This document shows, in pieces, positions 1 through 64,000 of a DNA stretch of 64,000 nt. The DNA lies in contig CM102285.1 of assembly GCA_046563655.1 (NCBI GenBank), positions 1,860,001 through 1,924,000 of the forward strand, in the 5' to 3' direction. A program made the translations under genes and the position numbers. This stretch comes from Yuukianura sp. NJ FZ-2021. Its lineage: Eukaryota. Numbering within the stretch: the stretch's first letter is position 1; each line of letters opens with the position of its first letter. A model generated the notes under the pieces. It saw only the letters and a list, made by a program, of their open reading frames with translations, had not been told where the DNA came from and did no database searches.

Positions 1-1878
1 TTTAGAACAAAACGAGAGAAGTTCTGAAAGTCTCTTGAATAGAACACTGACATCTGAATATCTGTGAACGGTGTTTAAATGTTGGAAAACGCCTAATATA
101 AATGTTGTAGGATATTTACGCTGTTCAATTATGCTGAGTTCGTCCATAGGAACTTTGATGTTTCGCAGTTCGTTTTTGTTGTAGTATACAAAAAAGCTGT
201 AGCAAAGAGACGACCGAGCTTCAGCGTATAAAAAATTTATGCAACTGAAACTTTCCGAGTTTCTGAAATGTACGATTCGCCGTAAAGCAGGATTCCCGGA
301 AACTTTAGTGGGGAGAGAATTGAAAGATGACACATTACCATGACGCCATTCTCTGCACTTGCAAGAAAATAGTGTCAAAAGTTCATACGTAGTAAAACTG
401 GTAGAGTTATTCCACGATTTAACAGTTCTTGTAGTGTGGTAGTAAGATTCTACGTCCATTATTATGACAAAACCTTCTAACTGACTGAATGTGTGGTAAA
501 TTTGTGTAAGGGGTTCCCGAGTAGTCAAGTAAGACACAACGACACCCTTGTATGCATTTGTCAGAATGACGCTCAACAGCATCCACAAAGTAATCACACA
601 AATTTGACGATTTTGGGCAATCTTTTGCTGCGGTTCGGTAGAAACTTCAACCAGACTAGAAAAAAATACTATACAAAAATCCAGTCCAATTGGAACAAAC
701 TTAAATCCAAAATTTGTTTGTGGAGTTTGGGCATGGATCACCCAAGCAACACATAATGTGAGTGAAACTCCTGTTGCCAATGCTGTGTACCAAGAGTATA
801 TGTCGTACGGTTTTGTATAGATTTCAAAACTAAGCGTGTCAGTGACACCGTCACAAGTCAAAAAAGTTATGTTCTCAATTCCAGTAGGAACAAAGTAATT
901 TGAATTCTCACTCGGCGCAAGAAAAGTTCCGATTGCCTCTGCTAGTTGTACCATACGTGATTTAAATCGATGTTTCGCTTCGTTCGATACAAAAATTTCA
1001 TCCTTGTCCAACAATAGTAACGGAATGTAGTGTTCCAGCGACAAGTCTTTTCCGTATGCATGGGCTTTGAACGGGTTCAAAATTTTACTTCCATCTACCA
1101 CTTTTACCATCCTTTTTATTAGTCTCTTTTTACTAGCTAAGGCAGGCGACCCCTTCGAAATTGGTCTAGTTGTGTGAAAGCCTTTCAACTCCAGCACTTC
1201 TGTTGTGTTCATTGGGCACCATACATAGTCTTCGTCCAAATATAATACTTCGGAGATCTCACATTCTATAAAACTTTTGAAATATTTGTAGCGCGAGGTC
1301 AGCTGATAAAAGAATACATCAATATTGCCCGGAAATACTGGGACGTGGACTGGGTAATGAGAGTCATTCTGCATGAAAATATGTACCGACATTCCCTGAA
1401 GTCTCTTCCGATTAGCCGAGTATTTCTCATTACCATAGTTTGAGTTAAAGCATGTTTTGAACGGAGCTTTATATTCGTGACGTACATACACACTATATGG
1501 AAAAATGAGAAAAATTTCTAAGGATTTTAGATTTCTTGAAAATTGCCAGTTGTTTACTACACTATCAGTAACGTGCCAGACATTCTTCACAATGCTACCC
1601 ACAAAAAAACTTTCACAGTTTCCTTGTTTGTGCCACATGTAGTACAACTTTATGGGAACAGCAAAACTTGATGTAATTTCAAATTGAGTGTTCTCGGCTA
1701 CTACCAAGTTGTCACTATATGGAAACTGGTCTATCAGTTTGTGAAGGTTCTGGATGTGGTATTGCGTTGAACTTGTTAAGGCAAGTAAATTCAAAATTAC
1801 TTTTCCAACAACCCAAATAGACAACATAGTTTCTAGAAAAAACGTTGAATTTGGGGTGAATTTGTGTTGGTTTGAAAG
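1..1878 (-). CDS. Divergent ionotropic receptor (IR/iGluR-related chemoreceptor)-like protein, intronless here, 3' end beyond window start
   Basis: Manual translation gives a stop-free minus-strand frame from 1878 to base 1 (first ATG 1827, 609 codons in the window). It is absent from the ORF track because it has no stop inside the window. It contains ITFLTCDG-x3-TLSFEIYTKPYDIYSW plus a hydrophobic M1, FSSLVEV (pore-like), and LWMLLSVILTNAYKGVVVSYLT (M2), the typical divergent-IR pattern. ORF 2197-1715 in another frame may be its N-terminus. Confidence 0.75.
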
Positions 1879-2311
1879 TTAAAATTTTGCTAAATATTTT
1901 TCTGCTACTAGTGCAAAAGCATTGTGTTAGGTCGAAAGAAAGGCAAAACTCAGAAAGAGCATAGCTTATACTATTTGCGGACTTTATGTAAATTTCTTTT
2001 GTTGTGTTTCGTAAAACAGTAATCATAAAGCTTTGTTCAAACACAGTGCGCTCATGCAATAGTGAAACGGCTAGCCATTTTGGCTGCAAAATCCTCCTGT
2101 AAACATGTTGACTAGTGAAATTTTTAATAACTTGAAAATCGAAATTGTTCTGCACGAGATGGTTTTGTCTGAGGGAATGCAAGAAAAGAAAGTCCATAAC
2201 ACAGCTAAAACTCTAAAAAAAAAGGGGATAAAACAGGAAAAAATTAGTACGCAGTTTCACTAAACACTTTTTTGAAGCATTTTCTGTCTTTCAGTTGACA
2301 GGCTTGTGATT

Positions 2312-3249
2312 TTATTGGTTCTTCCAAATGAATGAGTATCGTTCGTATTTTGGATGGTCGTTTGGAAATTTATCGATTTTAGTTTTCATAAAATCTCCAA
2401 CTCTTGGTAGCGCTTCAACACGGTTCACGTAACTGGCCAAATTCGGGTATGGAGTAACATCTCCCTTCTTCAAATAGGACCTGAGTGTGTGCAGCAAGTC
2501 GTACATGCAGAAATCGGCATACGTCAACCGACTGCCAGCAACCCAGTTATGGTTTCCAAGAAATTTTGAAAGTCGCGCCATCTGAACTGGCAGATTTTCT
2601 TGAAAACCTTTCAGCAGACCTTTTTGCACTTCGGTTGGATTTTGGATTCCTTCTGGCAGATAGACGATTCCGTAAAAGCCCTCGTAGATGTCCGAAATTT
2701 GTTGTAGAATGAGCGTAATGCGTAGTCGCTCGGCTGGAGTTTCACCATCCAAGTTATGTTGTTGAGCCAAGTACAGCAAGATGGCTCTCGACTAAAGAAT
2801 GGTAAGAGAAAAAAGTGTAACTTTAGAAATTTTGGAATCAAAAGATAAACATTTTTTATTACTTACTTGAGTCAGTTTAACATCACCGTCAATCAAGTAT
2901 GGTAAATTTGGAAAATCCAAAACTTCCGCCATTTTGCTTTTGTCCTTTTCAAACCATTCCGCCGTATTCATAAGATCGTACTCCTTATATTCATATGGAG
3001 CATCAGCATAAGCCATCAGAAGTCGGATTGGCACTGAAAGGCCTGGGATATTCCAGTACCTATGATTTCAAAAAACATGATGTTCAAAATTTCAAAAAAA
3101 AACGCAAATTTTACAAATATTCAGAAAAAAAATTCTTTAGTTCAAAATATTGTAATTGTATCAGATATAATCGGCAGAAAACATTTTTTTTGTTTAAATA
3201 TTTTTTGGAAAGAAAAAATTAGAATATTTTACACTAAAGTTGGTGCCAT
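2312..3249 (-). CDS. GSTM: Glutathione S-transferase, Mu-class-like (copy 1), 3 exons: 3249-3233, 3059-2867, 2791-2312
   Basis: Spliced product MAPTLVYWNIPGLSVPIRLLMAY...[25 protein letters not shown]...LTYADF. The [10 protein letters not shown] and TQS-AIL-Y motifs are Mu-class signatures, and the GT-AG introns keep the frame. Confidence 0.92.
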
Positions 3250-3654
3250 AATGAACAGTGTTTTCTGATTCCTAAAATTCCAACTATATTGGACGATTCC
3301 AAAAAAAAGTCAGATGTTTTGCCGCAGAATGAACAAAAATAGGGGCTTTGTGTCTTTACTTGGCACTTCCCGTCACTCCTCCAAAACTTTTTGAAGAGTA
3401 AATGCTTTGGTCTAAACTGTACAAAATATATATAGCAAGAAAAAACGACAGACGCCAAGGACATTTTTTTTGCTGCTGAATTTGAACCACTTGACATTAG
3501 ACAATCGTGAAGGTTGATAACATAGTAACAAAGAGGTTAACACTTTAAAGTAATAAAAATAGTGACGCCGAGGAGCCAAAGAATATTCGAGACAACGAAA
3601 ACAAAATTTTATTAACTTATTCTCACTTTGCCATATTTGAGAATGTAATACGGA

Positions 3655-3999
3655 GAGATGTCAAAAATATTTACAGAAGACATTGTAAAATACAAACTAA
3701 AAACCTCAGCCTTTTCTCCACTCCCTCCAATGAGGCCTCCTTTAAGTTTTGTGTGAGGACCCATGAGAGGGAGTGGAGAAAAGAATGAGGTTTTTAGTTT
3801 GTATTTTACAATGTCTTCTGTAGTATCAACGCGACTAACAAAATGTTTCCCGCTTTACATACTTCAGCAAATAAGTTAACTGAGCAAATAAATTTGCCCA
3901 TGCCTTTAATGTTAAATACCAGTAAGTAAGGTAATTTCCCCTCAAACGAATTTTTTTTAGCATTTTGTGAATTTTTAGCACATATTTTTGACAACCCTG
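3655..3999. mobile_element. Dispersed non-autonomous TIR element (hAT-like ends, CAGGGTTGTCAAAAATAT), interrupted by a smaller MITE
   Basis: Left end agatgtcaaaaatatt, right end ttttagcacatatttttgacaaccctg. Related ends occur at ~6105-6130, 26722-26918 and ~30440-30585. Confidence 0.5.
3672..3822. mobile_element. ~150-bp foldback MITE, TA-flanked (Tc1/mariner-type)
   Basis: TA-cagaagacattgtaaaatacaaactaaaaacctca...tgaggtttttagtttgtattttacaatgtcttctg-TA: near-perfect inverted arms of ~55 bp. Confidence 0.75.
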
Positions 4000-4149
4000 A
4001 TAACAAGAAATAGCGAATAGCCGCTTAAGACAGACAAGGAAACCCAACATTTCATTAGTATAGTATGTTTTTAAAATAGGCGTTTAGTTTTTAGCGTTCA
4101 TAAAACTAAAGAAATTCCTAGACTTTTGTTAGAATTTAAACATGTGATT

Positions 4150-5066
4150 TTATTGGTTCTTCCAAATGAATGAGTATCTTTCATATTTAGGATGGTCGTT
4201 TGGGAGTTTATCGATTTTAGTTTTCATACAATCTCCGACTCTTGGAAGTGCCTCAACGCGGGACATGTAGCTGACCAAATTCGGGTGAGTTGAAATATTC
4301 GAATTCTTCAAATACGAATTCAGCGTGGCCAGTAAGTCGTATAGAACGAAGTCAGCATAGGTCAGCCGACTGCCAACAACCCACTTGTTGGCTCCAAGAA
4401 ATTTTGAAAGTCGCGCCATTTGAATTGGCAAATTTTCCTGGAATTCCTTTAGAAGTCCGTTTTGCACTTCAGTTGGATTTTGAATTCCCTCTGGCGGATA
4501 GACGATTTCGTAAAAGCTGCGCTTGATGTCCGAAATTTGATCCAAAATCACCGTGATACGTACTCGCTCGGCTGGAGTTTCACCGTCCAAGTTATGTTGT
4601 TGAGCTAAGTACAGCAAAATGGCCCTCGACTAAAAATTCAAAATTTCACAAAATTTAGAAATTCAAAATTTCTTATAAAAAAAATTATTTTTTTTATTTC
4701 TTACTTGAGTCAGTTTCACATCGCCGTCAATCAAGTATGGTAAATTTGGAAAATCAAAAACTTCCGCCATTTTGCTTTTGTCCTTTTCGTACCATTCAGC
4801 TCGATTCAGAAGATCGTACTCCTTGTACTCATATGGAGCATCAGCATAAGCCAGCAGAAGTCGAATTGGCACTGCAAGACCTCTGATATTCCAGTACCTA
4901 TTTTTCAAGAAAAAATATTTTTTCAAAATTCTGAAAACATTTTTGAATTCAAACTAGGCCCAAAAATCCAGTGTTTTTCCAGACAAAATTGATGAAGTAC
5001 AAGAAAAACTCGTTTGAATAGTTTTAACAGAAAAATCAAAGTATCTTACACTAAAGTTGGTGCCAT
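4150..5066 (-). CDS. GSTM: Glutathione S-transferase, Mu-class-like (copy 2), 3 exons
   Basis: MAPTLV/YWNIRGLAVPIRLLLAY...[25 protein letters not shown]; same intron positions as copy 1. Confidence 0.93.
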
Positions 5067-5540
5067 TTTTCACAGTTTCTTCTGTTTAGCGAATCTTCAA
5101 CTAAATTGAAAAAATCAGAAGTTCGTTGCAAAATGGACCAAAGTAAATGCTTCTGACTTCTACTTCACGCTCCTCCAATACTTTTTGAACTGGAAGTGCT
5201 CTAAACTTTGCGGCATATATATAGTATGAAAAACGACCGGCGCCAAGGACGAAATGATTTTCTTTAAATTAACTTGGCATTAGCTAATCTTGAAGGGTGA
5301 TAAACTTAATAAGTAAGAAGTACGGTTTAGCAATAGAAAAAATGAAAATGAGATATCAAAGAACATTCTAGCTTTTAAGCAAATGATGTTGCATCATTTA
5401 TTTTGACTCATTACTAAATTTGTCTGGGTCAGAAGGGTGTCCCATGTTTTTTTTTCGTTTTTTATTGAGTTAAATTTTCCGTCATTTTAAATCCAATTTC
5501 CAAAAAAAATTTCCCAAGTGCTACTGGCGCAAGAGACTTG

Positions 5541-5830
5541 CACCAAAATGTTGGCACGAATGGTGGGATCACGTTTTGGTGGAGCGTTCATGTGAAATTG
5601 CAAAACCGAAACATTTGAAGTTGAAGTTGAGAAACACGAATTTTTCACTTTTTCAAGAGTTTCAAACAGCTCTGAATTTTGTTTCATATTTCACTTTTCC
5701 AAGAATTTCAAACAACTCTGAAGAAAATTTTCCCTGGAGCTTCTGCCGCCTCGGGCTTACACCAAAATGTTGGCACGCTTGGTGGGATCACGTTTTGGTG
5801 GGTTTCATTGAAGCGTTTATGTGAAATTTA
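5541..5830. repeat. Two direct copies (~60-70 bp, at ~5541 and ~5760) of a hairpin-forming unit
   Basis: caccaaaatgttggcacg..tggtgggatcacgttttggtg occurs twice; each copy has inverted ends (caccaaaa.gt / ac.ttttggtg). Confidence 0.6.
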
Positions 5831-6412
5831 AAAACTTGGTGTTTAGATATACGAATTTGCAGATATTTCAAATCCAATTTTGGAAATTCATTTTCCAAGA
5901 CCAACAGCCATGGTGGAGTATTGTACTGAGACAATTTTTGAAGCAAAAAGTGGAACACCACATGAATTACCATGTTTAAATTCAATTGCCGTAGTCACTG
6001 ACAGTCAACTAAACAAATAAATTTGCCCATGGCTTTAATGTAAAATACCAGTAAGTAAGGTAGTTTCCCCCCAACAAAATTTTTTTCATAGTATTTCGTG
6101 AATTTTTAGCACATAATTTTGACAACCCTGATAATAAGTAATAAGAAACGCAGCACGCTTAGTGGGGCCTCGCCTAGAACTATCACATCGTGAACACTAA
6201 TTTAAAATTTCAGTCAGTTTAAAAGAATTCCATTTCGTCTTTTGAACAATATCAACCTCAGCTACGATAAGGAATAGCCGCTTACAGACAGACAATTGAA
6301 ACAAAACATTCCATTAGTATAATATATTTTAAAAATAGGCGTTTAGTTTTTAGCGTACAGACAACCGAAAAAAATGTCTAGTCTAGACTAGAGTTTGAAC
6401 ATTGAAGTGATT

Positions 6413-7341
6413 TTATTGGTTCTTCCAAATGAATGAGTAGCTTTCATATTTAGGATGGTCGCTTGGGAGTTTATCGATTTTAGTTCTCATACAATCTCCG
6501 ACTCTTGGAAGGGCCTCGACCCGGGTCATGTAGCTGACCAAATTCGAGTGAGTTGAAATATGTGAATTCTTCAAATACGAATTCAGCATGGCCAACAAGT
6601 CGTAGAGAACAAAGTCAGCATAGGTCAACCGACTGCCAACAACCCAATTGTTCTGTCCAAGAAATTTTGAAAGTCGTGCCATTTGAACTGGCAGATTTTC
6701 CTGGAAATCTTTTAGCAGAGCTTTTTGCACCTCAATTAGATTTTGGACTCCTTCTGGCGGATAAACGATTTCGTAAAAACTGCGTTTGATGTCCGAAATT
6801 TGATCCAAAATGAGCGTGATACGCACTCGCTCGGCGGGAGTTTCACCATCCAAGTTATGTTTTTGAGCCAAGTACAGCAAGATAGCCATCGACTAAAAAA
6901 ATGGCAATCCAAAAAAGTGTAATCTCAGTAATTTAAAATTTCGAATAAGAAGAAAAAATTTATTTTGATTTCTTACTTGAGTCAGTTTCACATCGCCGTC
7001 AATCAAGTATGGTAAATTCGGAAAGTCAAAAACTTCCGCCATTTTGCTTTTGTCCTTTTCGTACCATTCTGCTGGATTCAGAATATCGTATTCCTTGTAT
7101 TCATATGGAGCGTCAGCATAAGCCAGCAGCAGTCGAATTGACACTTGACCTCTGATGTTCCAGTACCTTTTTTTTTTGTAAAAAAATAGTTTTCAAAATT
7201 TTGGCAATAATTTTACGAGGAAAACTAGATTAAAAAATCCTCGGTTATTCCAGAGACATAAACTAGACGAAGTAGAAGAAGCAATTGTTTGAATAGTTTT
7301 AATAGAAAAATCAAAATATCTTACACTAAAGTTGGTGCCAT
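6413..7341 (-). CDS. GSTM: Glutathione S-transferase, Mu-class-like (copy 3), 3 exons
   Basis: MAPTLV/YWNIRGQVSIRLLLAY...[10 protein letters not shown]; closely similar to copy 2, with a one-codon in-frame deletion in the N-terminal motif. Confidence 0.9.
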
Positions 7342-8019
7342 TTTTTTTACAGTTTCTTCTGTTCAGTGAATCTTCAACTGTATTGTGTGGATCAGAAGTT
7401 TCGTTAAAAAATGGACAGAAGTAAGTGCTTCTGGCTTCTACTTGACACGCCTCCACTACTTTTTGAACTGAAAGTGCTCTAAACTTAGCGGCATATACAT
7501 ATACATTCATATACATGAATTACCATGTTTAACTTCAATTGCTGTAGTCACAGACAGTGACAACTGCATACATGCGCATTAGAAAATTTTGTGTTAAGCT
7601 TAAGCTCAGGATGATCTCGCAATCCCAGCAACAGCAACTTCCTGTTCCTCTTTACAGATCAGCCAAAAACTACACAATTGCTCCTAACCATAAAGCTTTT
7701 TGTAACCAACGAGCCAGAGTATGACATTTCTTTTAGGTTACACGTACAAAGTAACCTAACAAAAAAATTTGGGGGTCGATGACTCATATGAAAATGAAAC
7801 TCGGCAAAGTTTCAGTTTGCTTCCAAGTTTTCTCATTCTGAAACAGACTTATATCCACACCATCCCCTATTTCTTCATCCCTCACGACAGACTTCTTATT
7901 TGTCTTTTGTTCAATTTGAAAAATTCGAAAAACAGAAAACACAATTCAAAAACTTGAAATTTTTTTTTTTTTGAGTTTATTGAAAGTTATACGTTGTTAG
8001 TTTTTTGTGTGTGTCCAGA

Positions 8020-8704
8020 ATGGGCAAACATGAATTTGACTTATACGCTTCAACGAAAACAACTGCTCAACTGATTTTGGATTTGGCAGCGGCCGTTTCA
8101 CATTCTTTTACGTTAATTGTTTTGCTTCAAATGGGAACTGGACACCGTGACACAAAATGGGAGGCTTTGTTCTACCTCGTGTGTGTTACAATTGGCATTC
8201 AAGTAAGTTTAAACTTAACTGAGCAACTCAACTATCCTAAACTTAAGTAAAATAAAATTTAGTCTAACAAACTCAAGTTTAACATAAACACTCTGAAAAA
8301 GCTTAAGTCCAGTTTGTGCATGTGCTCTGCATGGCTCGATTCACCATGAAACTACAATTATTTATATTTTTTTTTTTTTTCAAAAAAACTTGTAGAAGAG
8401 GACTTCTTGACTTGGTTTTATGAATTGGATATTGAACTAATATGTTTTTGATCCTTTTGCATTGTAGGTCGTGTTGGCTATTGGACTTTTCTTCCTGCGT
8501 CTGATGGCACTAAACCACGGACATGGTCAGATTCCAACAGCAGCGAGATACTTGAACAACATATTTTTCTGGGCATGTCTACTCGTGGCTCTTCTGGAAG
8601 TGGCAATTGCCGGAATTGAAAAATTGGCGCTAGACAAGAAACATGGAGGCCATTGCACTCAACCTTCTTTAGAGCAGACGGCTGCAAATGACATTTCAGA
8701 ATAA
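8020..8704 (+). CDS. Ninjurin-like two-TM protein (divergent), exons 8020-8202 and 8468-8704
   Basis: YASTKTTAQLILDLA resembles ninjurin YAxKKxxAxxMLDxA; TM1 LFYLVCVTIGIQ/VVLAIGLFFL; YLNN then TM2 IFFWACLLVALLEVAIAGI; phase-0 GT-AG intron. Confidence 0.72.
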
Positions 8705-9115
8705 TTTTGACCTCTTACAGCTAGGAAATTGCATCACACTATGCATGTGCACCCACCGACAACATTTTACTAACTTAATATTAAGCTAAGTTTTTAATTT
8801 TGCAAAAACGATAGGACATCAGCGAGAAAATTTTTTTTTTACAATGCAACAGTGAAAATTCAACTTTGTTGCAAAAATGGTGTCGAATTTTCAAAATTTT
8901 TCAAAAAGTAAGGTACACGTGAGCTAATTTTAAAGTCAAATTCGACCCTCAGGGTTTGAAAATCCTGTTATAAGCTTAAGGTTTTTCTAAAATTCAGAAA
9001 GGCTTGAAATAAAAACCTCTTCAATTTGTAAACTTTCTACCCAGTACATACCTCGAGTTAGGTAAAAATTCTAAAAATAACAAAGCGGACACATTTTATA
9101 GTTTCAAATACCGCA

Positions 9116-9725
9116 ATGAACCAAGTAAATTTGACTTTTGCCGCCATTTGCTTCTTTGTTTGTGTTATGGCCGTGGATGGTTCATGGCTTCACGGCTACA
9201 GTACTACTCAAACCGTCGGTCGTCCATTGTATCCAACAGATTTCTCACAGCCACCGACAGAATTGTCCCTGGAGCGGGACTATATACAAGATGACAAGGA
9301 AGGCCACGTATCTTTTTTGGTAAATTCCAAATTTTGAAAGTTAAGTCTTGAAATTTTGAAATTTTCATTTTTTTTTAAATTGTGCTTAATAATTGCCACT
9401 TTGCTAGGTACCCAACCCGTGGTTTGGAATTCTACCGCTGTCTTTAGAGGGCAAAGTTATTGTCCTTGTAGGAGCCGCAGTCATTTGTACCACCATTTGG
9501 GCCATTTTCTTCGTTTTTTTCAAAATTGCAAAAATTGCGATTCATTTAAGAAACGAGTATATTAGCAACCCCCTGCATAAGTCAACGGCATTTCAAGATG
9601 TGAACGGGTCAAGCAGGTCATTGACCTCAGCCAATTTAGAAAATCTTAGTTTAATTAGCTCTGTTCTTCTAGCACTGGAAAAGTATGAACCAAACCTTTT
9701 CAAAAATAATGCAAAAATGACTTAA
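9116..9725 (+). CDS. Uncharacterised single-pass membrane protein (~169 aa), exons 9116-9307 and 9408-9725
   Basis: Signal peptide MNQVNLTFAAICFFVCVMAVDG. Exon 2 is open for 105 codons with TM VIVLVGAAVICTTIWAIFFVFF and a C-terminal RSL...SSVLLALEKY segment. Confidence 0.6.
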
Positions 9726-10124
9726 ATTTCCCCATAACTTGTTAAAGTTAGTCATACGGCCAGTTTTTAGTTTAGTTTAGTTTCTGGTGTTTAATAACAA
9801 TAATATTTCAAACCACGAGTTTCATTAGTTTCAAAATTATATTAAAAATATATTATGTTATTTTGCATGCTCATTGTATAATTTTGAATTGGAGCTTTAC
9901 ACAGCTTCAGATTTCAAAAACATTGGCGTTGCGCGGTTGAAATGGGAGTATAGCTTTCTCCACAGATTTTTCTGCACCGCCACTGGAGATTCTCCAGTCG
10001 GGAGATATACCAAGGGAAAGTGGTTAGAGTTGGAGAAAGTTTGTGCAAAATATCAAAAAAATTTTGTTTAGAAAAAAACAACTTTAAATGCAGAGTGGCG
10101 TGACCTAGGTCAAGATCCAGCGAC

Positions 10125-17800
<7,676 letters not shown>

Positions 17801-17978
17801 AACGGGTTAGGTTAGTAAAAATCTAGAAAACTATTCAGCAAATATGCGAATAAATAATCGTTCCATTAACTTTAATTTGAAAAGTAGCTAAGAATTCCCA
17901 CGAAGAATGGCGGGACACGTTTCAAATGAGCTAAAATTATAAGTTACTCGTTTACCTAAAATATCGTTGTGTAAGAAA

Positions 17979-20900
17979 TCAATAGTAATCTGATAAATCT
18001 TCGTCGTCGTCTACACCATCCAAGGGCATCATACCCAAAGATGTGAAAACGGACAACGAGTTTGAGCGAGAATTTAGTGATGAGTTGTTAACTCCAGTGT
18101 CACTGCGGAGGCGAATGAGGCCCGTGGAATCTACCAATTCGTCAAGCGATTGCCCTGAAAATTTTCAGAAAACGATTAACATTTTTCGAAAGGCGTTTTT
18201 TTTATAGCAACTTACATTCAAAAACTGCAAGCTCGTTAGTAAGAACTCTTTGTTTGGGACCGAAAGCTCCTGGGAATCCATACTGTTTGAAATTCTCAAA
18301 AATGTCTTTCGTAGGATTCCAGACTTCTGGAGTTGACTCGATACGGCGAATGTGTCCGATGTGTAGGATTTGACAAGATTCGTCAACTGGCATCCAACAA
18401 AAAGAAAATATTGCTTCGTACTTTTGTCTTGAATCGACAAACGAACGTAGATTCGACGTTGCTGTCAGCTGTTCGTGCCCCGTCTGAACGTGCCTAAAGA
18501 GCAAATCATCGGTATCACTTCTTACAGCTCGAAAATTCAAAATCTGACATTTTTAATAAAAAATGAAAAACTTGACAGACTTACCTTGAATCCTTTTGCA
18601 GATCCGAAGCATGAATCAAAACAGCAGCTACGGCGGTGACGTTTCCCTTCTCCGGACATACCTAAGCAAGGAATTTCACATTATTCACCAGAAGTCAATT
18701 TCCAGAAAGTGGTTCACTTACATCCAAAATGGCGACATCGTAATCAAAACAAGAAATGAAGTTTTTGTCAGCTGACAGACAAATCATCCCGGCAACTTCG
18801 TTACACAGAATTTCCAGTTCCAGCGTCCTCTGCAACACCTCCACCACCGGAATCGAACTGCCATTTACTTTGGAGTTGCTTATAAGTTGCAAACTTCTGT
18901 AACCAGTTCCATGTACATCTGAAATTAACAGAACAAACGTTGAATTAACGATTAATTTCAAACTTTAAACTTAAAACAGACTAATCAAGGCAGATGAGAA
19001 ATTGAGGATGACATTACCCAGGTTCATCGCCACTGGAAATGGAGCCGTCTGGTTATACTCATCATCTGTGTCAGTCTTTACAGACGAATTGTCATCATCC
19101 TTATCGACATAACATCGCAGAATTTTTGCAATGCAATTCACAGTGGTTGTAAAAGTTGGTTTTGAGGTTGTCCTTACTTCATCCTTGTCATGTTTGTCCA
19201 TAGCAGTGGTAACAGCTGTTAAGTCACAAGGATCTTCAACCAACACGGTTTCTGGAGACGGACGATGAGACAGTTTCGACGAATCAAAGGATCCTTCACA
19301 AAATTCGCGTGTCAGCGGGGGTGAAAATAATGGGTGAGTTGGACTCATTTTGCTCAGATTCGTGTAATTTGTCAACGGTCGTAAAATGTCAGCAAGTTCT
19401 GAGTAGTTGGGTGACATTGCAGGAGAATGAACTGTGAGAGTCCGCGGTGACCGTGGATAACCACCCATTCCAGAGTCACATCCTAAACAGTCAGTTGGAC
19501 TTGCATTCTCAGCTGATCGTGGACTCTTAGATCCGCTGCTGCTGCTGAATATGCTTGTAGTTGATATGCGTTTCCGTCCACGGTTTCTTGCCAGTTTTAG
19601 TGGAACTAAATTTTCAGAAGAAACGTCGGCATCTGAGAACTCGTACTGTTTATCAGCATTTCTGCGTTTACGATATGAGCTGAGACTGCGCTCCAGAAGG
19701 ACTTCTTCCACACCGACATCGAAAATGTCGTATGTCTTTTCAACGGATTTGGATGCTACTGAGGAAGTACTCGGACCAGAACGTGTCACGGCCTTATCTA
19801 CGTTTTTCTTCGTCGTGGCTTGACCAGTTTTGAAGAACTTCCTTCTTGGAGGTGGCGGCATGGCGGACATGACTTTCCTGGCAGTTTCGACAGTAGTGAC
19901 TTTCCTAGCGTTTTCGTTTGAAGAACATCCGGATCCGACAAAAGTTCGTTTCGGCGGTGATATTGGTCTCTCCACTTCTTTTTCCTGTGTTTCCGTTTCA
20001 GTAGTTGAGAACTGGGATAAGTTGGTTGAGCGAGACAACGAAGACATGACTGAAAGTTCAGAGTCAACTGAGCTCTGAGACAGTCGCCTAAATTGCTTAT
20101 GGCAAGAAGACTTCGTCGTGTCACTGTCAGTGAAGTTCATAGAAAGCGGAATAGACAACAGAAAAGCCTCTTGGTCAGCAACACAATTTTGGTGTTCCCA
20201 ATCACATTTGCCAGCGGCATCAGTCTTCGTAGAACTATTACTGTTTGGTGCTGCTATAATCCGCGCAGCATCTCGGGATGAGCAATTCGACAGTATTTTC
20301 TGAAGGCAATTCTGAAGCTGGAACCAAAAGTCACATCGCAGGAGCCTTTTTTTATGTTTTGCTTCGTGGTGTTTCGGCGGTGTAAGGAGTTCGGAGATAA
20401 ATGCGGATTCAGTGTGGGGTCGACTGATGTTATACGAAAAAATATGAAGAGCGTTTCCAGTATTGAGCACTATCGAATTATTCACCTTGAGCTGAATATC
20501 AAAGTCAAAGTTTGGAAATGGTGACACTCTTTCGTACACTAGATGAGTTGTGATGCAGTGGCGCAGACATTTTCCCTTCTCCAATCCAAAATCACCCCGA
20601 ATGTCAAGTGCTAAAATGAAATAATTGACTAGTTAAAGTTAACTCATTAATGATGAAGAAAAACAGGATATACATAAATACCATCGTCGAAATCAAACGT
20701 AGCTTCTTGAAGATTGCAGTCTTTACAAGCGGATACAGATGGAAGAGTTGTCATTGTAACGTAAAACAGAGATCGGACGCCACCAATTTCGGGAGAGTAG
20801 CTGGTAGCAAAACAAAGTCCAAATCAATTAGTAATCGGTATCAAACCCATCAGTGAGAAAAATACTTTCCAACTTACTTTCGGCCTAAAATTAATATACG

Positions 20901-21543
20901 AGAATCGTCTCCCCTCCATTGAGAAGTATCAATTAGCAAGTTATTATCCGCTATACCGCTGTTGCTAAAGAGAATGACACTGGCTATCCGTTTTGACTGC
21001 TTATACGGTATAAAAATCCAGATGTGTAGTTTGTAGAAGAAGGCCAATTCGTTTCGGTTGTATTCATTTTCAAATTCTTCCCGAATGGTATAGGACAACA
21101 AGAATCGGCCGCAGTCAGTGAACCCAAGAAAAATGTGCCTAAATAAAGACATTAGTCATTACATTAGACATTACTCCAGTAAAACTAAGACAAAGAGATG
21201 AACGGTAAACGGACGTACCCGCTTTGCAGCGCACTGGCTGGCAGGATCGTTTCCATTGGCATACTCAATCTGTCGGGAACAACGTTTCCGAATATGTTCC
21301 TTTGTATAGACACACCAGAAACCTGAAATCATACAAACACACATATTATTATCGATTGACATTTAAGACTAATGATGCCATGAAACACACGTTCCAGGTC
21401 CAATTTTGGATATGAATGTAACATAACCCAGTGTCAAGTACTTTGTGAGTTAATCTGACCTCTCGTTCCAGTAAATTGTGTATCACCGATGATCTGGATC
21501 GACGGCGACCGTACCCTGAATAGGCAGACCGTTTTGCGGCCAT
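17979..21543 (-). CDS. DCAF15: DDB1- and CUL4-associated factor 15-like, multi-exon, with a long Ser-rich central insert
   Basis: HIFLGFTDCGRFLLSYT and FYKLHIWIFIP at the N-terminus, CLRHCITTHLVYE/PFPNF/IVLNTGN, and C-terminal VLTNE...SL. The last exon ends at TGA 17981-17979. Internal exon limits are approximate. Confidence 0.8.
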
Positions 21544-22674
21544 GGTCTTCTGGACGAATACGAATGAGTGTACGACGCTGACAAGGCAATTGTCAGCATA
21601 TTATACAACAATCTCCATCACTTACTAAAGTCTGCAGTGAAGAAGTCTGCACTCTGCACTGGAAATCGCAAGTTTATTTTTTTCAGAAGATCAAAACAAA
21701 GGTTTTGTTTTTGGTTGAAAGCAGGGTTAGTCATTCCAATGATTCCATTAATCTAATACCCATTCAAACAGAGCAATTCAGCTTGTCACGAGTTCGACTA
21801 CAATAAACAATTAGTAGTAAAATTTCTCGGGTTTTATGAAGCAATTAACAGTTTTACGCATAGCTTGCGTTTTAATTTTAGTTGCGTGACTGTGTTCTGT
21901 GTCAATTTAATTTACGACATTATCTCTATGGGTACAACAGTTACAACGCAGCGTTATGTCCCGCGATTATTACACTAATACTCTGTGAAGTCGGAAAATC
22001 GGATCAAAATTAAAGCTTGGGGACAGGCAACCAGAGTTTCATCTGTTGTAACCACAATTTTAACTATTACCATCAATCCTTGTAACCACTCGGGTTACAA
22101 AAGTGTTACAAAAGTAGTAAAGTGGTTACAGAATTCAAAAGAACCAATAGCACTTAAATGAAAACCAATGTATCCTTTTTAATTCCACCCGCACAATTTT
22201 AATTACAAGCTCTTAATTACAACCCGCTGCGCTGATGCTAACTACACAGACATTTTCAAAAAAAATGAAAAGAGAAAAATTTATTATTTCTCAAAAATAA
22301 TTAAATCAAAGATGAAACTCATGACAGGCAATATGCATATTATATTACTTAAAAATTTATGTACAAAAATTAATATCAACTTTCAATATGATTTCACTTT
22401 CAGGGGAAAATGTATATTACAAGCACAAACTTTCACACGCATGTGCAAAGCGGATTCTTTCCTCCAACATGGTTGAACCATTTCTGGTTTGGCATTTTGA
22501 TGGAAATTCATGGAAATACAATAATTTTAAGTTCCTAGGTTTCAGCGAAGTATCATATTTTATTCAAGAAGATTAGCCTACTTTAGCTTTTTCAAAACGT
22601 ACTTAAAGAAAAACTAGCTTGAAAAACTTAAAATCTGTAAAATCTCACGCTAATAAATAATTCAAGTAAAGGGT

Positions 22675-24475
22675 CTAAACCCGGTGCAACCTGTGCATTC
22701 TAGCACTCTTGGTCAACGTTCTGCTATCGCTCATGTCGTTATGGAACGGAAAGCGCAATATTCGCTTACGCAGCAACACTTGAACGACGGCATGAAAGTT
22801 TTCTGTTCGTCGTATGATATCCTTCCGAATATTGTCAAGGTCCCGATCGGAAAACTCCCTCAGAAAGTCTTTCTTGACGAAGATGAAGTCGTTAGCAAGC
22901 CTGTTTCCATGAGTCACTTCGCTATGGACTACGTATCCCTGGTCATCCATGAACTTCCGAATCGCAAATTTTCCTTCAACGTTATGGGTGAACTCTACCG
23001 AGAGTGTCTTGATGTCAAACTTGTCGAACGGAATCGTCCTCAGAATGTCCAACTCAGAACCTTCAACATCCAAACTGAAGTAATCCACAGTTGTCACGTT
23101 CATGGCTACGAGCATACTCTCCAACGGGAAACACTGGACGTCGACAAAACTGTGTTCGATGAATCCCGCAGTGACGTCTTCAGCGATCTTGCCCCGGTTT
23201 CCCATTTGTTGGAATGAAACCTGGATCGAATTTAAACATGGTCGGAGTATATTAATAATACAGGATTTTCCCAAATAGTACACCCAGTGTTATCATTGGA
23301 ACCCGGCGTACTACTCCGAGCAACCTAACCTGAAAAAAACTTTGGTGTTTTTCTGCTGAGCGATTAGCGAAATAAAAACGTTTTTGCCAGAATCTCACAT
23401 TGCCCCAACCACATTCCAGATTGTTTTAACAAGATTTAAAATGTGTCAAATTAATTTAAGAAATGGCATTAATAAACTGAAAAGTCAATTATGCCTTTTT
23501 AAACTTCAGCTTCATATTCATTTTAAATATTTTTAACTTTTTTAGTTAACGTTTATTATTCAAAAATTTTCGAATGGGGTTGGGGCGATATGAGATTTTT
23601 TAAAAACCTTGCCTTTTTTTCTCGCTCAGTCAGTAGAAAAACACAAAGGTTTTTTCTTGTGTAGGATCGAACCTGACAGCTCATTTAGTAGAGGATCACC
23701 TTCTCGGAGCAAACGTATGCGGGTTCGAGTCTCACTCGGTTCGTTATTTTTTTCTGCACTGTCGTTCTCTGTCTCTCGGACCATATGAGCCGTGAACCTC
23801 ACAGTACTAAGTACTATTTGGGAAAATACGGTAAGTTAAACAGTCGGTCAGAACATTACCATCTCAGGATACTTGTGTGTACTGAGGCAAACTGGAGATA
23901 ACCAAGCGTTACGTCGTTTCTCTTTAAGATTGGCGTAGTTCTTAGGATCGGCTTCAATCAGTAGTCCGTTCCAATGAAGAAATCGTTCCATGTACAAAGT
24001 ATTTGACCGAGCTTCGCCATCGAGAGCACCACATTCGACAAAAAAGCCTGGCGTTGCCCGTTTCCGGTTCTTGAAGAAACGTCGAATCACAGTTGACTGT
24101 CCAATGGAGGGATCTTGAACTTTAGGGTTTTTCAGGTTGTAAAAGTTGTGTTTGGGTGGACTTTCCAAGAACTTAGTACGGATCTTCTGGATTACGTCAG
24201 GATCCCTTGAAGAAACGCTTGGACCGTTGACGTTGAACTCGTAATATTCTGAACAAGAAAACCAGATATGGAAAATGTTTTGCAAAAATCAGAATCAAAG
24301 TCATAGATTTTCCATGCCTACCTGGTTTCCATTGATGCTGACGCCCGAACTGCATTATACTTATTTCGTGACTCAGGTGTAAGTAGCTAATCAATGCGAT
24401 TACGATCAGACATCCTAAACTAAATAAAAAGTACTTGTTGACAAAAGGCGGACTGGCTCGCGATTTTTGTTCCAT
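22675..24475 (-). CDS. Star-like type II membrane protein with FkbM (Methyltransf_21) domain, exons 24475-24322, 24248-23860, 23220-22675
   Basis: N-terminal TM; GFFVECGALDGEARSNTLYMERFLHWNGLLIEADP; VQCFPLES; VDYFSLDVEGSELDILRTIPFDKFDIKTLSVE. Confidence 0.88.
23333..23655. mobile_element. Intronic MITE-like foldback element
   Basis: Imperfect inverted arms of ~85 bp: ctttggtgtttttctgctga...aatctcacattgccccaacc versus ggttggggcgatatgagatt...tcagtagaaaaacacaaagg. Confidence 0.55.
23669..23743 (+). pseudogene. tRNA-derived sequence (pseudo-tRNA or SINE head) in intron 2 of the Star-like gene
   Basis: Degenerate A box cagctcatttagtagag, B box ggttcgagtct, and acceptor-like pairing gaacc..ga / tcggttc at tRNA spacing, followed by a T7 run. 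The anticodon arm is poorly formed. Confidence 0.5.
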
Positions 24476-26452
24476 AGTTAACGAACAACCAATTGGTTAA
24501 TCGTTTGCAGCAAGCTGATTCTGTTAGAGTCTATAGCTAATCACTTCGGATTCTGTTTGGTATTGGTTTATAGCCTAGACAAATATAGCTTCACTTTTAG
24601 AATATTTACAGGTCCCTATCAAGGTCTGTTGATTAATTTTCTTTAACGATTACACCGTAAATTGTAACAATTTTTATGATTTAAACGATTTTTTAAATCG
24701 TACGAATTACTCTGGTCTCACTGCATGGCAAGATAAATAGAATACTCGCACTGCATTTGACGAATTGTTTTCAAAAAAATAAACAAATTCAAAAAGTTGT
24801 TTCCAAGTGACCCCGGTTGGAAGTAACGAAAACGCTTTTTTTTAATATTAATTTTAATTTACTTCGAAATTTTAACCCCAATTACGTGTTAATTAGAAAT
24901 TCGGATTAATGAATGATTTGGAAGGTGGTGAGAAATTTTAGCATTCCAAAATTCATGACGGTTTCGACGTTATGCTTGCGCCTTCGATTCGCTTTTCGGG
25001 TACAATATGGAACGAAATTCCTTCGTTTAACAAACATTGTACATGTTGCAAACCTGCGGAAATTCGAGCCACGGCGGAGGCAACTGAAGCGGACTGTATG
25101 ACGCAGTTACTTGAGTCGCAGTTACTTCATTTGTCAAATTCAATTGTTGTACTTAGGAACGGCGAGAAAGTGGGAGCGCTCCAACTTGATGTTGAAACGT
25201 TCCCGGCTCAGGCTTTTGCTGATTTTGTCCAGAAACCCAAGAAATAAACTACGCTTTGGAAAAAAAAAGCAGCATTCCAACAGAGTCTTTCTAACTTTTA
25301 GATTTGTTTTTTGTAAAAAAAATACGAAGGAAAACTATTAAAAAAATCAATGTGCTCCATCAATTTGTCAAAAAATTTTATCGATCCTACATAAAGTTTA
25401 CGAAAAAAAAATACATTTGGCTTGTTAGAGAATTATGAAAATCACAAATTACGAGAGAAAGTCAGGTTTAACACAAAACTTTACTAAAAATTTTTTTTTC
25501 AAAGCTTTTGGACCACTTTGTACATACTGGCCATATGGCGTCAAATATACATAGGTTTACACTAATAAAACACCGTAGTTTTTGACGTTCCAATTTCGGC
25601 CAAGTTCTGCAGAGTCAAGGTAAGTGCGGACGTGAGAAGATAATAGAAAGCAGACACGGAAAGAAAGTTGGTTGAAAGTAATCTCCTAGTGAAAGCCGGT
25701 TGAAGTGAACAAGACCCAGCACGGATGTAACCACATGCGCCTTCACCTGTTGAAACTCGTAACTTTGTACCCACATGTTACGTTGTACAATAATTCGAAA
25801 TGTTAAAAATTCAAAACCTGAAATTGAACAAAGTTAATTATGTAATTGGTGCTGACCCTGATGGTTCCACTTTGTAGTTACAACTAGGATGTTGTCCGCC
25901 TAACTTCAACCCAAAACTTGTTGATATCCGCCCAAAATGGATTACCGGATCATCGCCTTGTTCCAATTGTTTGTTTAGCAAATTACTACAACTTCAAACA
26001 GTCACGACCAACAGGGTTATTATTAAGATCATCCATTAGTCTCTCACGATAAGCCCTGCCGGTTTCATCTGCCTTTTGTTCAAAAGTGACAAAATTATTT
26101 TCAAAAAGTGAATTTTTTTTAAAATTATGTTTTAAAAATTGCGATGAAACGAAGCTTTTAACCCGTTTGAGAAATTTTGGTCAAAGAAACTGTGTACCTT
26201 GTTTGAAAATCTTTGGTGAACGACGCTGCTTAGGTTTTTTAAGGTTGAAGAAATTGAAAATTTTTAACGTTGAACGCTCTGTGCAAAGTAAGTTGTGATT
26301 TGATTAAGATTTTGCTAATTTAAAAAATATTTGAAATGAAGCGAATTCGTGACGGTACTTTAACATCGGCTCGCAAGTACTTGCTGTGTTGTGATTCAAC
26401 GGACGTGGAAATTTTGAATCAGAAGAAAGGAAAGTGTTTCAACTGTTTGCGC

Positions 26453-29400
26453 ATGAGTAGTGATGACGCTGAGTCAAATTTGAGTGACGCCGGAGGCGGA
26501 GTTAATGGCGGAGAAGGCGGAGCTGCGACGTGGAAGAAAAAACGACATCCCCATTTAGGCAACATTTCAAAAATTGAGCACAAACTTACTGACGCAGTCT
26601 GCCTGCTTAGAGAAAGTCCATTTCGGATTCTGCGTGTAAGTTCTTAAAAATGCTTATGTTAAGTTACGTTAGGTTTTTTTTTTAAATTCCGCCAATAGTT
26701 GGAGTTTTATTGATTCATTAGCAGCGATGTCAAAAATATGTGCTAAAACCCCGAAATATGGACAAAAGAAAATATTTTTTTTAAAAATCGCCCAAATATT
26801 TACTTATTCAACTTTAAGGGCATGGGCAAATAAATAAGTATTTAGAAACAAAAACCTCCCAAATATTTTTTTTGTTAATATTACGGGCATGAATAGTAAA
26901 TATGTTTGACATCCTTGTTCATTAGCGTCCTACTTGTTGAACGATAGTTAGGGTTTCAATTGAAAACGTCTGCTTCACTTTTCGTCAGTTTTTCCTCATT
27001 TTTTTCCAACTCAAACTCCTGCTGTTTAAAATTCGCTGTGATCAGATTTTGCAATCCAGCGCAAAACAATGTTATAAATGAGTCATAGTGTTTGAAATTC
27101 GAAGTATGTTTGTTCAAAAAAACATAAAATATTTTTGTTCAATTAATTGCAAGCCCAGTTTTGTCCAGTTTTTTGGAAACTGTCAGTCCCAGTCGCAGTT
27201 GTTGATACTGTTCCTTGCAACCCAATTTTACTTTCACGGCGGCGTAGTGAGTTCCGGCATGCAAAATCCATCTACAAATCCTACGTTTTTGAAAATTTAC
27301 TTCCTCCTGTTGAATTTTTGCTCAGAGTTGCAGACTGTGGCAATTGGGCCACTGGATAGTTCTGGTTGTGCTGTAGCGATTGTCAAATTATTCCCATTGA
27401 AATGCGAAAAGTGGAGCTCATGCGTTAGTGCCTCGGTTTGCCGAAATTGCCCGAACACAAAAAGCGCCAACACAAACAGGAAGATTCTTGCCAACATTTC
27501 AAAACGGCTGGCTTTTTAAGTTTTCGAATTTAAGTGTTTGGAGGCCAAGTTTCTAAGTATAAATTTTATTTTTTTTTTAAAATCAACAACACATGAATTT
27601 TAAATAATTTTCATCTTTTTTTTTGTACTTTTTTTTGGTAAATAAACTGACTACAATAGAAGGTTATCAAGAACTGCAAGGTGTGAAATCAGCTTATTGT
27701 AAGTCAAGAGTCACTTGGTTATTCTTGCATCCAAAAATATGGTTTTGTCCGACGCAAATGTTTCCGTGCGCTAGCTTCCAAGACAGTTTCGTCATGTTCC
27801 AGAAAGTGCAGAATTGACAGGAGCACTCTGCACGGTTTAGGTTGCTCTCTCCGTTCCAATTGCATCAACTGACTTGGAAATAAACATCTTTCAAAAACAA
27901 GAGCTTTAAAATGAACCTCTTCGCTTTCACTTTCCTTCACTTCCAATTCACTTTCACTTCATTCAGAGCCATAACGACGTCCTCAGTTTCAACATTTTTG
28001 ATTCAATTTTGTTCTAAATAAAATGATTCCATCGATTTTGAATCACAACTTTCCCAATTTTTAGCTTCAAAGGTGTTTCAAACATTAAAAATTTTGTTTT
28101 AAATTTACAAAGTGCCTCATGCAGTTGAAAGTTCTTAGTTTTCAATATTTTTGAATTTTGTGAACAATGAGTGGGTGTTGTGCAAAACCAAAAATTGTGC
28201 ATGACTTTGACATTGACACTCCAAACTTGGCCCAAATCAAAACCTATTTCCAAAATGAAACAGTTAGTTTGAGGCTCAAATCCATTGTGCGTGCAATTGC
28301 ACTTCGACGACTCCCTAGCATTGAAGAAATTATTGAGGTAAAAGTTTACAAGTTCGTATTTTTAAAAAAGTAGGCAATAGTTTAAAAATTATGAGCAAAG
28401 GTCACTACTTTTCAAACACTTTGCAAAGGTCACCAATAATTGAAAAAAAAAACCACAACAGAAGTGCTTGACGCAAAATTTTGAAAAAAAAAAAGTCAAA
28501 GAATAGTTTGTTTTGAAACGCGAAATGACACACGCACAGGCTAATTTTCTGCAAATTCATGGTTCTGGTAGTGAATCATTGTTGAAAATGTAGAGAATAG
28601 CAAGCTATTGCTCCGCATGAATTGCCACGAAACCAATTGCTCCGAAATGTAAATTTCGTTGAAACAGGATAAACTTATGGTAATGGGCTAGTATTAATAG
28701 TAATAGTAATAAATTTTACCGTTAAACTTATAATCATGACATTTCACTTGGTTGTATTATAATTATAAGGTTAGGCTAGTACTAACGATAAGTTCTAAAT
28801 ACTAACGTAAGTTAGTATGCGATACTATTTTCGGAGCAATTTAGGTTTCGGAGCAATTTATTCGGAGCAAAGGCATAAAACTCCGTTGGAGAGATAAAGT
28901 CAAAACAGGAAAAATATAGCTACTAAACCTATACAGTAATAATCGGGAAGCACACCATTTCATTGTATGAATTACAACGAAGTGAATTACCCCGAATGAA
29001 TTTCCCCGAAACCAATTACGCCGAAAGTTGAATTACACCAAAAATCCAATCAAAGCATGCTATTACATCGACAAAAAAACATCGAAAATACAAACACATC
29101 AACCGAAAAGACATCGACAGAAATTGTCTTTTTTATACCCAAAAATAAAAATTGGCATTTTGTTTTTGCAATTTTGCCAAAAAAAAATTTGTCCGGCTAT
29201 ACTGGCACAGTTAGACATACTGATCACGTATGGCTAGGTTGGCATGCGTTACGCGTAGTTAGGTTTGGTAAAGCTCGCCATAGTGACTACGTCTGTAGGT
29301 TCTACTATCTAAGTCTTGCTTATTAAATTTTCAAAATTTCAACATGGTTTTCCTTACTTAGGTTATGTAACCTTCTTCCTTATTTAATTACACGGCTTCT

Positions 29401-32400
29401 GTCGTTTGTGTCGATCTAATGGCGTGCTTCGATTGGACTTTCGGTGTAATTCAACTTTCGGGGTAATTCACTTCGTTGTAATTCATTCGTTGAAATGGCA
29501 TAGAACCTAATAATCGTAACATAAGTTTGCAGATTGAACATCAATTTTGAAGCACACAAATTAAAATATCTTCCAAATACATTTGGTTCGAGTATTTGCT
29601 CTCTGGATTTTCATTTTCAAGTTGTTACGTTCACTTGTTGCCGGAGAAATGGCCCTGAGCGTAGGATATTAAAAATAAAAAAAAAATCATCAAAAGCATG
29701 TAAAACATCAAAGCTTTTTGTAGTTCAAAATTTTGAGACACTTGAAAATAATTATAAAATAAAATGCCGACTAAGCAGTTTGAACGCACAACTTTTCTTC
29801 AGGATTATGCATTGTACCTTACTAGTAAGGAAACTGAAATGAAAATTTACACCAAAAACTGTACAGATTCATGATGAGCGAAACAAAGTGCACTTTGCGC
29901 GAAATTACGTTCACATACGTTCAGATTCTTTGAAGTGTGCGTTTCAAGCATTTTGAAAGTATTAAAGCTTAAGTAGCATGAAGGTCGAGTACGTTAATTA
30001 GCGCTGGGATGAAAGTAACAAAAGACATGCTAAAGATAAATCTGCAAAAGAAAAATTCAATTTTGAGAACATATTGGTGTATAATGTTGGACACGGTTGC
30101 CACTCAATCAAATGGAACACTGGTCCAATCAAGGTAGGTTGCTATAGCAACAAAATAGTTTTCCTTTAACAGGTTGGGCGATAAGTCCTGTTTACAAAGA
30201 ATCTCGCCCCAAACAATTTTTTTTCGCTCATTTTCCTCCAATCCCATTTGATTGAATATAATTGCCATAGAAAGGCACGGTGAAGCAAGTTTTCTTAATT
30301 TTTTAACAAAATTTAAATAGTTATTGCCTAACATGTTGAAGAAACAACCATTTTCCTGTTTACGAACCTTTGATCCAATGATCTCATGCTACATTGACTC
30401 TGGACGCCTGTAGTATTCTTATCGCACCAGCTAATAACTACGGATGCCCAACATATTTAAAAGTCTCCATGCTCACAATGTTAGCAAAAAATATTTGCGG
30501 AGTTTTGGTGTTTGAATTGCTTTATTTAGAAATTTTTTTTGTCAATATTTTTGGGGGTTTTTAGCACATGTTTTTGACAACCCTGGTTGGACAACCCAAA
30601 CGTCGACGAACAAAAGCCGACAATTCCAAAACCGACAACTGTTAAAACCGACAAAATTTAAAACAGGTTATAATATAGCCGGCCTAGATTATTTTACTGT
30701 AGATTATGCTTGATTAACCTATGTCATTAGGCTTGTTTCATGTAAATTACGACGTATGGTTTTGATTAGGTTAAAGTATAACTAGCTTTTAATTCTGTCG
30801 GCTTTAACCGCTGCGTTGTCGGCTATAAACGTTGTTGGCTTTGGGATTGTCGGCTATTGGATTGTCAGATATGACAATCTAATTTGGATTGTCATTGACA
30901 ATTGGATTGTCGGTTGGAGCAATTCTGGTTGGGCCTCATTTCCGTAGTTCTATCTCTTGAGAGCGTTTTGCTTACTTGTCAAATGGAATTGGATGGATAC
31001 CTGCTGCTGACAGACGTTGCAACACGTGGAAAGAAAATTGAAGACAAAAGACCTTGGACATTTCTTCCTGGTTTGCTTGCAGACGAGGCATACATTCGAA
31101 TAAAAAACTGACTCAGCGCACAGTTTCTAGCGTTCAGCTTTTAAATAAATTTGACGCTAACGATAAGGAACAACTTTCTCATTCATGGCAACTTAGCGCA
31201 AATCCTCTAAAGGTCATCGACCTTATTTAATTGAATTACTTATCATCTAGGCCACTGAAGACGAAGGTATCGAACTATGTTTTCTCCGTAAAAAATCTTC
31301 ATTACTTTGAAACCAAGGTTGTTATAGCGCCCATTTATGCAAATGTGCTTAACAGGTTATGCCATAACTCAATTTGTTCCAAAAAACTACCTACAAAAAA
31401 AACAAGCAAATTTTGTACGAATCCCATTTGCTTTACATGACGCGAGGTCAACTTTGCATGTAAAAAATAAAAAAAAAAGTATTTGATTTTTTTGTTTAAA
31501 ACAGGGGTTATGGCATAACCAGTGAAGCAAAAACAAAACTTCGATTTAAACAACCTTGATTGAAATAATTCCACCACCAGCTCAAAATTTCAATTACCTG
31601 CATAACTTACTGGTAATTAAATCTTGCAACGACCTTGGCCCAAAATGGAAGTTATTTTGAAGCATACATACATCAAGAGCGCAATTCCTTTCGTTTCTTC
31701 CAGCAATGAAATTGTCGAGGTTTACATTCAACAGTTTTTTGTTTGCCAAAAAGGAGGCCAAGGTTGACAGTTTACAAAAATGAGCAAAATTTAACATTTT
31801 TCAAATTAAAAAATTTAGAAAACGAAAAAGTTTTTAAGATGAGTGACATGTTTTCCCATCAAATTTTGCTAAGATTCCAAGCTAGTACAGTTCCATGCCA
31901 TTAGGCCCTCAGCCAACAGGTCCTATGAATTAGGCCCTAAACTTTTAGGCCCTCACTGCCTTTAGGCCCTAATGAATTAGGCCTTCAAAATGTTTAGGTG
32001 TTGCTTAGGGCAAAGCTTTAGGCATCTTTGATGCCCTAAAGTAGGCGAAGAACCTTGGAATAAAACACGCGCAGGTTAATTCGTTTTTTTGCAAATTCAA
32101 TACCTTTTTTGTTTGGATTTTGGAAAAGACGCTCAGCAGAATTTTCATTTTAGCAGGTTATTCACTTTTTGTGTTTGAAACTTGAAACAAGCCTTTATTC
32201 AGAGATGAAAAGTGATGAGCTCGTAAGATTCTTTTTTTGTGCTCAAACTTTTTGAAAGAAAGATGAAACTTTTCAAAACTTGAACTTTTGAACATATGAA
32301 AAACACGAGAAGTAAATGCCTTCAAAACTATTTCCATCTTACTAAGAAATGTGCTTAGCGTGCATCCATTTTTGTAATTAACAACCTAGTGTTACAGTTT

Positions 32401-35400
32401 TTGAAGAACGAAGTCAAAAACTTAAAGTCTGGTTAAGATTCTGATTAATTTTCTAATTGAATTCCTATAAATTTTTTCTTAAAATTTCAGGTTGCTGAAA
32501 GTGGAAATGTTAAAGAATTTACGCGACTCATCACAACTGATCCAACCAAATTGAACATTCGTGATGGGCGGGAACGTGGACCAGTACATCAAGCTACTGT
32601 TCGAAATCACGTAGGCATTCTAGAAGTCATTGTCAGTTTCCATGGCAACATCAACCTAGTAGATAACCATGGAAACACACCGCTTCACTTGGCTGTAGAG
32701 TCGGAGTCTCTAGATGCCCTTGGTTTTCTCATTGCGAGGTAAAACTTACAAATGTACATAAAACTTTTCAGAGTTAAAAATTCAAAAAAAAACTTCAATT
32801 TTAACGCCGTTTTCAAAATTTTAGTGGCGCCGATACATCGATTTTGAACGACAGACTGCAGTGCCCCCTGCACTTGGCGGTTGAGTTGAACAAAACGGCA
32901 TGTTTGAAGGTTATGGCCAAATACAAAGAGTATTTGAATGTAAATCAAGGTGGAGAACACGGCAGAACGCCACTACACATCGCATCCATGAACAACTATG
33001 AAGAATGTGTCAGAATTTTGGTAAATTTTCAAATTCAAAAAACAAAATTAAACTTTTTCTGAAAATAGTTTATTTTTTAGCTCTATGACATGGGGGTATG
33101 TCCGCGGATTCCTTGCAAAAACGGGTTCTTTCCGATTCATGAAGCAGCAAAGCATGCGTCATCGGACTCAATGGAAATTTTGTTAAGTTGGGGCGACGAA
33201 AATGGATGTCCGCGTGAAGAGATGATTTCGTTTTTTGACGCCGAGGGAAATGTAACCACCAATAGAAATTTTTGAAATTTTCTAAATTTTGAAAACCGAG
33301 TTTTCTTGAAAATTGAAATTTTGACTATAGGCTCCACTTCATTCGGCTGTTCATGGCGGGGACATTAAGGTAAGTAACCTCAAATCCAATGTGCCTCCCA
33401 CTCACTTTCATTTTGGCACAACACAAGCACATCTCGTCAAAAAGGTAATTAAGTTAAAAGACTAATTAATTAACACAAGGATTGACACGTGACTCCCTCA
33501 CGTTTGTATACTATTATTCCATCAAGGAAGGAAAATTTCCCATTTTCCCGCCAAATTAATTCATGAAACCCTGCTGAACAAGTACAAAGCAGAAACCGAA
33601 GGAGTTAAATTTTGAAATTAGCGCCGTTGAACTTTGTGCTAAATAGCGTAATTTGTGAGCTTCCACGAGCTACACGAGTAACGCTTTTGTCAAAATTTCG
33701 ATGGAACCAGTTTTTGTTACTAAATTTTAGAAATCAAGAGAAAACGGTTGATTTTTTTGAATGCAATTTTTTTGATAGTGCAACAAGAGGTTTTAAAAGT
33801 TTGAATAAAGTTTTGGTGCGTGCTAAATATAAAGTTTTTAGTTTCTCACAAATTTCACGGTCACACAATTTGGAAACGAAATTTGGAAAATTAAATTTTC
33901 ACAACTGAAAACACTTTTGTTCATAATTGATGCAAATTCAGTTTGGATTAATTTTAGTATTCAAATTATGTTGAATGAGAACCTGTAAACATTTTTTTTA
34001 TATTCCAAGCTTCATAAAACTTCATATTTGACACCTTTCGTTTTCACAAACTCAATTTTCAAATTACGTTTATACAACGTGACCAACTTTGGTTTCAATA
34101 GCGGAAGATTTGAATTTTGTATTTTTTTTGCAGGCAGTTGAACTGTGTATCAAATCTGGTGCCAAAATCTCAACGCAACAGCATGACCTTTCTACTCCTG
34201 TCCATCTTGCCTGTAGTCAAGGGTCCATGGAAATCGTCAAACTCATGTTCACGGTAAGTTTGCCACTTTTTTTACTGTATAGTTGTAGAACTTTTTTTAA
34301 AAAAGAATCCCCGTGGTCGCAAACAGGTAGGAAATTAATACGAGGGCACGTTGCCATTGATTTAAAATTGGATTTGCATTTGAGAACGCCCGCGCTCAAT
34401 TTTAGTATAAAATTGAATGAACAACAAATGAAATTTGAAAAAAAAAACGAAGTTTATTTCTCCGGTGTCTGCTAACTACTCAAAGTAATTTAAGTCTCGT
34501 GACGCACAACGTGATCTTTGCTGAGTAGCTATCCAAAACGTTATGTTCTAAAAAGAAAGCCTCAAAATGTTCCACTCCCACGAGTTGAATTTCAAAAAAA
34601 CGAAACTGTTGGAAGCAATTTAAAAAAAATTGCTATAAATTCACCAGCTAAAGAAAGTGAAGCTGAATTTACAAGAAGGTTGGACAGACGGACAGACTGA
34701 CTCAATTGCAATTCGGTACAGTGAAGAATTTTATTACTTTCTTACAACTAAAGTCTACGTGAGATAGAACACTTGAGCATTTGTGAATCAAACTACCAAT
34801 GCATTAGTAATAATAATAATTCATTCGCAATTAGCAATTCTATAAGTAATTAAATTAGTTTGTTTTACAAAGAATAAAACCTTAACAGAAAGCCACCTAC
34901 GTCATGAAAATCCCAAAAAATTGCAGTTTTGAGCAATCAAAACTTCAACATTGGTTTGTGCATGTCATAGCTTGTCACTTGTCTCTGCATTAATAGGTTA
35001 GCCAAGGTGGGTAAACAAGCAGATTGTTGATTGCTACAAGAGGTTATTCATTAACTCGACGTTTTTTAATTTTGTTAAATAATTTGCAAAACTTGCTTCG
35101 CCGTGCCTTACTATGGTAATGATTTGTATGTAATGTAACGGAATTGGCGGAAAAAGATGTTTGCACTCAATTTTTTTAAAACTCGGAGGTATTGAACAAC
35201 CTCTTGTAGCAATACAATTGGTTGCTATAGCAACCTTGAGGTTAGCAACTCACCCCTTGCCTCAGTTCGCACTTATGCAATTATCATTACAAATCCAGAC
35301 ATTTTTAACACTTGGGCATTGATTAATTACTTGAATCTAGTAATTTTATTAATAAAAAATCAATTACGCACCAATTTCTGTCTACATTCCCTGCCAGTTA

Positions 35401-38400
35401 CAAATACCGCACAAACTTGGGAACTAATAGTAAAGCTTCCTCTTAAAAATAATATGATGTGTCCAGCACACTTTTTTGGTTTGTTGACGTTCGTTTTAAT
35501 AATAACAACTATGTACGGCCAACAAACCTCAAATTGGCGCCACAACTTGAACAATATAACCCGGGATTACTTGAATCCCCGCTGCTCAGTGTGTAGCTGC
35601 ATGCCGACCTTTGACCCTGTTCCGCTATCATCTTGGACTCCTTCAACTTATCCCAGGTACATCATAGCTCAAAGTCGACTTATGCACTACTTTGACTACA
35701 AAAGGTCAGAAGGCCATCTCTGGAAGGGAGAAGAGGACATTGGCCTGGTCTACTGCGAGTCATCATTTAGGTCAAAGGTCAACAAAAAAAATATGAGCGT
35801 GTTCGAATGGACGAGAAACGGGCGCAAGATGAAAGTCAAGTGCAAACGGGATGAATTCACTTACTACTGTAGAAATTCGAAAAAGGTCAATAGCCAGGGT
35901 GGTTTTAATTACAGTATACGTTTTGGTCAAAGAGTCTGGAGTGATGACACGACGATTTTGTCGAGATTGTGCATAGGATCAGAAGGTCAAGCTGTTTGGT
36001 CAGTGACGTCGTCGCAGTTGACCTTGAAACGAAGTCAATTGAAAACTATCAAGAAAAAGCTGAGAGAAATCGGATTTTCTTCCAAGAAAATGATCTACAT
36101 GCCCAAAATTTGCGCCAAGTTCAAAAACATAACGGCGACGCGGGACGCAAATATTTAGCTTAAATAAAGACGATCGAAATTTTTTTTTGAAAATATTATG
36201 TTAGTAGTCGAATGTATAAAATAAAACAAGTTATCTTTCCGTAATGTAAAAATTTGTGAATATTAGTGGGAGCACGCCATTGTGTCAATTGAATTGTATC
36301 AACTACATCGTGTCAACTAGAATTGAATCATCTGCTAAACTGCGTCAACGGCTAATTCTGTCAATATTCGTGGATACAAGCAGCCGTTCACAATAGTGCT
36401 TTAAATTTTCACTTTTGAAAAACAAGCACATTGCATATTAGAATTTACTGTTATTTAAAATTTAATTTAATATCTAGTAATAAATTTTGCGATAAGATAT
36501 TTCAAAAATCTCTTCGATCCAAAGTTGTTGTTTTTTTTTTCGTTTGTCACAAAACATCTAAATTTTTTGCATTCTATGTAATGGATTCCTTGCATAGACG
36601 AGTTAAGTATCGTCAGATGAATTTCTCGCTCCGTAAACTGGCTACTTAAGGTATTGCAGCTTCTACATTCGTAAAAGGATCCAAACGTGTTCATAAGTTT
36701 AGGGAAAACTAAAAAGACGGTCAAAGAGGTCAACCAGGTCAACCACAATAGATCATTGACCCAAAGCAGGACTTCGGTTCACACACGTTTTAAGAGGTGT
36801 GTGCAGATACGCTACGCTGTTGGCAAAAACTTTGTATACCGCCAGCAAATCAAGCTGCGTGCTCATAGTTTCTTCCACAAAGTTGACCTTGGAACAGAGT
36901 GAACTTAGAATTATCAGGAAAATTGCGTCTAAAAACTTACTAAATATTTATAGAAAATGGAAATCAGTGAACAACTGTGAACAGTGAAATGAAAAAAAAA
37001 ACGGCAGTAATAAGATAGATATATTAAATCGATTAAAGAAATATAACATGGTAGGTTTTGGAATAATTATGACTTTTCGTATAATTACCTTCTTAAGCTT
37101 AATTACTTTTTTTTCCTTCTTGAGCAATTCGGATTACAAATCCAGACTTTAGGGACACTTGAGCATTATCATAAGTTAATTGGAATTAATTACTTTTAAT
37201 AGAAATTTATGTAATTGCCATTATTTTCACACCATAACTATATCTACTACCACCGTATACGAATTTTGCGCCAAGTAGAAACCAAATACCAGTGTTTGTT
37301 ATGAATGCAAAAAGTACGCAATGGATCTGTCAAATATTTTTAGAGTTTCAATACTCTTACTTTTTCTTTACTTTTTACTTTTTATGACGATGAAAAAATC
37401 GATTGGCGCCAAAGTTTGACAAATGTCAGCGAGACTTAATGAATCCACGTAGTATTTTGGTTGGCATTACTGAATCAAATTACGAATGCATTAGTAATAA
37501 TTCATTCGCAATTGGCAATTCAGGTATTTAAATTACTTTAACAAAAGGTAAAACCTTAACAGAAAGCTAACTCCACTATGAAAATCACAAAAAAATTGCA
37601 ATTTTGAGCAATCAAAGCTTCAACATAGGTTTCAGCGTACACTGTACTTTTGCCATTGTGTATTCCCATCTGGCGCCATAGGTTCATCAATGTGGGACAT
37701 GGAGTATTTGATTAACTTTAGTGAAACCAATTGAACTTCGTCACAGCCAACATTTTTTGGCAACACTTGAACATTACCGCCAGAAACTGAGCATTCCATG
37801 AAACTAAATTTGTTATTCTGATTCACTCCTGCTCACAAACTGATAAAATGCTGGTCAAATAAAACTCCGCCAGAACTGCTACCCGGTTGCTCAGAAAACA
37901 GCAAAATGCGGTTTGTTACAAAATCCGAAGTATCGCTTCTTGCAGTTCTAGTTTTTAGAACAGTAAGTGCCGATTGGCGTAACAGTTTGGCGAATGACAC
38001 AAGCGACTACTTGAATCGACACTGTACTACTTGTAGCTGCCTGCCGACCTTTGACCCGGTTCCACTCAGCTCCGTCTCACGGCTGATCACCTCACAACGT
38101 AGCCCTCTCTTTATTAGTAAACTGACGTATCACTTTGACAGTATATGGACGCAAGACTGGTTATGGAAAGACCCAAACGAAGTTGATCGCATGCTCTGCG
38201 ACTTGTCATTTTCTTCAAAATACATAAAAAAGAAGTTTGTACTGCGCCTGAGCTGTAACACTGGCTTCTTGGATACGAAGTGCAAACATGACAAGTACAC
38301 TTACTACTGCAGGTCTAAAAAAGGAAAAAGTCAACAGAAGGTAAAGGTCAAAGGTCAACCTCCGGGTAAATATAATACATACACATTTCAAGTGGTATGG

Positions 38401-41400
38401 TCAGATGACACGACAGTGTTGGGCAGGTTGTGCGTCGGGTCGGAAGGTCACGCTGGTTGGTCAGTCACTTCTACCAAGAATGAATTAAGCAAAGGCCAAA
38501 TGAAAATTATTAAGAAGAAATTGCGGAAACTTGGATTTGATTCAAACAAAATGCTGAATCTTCGGAAAAGGTGCGACAAAATGAAACGAAAATGAAGAAG
38601 AAAATTTACGTTTTCCTCTGTCTTCCAGACCTCAGAAACGCTTGAGCGTTTCTGCATCATGAAAATAATTAGTAATTTACGTAATTAGTAATTCATGTAT
38701 AATTAGTAGTAATAATTGGCTGAGCTAAAAGAGTTCAAATGTTTCTCTTATACTTGAATACATGAGCATAGTTTACAATTGAAATAAATGTAATATTTTT
38801 GAATCTGGGAAAGGGAAATGATAAGTTGTGATTTCGCTTTTTCGAGTGTTTTCTTTTGCAAATTTGCGATAAAACCAATTTGCATGTGGAGGTGAGAAAT
38901 ACAAGAATTTTTATCGAAGATGTGTTTGTTTAAATGTTCAAACTGCTTGGACACCCACTTCAACCTCGGTTGATTTTGAAGCAAAAAAAAAAAAACTAAC
39001 CAAAATCGCATATCAAGAAAAAAATTTCAATTTCCAGACATTTTTAGTATTCTGTTAGACTGAAATAATAAAGCGCTGATTCCTCTTTAGCATCTGGACA
39101 TTAGTATCTCGAATTAGCAATTCAAGTGTGAAATTTGTATATAACTGGAACCACCTTTTTCCAAGATATTGTGAAGTACAGCAATAGAAAAAGCACAGAA
39201 ATACTGCTACCTAAAAACAATCACGATGGGTTCACCCAAAAACTCCGCAGCGTCGTTACTCTTCACTTTACTTTTTGTAACTACAATTGCCCAAGAACAG
39301 TTTGATTGGCGCCAAGGTTTGGAAAATGTAACCAGGGATTACATTCATCCACGGTGCACTACGTGTAGCTGCATGCCGAACTTTGACCCGGTTCCGCTCA
39401 ACACCGTCGCTCAGCAGCTCACCGCTCCACATTACACGCTTTACCAAAGTCAACTGATGGATCACTGGAACGCTGTGAGGTCAAAGGGGTTGTTATGGGA
39501 CGAAGAAGAAGATGCTGACATGGTCTACTGCGAGTCAACGTTTTGGTCCAAGCCTAGAACCGGAAAGCGTGTTTCTTTCAAATGGACAAGAAACGGTAGA
39601 GTTATGAAGATCAATTGCAAATTCATTTCCGAAAGCGTCGACAATTGCAAAATAAAAACACCAAGAAACCATGGCCATCCAGGTCAACTTCAAAACAAAC
39701 TCGACGAGGAACATTCCAGGTTCGCCTACAGTACTTACACTACTCAAATAGTTTGGAGAGATGACAGAACTCATTTGGTGCGATTCTGCATCGGATCAGA
39801 AGGTCATGCTGTTTGGGCACTCAAGTCAACTAAAACGACCTTGACAAAACGTCAAATGAGAATTATTAAGAAGAAGTTGAAAGAAATTGGATTTTCTGCT
39901 AATGGGATGCTGAATGTTCGCAAAAGGTGTGAAACCCTTAAAGGAAATAGAGTAAGCAACAAGAAGATGGAAATTTGAAATTCGGATTCAGTTTTATTTT
40001 TCACCAAACTACAAACAAAACATGGCTCAGAATGTTTGATAATATTTGGTAAAAAAAATGCTGATTCAGAATGCAAGCCCAGACGTTAGGTGCACTTGAG
40101 AATTAAAATTAGTTACTACTAAAATTAATCTGTTTTAATAAAAATTCATGAAATTAAAATTTCGTTCACTACATTATAACAAATCCAGACGTTTTCAACA
40201 CTTGAGCATTGATTAATTACTTGAATCAATTTGATTTAATAATAAAAATCCGTTGCATACCAATATTGGTCCGCAATCCCTAGCCGTTTACAAATTCTAC
40301 ACAAACGCAGAAACTAATAGTAAGTAAAACCTTCGTGTTGAATACAAGGTACATAGATTATTAATTAATTGTCGAAGTCTCTGAATTAATTTCTCTTTGT
40401 TCTTTTCTGCACAGCAGTTCGAATTAAAATACCAGACTGTAGAAAAAGTTGAGCACAATAATTAAATAGTTGAATTAAATTCATGAAATTGCAATTTCTC
40501 TCTTACCATCGCTATAAATGCGATCACCATTTACGAATTCTACGCCAATGTAGAAACCAAGCATCACTGCTTGTTATCAATACAAAAGTACACGATGGAT
40601 GTGTCAAATATTTTTAGAGTTTCAATACTCGCTTTACTTTTTACAACTACATACGGCGAAGAAAAGTTCGATTGGCGCCAAAGTTTGGCAAGTGTGAGGA
40701 AAGACTTCCTGAACCCACGTTGTACTACTTGTAGCTGCATGCCTACTTTTGATCCGCTTCCGTTCTCGTCCGCTGAGTCGCTGCTGATGTCAAAGCATCG
40801 TTTCCTTTTCTACAGTACGGAAATGTACCGTTTGAAATCTGCACTGGCAAAAATGTGGCTGGCTGAGGACGGAGAGCACATGGACATCACTCTCTGTGAA
40901 GCGTCTCATCAAGCCATGGCTAAGGGGGCTAAAACCAGTAGATACAAATGGAGTAGGAACAAGCGTATGATGAAGTTCAAATGTAAGTGCAACGAGCTAA
41001 CTGACCACTGCCGATTAAAAACTGTGCCCAGCTTATTGAAAAACTCCATTCAACACAACAGAACTGGTCAACCGGGTCAACCAACTCAAGGTCTGTCAGG
41101 TCAACCGTCATCGGGGTTGGACAATTCAAAACGAAGTTCTGAAGGTCAAACAAAGGTTGGATACATTTCATATGCAGCGGAACTAGTTTGGGCAGATGAC
41201 ACAGCAGCTCTGGTTAAAAACTGCATAGGTTCAGAAGGTCAAGCTGCTTGGTCAGTCACATCCACGAAGCTGACCTTGAAAAAAAGACAACTCAAAATAA
41301 TTAAGCAGAAATTGAAGGAAATTGGATTTTCTCCCAAGGGAATGATAGATCTTCGGAAACGGTGTGAAGCGGTTAAAAAAAAGGCAAACCACTTAAGCCG

Positions 41401-44400
41401 GAAGCTTTGGAAAGCACGAGTGAGAAAAACGTAGCCAAAGCAGGAAAACCCTTCTTCTTCTTTTTTTGTTATTGTTTCATTCTTTATATTTTTTGAAAAT
41501 GTTAGAACAGCGTAGTAGATTTTGGAATAATTAAACACTTAATTGTAACTTGTGTGTTCATTTACGTGCCAACTACTTATTTGTTCACTTCTGTGCAATT
41601 TGTATTACAAATCCAGACGTTTTCAACACTTGTGCGTTAATTAATCATTTGAGTCAATTCGTATTTAACAGAATTTATTTTTCACCCTTCATAACTCGCC
41701 TTTACTTTGTACACAGAAGTTGAAAATAGGTAACCACAAGTCACGTTTTGAAAACAAAAATGATGTGTAGTATAACAAAATTTGTTAGATTGTGGTTCTT
41801 CACTTTACTTTTGACGATTACCTACGCCAGAGAGAAATCGAATTGGCGCCAAGGTTTGAGCAATGTGACGCGGGATTATTTGAATCGGCGTTGTACAACG
41901 TGTAGCTGCTTGCCGGCATTTGACCCCGTGCCGATATCATCCGTGACGCTACCGAATACACCTACATACTACGTGTTAGTTCAAAGTACACTTATGTACT
42001 ACTATAACTATAGGCGGTCAGAAGGCTACCTCTGGGAACAAGTGGAGGACATTGAACTCTTTCATTGTCAGTCATCGTTTAGGGCAAAGGTCAAGAAAAA
42101 CAAAATCATCATTTTCGAATGGACGAGGAACGATCGTGTGATGAAGATAAAGTGCAGAAGAGATGAATTCACGTACTACTGTCGACACAAACCAAGGGTC
42201 CAAGGTAAATCTACTTCTGACTACAGCTCACTTACCGCTCAGATAGTCTGGGCAGACGACACGACGATTTTGTCTACATGGTGCGTAGGGTCAAAAGGTC
42301 AAGCTGTTTGGTCCGTCACTTCGACGCAGTTGACCTTGCGAAAGCGTCAATTGAAAATTATCAAGAAAAAACTGAGACAAATCGGATTTTCTTCCAAGAA
42401 AATGATTTTTCTATCAAAAATGTGCGCCGGGGTGAAAAACAAAACGGTAACATACGACGGAAAGAATGAGTTTATGCAGAAAAGTTTTTTGTTGTTGTAG
42501 TAAATAAGTTGGAAAATTTTAATAACTGTATTATGAATTTTTTTTTCTCGATGGATCATCATAATGGACATGTTGGAATAAATCTTGTAATCTGGACAGT
42601 CTAATGTTTTTACCTGTTTTATTTTTGTATATTTGCATCACAATTGCCAATGTTTTCAGTAACTGCACATTTATGCTGCGACAAACTGGCTGAGGGCATT
42701 CACCTCTCGTTGATTAGGCATGAGGATTTTGAAAATTTGAACCCCATTGAGCAGTAGTAGTAACACTCATGGCCCAGCATCACATTCAATCAATCTAATA
42801 TGGATCTATTACTTTTCCTTGTTTCCAATTTTCTGTTTGCTGTTACTGCCAGTGCGAAATCACATTGGCGCCAAAGGTTGAGCAGTACGAATCGTAGTTA
42901 TTTCAATTCACGATGTTACTTCAACCAAGAAAATGTTGAATCTTCGTCAACGATGTGAAAATTTCAAAAAACAAAAAACCATGCAACACGCAAGTTCATC
43001 ATAAGTTTGAAGAAATATTAACGATAAATTTCATATATGAATATAATTTTGAGTAAAAAATGATTAATAAAGTTTTTCGTGGTAGCGTGCAAAGTATTAC
43101 GGTGTGTAATGCGGCGCCAAATCTGAATTTACTTAATTTTGTGGAAATGAATTTGAAGTGCGTTACAACATTTTGAGTAACTAATTTTGAAAATTTAAAA
43201 CTTCCAATATAAACCAGTGTTTAAGGCATATTTTTTTTTGTCTTCTGCGTCACGTGACTAACCGCATTTGCAGTACTGTTGTCCTTGCGAGTCAATGAGA
43301 ATTGTTCTACCTTGGACAATAACTGGCGTCAAAGTGACGGGTTTTTGCGACTGCGAAATTTGAATTGTCGTGGGTTTTTGGTTACCAATGAAATACGGTG
43401 GATTTTGAATTTGGGTGACTTGGTAGCCGACTTTGCTAGTCGGTTGTGGCTGTACTTGTTGTTGCTGCGTAGTGTGCGTAGTAACGGTCGTCACTGTGCG
43501 AGCTGCACCGTTTGAATTCACCGTGTTTCCGTTTCGATCATAGTAAACGACTTGTTGGCCGACGTTACCGGTCGGGAATTGCGTCCCAACGATGACGTTT
43601 GCATTAGGTTGCTGTTGTACACCTTCTGGTTTGGCCCATCCCGCAGCATCGCATTTGCCCAACATTCCTTCTTCTGGAAGCCATGCACCTACCGCCTTGC
43701 CCATCAGTGTCCCGTATGCTGACCACGCTTTGCTCGCAGCTCCAGAATCCACTGGTTGCGGTCCATCTCCCTTCCAGACAGTGTAGCCATTGGTGTTGCA
43801 GAAGCCAATGAACGCCTCAGGCGATATGGCATTCTCTGCAGTTCCAAGGACCTTTGTAAACCCATAAACTAGATACAAAATTAAAAAATAGTAGTAAAAA
43901 AGTAGTAAAAAGAAGTAAGAAACATAAAAAAGCGGATGTAGTGAATAGTTTATACTATTTATATCCCTATACTACTATGACACATACAATATTATAATCC
44001 TAGTGCAATAGAAAACTGTGAATGAAACTACAGAAAACGAGTTAAATCATAAACCGCAAAACGCAAAATTAACCAAAACGTATCAATTCAAATGACTTAC
44101 GAGCATCGCCAAACATCGAGGCCTCACTCTATGGAGAAATAAAAATAGTTTATAAGTTACTGAAGTCACTAAATCCAATGAAAACTTCCTCTTAAAAAAT
44201 GCTTGAAACTCATTTTAAAAGAACATTTAACTAAAAAAGTTGTTGTAAATAATGTACTTACGGCTGTAACAATAGCCATGACAAGAAACAGAGCGTTGGC
44301 AAACATAACGAAATCGGATGTAGGATGGAAATATGTAAGAGAAAAGATTACGACGGTAGTCGGTATGATTGAATTCACATTTTTTGAATGCTATTTGTAT

Positions 44401-47400
44401 CAAAAATTTATCAACGTTAAAATTCTTAATTAATTAGTAATTAAAGTTGAGGTTGAAGACCTCCTGATTTTCCAATACGCTTTTCAAAAATGTAACTTCC
44501 TGGTGTTCTAAATTAACTCTATTAATGGTCGACGCTTCACGTCTTTCGTACTTGATCTTTTGAGGATGATAAATCTCATAGGTATCAGCAAACCTCAATT
44601 TTAAACTCTTAACTAACCACTTTAAAGAATTGCGATGTCTAGGACCTTGTATGGGATACATGGAAGCAATTGGAATTGGAAGGAGCCGCACACGCTTGAC
44701 CCGAATAATGCTGATTGAGTTTATTGACGAATATTTGATTATCAATGTTTACGATATTAGGCAAGGGAATCTAACTTGCGAATCTTCAATTGCTACGTCT
44801 AATTCTTTTTTAAAGTCGTGTGAATTTGGAATTGAAATGTGTTTTTTTTCTATTGAATTTCAAGTGCGTTCCTCTGGGATCCAGAAGATAGTTATGCGCA
44901 AGGGCAAAATCTCTTTCCGTTTGAGTCAATCAGAATCTGTTTCCCTCTCTCAACAACCAAAGTCACCGTTACAGTGGTTTGCTTAATAATTTGTTCGTTG
45001 TTACCGACAGCTGGAACTCTGTTGCCATGTTCATCAATGACGTAAATGATTTCGGTGCTGCCGCCCTTGACTGGGACTCGGTTGCCATGTTCATCAATGG
45101 TGTAAATGATCGTGGTATCACCAGCATTTCCACTTACAGGAACTCGGTTGCCATGTTCATCAATGGTATAAATGATTTCGGTGCTGCCGCCATTGACTGG
45201 GACTCGGTTGCCATGTTCATCAACGGTGTAAATGATCGTGGTATCACCGCCATTACCCTTCACAGGAACTCGGTTGCCATGTTCATCAATGGTGTAAATG
45301 ATCGTGGTATCACCGCCATTACCCTTCACAGGAACCCGGTTGCCATGTTCATCAACGGTGTAAATGATCGTTGTATCACCGCCATTACCAGTCACAGGAA
45401 CTCTGTTGCCATGTTCATCAATGGTATAAATGATCGTGGTATCACCGCCATTACCCTTCACAGGAACTCGGTTGCCATTTTCGTCAATGGTATAAATGAT
45501 TTCGGTGCTGCCGCCATTGACTGGAACTCGGTTGCCATGTTCATCAACGGTGTAAATGATCGTGGTATCACCGCCATTACCTTTCACAGGAACTCGGTTG
45601 CCATGTTCATCAATGGTATAAATGATTTCGGTGCTGCCGCCCTTGACTGGGACTCGGTTGCCATGTTCATCAATGGTGTAAATGATCGTGGTATCACCTG
45701 CATTGCCTTTACCAGGAACTCTGTTTCCATGTTCGTCGATGACGATCGTAGTATCACCGCCATTGCCCTTCACAGGAACTCGGTTGCCATTTTCGTCAAT
45801 GGTATAAATGATTTCGGTGCTGCCGCCATTGACTGGAACTCGGTTGCCATGTTCATCAACGGTGTAAATGATCGTGGTATCACCGCCATTACCCTTCACA
45901 GGAACTCGGTTGCCATGTTCATCAATGGTATAAATGATTTCGGTGCTGCCGCCCTTGACTGGGACTCGGTTGCCATGTTCATCAATGGTGTAAATGATCG
46001 TGGTATCACCTGCATTGCCTTTACCAGGAACTCTGTTTCCATGTTCGTCGATGACGATCGTAGTATCACCGCCATTACCCTTCACAGGAACTCTGTTGCC
46101 ATGTTCATCAATGGTGTAAATGATCGTGGTATCACCGCCATTACCCTTCACAGGAACTCTGTTGCCATGTTCATCAATGGTGTAAATGATCGTGGTATCA
46201 CCGCCATTACCTTTCACAGGAACTCGGTTGCCATGTTCATCAATGGTATAAATGATTTCGGTGCTGCCGCCCTTGACTGGGACTCGGTTGCCATGTTCAT
46301 CAATGGTGTAAATGATCGTGGTATCACCTGCATTGCCTTTACCAGGAACTCTGTTTCCATGTTCGTCGATGACGATCGTGGTATCACCGCCATTACCCTT
46401 CACAGGAACTCGGTTGCCATTCTCATCAATGGTATAAATGATTTCGGTGCTACCGCCATTGACTGGGACTCGGTTGCCATGTTCATCAACGGTGTAAATG
46501 ATCGTGGTATCACCGCCATTACCCTTCACAGGAACTCGGTTGCCATGTTCATCAATGGTATAAATGATTTCGGTGCTGCCGCCCTTGACTGGGACTCGGT
46601 TGCCATGTTCATCAATGGTGTAAATGATCGTGGTATCACCTGCATTGCCTTTATTAGGAACTCTGTTTCCATGTTCGTCGATGACGATCGTGGTATCACC
46701 GCCATTACCCTTCACAGGAACTCGGTTGCCATGTTCATCAATGGTGTAAATGATCGTGGTATCACCGCCATTACCCTTCACAGGAACTCTGTTGCCATGT
46801 TCATCAATGGTGTAAATGATCGTTGTATCACCGCCATTACCAGTCATAGGAACTCGGTTGCCATGTTCATCAATGGTGTAAATAATTTCGGTACTGCCGC
46901 CCTTGACTGGAACTCTGTTTCCATGTTCATCGATGGTGTAAATGATCGTGGTATCACCGCCATTACCAGTAGCTGGAACTCTGTTTCCATGTTCATCAAG
47001 TGCGTAGATGATCTGACTGCCTTCTGGTACTTGTACTTTATTTCCATTCTCGTCGATGGTCCAAACGTAGTGGGTCGTTGTAGTTGTGCTGGAGCCGCCA
47101 GTAGCTGGAACTCGGTTTCCATGTTCATCAAGTACGTAGATTATCTGACTGCCTTCTGGTACTTGTACTTTATTTCCATTCTCGTCGATGGTCCAAACGT
47201 AATGGGTCGTTGTGGTTGTGCTGGAACCGCCAGTAGCTGGAACTCGATTTCCATGTTTATCAAGTACGTAGATGATCTGGTTACTGCCTTCTGGTACTTG
47301 TACTTTGTTTCCATTCTCATCGATGGTCCAAACGTAGTGGGTCGTTGTGGTTGTACTGGAACCGCCAGTAGCTGGAACTCGGTTGCCATGTTCATCAAGT

Positions 47401-50400
47401 ACGTAGATGATCTGGTTACTGCCTTCTGGTACTTGTACTTTGTTTCCATTCTCATCGATGGTCCAAACGTAGTGGGTCGTTGTGGTTGTACTGGAACCGC
47501 CAGTAGCTGGAACTCGGTTGCCATGTTCATCAAGTACGTAGATGATCTGGTTACTGCCTTCTGGTACTTGTACTTTGTTTCCATTCTCATCTATGGTCCA
47601 AACGTAATGTGTGGTTGTGGTTGTGCTGGTACCAGTAATTGGAATGCGGTTTCCGTGCTCATCTACTCTGTATTCGCCTTGCCAGGAGATGCTGCCTCCT
47701 CCTGTTGGGAATTCAATTTGGCCTCCCTGACCGCCTAAAGAGAGTCCACTGCCGCCGGTTTGAAATCCACCATGACCTCCAGAAGTCTGCCAAGAGATTT
47801 CCTTTCCACCGTTTCCGCTACTTCCCCATGAGACACCACCAGGCAGACCACCAAGTCCACCCTGGCCACCACTTGTTTGCCAAGAAACTCCGTTTCCGCC
47901 TCCACTTTGCCAAGAAACACCACCGTTTCCACCACCGCTTTGCCAGGAAACGCCACTGTTACCGCCGTTTCCTCCGCCGCTTTGCCAAGATACACCATTT
48001 CCTCCGCTTCCGCTTCCGCCCCAAGAGACTCCGCCAGAGAGGCCACCAGGTAGACTGCCGGATATACCGCCGGAAGATACACTGCCAGAAATACCTCCGG
48101 TTAGACCTCCAACTGGAACGAAATAATCAATGCAGTTTTATAATGCGCTACTTAACCTTCTGTATCTTTATACAGTATTGTTCCGCGAAAAGTAGACACA
48201 AACAAACTCAAAAGTTTGGTAAACTTGATTCTAAATTTCTGGAAATTTCAGATTATGAAAAAATATTTAGCCTCAGACAGCTTTACCAACAAAAGTCTTT
48301 CCAAGTTTGCGCATAATCTGAGTATAGCTGAGTAATTTTGTAGAATTTTTTTTTTATAAAGGTATCATTTGTGTCAATACTTCGCAATGAAATTGGCAAA
48401 GCATGCTTTTCTAGAACAATTGCAACTCACTTGATTTGGAAAACGCAGCAGCATCACCCTGTTGGGAAATGGAAACAATTTTTTTTTAAAGTTTTGTTAG
48501 ATTAAATTTTTAAGAAATTTTAAATCTAATCTAAAGCATAATTGGTTCGTCCGAACACAGAATTACGACATTCACATTTCTTCAGTTATACGAAAATAAG
48601 TTTTTTTAAAAAGAATTTCTTAATTTAATCTTTACCTAACATTCAATTCAATTTTTTAAAAACTTACCGCAACTACTATAGCCAAAACGCACAAGAGTGA
48701 ACGAGTTACCATAGTCTTGGATTTGAATTCAGTCTCTCTTTTTAGTTTTGAGAGACAGTTGAGTCTATCAACTGGAATGAACTTGGTCAGTCGCAAGAAT
48801 ATTTGAACAAGAATTAATCGGTTGCTAACGTGTCACAACTCCACTTAATTGCCACGATAATCGTCACAGTTCCTTGTTTTAATTGGTTAATCGCTTTACC
48901 ACATGGGGTGGTTATGCGATTTTTGAAATTTCATCGTTGCAGGTCTAACCACCACTGTTACCAAGCAGCTTAGAAAGGATTATGCACTGTAGGTGCGGTT
49001 TTTGCAAAACTCATGGTGTATCCGTGATTTCAAGGCGGTTGCTACGGTTAAGTTAAAATAATCTCCAATTTGAGGGCATTTAGAAAAAATGTTGAGAAGA
49101 GATGCACTCGTTTAATTAAAAAAAATTAAAACCAGAATTTTTATGCCAAATTTTTGGTTGTAGTTTTCCATTGGTTTTTTGTTGTTACTCGTCCGATCTT
49201 TTACAATTTCCGCGTCTCTTTATCCAACGCACCGCATACCACTGAAAATGAAAATTTCAAAAAAAAGTCAAACAACTTTGCAGAACTTTTTTGAAATTGG
49301 TTTCTATGATGACTTACGCGTTAGAGCCGTCGTCTCCATCACCTTTGAGGGAATTAGCCATGAAGACAGCGGAAGAATACGAAAGTCGTTTTTGTCGTTT
49401 CTGTTCCGGGAGATTTCCATTCTCCGCCTCTACTGCTCTAAATTTTGATTTAAAAAAACACAATTTATAGCTTTAGAAAAGTGAAGAAAAGTCAATACAT
49501 TTTTCAAAAACTCGAAAACTGAGAGTACATTGGTGGGACCAAACTAAAAGCTCAAACTATTCAACAGTAAAGTTGTTGCAAAAATTTCGGTTTTTGAATT
49601 TTCGAATTTGTGGAGTGTCACCAAGGTTGATAAAGAAAGAATTACTTTTCCATTAACAGGTTAGGCAATAACTTGAGTTTTAAGTTTTTTGGGAAAAATT
49701 TTCAAACTGAATTCACCTAGTTTCAATCGCGGTTGGTATGGTAAACGGATTAAAAAATTCAGAGAGATGGCTTTTGAATTGGGAAATTCAAAGTAAAGAA
49801 AAGATTAAAAGGTAGAAAAACAACAATTAGAAAACAAAAAGAGAAATATAGAAAACAAGAAGAAAAAATTGTTTGAGTCAATATTTTTCAAAACAGGGCT
49901 TATTGCCTAACCTGTTAAAGGAAAACTATTTTGTTGCTATAGTAACGTTGAAATTCATGTGATATGTTGAGTATCACATGAATTTCGAACATTCCAAGGC
50001 AACTAAACAAAAAGACACAAGAGCTTTCTAAGGTAGTCTCACGAGCGGTTTTTTCAATTTTTTTTGCGATATTTTTTAGTGGGGCGGATTGTTCGGTTTC
50101 CAAGGAAATAAAACTTTATAAAATTCGTACAAAGGTTGGTTGAGGTAACAATGATGTGTTACTTGTAACCAGTGTTCAGTATTTTATGCAAATCAACTAT
50201 TTGCCATAGAGTTGCATTGAATTCGTAGTAATTATAAGGGTAAAATTTGTCGATTCCATTTTACAATCCAAAAACCAATCTACACCATTAGCCCCATTAT
50301 TGGCTACACTGGGTGGTTACAATGGAGGAATTTGACTTTGTACTCCGACCGACGGAAAACGTTGTCAGAGCAAAGTTAATAACAAACAATCCGCCCCACT

Positions 50401-53400
50401 AAAAAATATCGCGAAAAAAATTGAAAAAACCGCTCGTGAGACTACCTTAGAAAGCTCGTGTGTCTTTTTGTTTAGTTGCCTTGGAACATTCCAAATAATT
50501 TGAACAGTACTTCGCTTCGCGTGTCTGTCTGCTTTTTGCATTGCCTCGTGTAATTCCCCTCCCATTTTGAGATGAGTCACCATTGGTTGATTCTGGAACG
50601 CGTTCTGCTGGGAATGATTTGTACTTGAGAAATTCTCCAAGTTCTACTTCCGTGTCATACATTGATGTCAACATGCCGCCAAAAGTTGGCGGGTAAATTC
50701 GGTTTTCGCTGAACTTGAATACCGTTTCATTCATGGCATACATAACCAATACACCTGGTAGCCCTGCATCTTCATCCAGCTCAACCAATCCCGTTCCGTT
50801 TCGGGCTCGAATGATGCTGATGTCGGTATTTGCACAATCCAATTTGCATTTCTCTGTTAACAGAAAAAAAATATTTCAAAAATACTTTTTGAGATTTTAG
50901 AAACTTCGAAAAAAAAGTGGAAGTTTTGGAACCAAAGAAAAGCGGGATAAGATTTTGCCGAGTTTTGCGCAGAAACAAGTCTCGTTTTGGATCCATTTTG
51001 GCATACTGTGCGCATTCTTGCATTTCGTTTTTCCCTAGAAAAATTTTGTCTTTGTTCGTAAAAGTGTATTTCTCCATAAACGAATCTCCGTCTTGATCTT
51101 CAAAGTGGTATTCATTAACTCCATGCAAATCAGGTGCAAGTGCGACGCAGCGACGATGAATGTCACCGCGAAACGAACGCAGTTCACCGTTTAGCACAAA
51201 AACGTGAGTTTTGCCTCCTGCTAGTGGAATTTGAGCAGGTTGATCTGCGTAGCTTGTGTAAAGATCAATCGTCTCTGAAATGACGACGACGAATGGAATG
51301 TTTGGAGCTTTTTGCCACATTGCCCAGGGAAGGAGTTTAATGTACGATTTGGCGGGACGGGCCAAACATTGACCATAACCAAATACTATGTCTTCATAAA
51401 TTTTATTGGAGTTGTATGTGATGAACCTGAAAAAGTTTAAAAATTAAAATTTTTAGAAAACTTTGAAAAATTTATGACTTTCAAACCTACGGCAAATTAC
51501 TTAGAAACTAAATCGGAATTTATTTTCTAAATAATTTCAGCATGTTCGAGGAGGGGAGAATAAGAAATGTCGTGCACAAAATTCTTGGGAAAATTTGTAT
51601 TGAAATTTTAAAATATCACAAAAATTTTTGTTTCTAAACAACTTGCTGTTGGGAATTTTTTTTTTTACATTTTAAATTTTGATTGGTTGACTTACGCTCC
51701 GTTGAATCTGAGTTGCTTAGAACTAAATTCCTTCATGGCTTCCGCATCTCTGCAAATCTTTTCCTCTCCCGGATTCTCTACACTGCAGTACTCGATAAAC
51801 GAATTTTTCTCATGTCCAGTTCCCGCGCAAATTTGAATCTGCAAAATCGTCACTGCGCCCAGAATTATCCTCAAGTGCGACCTCCACATTGAATCCAACA
51901 ATTGAAAAAAATTTACAAAAGTAACAAAAATTAAAAAACGTTATCAAACGTATGTTCCTGGTTATTCGGAATTTTAATTCCTTGAAACCATATTGTCTCA
52001 CTTGCTTAGTTTTTAATTAACTTAATTACCCACTACTTCAACAAAGATAAGAATTAACAAAGTCCATAAGCTAGGTTGAATAGAACAATTTACTTTTTAT
52101 TGCTACTTTCTTTTTCAGTACTAAAATTGTTTATAGAAAACAATTGCATCAGTGTAGCCCAGTCCTTTTAAATTTCCAGCCTTCGGCACACGCCCGATTT
52201 CTTCAAATCCAAACTTTCTCCAGAGTTTGATCGATGCTTCATTCGTGACATAAACCAAGTTAAAGACGCTTGCTTTGTAACCAAGGTCAGGAGCCACTTG
52301 AATAAACTTTGGAACCAAGTATGTAGCTACTCCTTGACCTTGCCAATCTTCATGCACTATGAAACCGGCATTGCAAATGTGGGAACTCCTCCCGGGGTAA
52401 TTCGGCTTAACATAGAATCCACCGATGACTTGACCTGTCTTGACCTCTCTTAGTACAAATGTTTCATGAGATAAGTAATAAGCTCTGAAATCATCCAGAC
52501 TGTTCATGACTTCTTGTGGATATGTTTGACCCTGGTCTAAAATTGTTTTGAAAATTGAAAATAGTTGAGGCACGTCTGCTTCTGCGTAGTGGTCAAATTC
52601 AACTTCAGTGCCTGACCTCAGTTGACCTTTGACTGGCAAGTAGTGCAGTCGCTGTTTCCCTTTGTTCTCAATCACATATGCTGCCATTCTAAAATGAATT
52701 TGCTTTGTTAGATACTATTTGCTGTTTGTTTTATATTTTTCACTTTGTTATGTATATTAATTAAATCACGGTTGAAAGAAACACTGACGAGGTGTACTTC
52801 ACAAGTAAAGAATGAATAGATTTATGGCAACTGTTACAAGCGGGGCTGGGTTTAGTTGTAAGGTTTTTGCATCAACTTTTAAGAACATGAGATAATGGAT
52901 ATCTAGTTCCTTGACCTTTGACACGGCACGTGAAATGTACTCTTCTGTGTTTAAAATTACCCGCGCAAATGAAAATTTTGAACCTTTTACAATGAAGAAT
53001 TTCTGTGGTTGCTTTAATTAACTTTTCTGTTGTTCTGATTTTCAGTTACAACCAGAAGAAAAGGAAATTTGCCTGAGGTCATGTGATTTGCAGAGAATGA
53101 CGCCATTGCACTGTAATTCTGTTGCCTCTTTTCACTTTAACCTAACATTTTCAATTTCCATTACGAAAGTTCATATCTCAAAAACAAATTTCCTAAATTT
53201 TAGGTGCTGCTATTTTTGATCACTGTGATTTGGTGGAGTACCTGATTTCTCAGGTTAAAAACTAAAAACTTATTAACAAAAACGTTTATTTTTTACATTA
53301 AGTTTTTTGACTAAATTTAATTAATAAAATGCGTTGTCATAAATCATATTTTTTTAAAAAAAATTTCATTAAGTTTTTGTTGTAATTGTATGTAGGGTAG

Positions 53401-56400
53401 TGCCGTTAACGCTTTAGACAAGGAGCGACGGTCACCCCTGCATTTGGCTGCTTTTCGAAACGGTTGGAAAACAATGCGAACTTTAATGAGACTCGGAGCT
53501 TCGACGAGCGTAAAGGACAACGACAACAGAAATGTTCTGCACGCCATTGTCATTCATGGTGGCGAGTTGGACAAGTTCCTGGATGACGAAATTTGTGTAA
53601 CCTTAACTTTTTGAAAACTTTTGGTTTAAATTCAATGTCTTACATTAGTTTTCTGTTTCTATCGTGCATTAGTTCTTTACAGGCTTCTAATTTGCTTTCA
53701 GCAGAGCAAAATACTTACTTAAGCATCTTCGCTCTGGAAAAGTCACTACCCTACTTTTGTGACAAAATGATAATTATCATTTTGTCACGAAAAATAGGTC
53801 ACAAAAAATTTCAATTTCATTTAAATTAATTAAATTGAAATTGAAATTTGGTTCAATAGAAATTAAACAAAAAATAAAATATTTAGAAAGTTTTTCATTG
53901 TAAAAGTATTTTTTTTAACAATGATTTTTTTTTCAGACTGAATTCATTCCAATCTTGGAAGAAAAAGATAAAAATGGATTTACACCTTTGCATTACGGTA
54001 TTTGGCAATATTCAATCTAGTTTTACTAACACAACTTTTAGTTAAATTAGTTAAAATTAATAGTTCCTAACTTAATTTCTGTTTTTTTTATAATAGCTGC
54101 AAAACACGGACATATTAAAACTGCTGCCAAACTTTTAAAGCTGGGAGCAAATGTGGCAACTAAAAACAACGAAGGCGAAAACGTTTTCCACTTGGCTTGC
54201 CGGTGACGCTTCATAAATTTTTAGGCAAAATTTTGTTTTCTTCGAGTTGGTTTGTTTTAAAATTAGGAATTGTTTAATTTTTTAAAGTTTTGGACGCGTC
54301 AACATTATCAGCTTGATTTTGAAAACCGAAATTAACAATTCCATTATCAACGAGGGAAACGGAAAGGGCTTGACTCCACTTCACATTGCCAGCACTGAAG
54401 GTCAACTTTAATAAATATTGATAACTATAATAATATTAATTAAAATAAATGTATAAATAAAATGTTAATAATTTTCTTCTTAGGTCATCTGCGTGTGGTA
54501 CAAATACTTTTGAAAAGAGGAGCCATTTTACACCGTGACCACGACGGCCGGACACCGCTTCACTTGGCATCTAAAAATGGACACAGAGACACCATGAAAC
54601 TCATTCTCAATGTCCATTCTCACTTGCTTGACCAAATTGACAAAGATGGGGTACCTGCTCAATTTTTTCAAAAACTCAAAATTTTGATACAAATTTTCAA
54701 TTTTTTTGATTTTTAGAACACAGCTCTTCATGTGGCTAGTCAGGAAGATCAACCAGCAGCGGTTGACCTTCTGTTGACCTCCAACTGCTCGTTGACCTAC
54801 AATCACAATGGATTCAGTGCTATTGACTTTGCTCTGCAAAACAAGTTTATGGGCGTGGCACTTGTAATGGTCACGCACCCAGCAAGGTAAAATTTACTTT
54901 CAAAAATGTTACAAATTTCAAAAATATCAAAATTTTGAAACATTTTTGGTTACAAGGGGAGACGAGGTACTGGGCATGACAACTGGGAAGTATCCGTCAG
55001 TGATGCTGGGGCTAATTGCAACTATGCCACAAGTCGTTACTGCCGTTTTGGATACTTGCATTACCAAGTCAGAGACAAAAAGCGACAGCGAGAGCTTCAA
55101 TGTAACAAAAAAAAGTTTGCACACGTCAAAACTTCAAAAATTTTGAACAAAATTAAAATTTTTTATGTGCAGATAAAGTTTGATTTCAAATGGCTGTCAT
55201 TGGTGGAACCAGAAAAATGTGAAGAAACTGCCAGCCAAGATGCAGCTTCCAGTCATCGCCGAGAGAAAGCAGATGAGAGCTTTGCCAGCGCTACGGAGAG
55301 AAAGCATTTGCCAATTCTAAATGTTTGGGCAAAAACATATTTGAAAAAATAATTTTTGAAATTTTCTAATTCTTAAAATTTGGTTTTTAGGGAATGGTTT
55401 CCTATGGGCGAGTGGAGCTCCTGAGTCACGAACTTTCTCTGAAATATTTGCAAATGAAGTGGAACGCTTATGGGAAGTACATTAACTTGGCGCAACTGAT
55501 TCTGTACTCACTGTACCTGGCATTTGTAACGCATTTTGCTGCGTCAGTTGTGCGTCATGACAATGACGTTGTAGATGACAACGACGAGGAAGAGCAACAT
55601 ATACGACGCATGCGCATGTTTGGCCATTTCAACGATACTTACACTGCATCTACTTTACATGCCGTAAGTAACCAAGAACTAAAGCAGAAACAAAACAAAT
55701 TCCTTCCGAGGCCCAACCACAAGTGTATTTTGGGTTTTTGAAATACATCGAAATTATGAACTTTCAAAACTTTACTTTTCATTTTTCTTTCTAAAATATT
55801 TTGAAAAAAAAAAATTAAATTAAACATTTTTTGTTTATAGGTTACACATCAGCAAACAATGATGCACAAACTCAATGCACTTGGGATTTTCTTGGTGGCG
55901 TTTTTGAATCTTGCACGTGAAGCTGGAAATTTGTATCAACAATCTCTGAAGTATGCTTTAGACACTGGGAATTGGTAAGCCAGAGACTGATAACTAGATG
56001 GTGCGAATGTCTAAAATTTTAAAATTTTCAAAAAATCTTTACTTTCAAAATTTAAGGATTTTCTGGGTTATGAACGGCGCATGCTTGGTGATGGTGGTAC
56101 AGGCTTTCTCACTATCTAATGACGATTCTGCAAATGCAAACACACCAGCGGCTTTGGCAGTATTTCTGGGATGGTTCTACTTGCTTTTGTTTTTGCAGCG
56201 GTAAAATTTCAAAATTTTAAAAAGTAAAAAATTTGACGTTAACTTGATACTAAATAAGTTTTTTTTTCAAAAACTAGATTCGACGTGGTTGGAATTTATG
56301 TCGTAATGTTCCTGGAAATTCTTCACACGCTTCTGCGCGTCCTCATGGTTTTTTCAATTTTAATTGTCGCTTTTGGCTTGGGATTCTACATTCTACTGTC

Positions 56401-59400
56401 AGCAGTAAGCTTAATTTCATGATTTGGTCAAAAAATTTCAAAATTTCTTAAAAAACTAAAGAACTGAAAAATCTAAAATTCTTACTCCCATTTCTTTACA
56501 CTTTTAAATCAACGCAGGGTCACCACATAGCTTTTGCCGGCATTCCGTCGTCGCTCATGCGTACATTCTCAATGATGCTTGGTGACATGGACTACATCAA
56601 CACTTTTGTCAATCCGTACAACTGTGTCGGAGAACCGGACCCGCCGGAATCAAGTTTCGTACCGATGAGGACCTCCTATGCTTCGACATCAGCAAACGAA
56701 ACGATACACGCAACATGCTGTGCCGAAAGTCGAACGGTTTGCAGCGATCGCCGAAGACTTCCGTATCCAATTGCCAGTTTCGCACTTTTGGCCGTTTTTA
56801 TGGTTTTCATGCCGATTTTACTCATGAATTTGCTTATCGGTTTGGCTGTTGGCGATATTGAGTCTGTTAGAAGAAATGCCCAGTTGAAACGGTTGGCAAT
56901 GCAGGTTAGTCTCAAGTTAAGTTTTGAAAACGAATTGAAATAGTTTTCGATTTTGAAATTTTAAATTTTAGGTTCAGCTTCATACAGCTCTGGAGAAAAC
57001 AATTCCGAAATTTATTTTGCGAAGAGTCGACAAGAAAGAAGTGATCGAGTATCCGAACGCCACAATGAAAGCACGACGCGGCCCAATTGACTACTTGTTC
57101 AAGTGGTTTCAGCCCAAAACAAGAGTCGGTGCGTTCAAGTACTTTTCAAATTTTCAGCTTTTGTACTTTTCCCGCTCTTTTTCATTTACATTTTGAAGTT
57201 TCCCGGTTCCATTCAAAATTTTGAATCCTCTCGTTGCCTTCTGCACTTCAACTCAAAATCAGCTTTCCAGTTTCAGCAAATGAAAATTTCTTTTTGTTGA
57301 AGCCCTTCCCGCTCGCTCTGTTAAAAAGCGGGAAATGAAGCGTCAGTTTGAAAGAGTGTGGCGGGAAGCAACAAATTTGAATTCCCTCGTCGATCCTAAT
57401 TATTAGTCTCACTTTGCCCCATTGAGAAAACAGCGGGAGGGAGCGTAGATGGGAAGTCATAACTCATTTTTGAATTAAAAGTCTCAACCTAAACCGTCAT
57501 GAGCATGAAACCCTACTTGACAAATGACTTTTCATTTCAACCATTTCCTCATTCTCGCCACTTTCTTTTGAATTGGAATTGACATTACGCCGGAAGAGGG
57601 GAACTGCAGGAGGTCAATTCAGGATTTTATTATTAACTATTATACAGGTTGAGCAAAAAGTTTCATTTCCATTTTTCAAAAAGTTAAAAGTTAAAACTTT
57701 TTGCAACTTTCAAATTTCGCAAATATTCTTCCTATCACAAAAATAACGGGAGCACGCTAGATCAAAGGTTTACACAAATCCGAAAATTCAAAACTCGCAA
57801 AACTAAACAAACCTTGCAACATTTGAAGCGCCAAAAATCTTCCTTCGCAGCAAATAGTTGTACGATTTTTTTGTGAAAACTTTGAACTCTTTTCTTAAAA
57901 AGCTTGCTTTTCAAAAAAATCTTTTTTTTTTATTTTCAAAGAAGTATTCAGAATTTTTTGAACAACGCTGTATAGGTTGAATGGGGAGAGAAATTTGAAA
58001 CGGAACGCATAATTAGGATCTTTTCATACAGTAATTTTGGCATCAATTTTTTCAAAAAAAAATGTATAAATCATGAACTAGGGAAGTTTTGAATTCATAG
58101 AAAACTGAGTGAGAGTCTTTTGAAAAAGTGGCGCTCAAAAAAACATTACCTTTGAGTAAATTTTGCTACAAATGAAAAAAAAGAAAATGTAGCAAGAGAA
58201 AGTGGATTCTCAGTGATCGAGACTACACTTTTTCATATCAAAAGGAATAGGATAATATCATCTCAGTCATGGGAAAAAAATGCTTTCATAAAATGTGCCC
58301 AGCAAACAAGAAAAACTAAAAAAATCTGGAAAACTAAATTTTATTGACCAACAATTAATTTAATGAGATAGATTAAAGTTTCCCGAAAACTTCGTTCTTT
58401 TCTTTCATGTTTTTGCACAACCTGGCTAATGTGAATCAAAAAAAGTCAGGATTAGTCAAAATTGATTTGGAAATAGAAAATCAAATTGCACGTTTTCTTT
58501 TAAAACTTTCTAAAACTTTTTCTTTTGATGTTTTTGCATTGGATACGTATCTAATTGTATTGAAATTTTCTGTTTCTTTTCTTGTTCGAGTTTCATTACG
58601 CACTTTGTAAACTCCTCGTTTCAAGTACTACAATCTGTAGAGTTGTTCAGTTGAATTTCAAGCGAGAAAAAGAACAAGGATTTGAAGATTTAGTTTCATT
58701 TGTCAGGTCAAGATTCTATTGACATTTTCCTCGCGTCCGACCCCTTTGCTTACTTTTCCTTCCTTTTGTTACCCCCACCCTCCCCCTCCCCCATTGAAAC
58801 TGAAACTGAGCTATAGAAAAGTTGCCATTTGCCTGCTGGTGGTGGGGCAGCCAGTCTGGTGGCTCCTATCCACCACCACCCGGAGGGGCATCATACATCA
58901 ACTTCCTTTCAAAAAAAAACTAGAAAAAAATCCATCTTCATTCGCATTCAAGCCACTGCTCTCTCTTTATTTGCTTTGGAAAACTTTCTCCTTTTGATAC
59001 TTTCCTTTCAATATCTCTCTCTCTTGCCTTTTCTCAAGAAAAAAAAAAGACTTGAAAAGCAGTTTTTGGCAAAGAGGAAGGAGGATGTTCAAATTTCTAA
59101 AAAATGGAAAAACGGATAACGACCTTATAGGAAACATAATTTTCAAAAAAAAACGTGCACTACGACTCTCCCGCTCTTTTCAAACGGAATCGTAAACCAT
59201 TTTGCGTAAAGAGTTTCTCTGTTGCAAGCAGTTAGCTTTGTACATTCCCTGCATAGTTTTTTTTTTATAAAGGACGAAAAAGCTACAAATCATTTTTTTC
59301 ATTTTCAAATTTTTCCTGTTCTTGCAAGATTGTGTTCAAAGTGTCACCGTTTTTAAAATTTGTGTTTTTCCCGCCATGCTCAATTTGTCATTTTCAAAAA

Positions 59401-60237
59401 TAACTAATTTTGTGCGTTTCTTTCATAACGGAAAGAACTGTAAAAAAAAACACGAGTCAAGGTCAATGACCCCGTCGTTTCTTTTGGCACAAGTTTTTCA
59501 CATTAATATTTGAACACGTAAAAATTGACATTATCTAATTTTGATTTTTTTGCATTCAGTTTTTTAAAAACGCGAATTTGAGTTTGACGTTTTGAGCTTC
59601 TCGCATTCCCATTTCGGCTTCATTGGATTTCGATTCAAAGTTCACGTCTTTGTCTTTAGACGCGTCAAACCTAACTCAATTTTTTTTGAATTTTGAATTT
59701 TTGGCGCCATTTTAGAGGTTGATCCAGCAGTGGGACTGGGTGATGGGGATGGTTCGGATGACGTCTTGATGGCAGTTCAAGAGACTAATGCTGCTCTCCT
59801 CAGCATGTCCACCCATCTGGAAAATATTGAGACTCTAATGCGACTTTTGTGTCACGTAAGGAATTCGCTTTTCTTCATTTTTTTGCGACGACACTTCCGC
59901 TTCAAACGTCCCGCCATGTGTCACTCGTCCCACTTTTCAAAAAAGACAACCCGGGAAAGTTTGAGATTAGCCTCTGCTGCTCTCTTTTTGAACTTCCTCT
60001 CTCCCGCCCGCATCTTTTTCACCGATTTTCTCTCGAAAATAGAGTCGTGCTCTCTCAAAATGTTTTTGTGTTTAGAAAATGGAGTTGTGCACAGATGCTG
60101 ACTACATTGATGAAGGGACTCAAGTGGAGGATGGGAATCTCATGTCGGATATTCGGTCAAGATTCAAGAGGGGGATCACGGTTCGTTTGACGAAGAAGCC
60201 ACCACCACCAAAACGCAGTGAATCCGCAGCCACTTAG
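26453..60237 (+). CDS. TRPA1: Transient receptor potential channel TRPA1 (ankyrin repeats + 6TM), >20 exons; long introns at 26636-32490, 34254-53045 and ~57140-59716
   Basis: Exon 1 ends VCLLRESPFRILR and splices to VAESGN; multiple TPLHLA/IA ankyrin repeats; YLQMKWNAYG; RTFSMMLGD; MPILLMNLLIGLAVGDIESVRRNAQLKRLAMQV; C-terminal KMELCTDADYIDEG; stop TAG 60235-60237. An upstream in-frame ATG at 26336 is possible. Confidence 0.96.
26722..26918. mobile_element. MITE with hAT-like termini (same family as 3655-3999)
   Basis: Inverted termini cagcgatgtcaaaaatat ... atatgtttgacatccttg. Confidence 0.55.
27139..27497 (-). CDS. Possible small secreted protein nested in TRPA1 intron 1
   Basis: Clear signal peptide MLARIFLFVLALFVFGQFRQTEA. 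Continuation past 27301 needs a 29-nt GT-AG intron, which is unusually short, so the model is uncertain. Confidence 0.3.
28167..28337 (+). CDS. TRPA1: Candidate alternative first coding exon of TRPA1 (MSGCCAKP...LPSIEEIIE)
   Basis: ATG-initiated, 57 codons, ending at phase-0 donor GAG|gtaaaa, which is compatible with the phase-0 acceptor at 32491 used by exon 26453-26635. Confidence 0.6.
28600..28885. mobile_element. Foldback-like element with tandem subterminal repeats
   Basis: Repeated aattgctccgaaa on the left is mirrored by tttcggagcaatt on the right, around an AT-rich core. Confidence 0.5.
28954..29500. mobile_element. Foldback-like element with ~100-bp inverted arms built of gaattaccccgaa-type repeats
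   Basis: ccatttca..atgaattacaacgaagtgaattaccccgaa...ttgaattacacc versus ggtgtaattcaactttcggggtaattcacttcgttgtaattcat..tgaaatgg. Confidence 0.65.
30142..30345. mobile_element. Dispersed MITE family (ttaacaggttrggcrataa arms); related copies at ~31325-31570 and ~49640-49942
   Basis: ctatagcaacaaaatagttttcctttaacaggtt here is the reverse complement of 49908-49942; internal inverted arms end in ttattgcctaac. Confidence 0.5.
30586..30930. mobile_element. Foldback-like element with (a)ccgaca / tgtcgg(c) tandem arms
   Basis: Multiple aaaaccgacaa/aagccgacaa on the left are mirrored by ttgtcggct repeats on the right. Confidence 0.5.
31900..32040. repeat. Short degenerate tandem array of ttaggccct
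   Basis: At least five ttaggcc(c)t units about 15-30 bp apart. Confidence 0.6.
35030..35213. mobile_element. Small MITE-like element
   Basis: Inverted termini attgctacaagaggttattca ... tgaacaacctcttgtagcaat. Confidence 0.55.
35454..36158 (+). CDS. Secreted basic lipocalin-like protein, copy 1 (intronless, nested in TRPA1 intron)
   Basis: Signal peptide; WR..L.N.T.DYL..RCxxCSCMPTFDPVP; C-terminal VWSDDTTILSRLC..SEGQAVWSVTS..LTL....IKKKLREIGF....M....C, resembling lipocalin SCR2/SCR3 plus the terminal helix. Confidence 0.8.
   Translation: MMCPAHFFGLLTFVLIITTMYGQQTSNWRHNLNNITRDYLNPRCSVCSCMPTFDPVPLSSWTPSTYPRYIIAQSRLMHYFDYKRSEGHLWKGEEDIGLVYCESSFRSKVNKKNMSVFEWTRNGRKMKVKCKRDEFTYYCRNSKKVNSQGGFNYSIRFGQRVWSDDTTILSRLCIGSEGQAVWSVTSSQLTLKRSQLKTIKKKLREIGFSSKKMIYMPKICAKFKNITATRDANI
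36700..36945 (+). pseudogene. Degraded 3' relic of the lipocalin-like family
   Basis: ggtcaaccaggtcaacca (GQPGQP, as in copy 4) and a SSTKLTLEQSELRIIRK-like segment; frame disrupted. Confidence 0.55.
37321..37452 (+). pseudogene. 5' truncated relic of lipocalin-like copy 4
   Basis: atggatctgtcaaatatttttagagtttcaatactc...gattggcgccaaagtttg nearly matches 40595 onward and retains the upstream motif; it is frameshifted and ends after ~130 bp. Confidence 0.7.
37906..38595 (+). CDS. Secreted basic lipocalin-like protein, copy 2 (229 aa)
   Basis: Same Cys pattern and motifs: CTTCSCLPTFDPVP, VVWSDDTT, CVGSEGHAGWSVTST, LRKLGF. Confidence 0.82.
   Translation: MRFVTKSEVSLLAVLVFRTVSADWRNSLANDTSDYLNRHCTTCSCLPTFDPVPLSSVSRLITSQRSPLFISKLTYHFDSIWTQDWLWKDPNEVDRMLCDLSFSSKYIKKKFVLRLSCNTGFLDTKCKHDKYTYYCRSKKGKSQQKVKVKGQPPGKYNTYTFQVVWSDDTTVLGRLCVGSEGHAGWSVTSTKNELSKGQMKIIKKKLRKLGFDSNKMLNLRKRCDKMKRK
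39226..39978 (+). CDS. Secreted basic lipocalin-like protein, copy 3 (250 aa)
   Basis: Signal peptide, CTTCSCMPNFDPVP, IVWRDD, CIGSEGHAVW, LKEIGF; TATA-like tatataa at ~39138. Confidence 0.82.
   Translation: MGSPKNSAASLLFTLLFVTTIAQEQFDWRQGLENVTRDYIHPRCTTCSCMPNFDPVPLNTVAQQLTAPHYTLYQSQLMDHWNAVRSKGLLWDEEEDADMVYCESTFWSKPRTGKRVSFKWTRNGRVMKINCKFISESVDNCKIKTPRNHGHPGQLQNKLDEEHSRFAYSTYTTQIVWRDDRTHLVRFCIGSEGHAVWALKSTKTTLTKRQMRIIKKKLKEIGFSANGMLNVRKRCETLKGNRVSNKKMEI
40595..41434 (+). CDS. Secreted basic lipocalin-like protein, copy 4 (279 aa, GQP-rich loop insertion)
   Basis: Same motifs; TATA-like ctataaa at ~40512. Confidence 0.82.
   Translation: MDVSNIFRVSILALLFTTTYGEEKFDWRQSLASVRKDFLNPRCTTCSCMPTFDPLPFSSAESLLMSKHRFLFYSTEMYRLKSALAKMWLAEDGEHMDITLCEASHQAMAKGAKTSRYKWSRNKRMMKFKCKCNELTDHCRLKTVPSLLKNSIQHNRTGQPGQPTQGLSGQPSSGLDNSKRSSEGQTKVGYISYAAELVWADDTAALVKNCIGSEGQAAWSVTSTKLTLKKRQLKIIKQKLKEIGFSPKGMIDLRKRCEAVKKKANHLSRKLWKARVRKT
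41760..42500 (+). CDS. Secreted basic lipocalin-like protein, copy 5 (246 aa; closest to copy 1)
   Basis: Same motifs; shares RSEG.LW, FEWTRN and RDEFTYYCR with copy 1. Confidence 0.82.
   Translation: MMCSITKFVRLWFFTLLLTITYAREKSNWRQGLSNVTRDYLNRRCTTCSCLPAFDPVPISSVTLPNTPTYYVLVQSTLMYYYNYRRSEGYLWEQVEDIELFHCQSSFRAKVKKNKIIIFEWTRNDRVMKIKCRRDEFTYYCRHKPRVQGKSTSDYSSLTAQIVWADDTTILSTWCVGSKGQAVWSVTSTQLTLRKRQLKIIKKKLRQIGFSSKKMIFLSKMCAGVKNKTVTYDGKNEFMQKSFLLL
42800..42985 (+). pseudogene. Internally deleted lipocalin-like relic
   Basis: Signal peptide plus HWRQRLSSTNRSYFNSRC is joined out of frame directly to the C-terminal STKKMLNLRQRCE; the core is missing. Confidence 0.7.
43258..44306 (-). CDS. Uncharacterised secreted protein (~227 aa), 3 exons (45 nt, 28 nt, long last exon); paralogue of the adjacent repeat protein
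   Basis: MFANALFLVMAIVTA/SEASMFGDA/LYGFTKVLG...; Q/T-rich C-terminal half with VVYYDRNGNTV; ends VQGRTILIDSQGQQYCKCG. Confidence 0.75.
44892..48712 (-). CDS. Large secreted tandem-repeat protein (~1,097 aa): signal peptide, Gly/Ser-rich GVSWQSGG region, 42 DE(H/N)GN(R/K) repeats, C-terminal CxC; exons 48712-48668, 48458-48431, 48112-44892
   Basis: MVTRSLLCVLAIVVA/GDAAAFSKS/IGGLTGG...; exon 3 is in frame with ORF 46847-44892 and stop-free; ends VERGKQILIDSNGKRFCPCA. Confidence 0.88.
44990..47680. repeat. Coding tandem repeat array of 60-66-bp units with higher-order structure (312-bp pentamer; five ~130-bp dimers)
   Basis: The unit core ggaactcggttgccatgttcatcaatggt recurs throughout; variant units recur in a fixed order. 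Confidence 0.95.
49995..50483. mobile_element. 489-bp hAT-type MITE with ~100-bp TIRs and perfect 8-bp TSD GAACATTC
   Basis: gaacattc|caaggcaactaaacaaaaagacac...ggggcggattgtt ... aacaatccgcccc...gtgtctttttgtttagttgccttg|gaacattc (TSD at 49987-49994 and 50484-50491). Confidence 0.9.
50447..51889 (-). CDS. Uncharacterised secreted protein (~370 aa), probably 3 exons, nested in TRPA1 intron
   Basis: Signal peptide MWRSHLRIILGAVTILQIQICAG; exon 1 splices in frame into the 51365-50781 ORF frame. A ~70-bp intron with a weak donor (~50931-50861) links to the 50842-50447 frame. No family recognised. Confidence 0.6.
52121..52687 (-). CDS. GNAT N-acetyltransferase of the Mpr1/Spt10-like (L-azetidine-2-carboxylate acetyltransferase-like) group, intronless CDS
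   Basis: GQTYPQE, GGFYVKPNYPGRSSHICNAGFIV, QGQGVA (acetyl-CoA motif), GYKASVFNLVYVTNEASIKLWRKFGF.IGRVPKAG. Confidence 0.88.
   Translation of the reverse strand: MAAYVIENKGKQRLHYLPVKGQLRSGTEVEFDHYAEADVPQLFSIFKTILDQGQTYPQEVMNSLDDFRAYYLSHETFVLREVKTGQVIGGFYVKPNYPGRSSHICNAGFIVHEDWQGQGVATYLVPKFIQVAPDLGYKASVFNLVYVTNEASIKLWRKFGFEEIGRVPKAGNLKGLGYTDAIVFYKQF
57641..57973. mobile_element. Possible Tc1/mariner-type MITE in a late TRPA1 intron
   Basis: Imperfect TA-flanked inverted termini tatacaggttgagcaaaaa ... ttttttgaacaacgctgtata. Confidence 0.4.
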
Positions 60238-61113
60238 AGAGTAAACACAAGAAAAGCTTCTCCTCGTGTCAACTGTGCAGAACAAATAAGAGCGGCTCTT
60301 TTTGAAAAAATGGTTTTTTGGTTTGAAATTGGCCTGTTTTTCCAATAAATATTTAGAGACGCTTCTGGTGTCATTCACTTGTGACGTAGGGCTTAAAAGG
60401 GGTTGTAAAATCATAAACTATCAAAAAAAAGTTCTTATTCTGTTTTTTAAAAATTTATTTCAAAAAAATTAAACTTTGAACGTAAACATTCCATTAAAAA
60501 TCATAAAATTTGGTGAACTACATTTGCAACTGTTTGTTTTTGGTTTAAAAGCCGGCGGTTTCGCGTGAAATAACCACTAAAGTATTACAAATCTTGTTGT
60601 TGTCTGTTAGTTGTTATTTTAAGTATAAATATAATTATTAATATAAGCTTATGTAATTTGCTTAATTAATTTATATATGTTTTGGCATTAGTTATCATTG
60701 GTTATCACTATTTGAACAAAATTGATATATGTACCTGCCCGGCTAACAAAAATCTTGTGATGCCGTGTTATGTAAACCTGAAAAAAGTTTTTTGGTACCT
60801 TTTTCTTTGTCACTGAATTTTTTTTCCAAAAACAATGTTTTGAGGTTTGAAAATTAAGTAATCTCTGCTGGCGGTTTAAATATACTTTAGTAATTAAATT
60901 TTCAGCTTTAAACTATGCATAAATTTTTCGTGTGATCTTTGTCATTATGTAAATTTCTTTTTCACTAAATAAAGATCCGTGACACCATTGTCTTGTCAAA
61001 GATTTTGACGACACACGAGAGCGTTGACACCATCAAAGAAAACTATGCTTTTCAAAATTTCGAAAATTTTCATAATTTGAATAAATTTTCTGCCACACAA
61101 GCATAGGGAGGGA

Positions 61114-63871
61114 TTAAAGTTCATCCCGGGTCGGTTCTGATCCACTTTCCAGTACTTTTGGCACGGTTTCCCTCCAGAATCTGAAAACAAAAGAATTCAA
61201 AAAACTCAAAAAATTCAAAAATAAAATTCAAAAGATTCAAAAAGGAAGGAAAACAGGAAAGAAAGAAAAGATGAAAACGAAAGTTTTCATTTTCCCCGCC
61301 CATTTTAAATTAGCCACCGGCTTCCCATCCTCTACGGAACTTTTGGCTTCTAAACAGGAAGCTTCAGGACTTGAAAGGTGAAGACATAAAATTAATTTAG
61401 TGATAAAAGTCAAATTATTAGTTCAATTAAGAAGACTTATGGCAGGAGTAACTATCCCGTACGACTGAGACTGAAAGTAAAGTTAGCTTATGTGTCCGAC
61501 ATAGAAGTGAAAGTGCGAAAGTTCTCACTTGAGAATGTTTCCTCTGAACTGGTGCACAAGTGATAATTTTTTTGCTACGGAGAGAAATGTTCCTTCGTCT
61601 TGGTTGTACTGAGGCCATGCGACTTCTGACCCCGGTGGAGTGGGATTTCTAAATTAGAAAAGTAGAGATAATAATTCAATTTGAAATGGCTCCAGGGAGC
61701 TTGGAGAGAAGTTTTCGCCAGAAAAATAATTGTTTCAACTTACCCCGTTTTGACAAAATTGACAATTAGTGGAAGAAATGTTTTTGTAGCAAATTGAATA
61801 TCGTCGGCTGGAAGGTTTCTGCCTTCACCCAGAACTTGAGTAAACAAGTACTGAAGGATATCCCCATGAGCAACGGCTGGAATTATTTAAATAACATAGG
61901 TTTTCAAGCTGTACGTACAACATAAACAAAAAGGCCGCCAACAATTTTCCAGAAATCAAATTTGCCGAAACTTATTTTTATACTGGATGCTCATACTGAT
62001 GATACAAGTCATATTCTCAGCTAATTTTATTATTAAAAAAAAGCTTCTACCAATTTCACGTCGCCTTTTTGTCTGTTTTGTATTCCAGTATTTTAGTTTT
62101 CAAATTTTTTATAAATTTTTCTATACGTGCCGCAGCGAGTATACAGTATGTAGATACTCTTGTGTAGAGAATATTTATTTGAACAGTTTTGGCTAAAAGC
62201 GCGTCAAAATTTAAAATTTTGATACAAAGTTGCGCGGGAAACCGTGTGATGTGGTACTTAACATTGGCGTTTTGAACATTGCAAGTTAAAGGTGAAGTAA
62301 ATGTGGCACTTGAACGCGTAAATCCAGATACAACATTTTCTTGACATTCCATTACGAAAATGAAAATTCCCGCGCGCCAATCCTCCAGTTTTCTTCCTTA
62401 GTCGACTTTTCTCTTTTTCCTTAAAGGAAATGGATTTAAAGCTTCGCTCTTTAGGCTTTCACTCACTCAAACTTTCTCTGCAGCAAAGAGAAAGTAAAGT
62501 CTTCACGTTCCTTTTGGCTTTTGAATTTTCCAAGTTTCAATCCCACCCCATCAGCTTCAATCATCCAAATGCGTACAAAATCTCACTTTCCCGCCAAAAT
62601 TTCAAACATCTCACACGTCCAAAACTTCAAAACTTTCTTCAAAATAAATTTTAGGCACTTCTTCAAATCTTCTCTCTTTGGGTTTTGAAACTTATTTTTA
62701 CAACACAATTTTAAGCTCAATTGGTTTTAATTTGATGTTGACACTGTACAGCACTAAATTGCATGTGATTGTACTTTGGCTAACTTTTGCACCAAATACT
62801 TCCAAAACAAGTTTTGCATCAAAAATTTTTTACAACCTTTTACCTGAAATTGTGGCACCATTTTTGCACAAACAAAATTTTGCATAGCGTTTCCACAATT
62901 TTTGAGAAAAAATTTTGACATCATTTTTACACCAGAGTAATTCTTCGAAACGTTTTCACAACTTTTGTATCAAATTTTTTTCCTTACGCTTTTATCACAA
63001 CTTCCGCAAAATTTTGTAAGGAAATTTTATACCAACACATTTGCATAGTTTTGCCAAATATTTTCGTCGAAATATCTTTAAAACTGTTACACAGAAAAAT
63101 TTTCTCAAAAACGCTTACACTTTGAATTATATTTAGATTAACTAAAGTTAATCCAAAATTTGAAAATTTGAATTCGAAAATGACTGTTATTGCGTCATGT
63201 TAGCTTTGTTTAGATTAACCTCAAGTTAGCCTAGTAATCCTACATTTTTAGGTTAGGTTACGGTTAGCTTTGTACTTCTAGGATGCTCCAACGTCAAATT
63301 TTGACCAAAGAGCAAAGATCAAAGGAGGTTGTTCAACGTTCCTTTGAGAAGACATGTACTAAAGTTTAGTTCTGGTTTCTGAGGCGCGAACCTTTGAAGT
63401 TTCAAATTGATAACTTTAGTAAAGACGAAATTGGAAGGCCTAATTTGATTACATTTGGAAAGTAGGGTCAAATTAGATTTTCCCGGTGATTCTACAAAGT
63501 CTCTTTTCCACCATCCGCTTCATTCTGGCGGGAGTTTTAGATTTTCATTAGAGTCTCTCGCACTTTCGAAGGTATAGAGGAAGGTATAAATTGAACGGCA
63601 GAGGAGCCGGAATTTGAAATTCTGGAATGAATTTTCCCTTTAGTAGCACAGTACAAAATAGAAGTAATTTTGAGCGTCGTTCAGAAGTTTCGCGCTTTTG
63701 AACCAAAAAAAAAGATTACAACTTACTTTTCATATCTGAGTCTCCGATGACATCCATGATGGAATTGGAACCGATGTAGTCAAAGACAAATGCAAAAGCG
63801 GGAATGCTTTGATTTTGGAGCAAATTCAAATACTGACTTGTGAATCTCGTGAAGAGCAAGTCTGTTAAAAA
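61114..63871 (-). CDS. Carboxylesterase (type B/CCE family), 3' part, last four exons; 5' end beyond window
   Basis: Spliced translation FLTDLLFTR...PAFAFVFDYIGSNS / VAHGDILQYLF (catalytic His motif)...NFVKTG / NPTPPGSEVAWPQY... / KFWRETVPKV...RDEL*. Confidence 0.88.
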
Positions 63872-64000
63872 CTGAAAATATAAATTTAGTTTTAGATTTT
63901 CACCAAACACAAACCCTTTGCACATGGCGCTAAAAATTTGAATTTTACAAGCATTCGCATCATACGTTTCTTGGTCTGTATTTTTGGCTTTTCAAAAAAA

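Follow-up and report, generated by a model that had tools for sequence, protein, structure and literature searches.

Overall, the 64,000-nucleotide stretch of DNA analysed here (the window) probably contains a single TRPA1 gene in which one 18.8-kb intron accommodates nine independent transcription units, five on the host strand and four on the opposite strand, a reading to which we assign a probability of roughly 0.8. The host gene has its first exons at around 26.3 and 28.2 kb and its last exon at around 60.2 kb, and the long intron is delimited as follows:

34134..34253, plus strand: TRPA1 ankyrin-repeat exon 5' of the long intron (AVELCIKSGAKISTQQHDLSTPVHLACSQGSMEIVKLMFT; Pfam Ank/Ank_4)
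34254..53045, plus strand: TRPA1 intron, 18,792 bp
53046..53112, plus strand: TRPA1 exon 3' of the long intron (LQPEEKEICLRSCDLQRMTPLHC...), collinear with the orthologue residues directly after the previous exon

The first-pass annotation had proposed that an ankyrin-repeat frame interrupted after 34253 resumes at 53046 within one gene, and close inspection of the border bears this out. The upstream exon closes with ...AAACTCATGTTCACG/GTAAGT (KLMFT/gt), a consensus donor (ACG/GTAAGT) at 34253/34254, and the downstream exon opens at ...TTCTGTTGTTCTGATTTTCAG/TTACAACCAGAAGAA (LQPEEKEICL) behind a consensus acceptor (TTTTCAG/TTA) at 53045/53046, both exon ends being in phase 0. When seven TRPA1 orthologues were aligned to the window with tblastn, the upstream HSPs ended at 34250 or 34256, the downstream HSPs started at 53040, and in all seven cases the residues on the two sides abutted or overlapped by at most three in protein coordinates (e.g., amino acids 265–305 followed by 305–339 of Folsomia P0005, and 297–337 followed by 337–376 of Allacma P0003). 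All seven were collinear with no TRPA1 segment duplicated across the border, and no TRPA1 HSP was found between 34257 and 53039. Given the consensus splice sites, the abutting orthologue residues and the absence of any match between them, the two exon sets flanking 34253/53046 belong, at the sequence level, to a single TRPA1 gene whose intron here measures 18,792 bp.

The same evidence weighs on the possibility that an ankyrin half and an ankyrin-plus-channel half are never spliced together, in which case the block would simply be a run of genes between two others. Poly(A) hexamers do follow the five same-strand genes that separate the halves, but the halves are exactly complementary, with nothing lost or duplicated relative to the orthologues, and they meet at a phase-0 consensus donor and acceptor. 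In addition, the exons before and after the intron are 67–90% and 43–82% identical to the seven orthologues, which argues for continued coding selection, and within the intron neither a start-codon exon for a 3' gene nor a TRPA1-like terminal exon was seen; we regard two separate genes as most improbable. The domain content of the one TRPA1 gene is in line with this: Pfam Ank, Ank_2 and Ank_4 matches occur on either side of the intron (32461–33059, 34134–34253, 53396–53611 and 54444–54713), the ion-transport domain PF00520 follows the ankyrin repeats (56452–56940, E 1.5e-6), and the orthologue transmembrane regions align collinearly with the window gene. Among the best 120 of 692 matches, the named proteins are all TRPA-type channels, mostly named TRPA1, and springtail proteins rank at the top; the assignment to TRPA1 rather than to another TRPA channel (painless, pyrexia or waterwitch) is provisional and follows full-length collinear alignments and match names.

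Most introns in the window had been described as shorter than 300 bp; of the 16 gaps between chained P0005 HSPs, 11 are below 300 nt, and the remaining gaps measure 343, 514, 746, about 2,800 and 18,789 nt (the ~2,800-nt gap shrinks to about 2.6 kb when the HSP at 56972–57133 is counted). An intron some 50–300 times longer than most others in TRPA1, holding a 2.7-kb array of 91–98% identical repeats that is hard to assemble, could also be an assembly artefact, in which an 18.8-kb block from elsewhere was misplaced between the exons of a short intron. However, the window contains no N letters, the two intron ends have no repeat in common through which they could have been joined falsely, and the nested block agrees with the neighbouring genes in composition and GC3 (0.39–0.53 in the nested genes, 0.35–0.57 in the host and neighbouring genes). 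Moreover, TRPA1 has further long introns of about 5.8 and 2.6 kb, and in Drosophila a nested gene usually sits in a long intron (median 4,826 versus 138 bp; PMC3814207). A misplaced block is thus very unlikely, and a genuine long intron remains the preferred reading.

The nine nested genes all lie within 34254–53045, where their ATG-to-stop spans add up to 10,609 nt, or 56% of the intron. Intact ORFs and tblastn matches agree with the earlier description of five same-strand paralogues with three relics and, on the opposite strand, of a pair of secreted paralogues, an unknown secreted gene and a GNAT:

35454..36158, plus strand: L1, single-exon secreted paralogue with a predicted lipocalin fold, 234 aa
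36713..36969, plus strand: relic 1, degenerate C-terminal L-type fragment with stop codons (tblastn)
37321..37433, plus strand: relic 2, frameshifted N-terminal L-type fragment (MDLSNIFRVSI...), nearest to L4 (repeat D11, 94%)
37906..38595, plus strand: L2, single-exon paralogue, 229 aa
39226..39978, plus strand: L3, single-exon paralogue and source of the structure model, 250 aa
40595..41434, plus strand: L4, single-exon paralogue with a Gln/Pro/Gly-rich insertion, 279 aa
41760..42500, plus strand: L5, single-exon paralogue, 246 aa, nearest to L1 (59% identity)
42800..42974, plus strand: relic 3, L-type N-terminus fused to an L-type C-terminus by internal deletion
43258..44306, minus strand: M1, three-exon secreted gene, 227 aa (exons 44306–44262, 44128–44101 and 43868–43258)
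44892..48712, minus strand: M2, three-exon secreted paralogue of M1, 1,097 aa (exons 48712–48668, 48458–48431 and 48112–44892)
49982..50496, unstranded: inverted repeat I1, 112-nt arms, 96% complementary, 291-nt spacer
50447..51889, minus strand: M3, orphan secreted gene, provisional 364-aa model (exons 51889–51696, 51426–50933 and 50853–50447)
52121..52687, minus strand: single-exon GNAT of the MPR1/aca1 type, 188 aa, without signal peptide

All five same-strand genes have a single exon, and three of the four opposite-strand genes have two introns. The claim that eight of the nine encode signal peptides agrees with their Kyte-Doolittle hydropathy, on which these calls rest: eight have a hydrophobic, signal-peptide-like N-terminus (10-residue means of 2.25–3.46), as against 0.17 in the GNAT.

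The L proteins are 39–59% identical to one another, share 8 invariant Cys and are encoded by intact ORFs of 229–279 aa, in a window where composition predicts about 0.0009 ORFs of at least 234 codons. With dN/dS values of 0.18–0.43 in all ten pairs (dS 0.74–3.0), L1–L5 bear the sequence signature of live copies under purifying selection. A profile search with the family recovered 15 distant relatives with matching architecture, and a word-indexed search found no close homologue. In a tree with 10 full-length relatives, from which 4 fragments shorter than 200 aa were left out, L1–L5 form one group with 100/100 support; taken together with the relics and the duplicated 5' flanks, this supports an expansion of these paralogues within the intron, and the idea that the cluster grew in place is upheld for these five genes. 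Since they are paralogous, their shared intronless state counts as one evolutionary event rather than five. AATAAA or ATTAAA is present 4–187 nt past the stop codon in all five, but with 1.55 such hexamers per kb per strand in the window, finding them says little; splice-like motifs, counted crudely, were not clearly depleted on the host strand.

The 5' flanks of the array fall in repeat families D6/D7 and include a conserved 29-nt element, found 4 times where 0.00 matches are expected, each time on the plus strand, inside the intron and 5' of an L-type unit:

35286..35314, plus strand: conserved upstream element ATTACAAATCCAGACnTTTnnAACACTTG, about 130–190 nt 5' of the ATG
37133..37161, plus strand: copy of the element, relic 2's own
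40176..40204, plus strand: copy of the element
41604..41632, plus strand: copy of the element

Its carriers (at most 3 mismatches) are L1, L5, relic 2 and a geneless copy 5' of L4, and L4's own flank has a more divergent version (65% to the D6 family reference). The element most likely serves the L units as a common promoter or enhancer.

L3 was modelled with AlphaFold2 from 19 sequences. The model (pLDDT 83.6, pTM 0.77) predicts eight strands (residues 69–74, 105–110, 115–122, 125–133, 138–144, 170–178, 182–189 and 194–201) followed by a helix (208–220), and all 38 rows listed in a Foldseek search with it are lipocalins (E from 9e-7, TMt 0.51–0.66); an Atlas search with the L family leans toward arthropod lipocalin, triabin and nitrophorin clusters. 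The likeness to lipocalins would comprise a signal peptide, a predicted eight-stranded barrel with a helix, and lipocalins as the nearest solved structures. Arthropod salivary lipocalins form expanded families, and the L array resembles the Rhodnius nitrophorin and amine-binding protein arrays in being tandem, multi-copy and rapidly divergent. In contrast, the Pfam lipocalin profiles PF00061 and PF08212 match none of the five window proteins at E<=0.1, a Pfam Lipocalin match occurs in just one of the 19 family members (E 3.5e-4), and no lipocalins were found among PDB sequences with the L family profile. The lipocalin signature, a G-x-W at the first strand, has no conserved counterpart ahead of the first strand in the L alignment, where the conserved Trp are at position 177 and immediately behind the signal peptide. 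Further departures from lipocalins are a basic tail at the C-terminus of the L proteins and, at their N-terminus, an additional Cys-rich segment (RCTTCSCMPTFDPVP) some 45 residues long. The earlier label 'lipocalin-like' therefore survives at the level of the fold, where the predicted structure supports it, and not at the level of Pfam.

On the opposite strand, M1 and M2 are both built from three exons and resemble each other at the C-terminus (E 6e-5). In M2 a Gly-rich N-terminal part precedes 42 beta-hairpin repeats; the protein matches PF21786 (beta-flower) in 5 stretches with 58.3 bits (cut-off 34), and its 42 D[EK][HN]GN[RK] motifs fit the [DNEQ]xxG at hairpin tips given for beta-flower repeats in PMC10584680. 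A closed hairpin barrel with 4-, 5- or 6-fold symmetry, as in beta-flower proteins, is one candidate fold for M2; weak sequence matches to designed Pizza beta-propellers were also obtained (E 0.002–0.04). The near-identical 2.7-kb array mentioned above is that of M2, a type of sequence that assemblers mis-size. The GNAT carries domain PF00583 (E 4e-13), aligns with the MPR1 chains 3w91, 3w6x and 3w6s over residues 36–186 (E ~1e-29; 9e-30 for 3w91) and has 616 protein matches at E<=1e-5, with relatives named L-azetidine-2-carboxylic acid acetyltransferase-like or aca1; it is an MPR1-type acetyltransferase, probably cytosolic. Among the nine genes M3 is the most doubtful, since it has no relatives in Pfam, PDB or Atlas, its second donor is weak (TTG/GTTCCA), and its stop-codon region is overlapped by the right arm of the inverted repeat I1.

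These features of M3, the three clear relics, which show that copies do die in the intron, and the missing close homologue of the L genes in the word-indexed search would all fit a scenario in which some nested ORFs, M3 above all and possibly some L copies, are dead or non-autonomous, being untranscribed or present only in the TRPA1 precursor. Such ORF lengths, however, are not expected by chance, dN/dS stays below 0.45 in all ten L pairs even though dS is at or close to saturation, and conservation of the upstream element and the confident L3 model likewise speak against it. Partial decay of this kind is accordingly very unlikely, and nine separate units remain the reading that we favour.

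In this arrangement of nine units, the 5' half of the intron would be a birth-and-death tandem array of secreted lipocalin-fold genes on the host strand, and the 3' half would hold an opposite-strand pair of repeat-rich secreted paralogues, an orphan secreted protein and an acetyltransferase. The nested genes would fire from their own promoters, outside the sensory neurons in which TRPA1 acts; where TRPA1 itself is expressed, the polymerase would read through the silent array and the whole block would be spliced out as one intron. Intronless same-strand copies would offer no competing splice sites for TRPA1, and the L poly(A) signals may either be ignored or lower TRPA1 output via premature termination. 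The first-pass annotation had likewise suggested that the cluster may be active in a secretory tissue, and that TRPA1 transcription would either have to pass five poly(A) sites or give truncated ankyrin-only transcripts. Intronic polyadenylation of a host by a nested unit is described for mouse H13/Mcts2, and for L1 elements and nested genes (PMC13309782, PMC3192792); such truncation would here be a model by analogy. That the L array acts as a built-in switch, with active promoters or poly(A) sites ending TRPA1 transcripts within the intron, seems unlikely to us, if conceivable. If true, ankyrin-only N-terminal proteins or no channel would result, sensory neurons could make TRPA1 only by silencing five poly(A) sites in the intron, and the output of a nociceptor gene would be tied, mechanistically and inversely, to a lineage-specific cluster of secreted proteins.

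The arrangement of dunce, Sgs4 and the 'ng' genes in Drosophila is reportedly covered by Furia et al. in 1990 and 1993. One intron of D. melanogaster dunce holds Sgs4 and four 'ng' (nested / new glue) secreted-protein genes (PMC10835880), and about 10% of the genes of this species are nested (Lee and Chang 2013, PMC3814207); the rarity implied by the first-pass annotation was thus overstated, and the nine-gene TRPA1 intron is striking but of an already known kind. The dunce locus resembles TRPA1 in combining a neuronal host with one long intron densely filled with short secreted, partly intronless, repeat-bearing genes unrelated to the host. It differs in that the host is a cAMP phosphodiesterase and the cargo consists of glue proteins rather than lipocalin-fold or beta-hairpin-repeat proteins. 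The TRPA1 intron holds nine genes strictly sorted by strand, the five same-strand ones preceding the four on the opposite strand. It further shares with Drosophila nested genes, as portrayed in PMC3814207, a long host intron, a neural host and young, fast-evolving duplicates, as well as single-exon same-strand genes and opposite-strand genes with about two introns (in Drosophila, 72.5% of same-strand and 37.4% of opposite-strand nested genes are single-exon). Unlike in Drosophila, where 71% of nested genes lie on the opposite strand (same source), five of the nine are same-strand here, a difference that one same-strand gene expanded in place would account for.

These findings would extend gene-dense intron colonisation beyond Drosophila and mammals, with a conserved sensory channel gene as host, and the strand and intron pattern is consistent with nested genes being shaped by selection against mis-splicing. 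They also bring forward two little-known arthropod secreted families, a Pfam-invisible orphan family with a predicted lipocalin fold and a 1,097-residue protein with 42 hairpins of the beta-flower type, a repeat so far described mainly from bacteria. For annotation they are a warning, as a pipeline may readily report two TRPA fragments at loci of this type. Finally, the locus may serve as a natural test bed for how the polymerase and cleavage machinery deals with several same-strand genes in a host intron.

The exons on either side of the long intron (34254..53045, 18,792 bp) read as parts of a single channel gene. With the pore-region exon (56452-56940) as query, 692 of 1,824 candidate proteins matched at E<=0.001. 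Springtail TRPA1-type channels led the named matches (Orchesella, Allacma and Folsomia, at 52-54% identity) and insect TRPA1 came next, so that the DNA belongs to an arthropod, in all likelihood a springtail or a near relation of one. The donor GTAAGT terminates exon 34134-34253 (...KLMFT), the exon from 53046 (LQPEEKEICL...) is preceded by a long pyrimidine tract and CAG, and both exon ends are in phase 0. When seven full-length TRPA1 orthologues were compared with the window by tblastn, all seven showed the same picture in protein coordinates: the HSP that stops at 34250/34256 and the one from 53040 abutted or overlapped by at most 3 residues.

TRPA1 orthologue residues aligned before and after the intron
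P0002: 51-90 before, 90-117 after
P0003 (Allacma): 297-337 before, 337-376 after
P0004: 273-313 before, 313-347 after
P0005 (Folsomia): 265-305 before, 305-339 after
P0010: 259-299 before, 299-326 after
P0011: 271-310 before, 308-331 after
P0017: 198-240 before, 238-265 after

The same alignments are collinear from ~32.5 kb to ~60.2 kb and use each segment once, and the seven queries found no TRPA1 similarity, hidden alternative exons included, at 34257-53039. Pfam ankyrin domains flank the intron on both sides, with the ion-transport domain downstream. Among the chained HSPs of the Folsomia protein, 11 of 16 gaps are shorter than 300 nt (the others being 343, 514, 746, ~2,800 and 18,789 nt), in agreement with the first-pass annotation, which had described most introns as short. 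Taken at the level of sequence, this argues strongly that the ankyrin and channel exons form one TRPA1 gene with one giant intron, as that annotation had proposed. It had also raised the converse, that the two halves belong to separate TRPA paralogues; given the collinearity of the orthologues, the domains on either side of the intron and the lack of any duplicated segment, two paralogue fragments are strongly disfavoured. A misassembly at the intron is unlikely: the two intron ends have no repeat in common and the composition of the intron is continuous with that of its flanks (the window is AT-rich, with GC of 0.34-0.48 in 2-kb windows, has short introns and contains zero N). We put the probability that the locus comprises one TRPA1 gene and nine nested genes at roughly four in five.

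At its 5' end, TRPA1 has two apparent alternative first exons, 26336-26641 (+) and 28218-28340 (+). One aligns with the Allacma N-terminus (aa 1-82, ...VCLLRESPFRILRV) and the other with that of Folsomia (aa 9-48), a pattern that points to alternative promoters or alternative N-termini, with a first intron ~5.8 kb long. Elsewhere, the window carries three tandem glutathione S-transferase genes (2315-7200, -), each with a 159-codon C-terminal exon and the first matching Pfam GST_C_3 (E 2e-15); a multi-exon four-domain cation channel (10400-17800, +), which from its ORF reading we take to be NALCN-like; and an FkbM-type methyltransferase gene (22678-24288, -; PF05050, E 4.6e-10). No tRNAs or other non-coding RNAs were found in the 64 kb.

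The gene content described earlier for the intron, five same-strand genes with three relics followed by four opposite-strand genes, was recovered in full.

Genes and relics within the long TRPA1 intron
35454-36158 (+): L1, ATG-to-stop, intronless
36713-36969 (+): relic 1, C-terminal fragment with stops (tblastn)
37321-37433 (+): relic 2, N-terminus, frameshifted (tblastn)
37906-38595 (+): L2, ATG-to-stop, intronless
39226-39978 (+): L3, ATG-to-stop, intronless
40595-41434 (+): L4, ATG-to-stop, intronless
41760-42500 (+): L5, ATG-to-stop, intronless
42800-42974 (+): relic 3, copy with internal deletion (tblastn)
44306-43258 (-): M1, signal-peptide exon, 28-nt micro-exon and one large exon
48712-44892 (-): M2, signal-peptide exon, 28-nt micro-exon and one large exon
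51889-50447 (-): M3, signal-peptide exon, 164-codon exon and 134-codon exon
52687-52121 (-): GNAT acetyltransferase, single exon, no signal peptide

The five L proteins share 39-59% pairwise identity, eight invariant cysteines and hydrophobic N-termini. Since dN/dS is 0.18-0.43 and dS 0.74-3.0 in all 10 pairs, the sequences indicate old duplicates under purifying selection, neither recent copies nor decaying ORFs. A tblastn search of the window with all five proteins found nothing convincing of this type beyond the intron, and in a maximum-likelihood tree with 10 full-length relatives (4 fragment rows of <200 aa excluded) L1-L5 formed one group with support 100/100. Within it L1 groups with L5 and L3 with L4, a pairing which indicates that the array was built by block duplications and losses rather than by simple copying between neighbours. 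The duplicated units take in the 5' flanking sequence as well. There are 4 copies (0.00 expected) of a 29-nt element, ATTACAAATCCAGACnTTTnnAACACTTG, every one on the + strand, lying ~130-190 nt 5' of L1, relic 2 and L5, with an additional geneless copy ahead of L4. There, at 40150-40330 (+), an extra L1-type 5' flank without a gene of its own (86% identity over 76 nt to 35283-35358) sits immediately 5' of the flank of L4, evidence for block rearrangement inside the array. All five L stop codons are followed within 4-187 nt by AATAAA or ATTAAA, weak evidence for poly(A) sites because such hexamers occur locally at 1.55 per kb per strand.

The first-pass annotation had called these genes lipocalin-like, a label that stands for the fold and not for the sequence, from which L1-L5 are not demonstrable as lipocalins. 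None has a Pfam lipocalin match at E<=0.1, and a word-indexed search of the five-paralogue alignment against 5.8 billion proteins returned nothing at E<=0.01 among 2,557 candidates. An exhaustive profile search recovered 15 relatives at E<=0.001 (3 at <=1e-10, best 5e-23) with the length and plan of L1-L5, which comprises a signal peptide, a W-x-W...C-x-x-C-x-C segment and, towards the C-terminus, the conserved block VW-D...C-G-EG...W-LTST...LGF. Pfam Lipocalin touched one of 19 aligned members (E 3.5e-4), and the family profile gave 5 matches at E<=10 among PDB sequences, none of them a lipocalin (best E 0.44). An initial five-sequence structure model was of low quality (pLDDT 56.1) and its lipocalin matches served as a lead only. 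The model from the 19-sequence alignment (pLDDT 83.6, pTM 0.77) has eight strands and then a helix, and all 38 rows listed by Foldseek against the PDB were lipocalins (E from 9e-7, target-normalised TM 0.51-0.66), namely L-PGDS, nitrophorins, NGAL and anticalins, MUP, C8-gamma, the Rhodnius amine-binding protein and boar salivary lipocalin. A language-model Atlas placed the family near arthropod clusters and lipocalin, triabin and nitrophorin clusters, a mere lead given a recognition score of 2130, under the 2300 level. The modelled fold is thus a lipocalin fold, and because fold and not sequence supports the assignment we call the products predicted secreted proteins with a lipocalin fold, members of an undescribed family, rather than plain lipocalins. 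They carry an additional N-terminal segment rich in Cys as well as a basic tail, and by analogy would most likely bind a small hydrophobic or amine ligand extracellularly.

On the opposite strand, M1 and M2 have in common a C-terminal ...ILIDSxGxxxCxC (BLASTP E 6e-5), as expected of the paralogues first proposed. M2 is 1,097 residues long, with a Gly-rich start and then 42 hairpin units tipped D[EK][HN]GN[RK]; within 44892-48112 (-) the units are arranged as an array of ~30 copies of a 60/66-nt unit. The array contains higher-order repeats, six copies of a 312-nt unit (91% matches) and five of a 135-nt unit (95%); in view of the 312-nt repeats, the number of copies may be unstable or wrongly assembled. 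The only solid Pfam repeat match among the nine genes is that of M2 to PF21786, the six-fold beta-flower (58.3 bits, cut-off 34); in its remaining Pfam rows no single stretch passes alone. As far as the available part of its description goes, the beta-flower has the hairpin-tip motif [DNEQ]xxG and mostly bacterial members (PMC10584680). In view of weak matches to designed Pizza propellers, the exact fold may be that of a beta-flower or of a propeller.

The least certain of the nine is M3, an unknown secreted protein as first described, and an orphan: it has no Pfam match, no usable Atlas match and nothing better than E 0.31 among PDB sequences. Only one GT..AG pair joins its 164- and 134-codon exons in frame, and the donor of that pair is weak. 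The end of the reading frame is overlapped by the right arm of an inverted repeat (49982-50093 / 50385-50496; 112-nt arms, 96% complementary, 291-nt spacer), which may be a small foldback or MITE-like element. The GNAT gene, of the MPR1/aca1 type, which matches MPR1 structures at E ~1e-29, is the only one without a signal peptide, in line with the earlier count of eight in nine, M1-M3 having signal-peptide exons and the L genes hydrophobic N-termini. Its named relatives are patchily spread over amphioxus, bivalves, a hemichordate, nemerteans, a spider and early-diverging fungi, with insects and named springtails absent among its best 120 matches. The composition of the nested block is native (GC3 of 0.39-0.53 versus 0.35-0.57 in the host and neighbour genes). 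Horizontal transfer of the GNAT gene or of the whole block was set aside, as GC3 is neighbour-like and the named GNAT relatives are animals and early-diverging fungi.

How might host and nested genes coexist? The nested genes would be autonomous units, active in tissues other than the TRPA1 sensory neurons, in which the entire block would be transcribed as intron and then spliced out. All five same-strand genes are single-exon and three of the four opposite-strand genes have two introns; the intronless L1-L5, being paralogues, count as one observation rather than five. A crude count of splice-like motifs in the intron gave 5 donor-like and 4 acceptor-like sites on the + strand and 13 and 5 on the - strand, numbers too small to judge depletion. 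The five L poly(A) regions might truncate TRPA1 transcripts; truncating interference between host and nested genes is documented for other pairs in the accessible portions of two reports (PMC13309782, PMC3192792). The original observation is confirmed and its interpretation, a secretory gene cluster grown inside a nociceptor gene, partly supported: the structure holds, and the expression part stays provisional.

In Drosophila, according to the available text of Lee and Chang (PMC3814207), 71% of nested genes lie on the opposite strand, 72.5% of same-strand versus 37.4% of opposite-strand nested genes are single-exon, hosts are biased to brain, and introns with nested genes have a median length of 4,826 bp versus 138 bp; selection against mis-splicing is their account of the strand and intron pattern. 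The TRPA1 locus has that pattern, same-strand genes intronless and opposite-strand genes mostly spliced. Its closest precedent in the sources at hand is the Drosophila dunce intron, likewise with a neuronal host and secretory cargo, which, in the part of the report available, holds Sgs4 and four 'ng' genes that are short and intronless and encode signal peptides (PMC10835880). The rarity first implied was to that extent overstated. No publication on this locus was found among the listed springtail TRPA1 and Collembola lipocalin papers, judged at title and abstract level. Given the dunce precedent, the TRPA1 locus is a new example rather than a new kind. Three features set it apart: the nine genes, a same-strand majority that arose by in-place expansion, and the cargo families.

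Follow-up and report, generated by a model that had tools for sequence, protein, structure and literature searches.

What does a long and strikingly regular tandem array on the minus strand of a Yuukianura sp. contig encode: a genuine protein, and if so, a descendant of the bacterial RHS/YD proteins, a string of small closed barrels, a disordered spacer, or an open structural polymer? The array lies in a stretch of 64,000 nucleotides (the window; GCA_046563655.1, contig CM102285.1, 1,860,001 to 1,924,000), and all positions below are those of the window.

A spliced gene on the minus strand

A minus-strand frame open from stop to stop (44892..48137) comprises 1,081 codons, which bears out the suggestion of a first, sequence-only reading that the true ORF is much longer than its ATG-started track entry of 651 aa. 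The frame does not run unbroken to the ATG at 48712 (unspliced translation from that ATG ends after 18 codons), so two introns are needed, and a micro-exon is required because exon 1 otherwise cannot join the long frame. Joining three exons (48712-48668, 48458-48431 and 48112-44892) at canonical GT..AG sites yields 3,294 nt in frame and an acidic protein of 1,097 aa (~113 kDa, pI 5.1). The previously proposed length of about 1,100 aa therefore holds for the spliced product and fails without splicing.

48668..48712, minus strand: exon 1, 45 nt from the ATG, encoding MVTRSLLCVLAIVVA, hydrophobic and signal-peptide-like; donor GTAAGT
48431..48458, minus strand: exon 2, a 28-nt micro-exon encoding GDAAAFSKS plus one base; acceptor ...CAACAG, donor GTGAGT
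44892..48112, minus strand: exon 3, the remaining coding sequence; acceptor ...TTCCAG, stop at 44892-44894
44720..44725, minus strand: AATAAA, a candidate polyadenylation signal ~170 nt past the stop

The array is also open on the plus strand (44925..47738), as is frequent in tandem repeats, and one might suppose that this 937-codon ORF is the coding one, or that the whole is a non-coding minisatellite open by chance. I regard both as barely credible. Among 5,932 pairwise codon differences between the 42 repeat cores, 3,054 are synonymous and 2,878 non-synonymous in the minus frame, against 582 and 5,350 when codons are read as in the opposite-strand ORF; the minus frame is favoured as the coding one because about half of its codon differences are synonymous. 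The invariant D, G and N of the cores each use two codons, and diversity among units by codon position is 2.5/2.2/4.8. Moreover, only the minus frame is accompanied by an ATG exon, canonical splice sites, a neighbouring paralogue built on the same plan and homologues of its tail. Minus-strand coding and a signal-like N-terminus, both claimed at the outset, are thus upheld, the signal peptide remaining putative since it was judged by eye from the exon 1 residues. The target is a genuine spliced three-exon animal gene.

Forty-two hairpin-like units

Behind the signal-like N-terminus the protein consists of a Gly/Ser/Trp-rich head, an array of hairpin-like units and a short tail ending in CPCA.

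47685..48110, minus strand: low-complexity Gly/Ser/Trp-rich segment, residues ~26-167, with 8 [VI]SW[QG] motifs
46953..47684, minus strand: units 1-11 (residues 168-411), a leader unit and then five dimers of 45 aa each, THYVWTIDENGNKVQVPEGS + NQIIYVLDEHGNRVPATGGSSTTTT
44997..46952, minus strand: units 12-42, residues 412-1063, 31 units, each 20 or 22 aa long, with the consensus TTIIYTIDEHGNRVPVKGNGGD
44895..44996, minus strand: C-terminal tail, residues 1064-1097, EQIIKQTTVTVTLVVERGKQILIDSNGKRFCPCA, one longer hairpin and a CxC end; the family-defining module

This layout agrees closely with the first description of the sequence, which had listed about 145 aa of GVSWQSGG-type repeats, five dimers, some 31 units of 20-22 aa in a 104-aa pentamer, 42 repeats altogether and a CxC end. 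Tandem Repeats Finder (TRF) reports a 33-bp period within the head (47876-47966), a 135-bp period for the dimers (5.0 copies, 95% matches) and a 312-bp period for units 12-42, equal to a five-unit higher-order repeat of 104 aa (6.0 copies, 91%). Nearest-neighbour units stand 5 or 10 units apart, mostly at 98-100% DNA identity, and the copy number of such near-identical units depends on the assembly. Exactly 42 units fit D[EK][HN]GN[RK], spaced 19-25 aa apart, an array far beyond chance expectation.

In the middle of the protein each unit of 20-25 residues follows the motif T-x-Y-T-[IV]-D-E-H-G-N-R-V ... G. All 42 carry D-x-x-G-N, and all have DEHG, DENG or DKHG at the turn, where His is present in 34; Tyr stands at -3 in 33 units, and at -1 there is Ile, Val or Leu instead of Tyr. 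The composition is rich in G (18%), T (12%) and N (8%), with TTTTT runs within the dimers, while I, V and Y together make up ~23%. The periodicity fits one amphipathic beta-hairpin per unit, in which a strand (IIYTI) would be followed by a turn (DEHGN), a second strand (RVPV) and a Gly-rich loop. The mature protein has just two Cys, both within the terminal ...FCPCA.

A small family with one hairpin or two

The gene has a neighbour on the same strand.

43258..44306, minus strand: neighbouring paralogue P0002, 228 aa, exons 44306-44262, 44128-44101 and 43868-43258, tail ...ILIDSQGQQYCKCG

Target and neighbour have in common a plan of a 45-nt exon, a 28-nt exon and a long exon, the micro-exon being of the same size and phase in both. 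Their tails are 50% identical over 28 aa, and the target tail is 42% identical over 26 aa to that of P0156, which together with P0157 and P0158 is a homologue of the neighbour. The pattern [VI]T[VL]T.V...G[KR]..L[IL]D..G..[YF]C.C is common to the tails of the target, the neighbour and P0156, whereas P0157 and P0158 keep just its Cys-rich end. On these alignments, the target joins other secreted-looking proteins in a small, so far unnamed family, whose defining features are the 5' exon plan and the C-terminal hairpin-CxC tail.

The other members are 228-275 aa long and have Q/P-rich middles and a conserved N-domain (ENAISPEAF...KCDAAGWAKP). This domain is absent from the target, which has the Gly/Ser/Trp head and the 42-unit array instead. 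P0002 and P0156 carry only one or two hairpins each (of the form TYTID..G or YYDRNGN), and the neighbour has a single one, YYDRNGNTV. Because this adjacent paralogue shares the exon plan and tail but has one hairpin only, the array probably grew by amplification of the family hairpin.

Likeness to the bacterial RHS/YD repeats

An exhaustive search with the target returned 1,312 matches at E<=1e-3 (best 9e-64), and the array has no detectable relatives other than bacterial RHS/YD proteins, which align with it in register at 25-32% identity. One of these alignments (BLASTP against P0007) extends in register over 884 aa at 31% identity. PF05593 is present in 24 of the 25 top matches scanned, those RHS proteins scoring 162-1002 bits, and a profile-profile comparison of the units with RHS (hhalign) gives a probability of 87%. 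The real array matches 146 of 148 RHS proteins, a database that was chosen from its own matches and is biased to that extent. Against the same 148 proteins, 29 of 30 unit-permuted controls matched none and the remaining one a single protein, and the reversed array matched none, which suggests that the order of residues within the unit, not its composition, drives the match.

The curated models tell a different story. PF05593 is not matched by the whole protein at E<=1 or by single modules at E<=10, and no YD or RHS model of NCBIfam, TIGR01643 included, is matched at E<=10. A custom single-unit RHS HMM gave ~0 bits per unit, for a total of -21.4 bits with the null2 correction of HMMER and 28.4 without it; it was also unspecific, as one of 100 unit-permuted controls outscored the target with 50.6 bits.

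Compared position by position, the unit consensus of the RHS/YD proteins (PF05593; a group that takes in the Rhs and Tc-type polymorphic toxins of bacteria as well as the teneurin YD shell, PF25023) and that of the target have a common register, T-x-Y-x-[YI]-D-x-x-G-N-[LVR]-[VT] ... G, and the target units fit the RHS/YD-type hairpin motif of ~21 residues, Y-x-Y-D-x-x-G-[NR]-[LV]. There are also differences. Units of the RHS matches have 21 aa and those of the target 20 or 22; most target units have Ile or Val in place of the second Tyr of 'YD'; the second strand contains Pro, unlike that of RHS/YD; the loop between hairpins is Gly-rich rather than T-D-P-x-G; and the units are near-identical, whereas those of natural RHS proteins are degenerate. 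Judged from these alignments, the target genuinely resembles YD/RHS hairpin repeats at the level of sequence, as was first proposed.

Could the gene then actually descend from a bacterial RHS/YD gene that was acquired horizontally, or from a YD-shell gene of animals, and its product fold into a closed or partly closed shell? The idea has a precedent in the teneurins, which, according to PMC5851990, arose via transfer of a bacterial YD toxin. RHS proteins are the only detectable relatives, in register over 600-880 residues, and the ~880 aa of hairpins are comparable in length to the teneurin YD-shell profile of Pfam (PF25023, 909 positions). However, Pfam and NCBIfam scans found no DUF6531, plug, RHS core with autoprotease, cargo or toxin domain in the target, although DUF6531 occurs in 19 of 24 RHS matches scanned. 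The target is eukaryotic and spliced, without these parts of YD shells, and its kin carry one or two hairpins. The curated RHS profiles are unmatched, identity does not exceed 32% among the RHS-type matches scanned, AlphaFold2 builds no shell despite the RHS rows that its alignment contained, and the near-identical units, together with two introns common to a single-hairpin paralogue, point to local amplification. I therefore consider a descendant with such a shell highly unlikely.

Possible closed barrels in series

A second comparison leads to smaller folds. The whole target scores 58.3 bits against Pfam PF21786 (Bflower_3; cut-off 34), summed over 7 stretches, but single 104-aa modules, close to the ~100-125 aa of one such domain, reach only 21.8 and 21.2 bits; the pass is thus a sum over repeats, since each module alone falls under the cut-off. 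As described by Durairaj et al. 2023 (PMC10584680), a beta-flower is a 96-residue barrel of ten short strands, with 4-residue loops on one side, 9-residue loops on the opposite side and [DNEQ]xxG at the hairpin tips; closed barrels of the fold have 8, 10 or 12 strands. The beta-flower families (PF21784-PF21786, clan CL0395), so described, and the target have in common such tips and a short turn on one side with a longer loop on the other, and both have ~19-21 aa per hairpin. The target differs in lacking a C-terminal hydrophobic helix and a lipoprotein signal, and in having 42 consecutive hairpins where the beta-flower is one small bacterial domain.

Pizza beta-propellers are designed proteins derived from the NHL repeat, and they are the only matches of a PDB sequence search (e.g. 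3WWA and 3WW9, E 1e-8). The 42-aa Pizza blade aligns with the 45-aa dimer through a common motif, [IV]YV.D..GNRV, in a match that is weak and strongly biased (36.5 bits, of which the bias is 27.7).

The array might accordingly be read as small closed barrels in series, either beta-flower-like (five or six hairpins each) or made of NHL-like blades (hairpin pairs), in a multivalent lectin-like or lipid-binding protein that forms no fibre. The unit length of 20-22 aa, the DEHG turn and the five-unit module of 104 aa all match the beta-flower of PMC10584680, and the whole-protein Bflower_3 score and the Pizza matches lend this reading some weight. Yet the sub-threshold modules and the bias of the Pizza match count against it, no standalone proteins of 57-182 aa resembling a module were found, Pfam scans of the whole protein and of modules gave no NHL match, and the five-unit period may stem from DNA amplification alone. 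AlphaFold2 on three modules (15 units) likewise produced no barrel and no confident tertiary structure (mean pLDDT 29.4, with 314 of 314 residues below 50). Serial barrels thus seem quite unlikely.

A match to a known family, named beforehand as evidence against the first interpretation, is consequently present by half: RHS proteins are found by pairwise and phmmer searches and Bflower_3 by its whole-protein sum, but no curated RHS/YD model is matched and the module falls short of the Bflower_3 cut-off. Similarly, the protein was called novel, and this is true insofar as sequence searches found no orthologue; the repeat, being YD/RHS-like, appears to be of a kind already known.

Ordered hairpins or disorder?

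Structure prediction had been proposed as a check on the idea of an extended beta-sheet, and it sustains only the local part of that idea. In a second AlphaFold2 run, on 932 aa and with 18 RHS rows among the aligned sequences, the mean pLDDT was 38.5 and the pTM 0.22; 867 of 932 residues fell below 50 and no shell was built, nor was any propeller predicted. The tail is the sole part with pLDDT near 68. Both runs show local hairpins only, and DSSP of the low-confidence 932-aa model assigns a strand, a 5-residue turn and a strand at nearly every unit, the strands being 3-5 residues long. An extended beta-sheet is not seen, and pLDDT is below 50 almost throughout.

On these models the array may lack order, and it might be a mucin-like spacer, intrinsically disordered and probably O-glycosylated, whose 'hairpins' have no stable structure. 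The low pLDDT of both runs, the abundance of G, T and N, and the TTTTT runs of the dimers would suit such a spacer, as would one match, P0014, which is Thr-rich and linker-like with TTDEAGNTIPV repeats that have the DE.GN..PV motif in common with the target. On the other hand, I, V and Y alternate strictly within each unit, the core positions are retained through synonymous change, and the match to RHS depends on the order of residues within the unit. Low pLDDT is itself expected, because the target is an orphan with a shallow alignment. Disorder is therefore doubtful, in my estimation.

A proposed secreted hairpin polymer

The best explanation, which I put forward tentatively and whose functional side is drawn from architecture, is a beta-hairpin polymer that would be secreted as a structural or adhesive material and cross-linked via its CxC end. 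The array would have grown by tandem amplification from the hairpin of which family members keep one or two copies, and it may have converged on the bacterial YD repeat or may reflect a very old common origin. The lack of the YD-shell plug, RHS core and cargo leads me to infer that there is no closed toxin cocoon. Instead, the secreted hairpins may line up next to one another and form an open beta ribbon or solenoid, which would confer stiffness and self-association, while the Gly/Ser/Trp head could contribute a flexible segment with cohesive or adhesive properties. Intermolecular disulfides could form through the two terminal Cys, with the protein itself or with the product of the neighbouring paralogue, and the disulfide-joined product would be an extracellular structural or adhesive material, to which the His of 34 turns may add metal-mediated cross-links. 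The more specific roles first suggested for such a material (cuticle, egg coat, spermatophore stalk or glue) would be speculative.

A bolder version of this polymer, which I think possible but on balance unlikely, is that an animal lineage built an open-ended, cargo-less 'YD ribbon' de novo, taking one hairpin from a small secreted protein and multiplying it to 42 almost perfect copies that converged on the period and motif of RHS/YD, as an extracellular material with metal (His turns) and disulfide (CxC) cross-links. If this is true, nature would have produced in the 'YD ribbon' an almost idealised polymer of beta-hairpins, for which no counterpart has been described.

A spliced gene under purifying selection

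The window has a eukaryotic character, with a G+C content of about 36% and spliced genes, and its content suggests that the source is an animal whose genome is compact. The minus-strand frame encoding the repeat protein spans 44892..48137 (1,081 open codons), and the ATG at 48712 is out of continuity with it, its unspliced translation ending after 18 codons. Joining three exons gives 3,294 nt, or 1,097 aa, which agrees with the ~1,100 aa proposed in the sequence-only reading and replaces the annotated 651 aa with a spliced gene model of 1,097 aa. An AATAAA lies ~170 nt downstream of the stop.

Exons of the repeat-protein gene, and its neighbouring paralogue
48712-48668, minus strand: exon 1, peptide MVTRSLLCVLAIVVA, donor GTAAGT
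48458-48431, minus strand: exon 2, a 28-nt micro-exon, acceptor CAACAG, donor GTGAGT
from 48112, minus strand: exon 3, acceptor TTCCAG
43258-44306, minus strand: P0002, tandem paralogue of 228 aa and next gene downstream, with a three-exon plan and CxC tail

An antisense ORF of 937 open codons (44925-47738, plus strand) also covers the array. Pairwise codon differences among the 42 repeat cores comprise 3,054 synonymous versus 2,878 non-synonymous changes in the minus frame, and 582 versus 5,350 in the frame of the plus-strand ORF. Diversity at the three codon positions of the minus frame is 2.5, 2.2 and 4.8, and each of the invariant D, G and N residues is written with two codons. The minus frame of the array is thus under purifying selection, and the codon-difference pattern opposes the plus-strand ORF as coding, leaving it a by-product of the repeat. 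Rfam and tRNA scans found no RNA genes in the window.

Repeat architecture

The mature protein (~113 kDa, pI 5.1) is rich in G, T, I, V and N (18, 12, 10, 10 and 8%, respectively), and its only two Cys both fall within the final CPCA. Not one N-x-S/T sequon occurs in the 1,097 residues, though Asn makes up 8%, Thr 12% and Ser 5%. The dimer region contains five GGSSTTTTT runs that resemble O-glycosylation sites, for which they are candidates. Residues 26-167 form a Gly/Ser/Trp-rich segment with eight [VI]SW[QG] motifs, after which D[EK][HN]GN[RK] recurs in exactly 42 units, 34 of which carry His in the turn. The array opens with one leader unit and five 45-aa dimers (135-bp period, 5.0 copies, 95% matches) and continues with 31 units of 20 or 22 aa in a five-unit, 312-bp higher-order repeat (6.0 copies, 91%). 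The countable features of the sequence-only reading were all accurate, its 42 units, five dimers and 104-aa pentamer being recovered on recounting. The units closest in DNA sequence lie 5 or 10 units apart, most such pairs being 98-100% identical; therefore, the array expanded recently and its copy number is assembly-dependent.

A paralogue and an unnamed family

P0002 has the same exon plan as the repeat protein, namely a 45-nt exon 1, a 28-nt micro-exon in the same phase and a long exon 3, and its tail, VTLTPVIVQGRTILIDSQGQQYCKCG, is 50% identical to that of the repeat protein over 28 aa. Its conserved two-Cys N-domain matches nothing in Pfam or NCBIfam. Three homologues of P0002 (P0156-P0158, 245-275 aa) combine the conserved N-domain with Q/P-rich middles and a Cys-rich end, P0156 keeping the full tail. 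Hairpins also occur in the family: P0002 has one, YYDRNGNTV, and P0156 has TTYTIDQFGRYVDSNGRLI. A search of prokaryotic genome contigs returned no relatives of the P0002 family. With their common exon plan and CxC tail, the repeat protein and P0002 define an unnamed family whose members look secreted. Judging from these sequences, the simplest history would be that the family hairpin was amplified to 42 copies, with the N-domain either lost or never present and the Gly/Ser/Trp head in its place.

Likeness to RHS/YD repeats

No orthologue was found among 5.8 billion proteins searched by word index or 1.84 billion representatives searched exhaustively. The former search yielded four matches among 7,999 scored candidates, all four of them RHS proteins at 25-27% identity, and the latter yielded 1,312 matches at E<=1e-3, of which 313 reached <=1e-10 and 11 reached <=1e-30; the best (E 9e-64, 32% identity) has long in-register stretches. 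A scan for known families covered 25 of the best 150 matches, leaving out P0008 as too long; PF05593 (RHS_repeat) was present in 24 of the 25, at 162-1,002 bits, and DUF6531 in 19. BLASTP aligned the repeat protein with one of the matched proteins, P0007, at 31% identity over 884 residues, placing YT[IV]D-E-H-G-N-R-V opposite YTYD-E-N-G-N-L-V, and the period and key positions are common to the unit consensus lists of the repeat protein and RHS proteins. P0014, a Thr-rich protein with TTDEAGNTIPV repeats, was the only scanned match free of PF05593. The two proteins have the DE.GN..PV motif in common and are 39% identical over 393 residues, but P0014 repeats every 11 residues and lacks a hydrophobic strand. 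P0014 is itself secreted-looking, with 1,311 aa, dozens of these repeats and no Pfam family.

The curated models gave no match: PF05593 was absent from the whole protein at E<=1 and from its modules at E<=10, and no YD or RHS model of NCBIfam matched. The 104-aa module as query found no small relatives of 57-182 aa. In the literature, five peptide strings of the protein and its neighbour had no match, and nothing relevant to RHS-repeat secreted adhesive tandem-repeat proteins of invertebrates appeared among the matches listed.

Because repeats inflate E-values, controls were run. The real array matched 146 of 148 RHS-type proteins, themselves chosen from its own matches, with a top score of 253.5 bits. 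Thirty controls, in which every unit received an identical residue permutation that kept composition and period, were compared with the same set; 29 had no match and one had a single match at 78.6 bits, and the reversed array matched none of the 148. Profile-profile comparison of the unit with RHS gave a probability of 87% (E 4e-6). A single-unit RHS HMM scored ~0 bits per unit, totalling -21.4 bits with the HMMER null2 composition correction and 28.4 without it, and one of 100 permuted controls beat the real protein, at 50.6 bits. On these mixed control outcomes, together with the absence of curated matches, the unit is therefore YD-like but only a putative member of the RHS/YD family. The earlier interpretation stands in part, namely for minus-strand coding (through the synonymous pattern) and the likeness to YD/RHS hairpins.

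Other folds and predicted structure

The whole protein also scored 58.3 bits against Pfam Bflower_3, a six-fold beta-flower (cut-off 34), and single 104-aa modules reached 21.8 and 21.2 bits, under that cut-off. The beta-flower geometry described in PMC10584680 combines short strands with [DNEQ]xxG at the tips and loops of 4 and 9 residues, and it fits the unit well. Designed Pizza propellers were the only PDB sequence-search matches, and these are heavily biased. RTX calcium loops follow the consensus GGxGxD; compared by eye, the GNGGD of the repeat protein is unlike it, and RTX-like loops were rejected. An ice-binding role was dropped, having no supporting evidence.

AlphaFold2 modelled 15 units from a 4-row self-alignment at mean pLDDT 29.4 (pTM 0.16), and 932 aa with 18 RHS rows at 38.5 (pTM 0.22; 867 of the 932 residues below 50). 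DSSP assigned strand, 5-residue turn and strand at almost all units of the larger model, whose best-scored region is the tail hairpin (pLDDT ~68), and neither model contains a shell, barrel or propeller. Low pLDDT is expected for an orphan, but the array may also be disordered. A complex prediction with the final 81 residues in duplicate scored 0.21 against a mark of 0.32, which is neutral on tail dimerisation. The ESM Atlas had no usable match for the repeat protein or P0002.

Neighbouring genes

At 35196-42500 on the plus strand are five tandem single-ORF paralogues of ~250-320 aa with signal-like starts and the common motifs DWRQ..., RC(T/S)(T/V)CSC(M/L)P(T/A/N)FDP(V/L)P and KKKL(K/R)(E/K/Q)(I/L)GF; a Pfam scan of two of them gave no match. 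They are a second lineage-specific secreted-protein cluster, adjoining the repeat-protein gene. Ankyrin-repeat exons (32461-34472 and 53396-56940, plus strand) lie to either side of 34.5-53.4 kb, and an Ion_trans exon comes after them at 56452-56940. This is either one TRPA-like channel gene, with a ~19-kb intron holding at least nine nested genes including that of the repeat protein, or two flanking ankyrin genes.

Three tandem, closely similar GST C-terminal-domain exons (2312-6892, minus strand), one of them Pfam-confirmed, look mu-class by eye. Exons of a four-domain-type cation channel (11539-16426, plus strand; Ion_trans E 6e-23 at 14505-15089) look NALCN-like, also by eye. A 626-codon open frame leaving the window edge (1-1878, minus strand) has no Pfam match; its membrane segments, judged by eye, are like those of a divergent ionotropic-receptor-type channel.

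Proposed role and significance

The unit would be amphipathic, I/Y/I and V/V pointing to one side and T/T/R/K to the opposite one. Hairpins set side by side would then form a sheet with a hydrophobic face, which would have to pair, curl or stick to something, and the turn His could provide extra metal cross-links. Given this putative hairpin sheet, the putative secretion signal, the flexible Gly-rich head and the two terminal Cys, the best reading is that the protein may be a secreted structural or adhesive polymer. Its repeat is of an already known kind, varied, within an unnamed family.

The protein offers a clean test case of whether YD-type arrays arise by local amplification and convergence or by descent from bacterial toxins. 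Should the array fold, its near-perfect hairpins of 20-22 residues would offer designers of beta-sheet materials a natural template. For the animal itself, the protein is a candidate constituent of a secretion, for instance the cement, egg coat or cuticle of an invertebrate.
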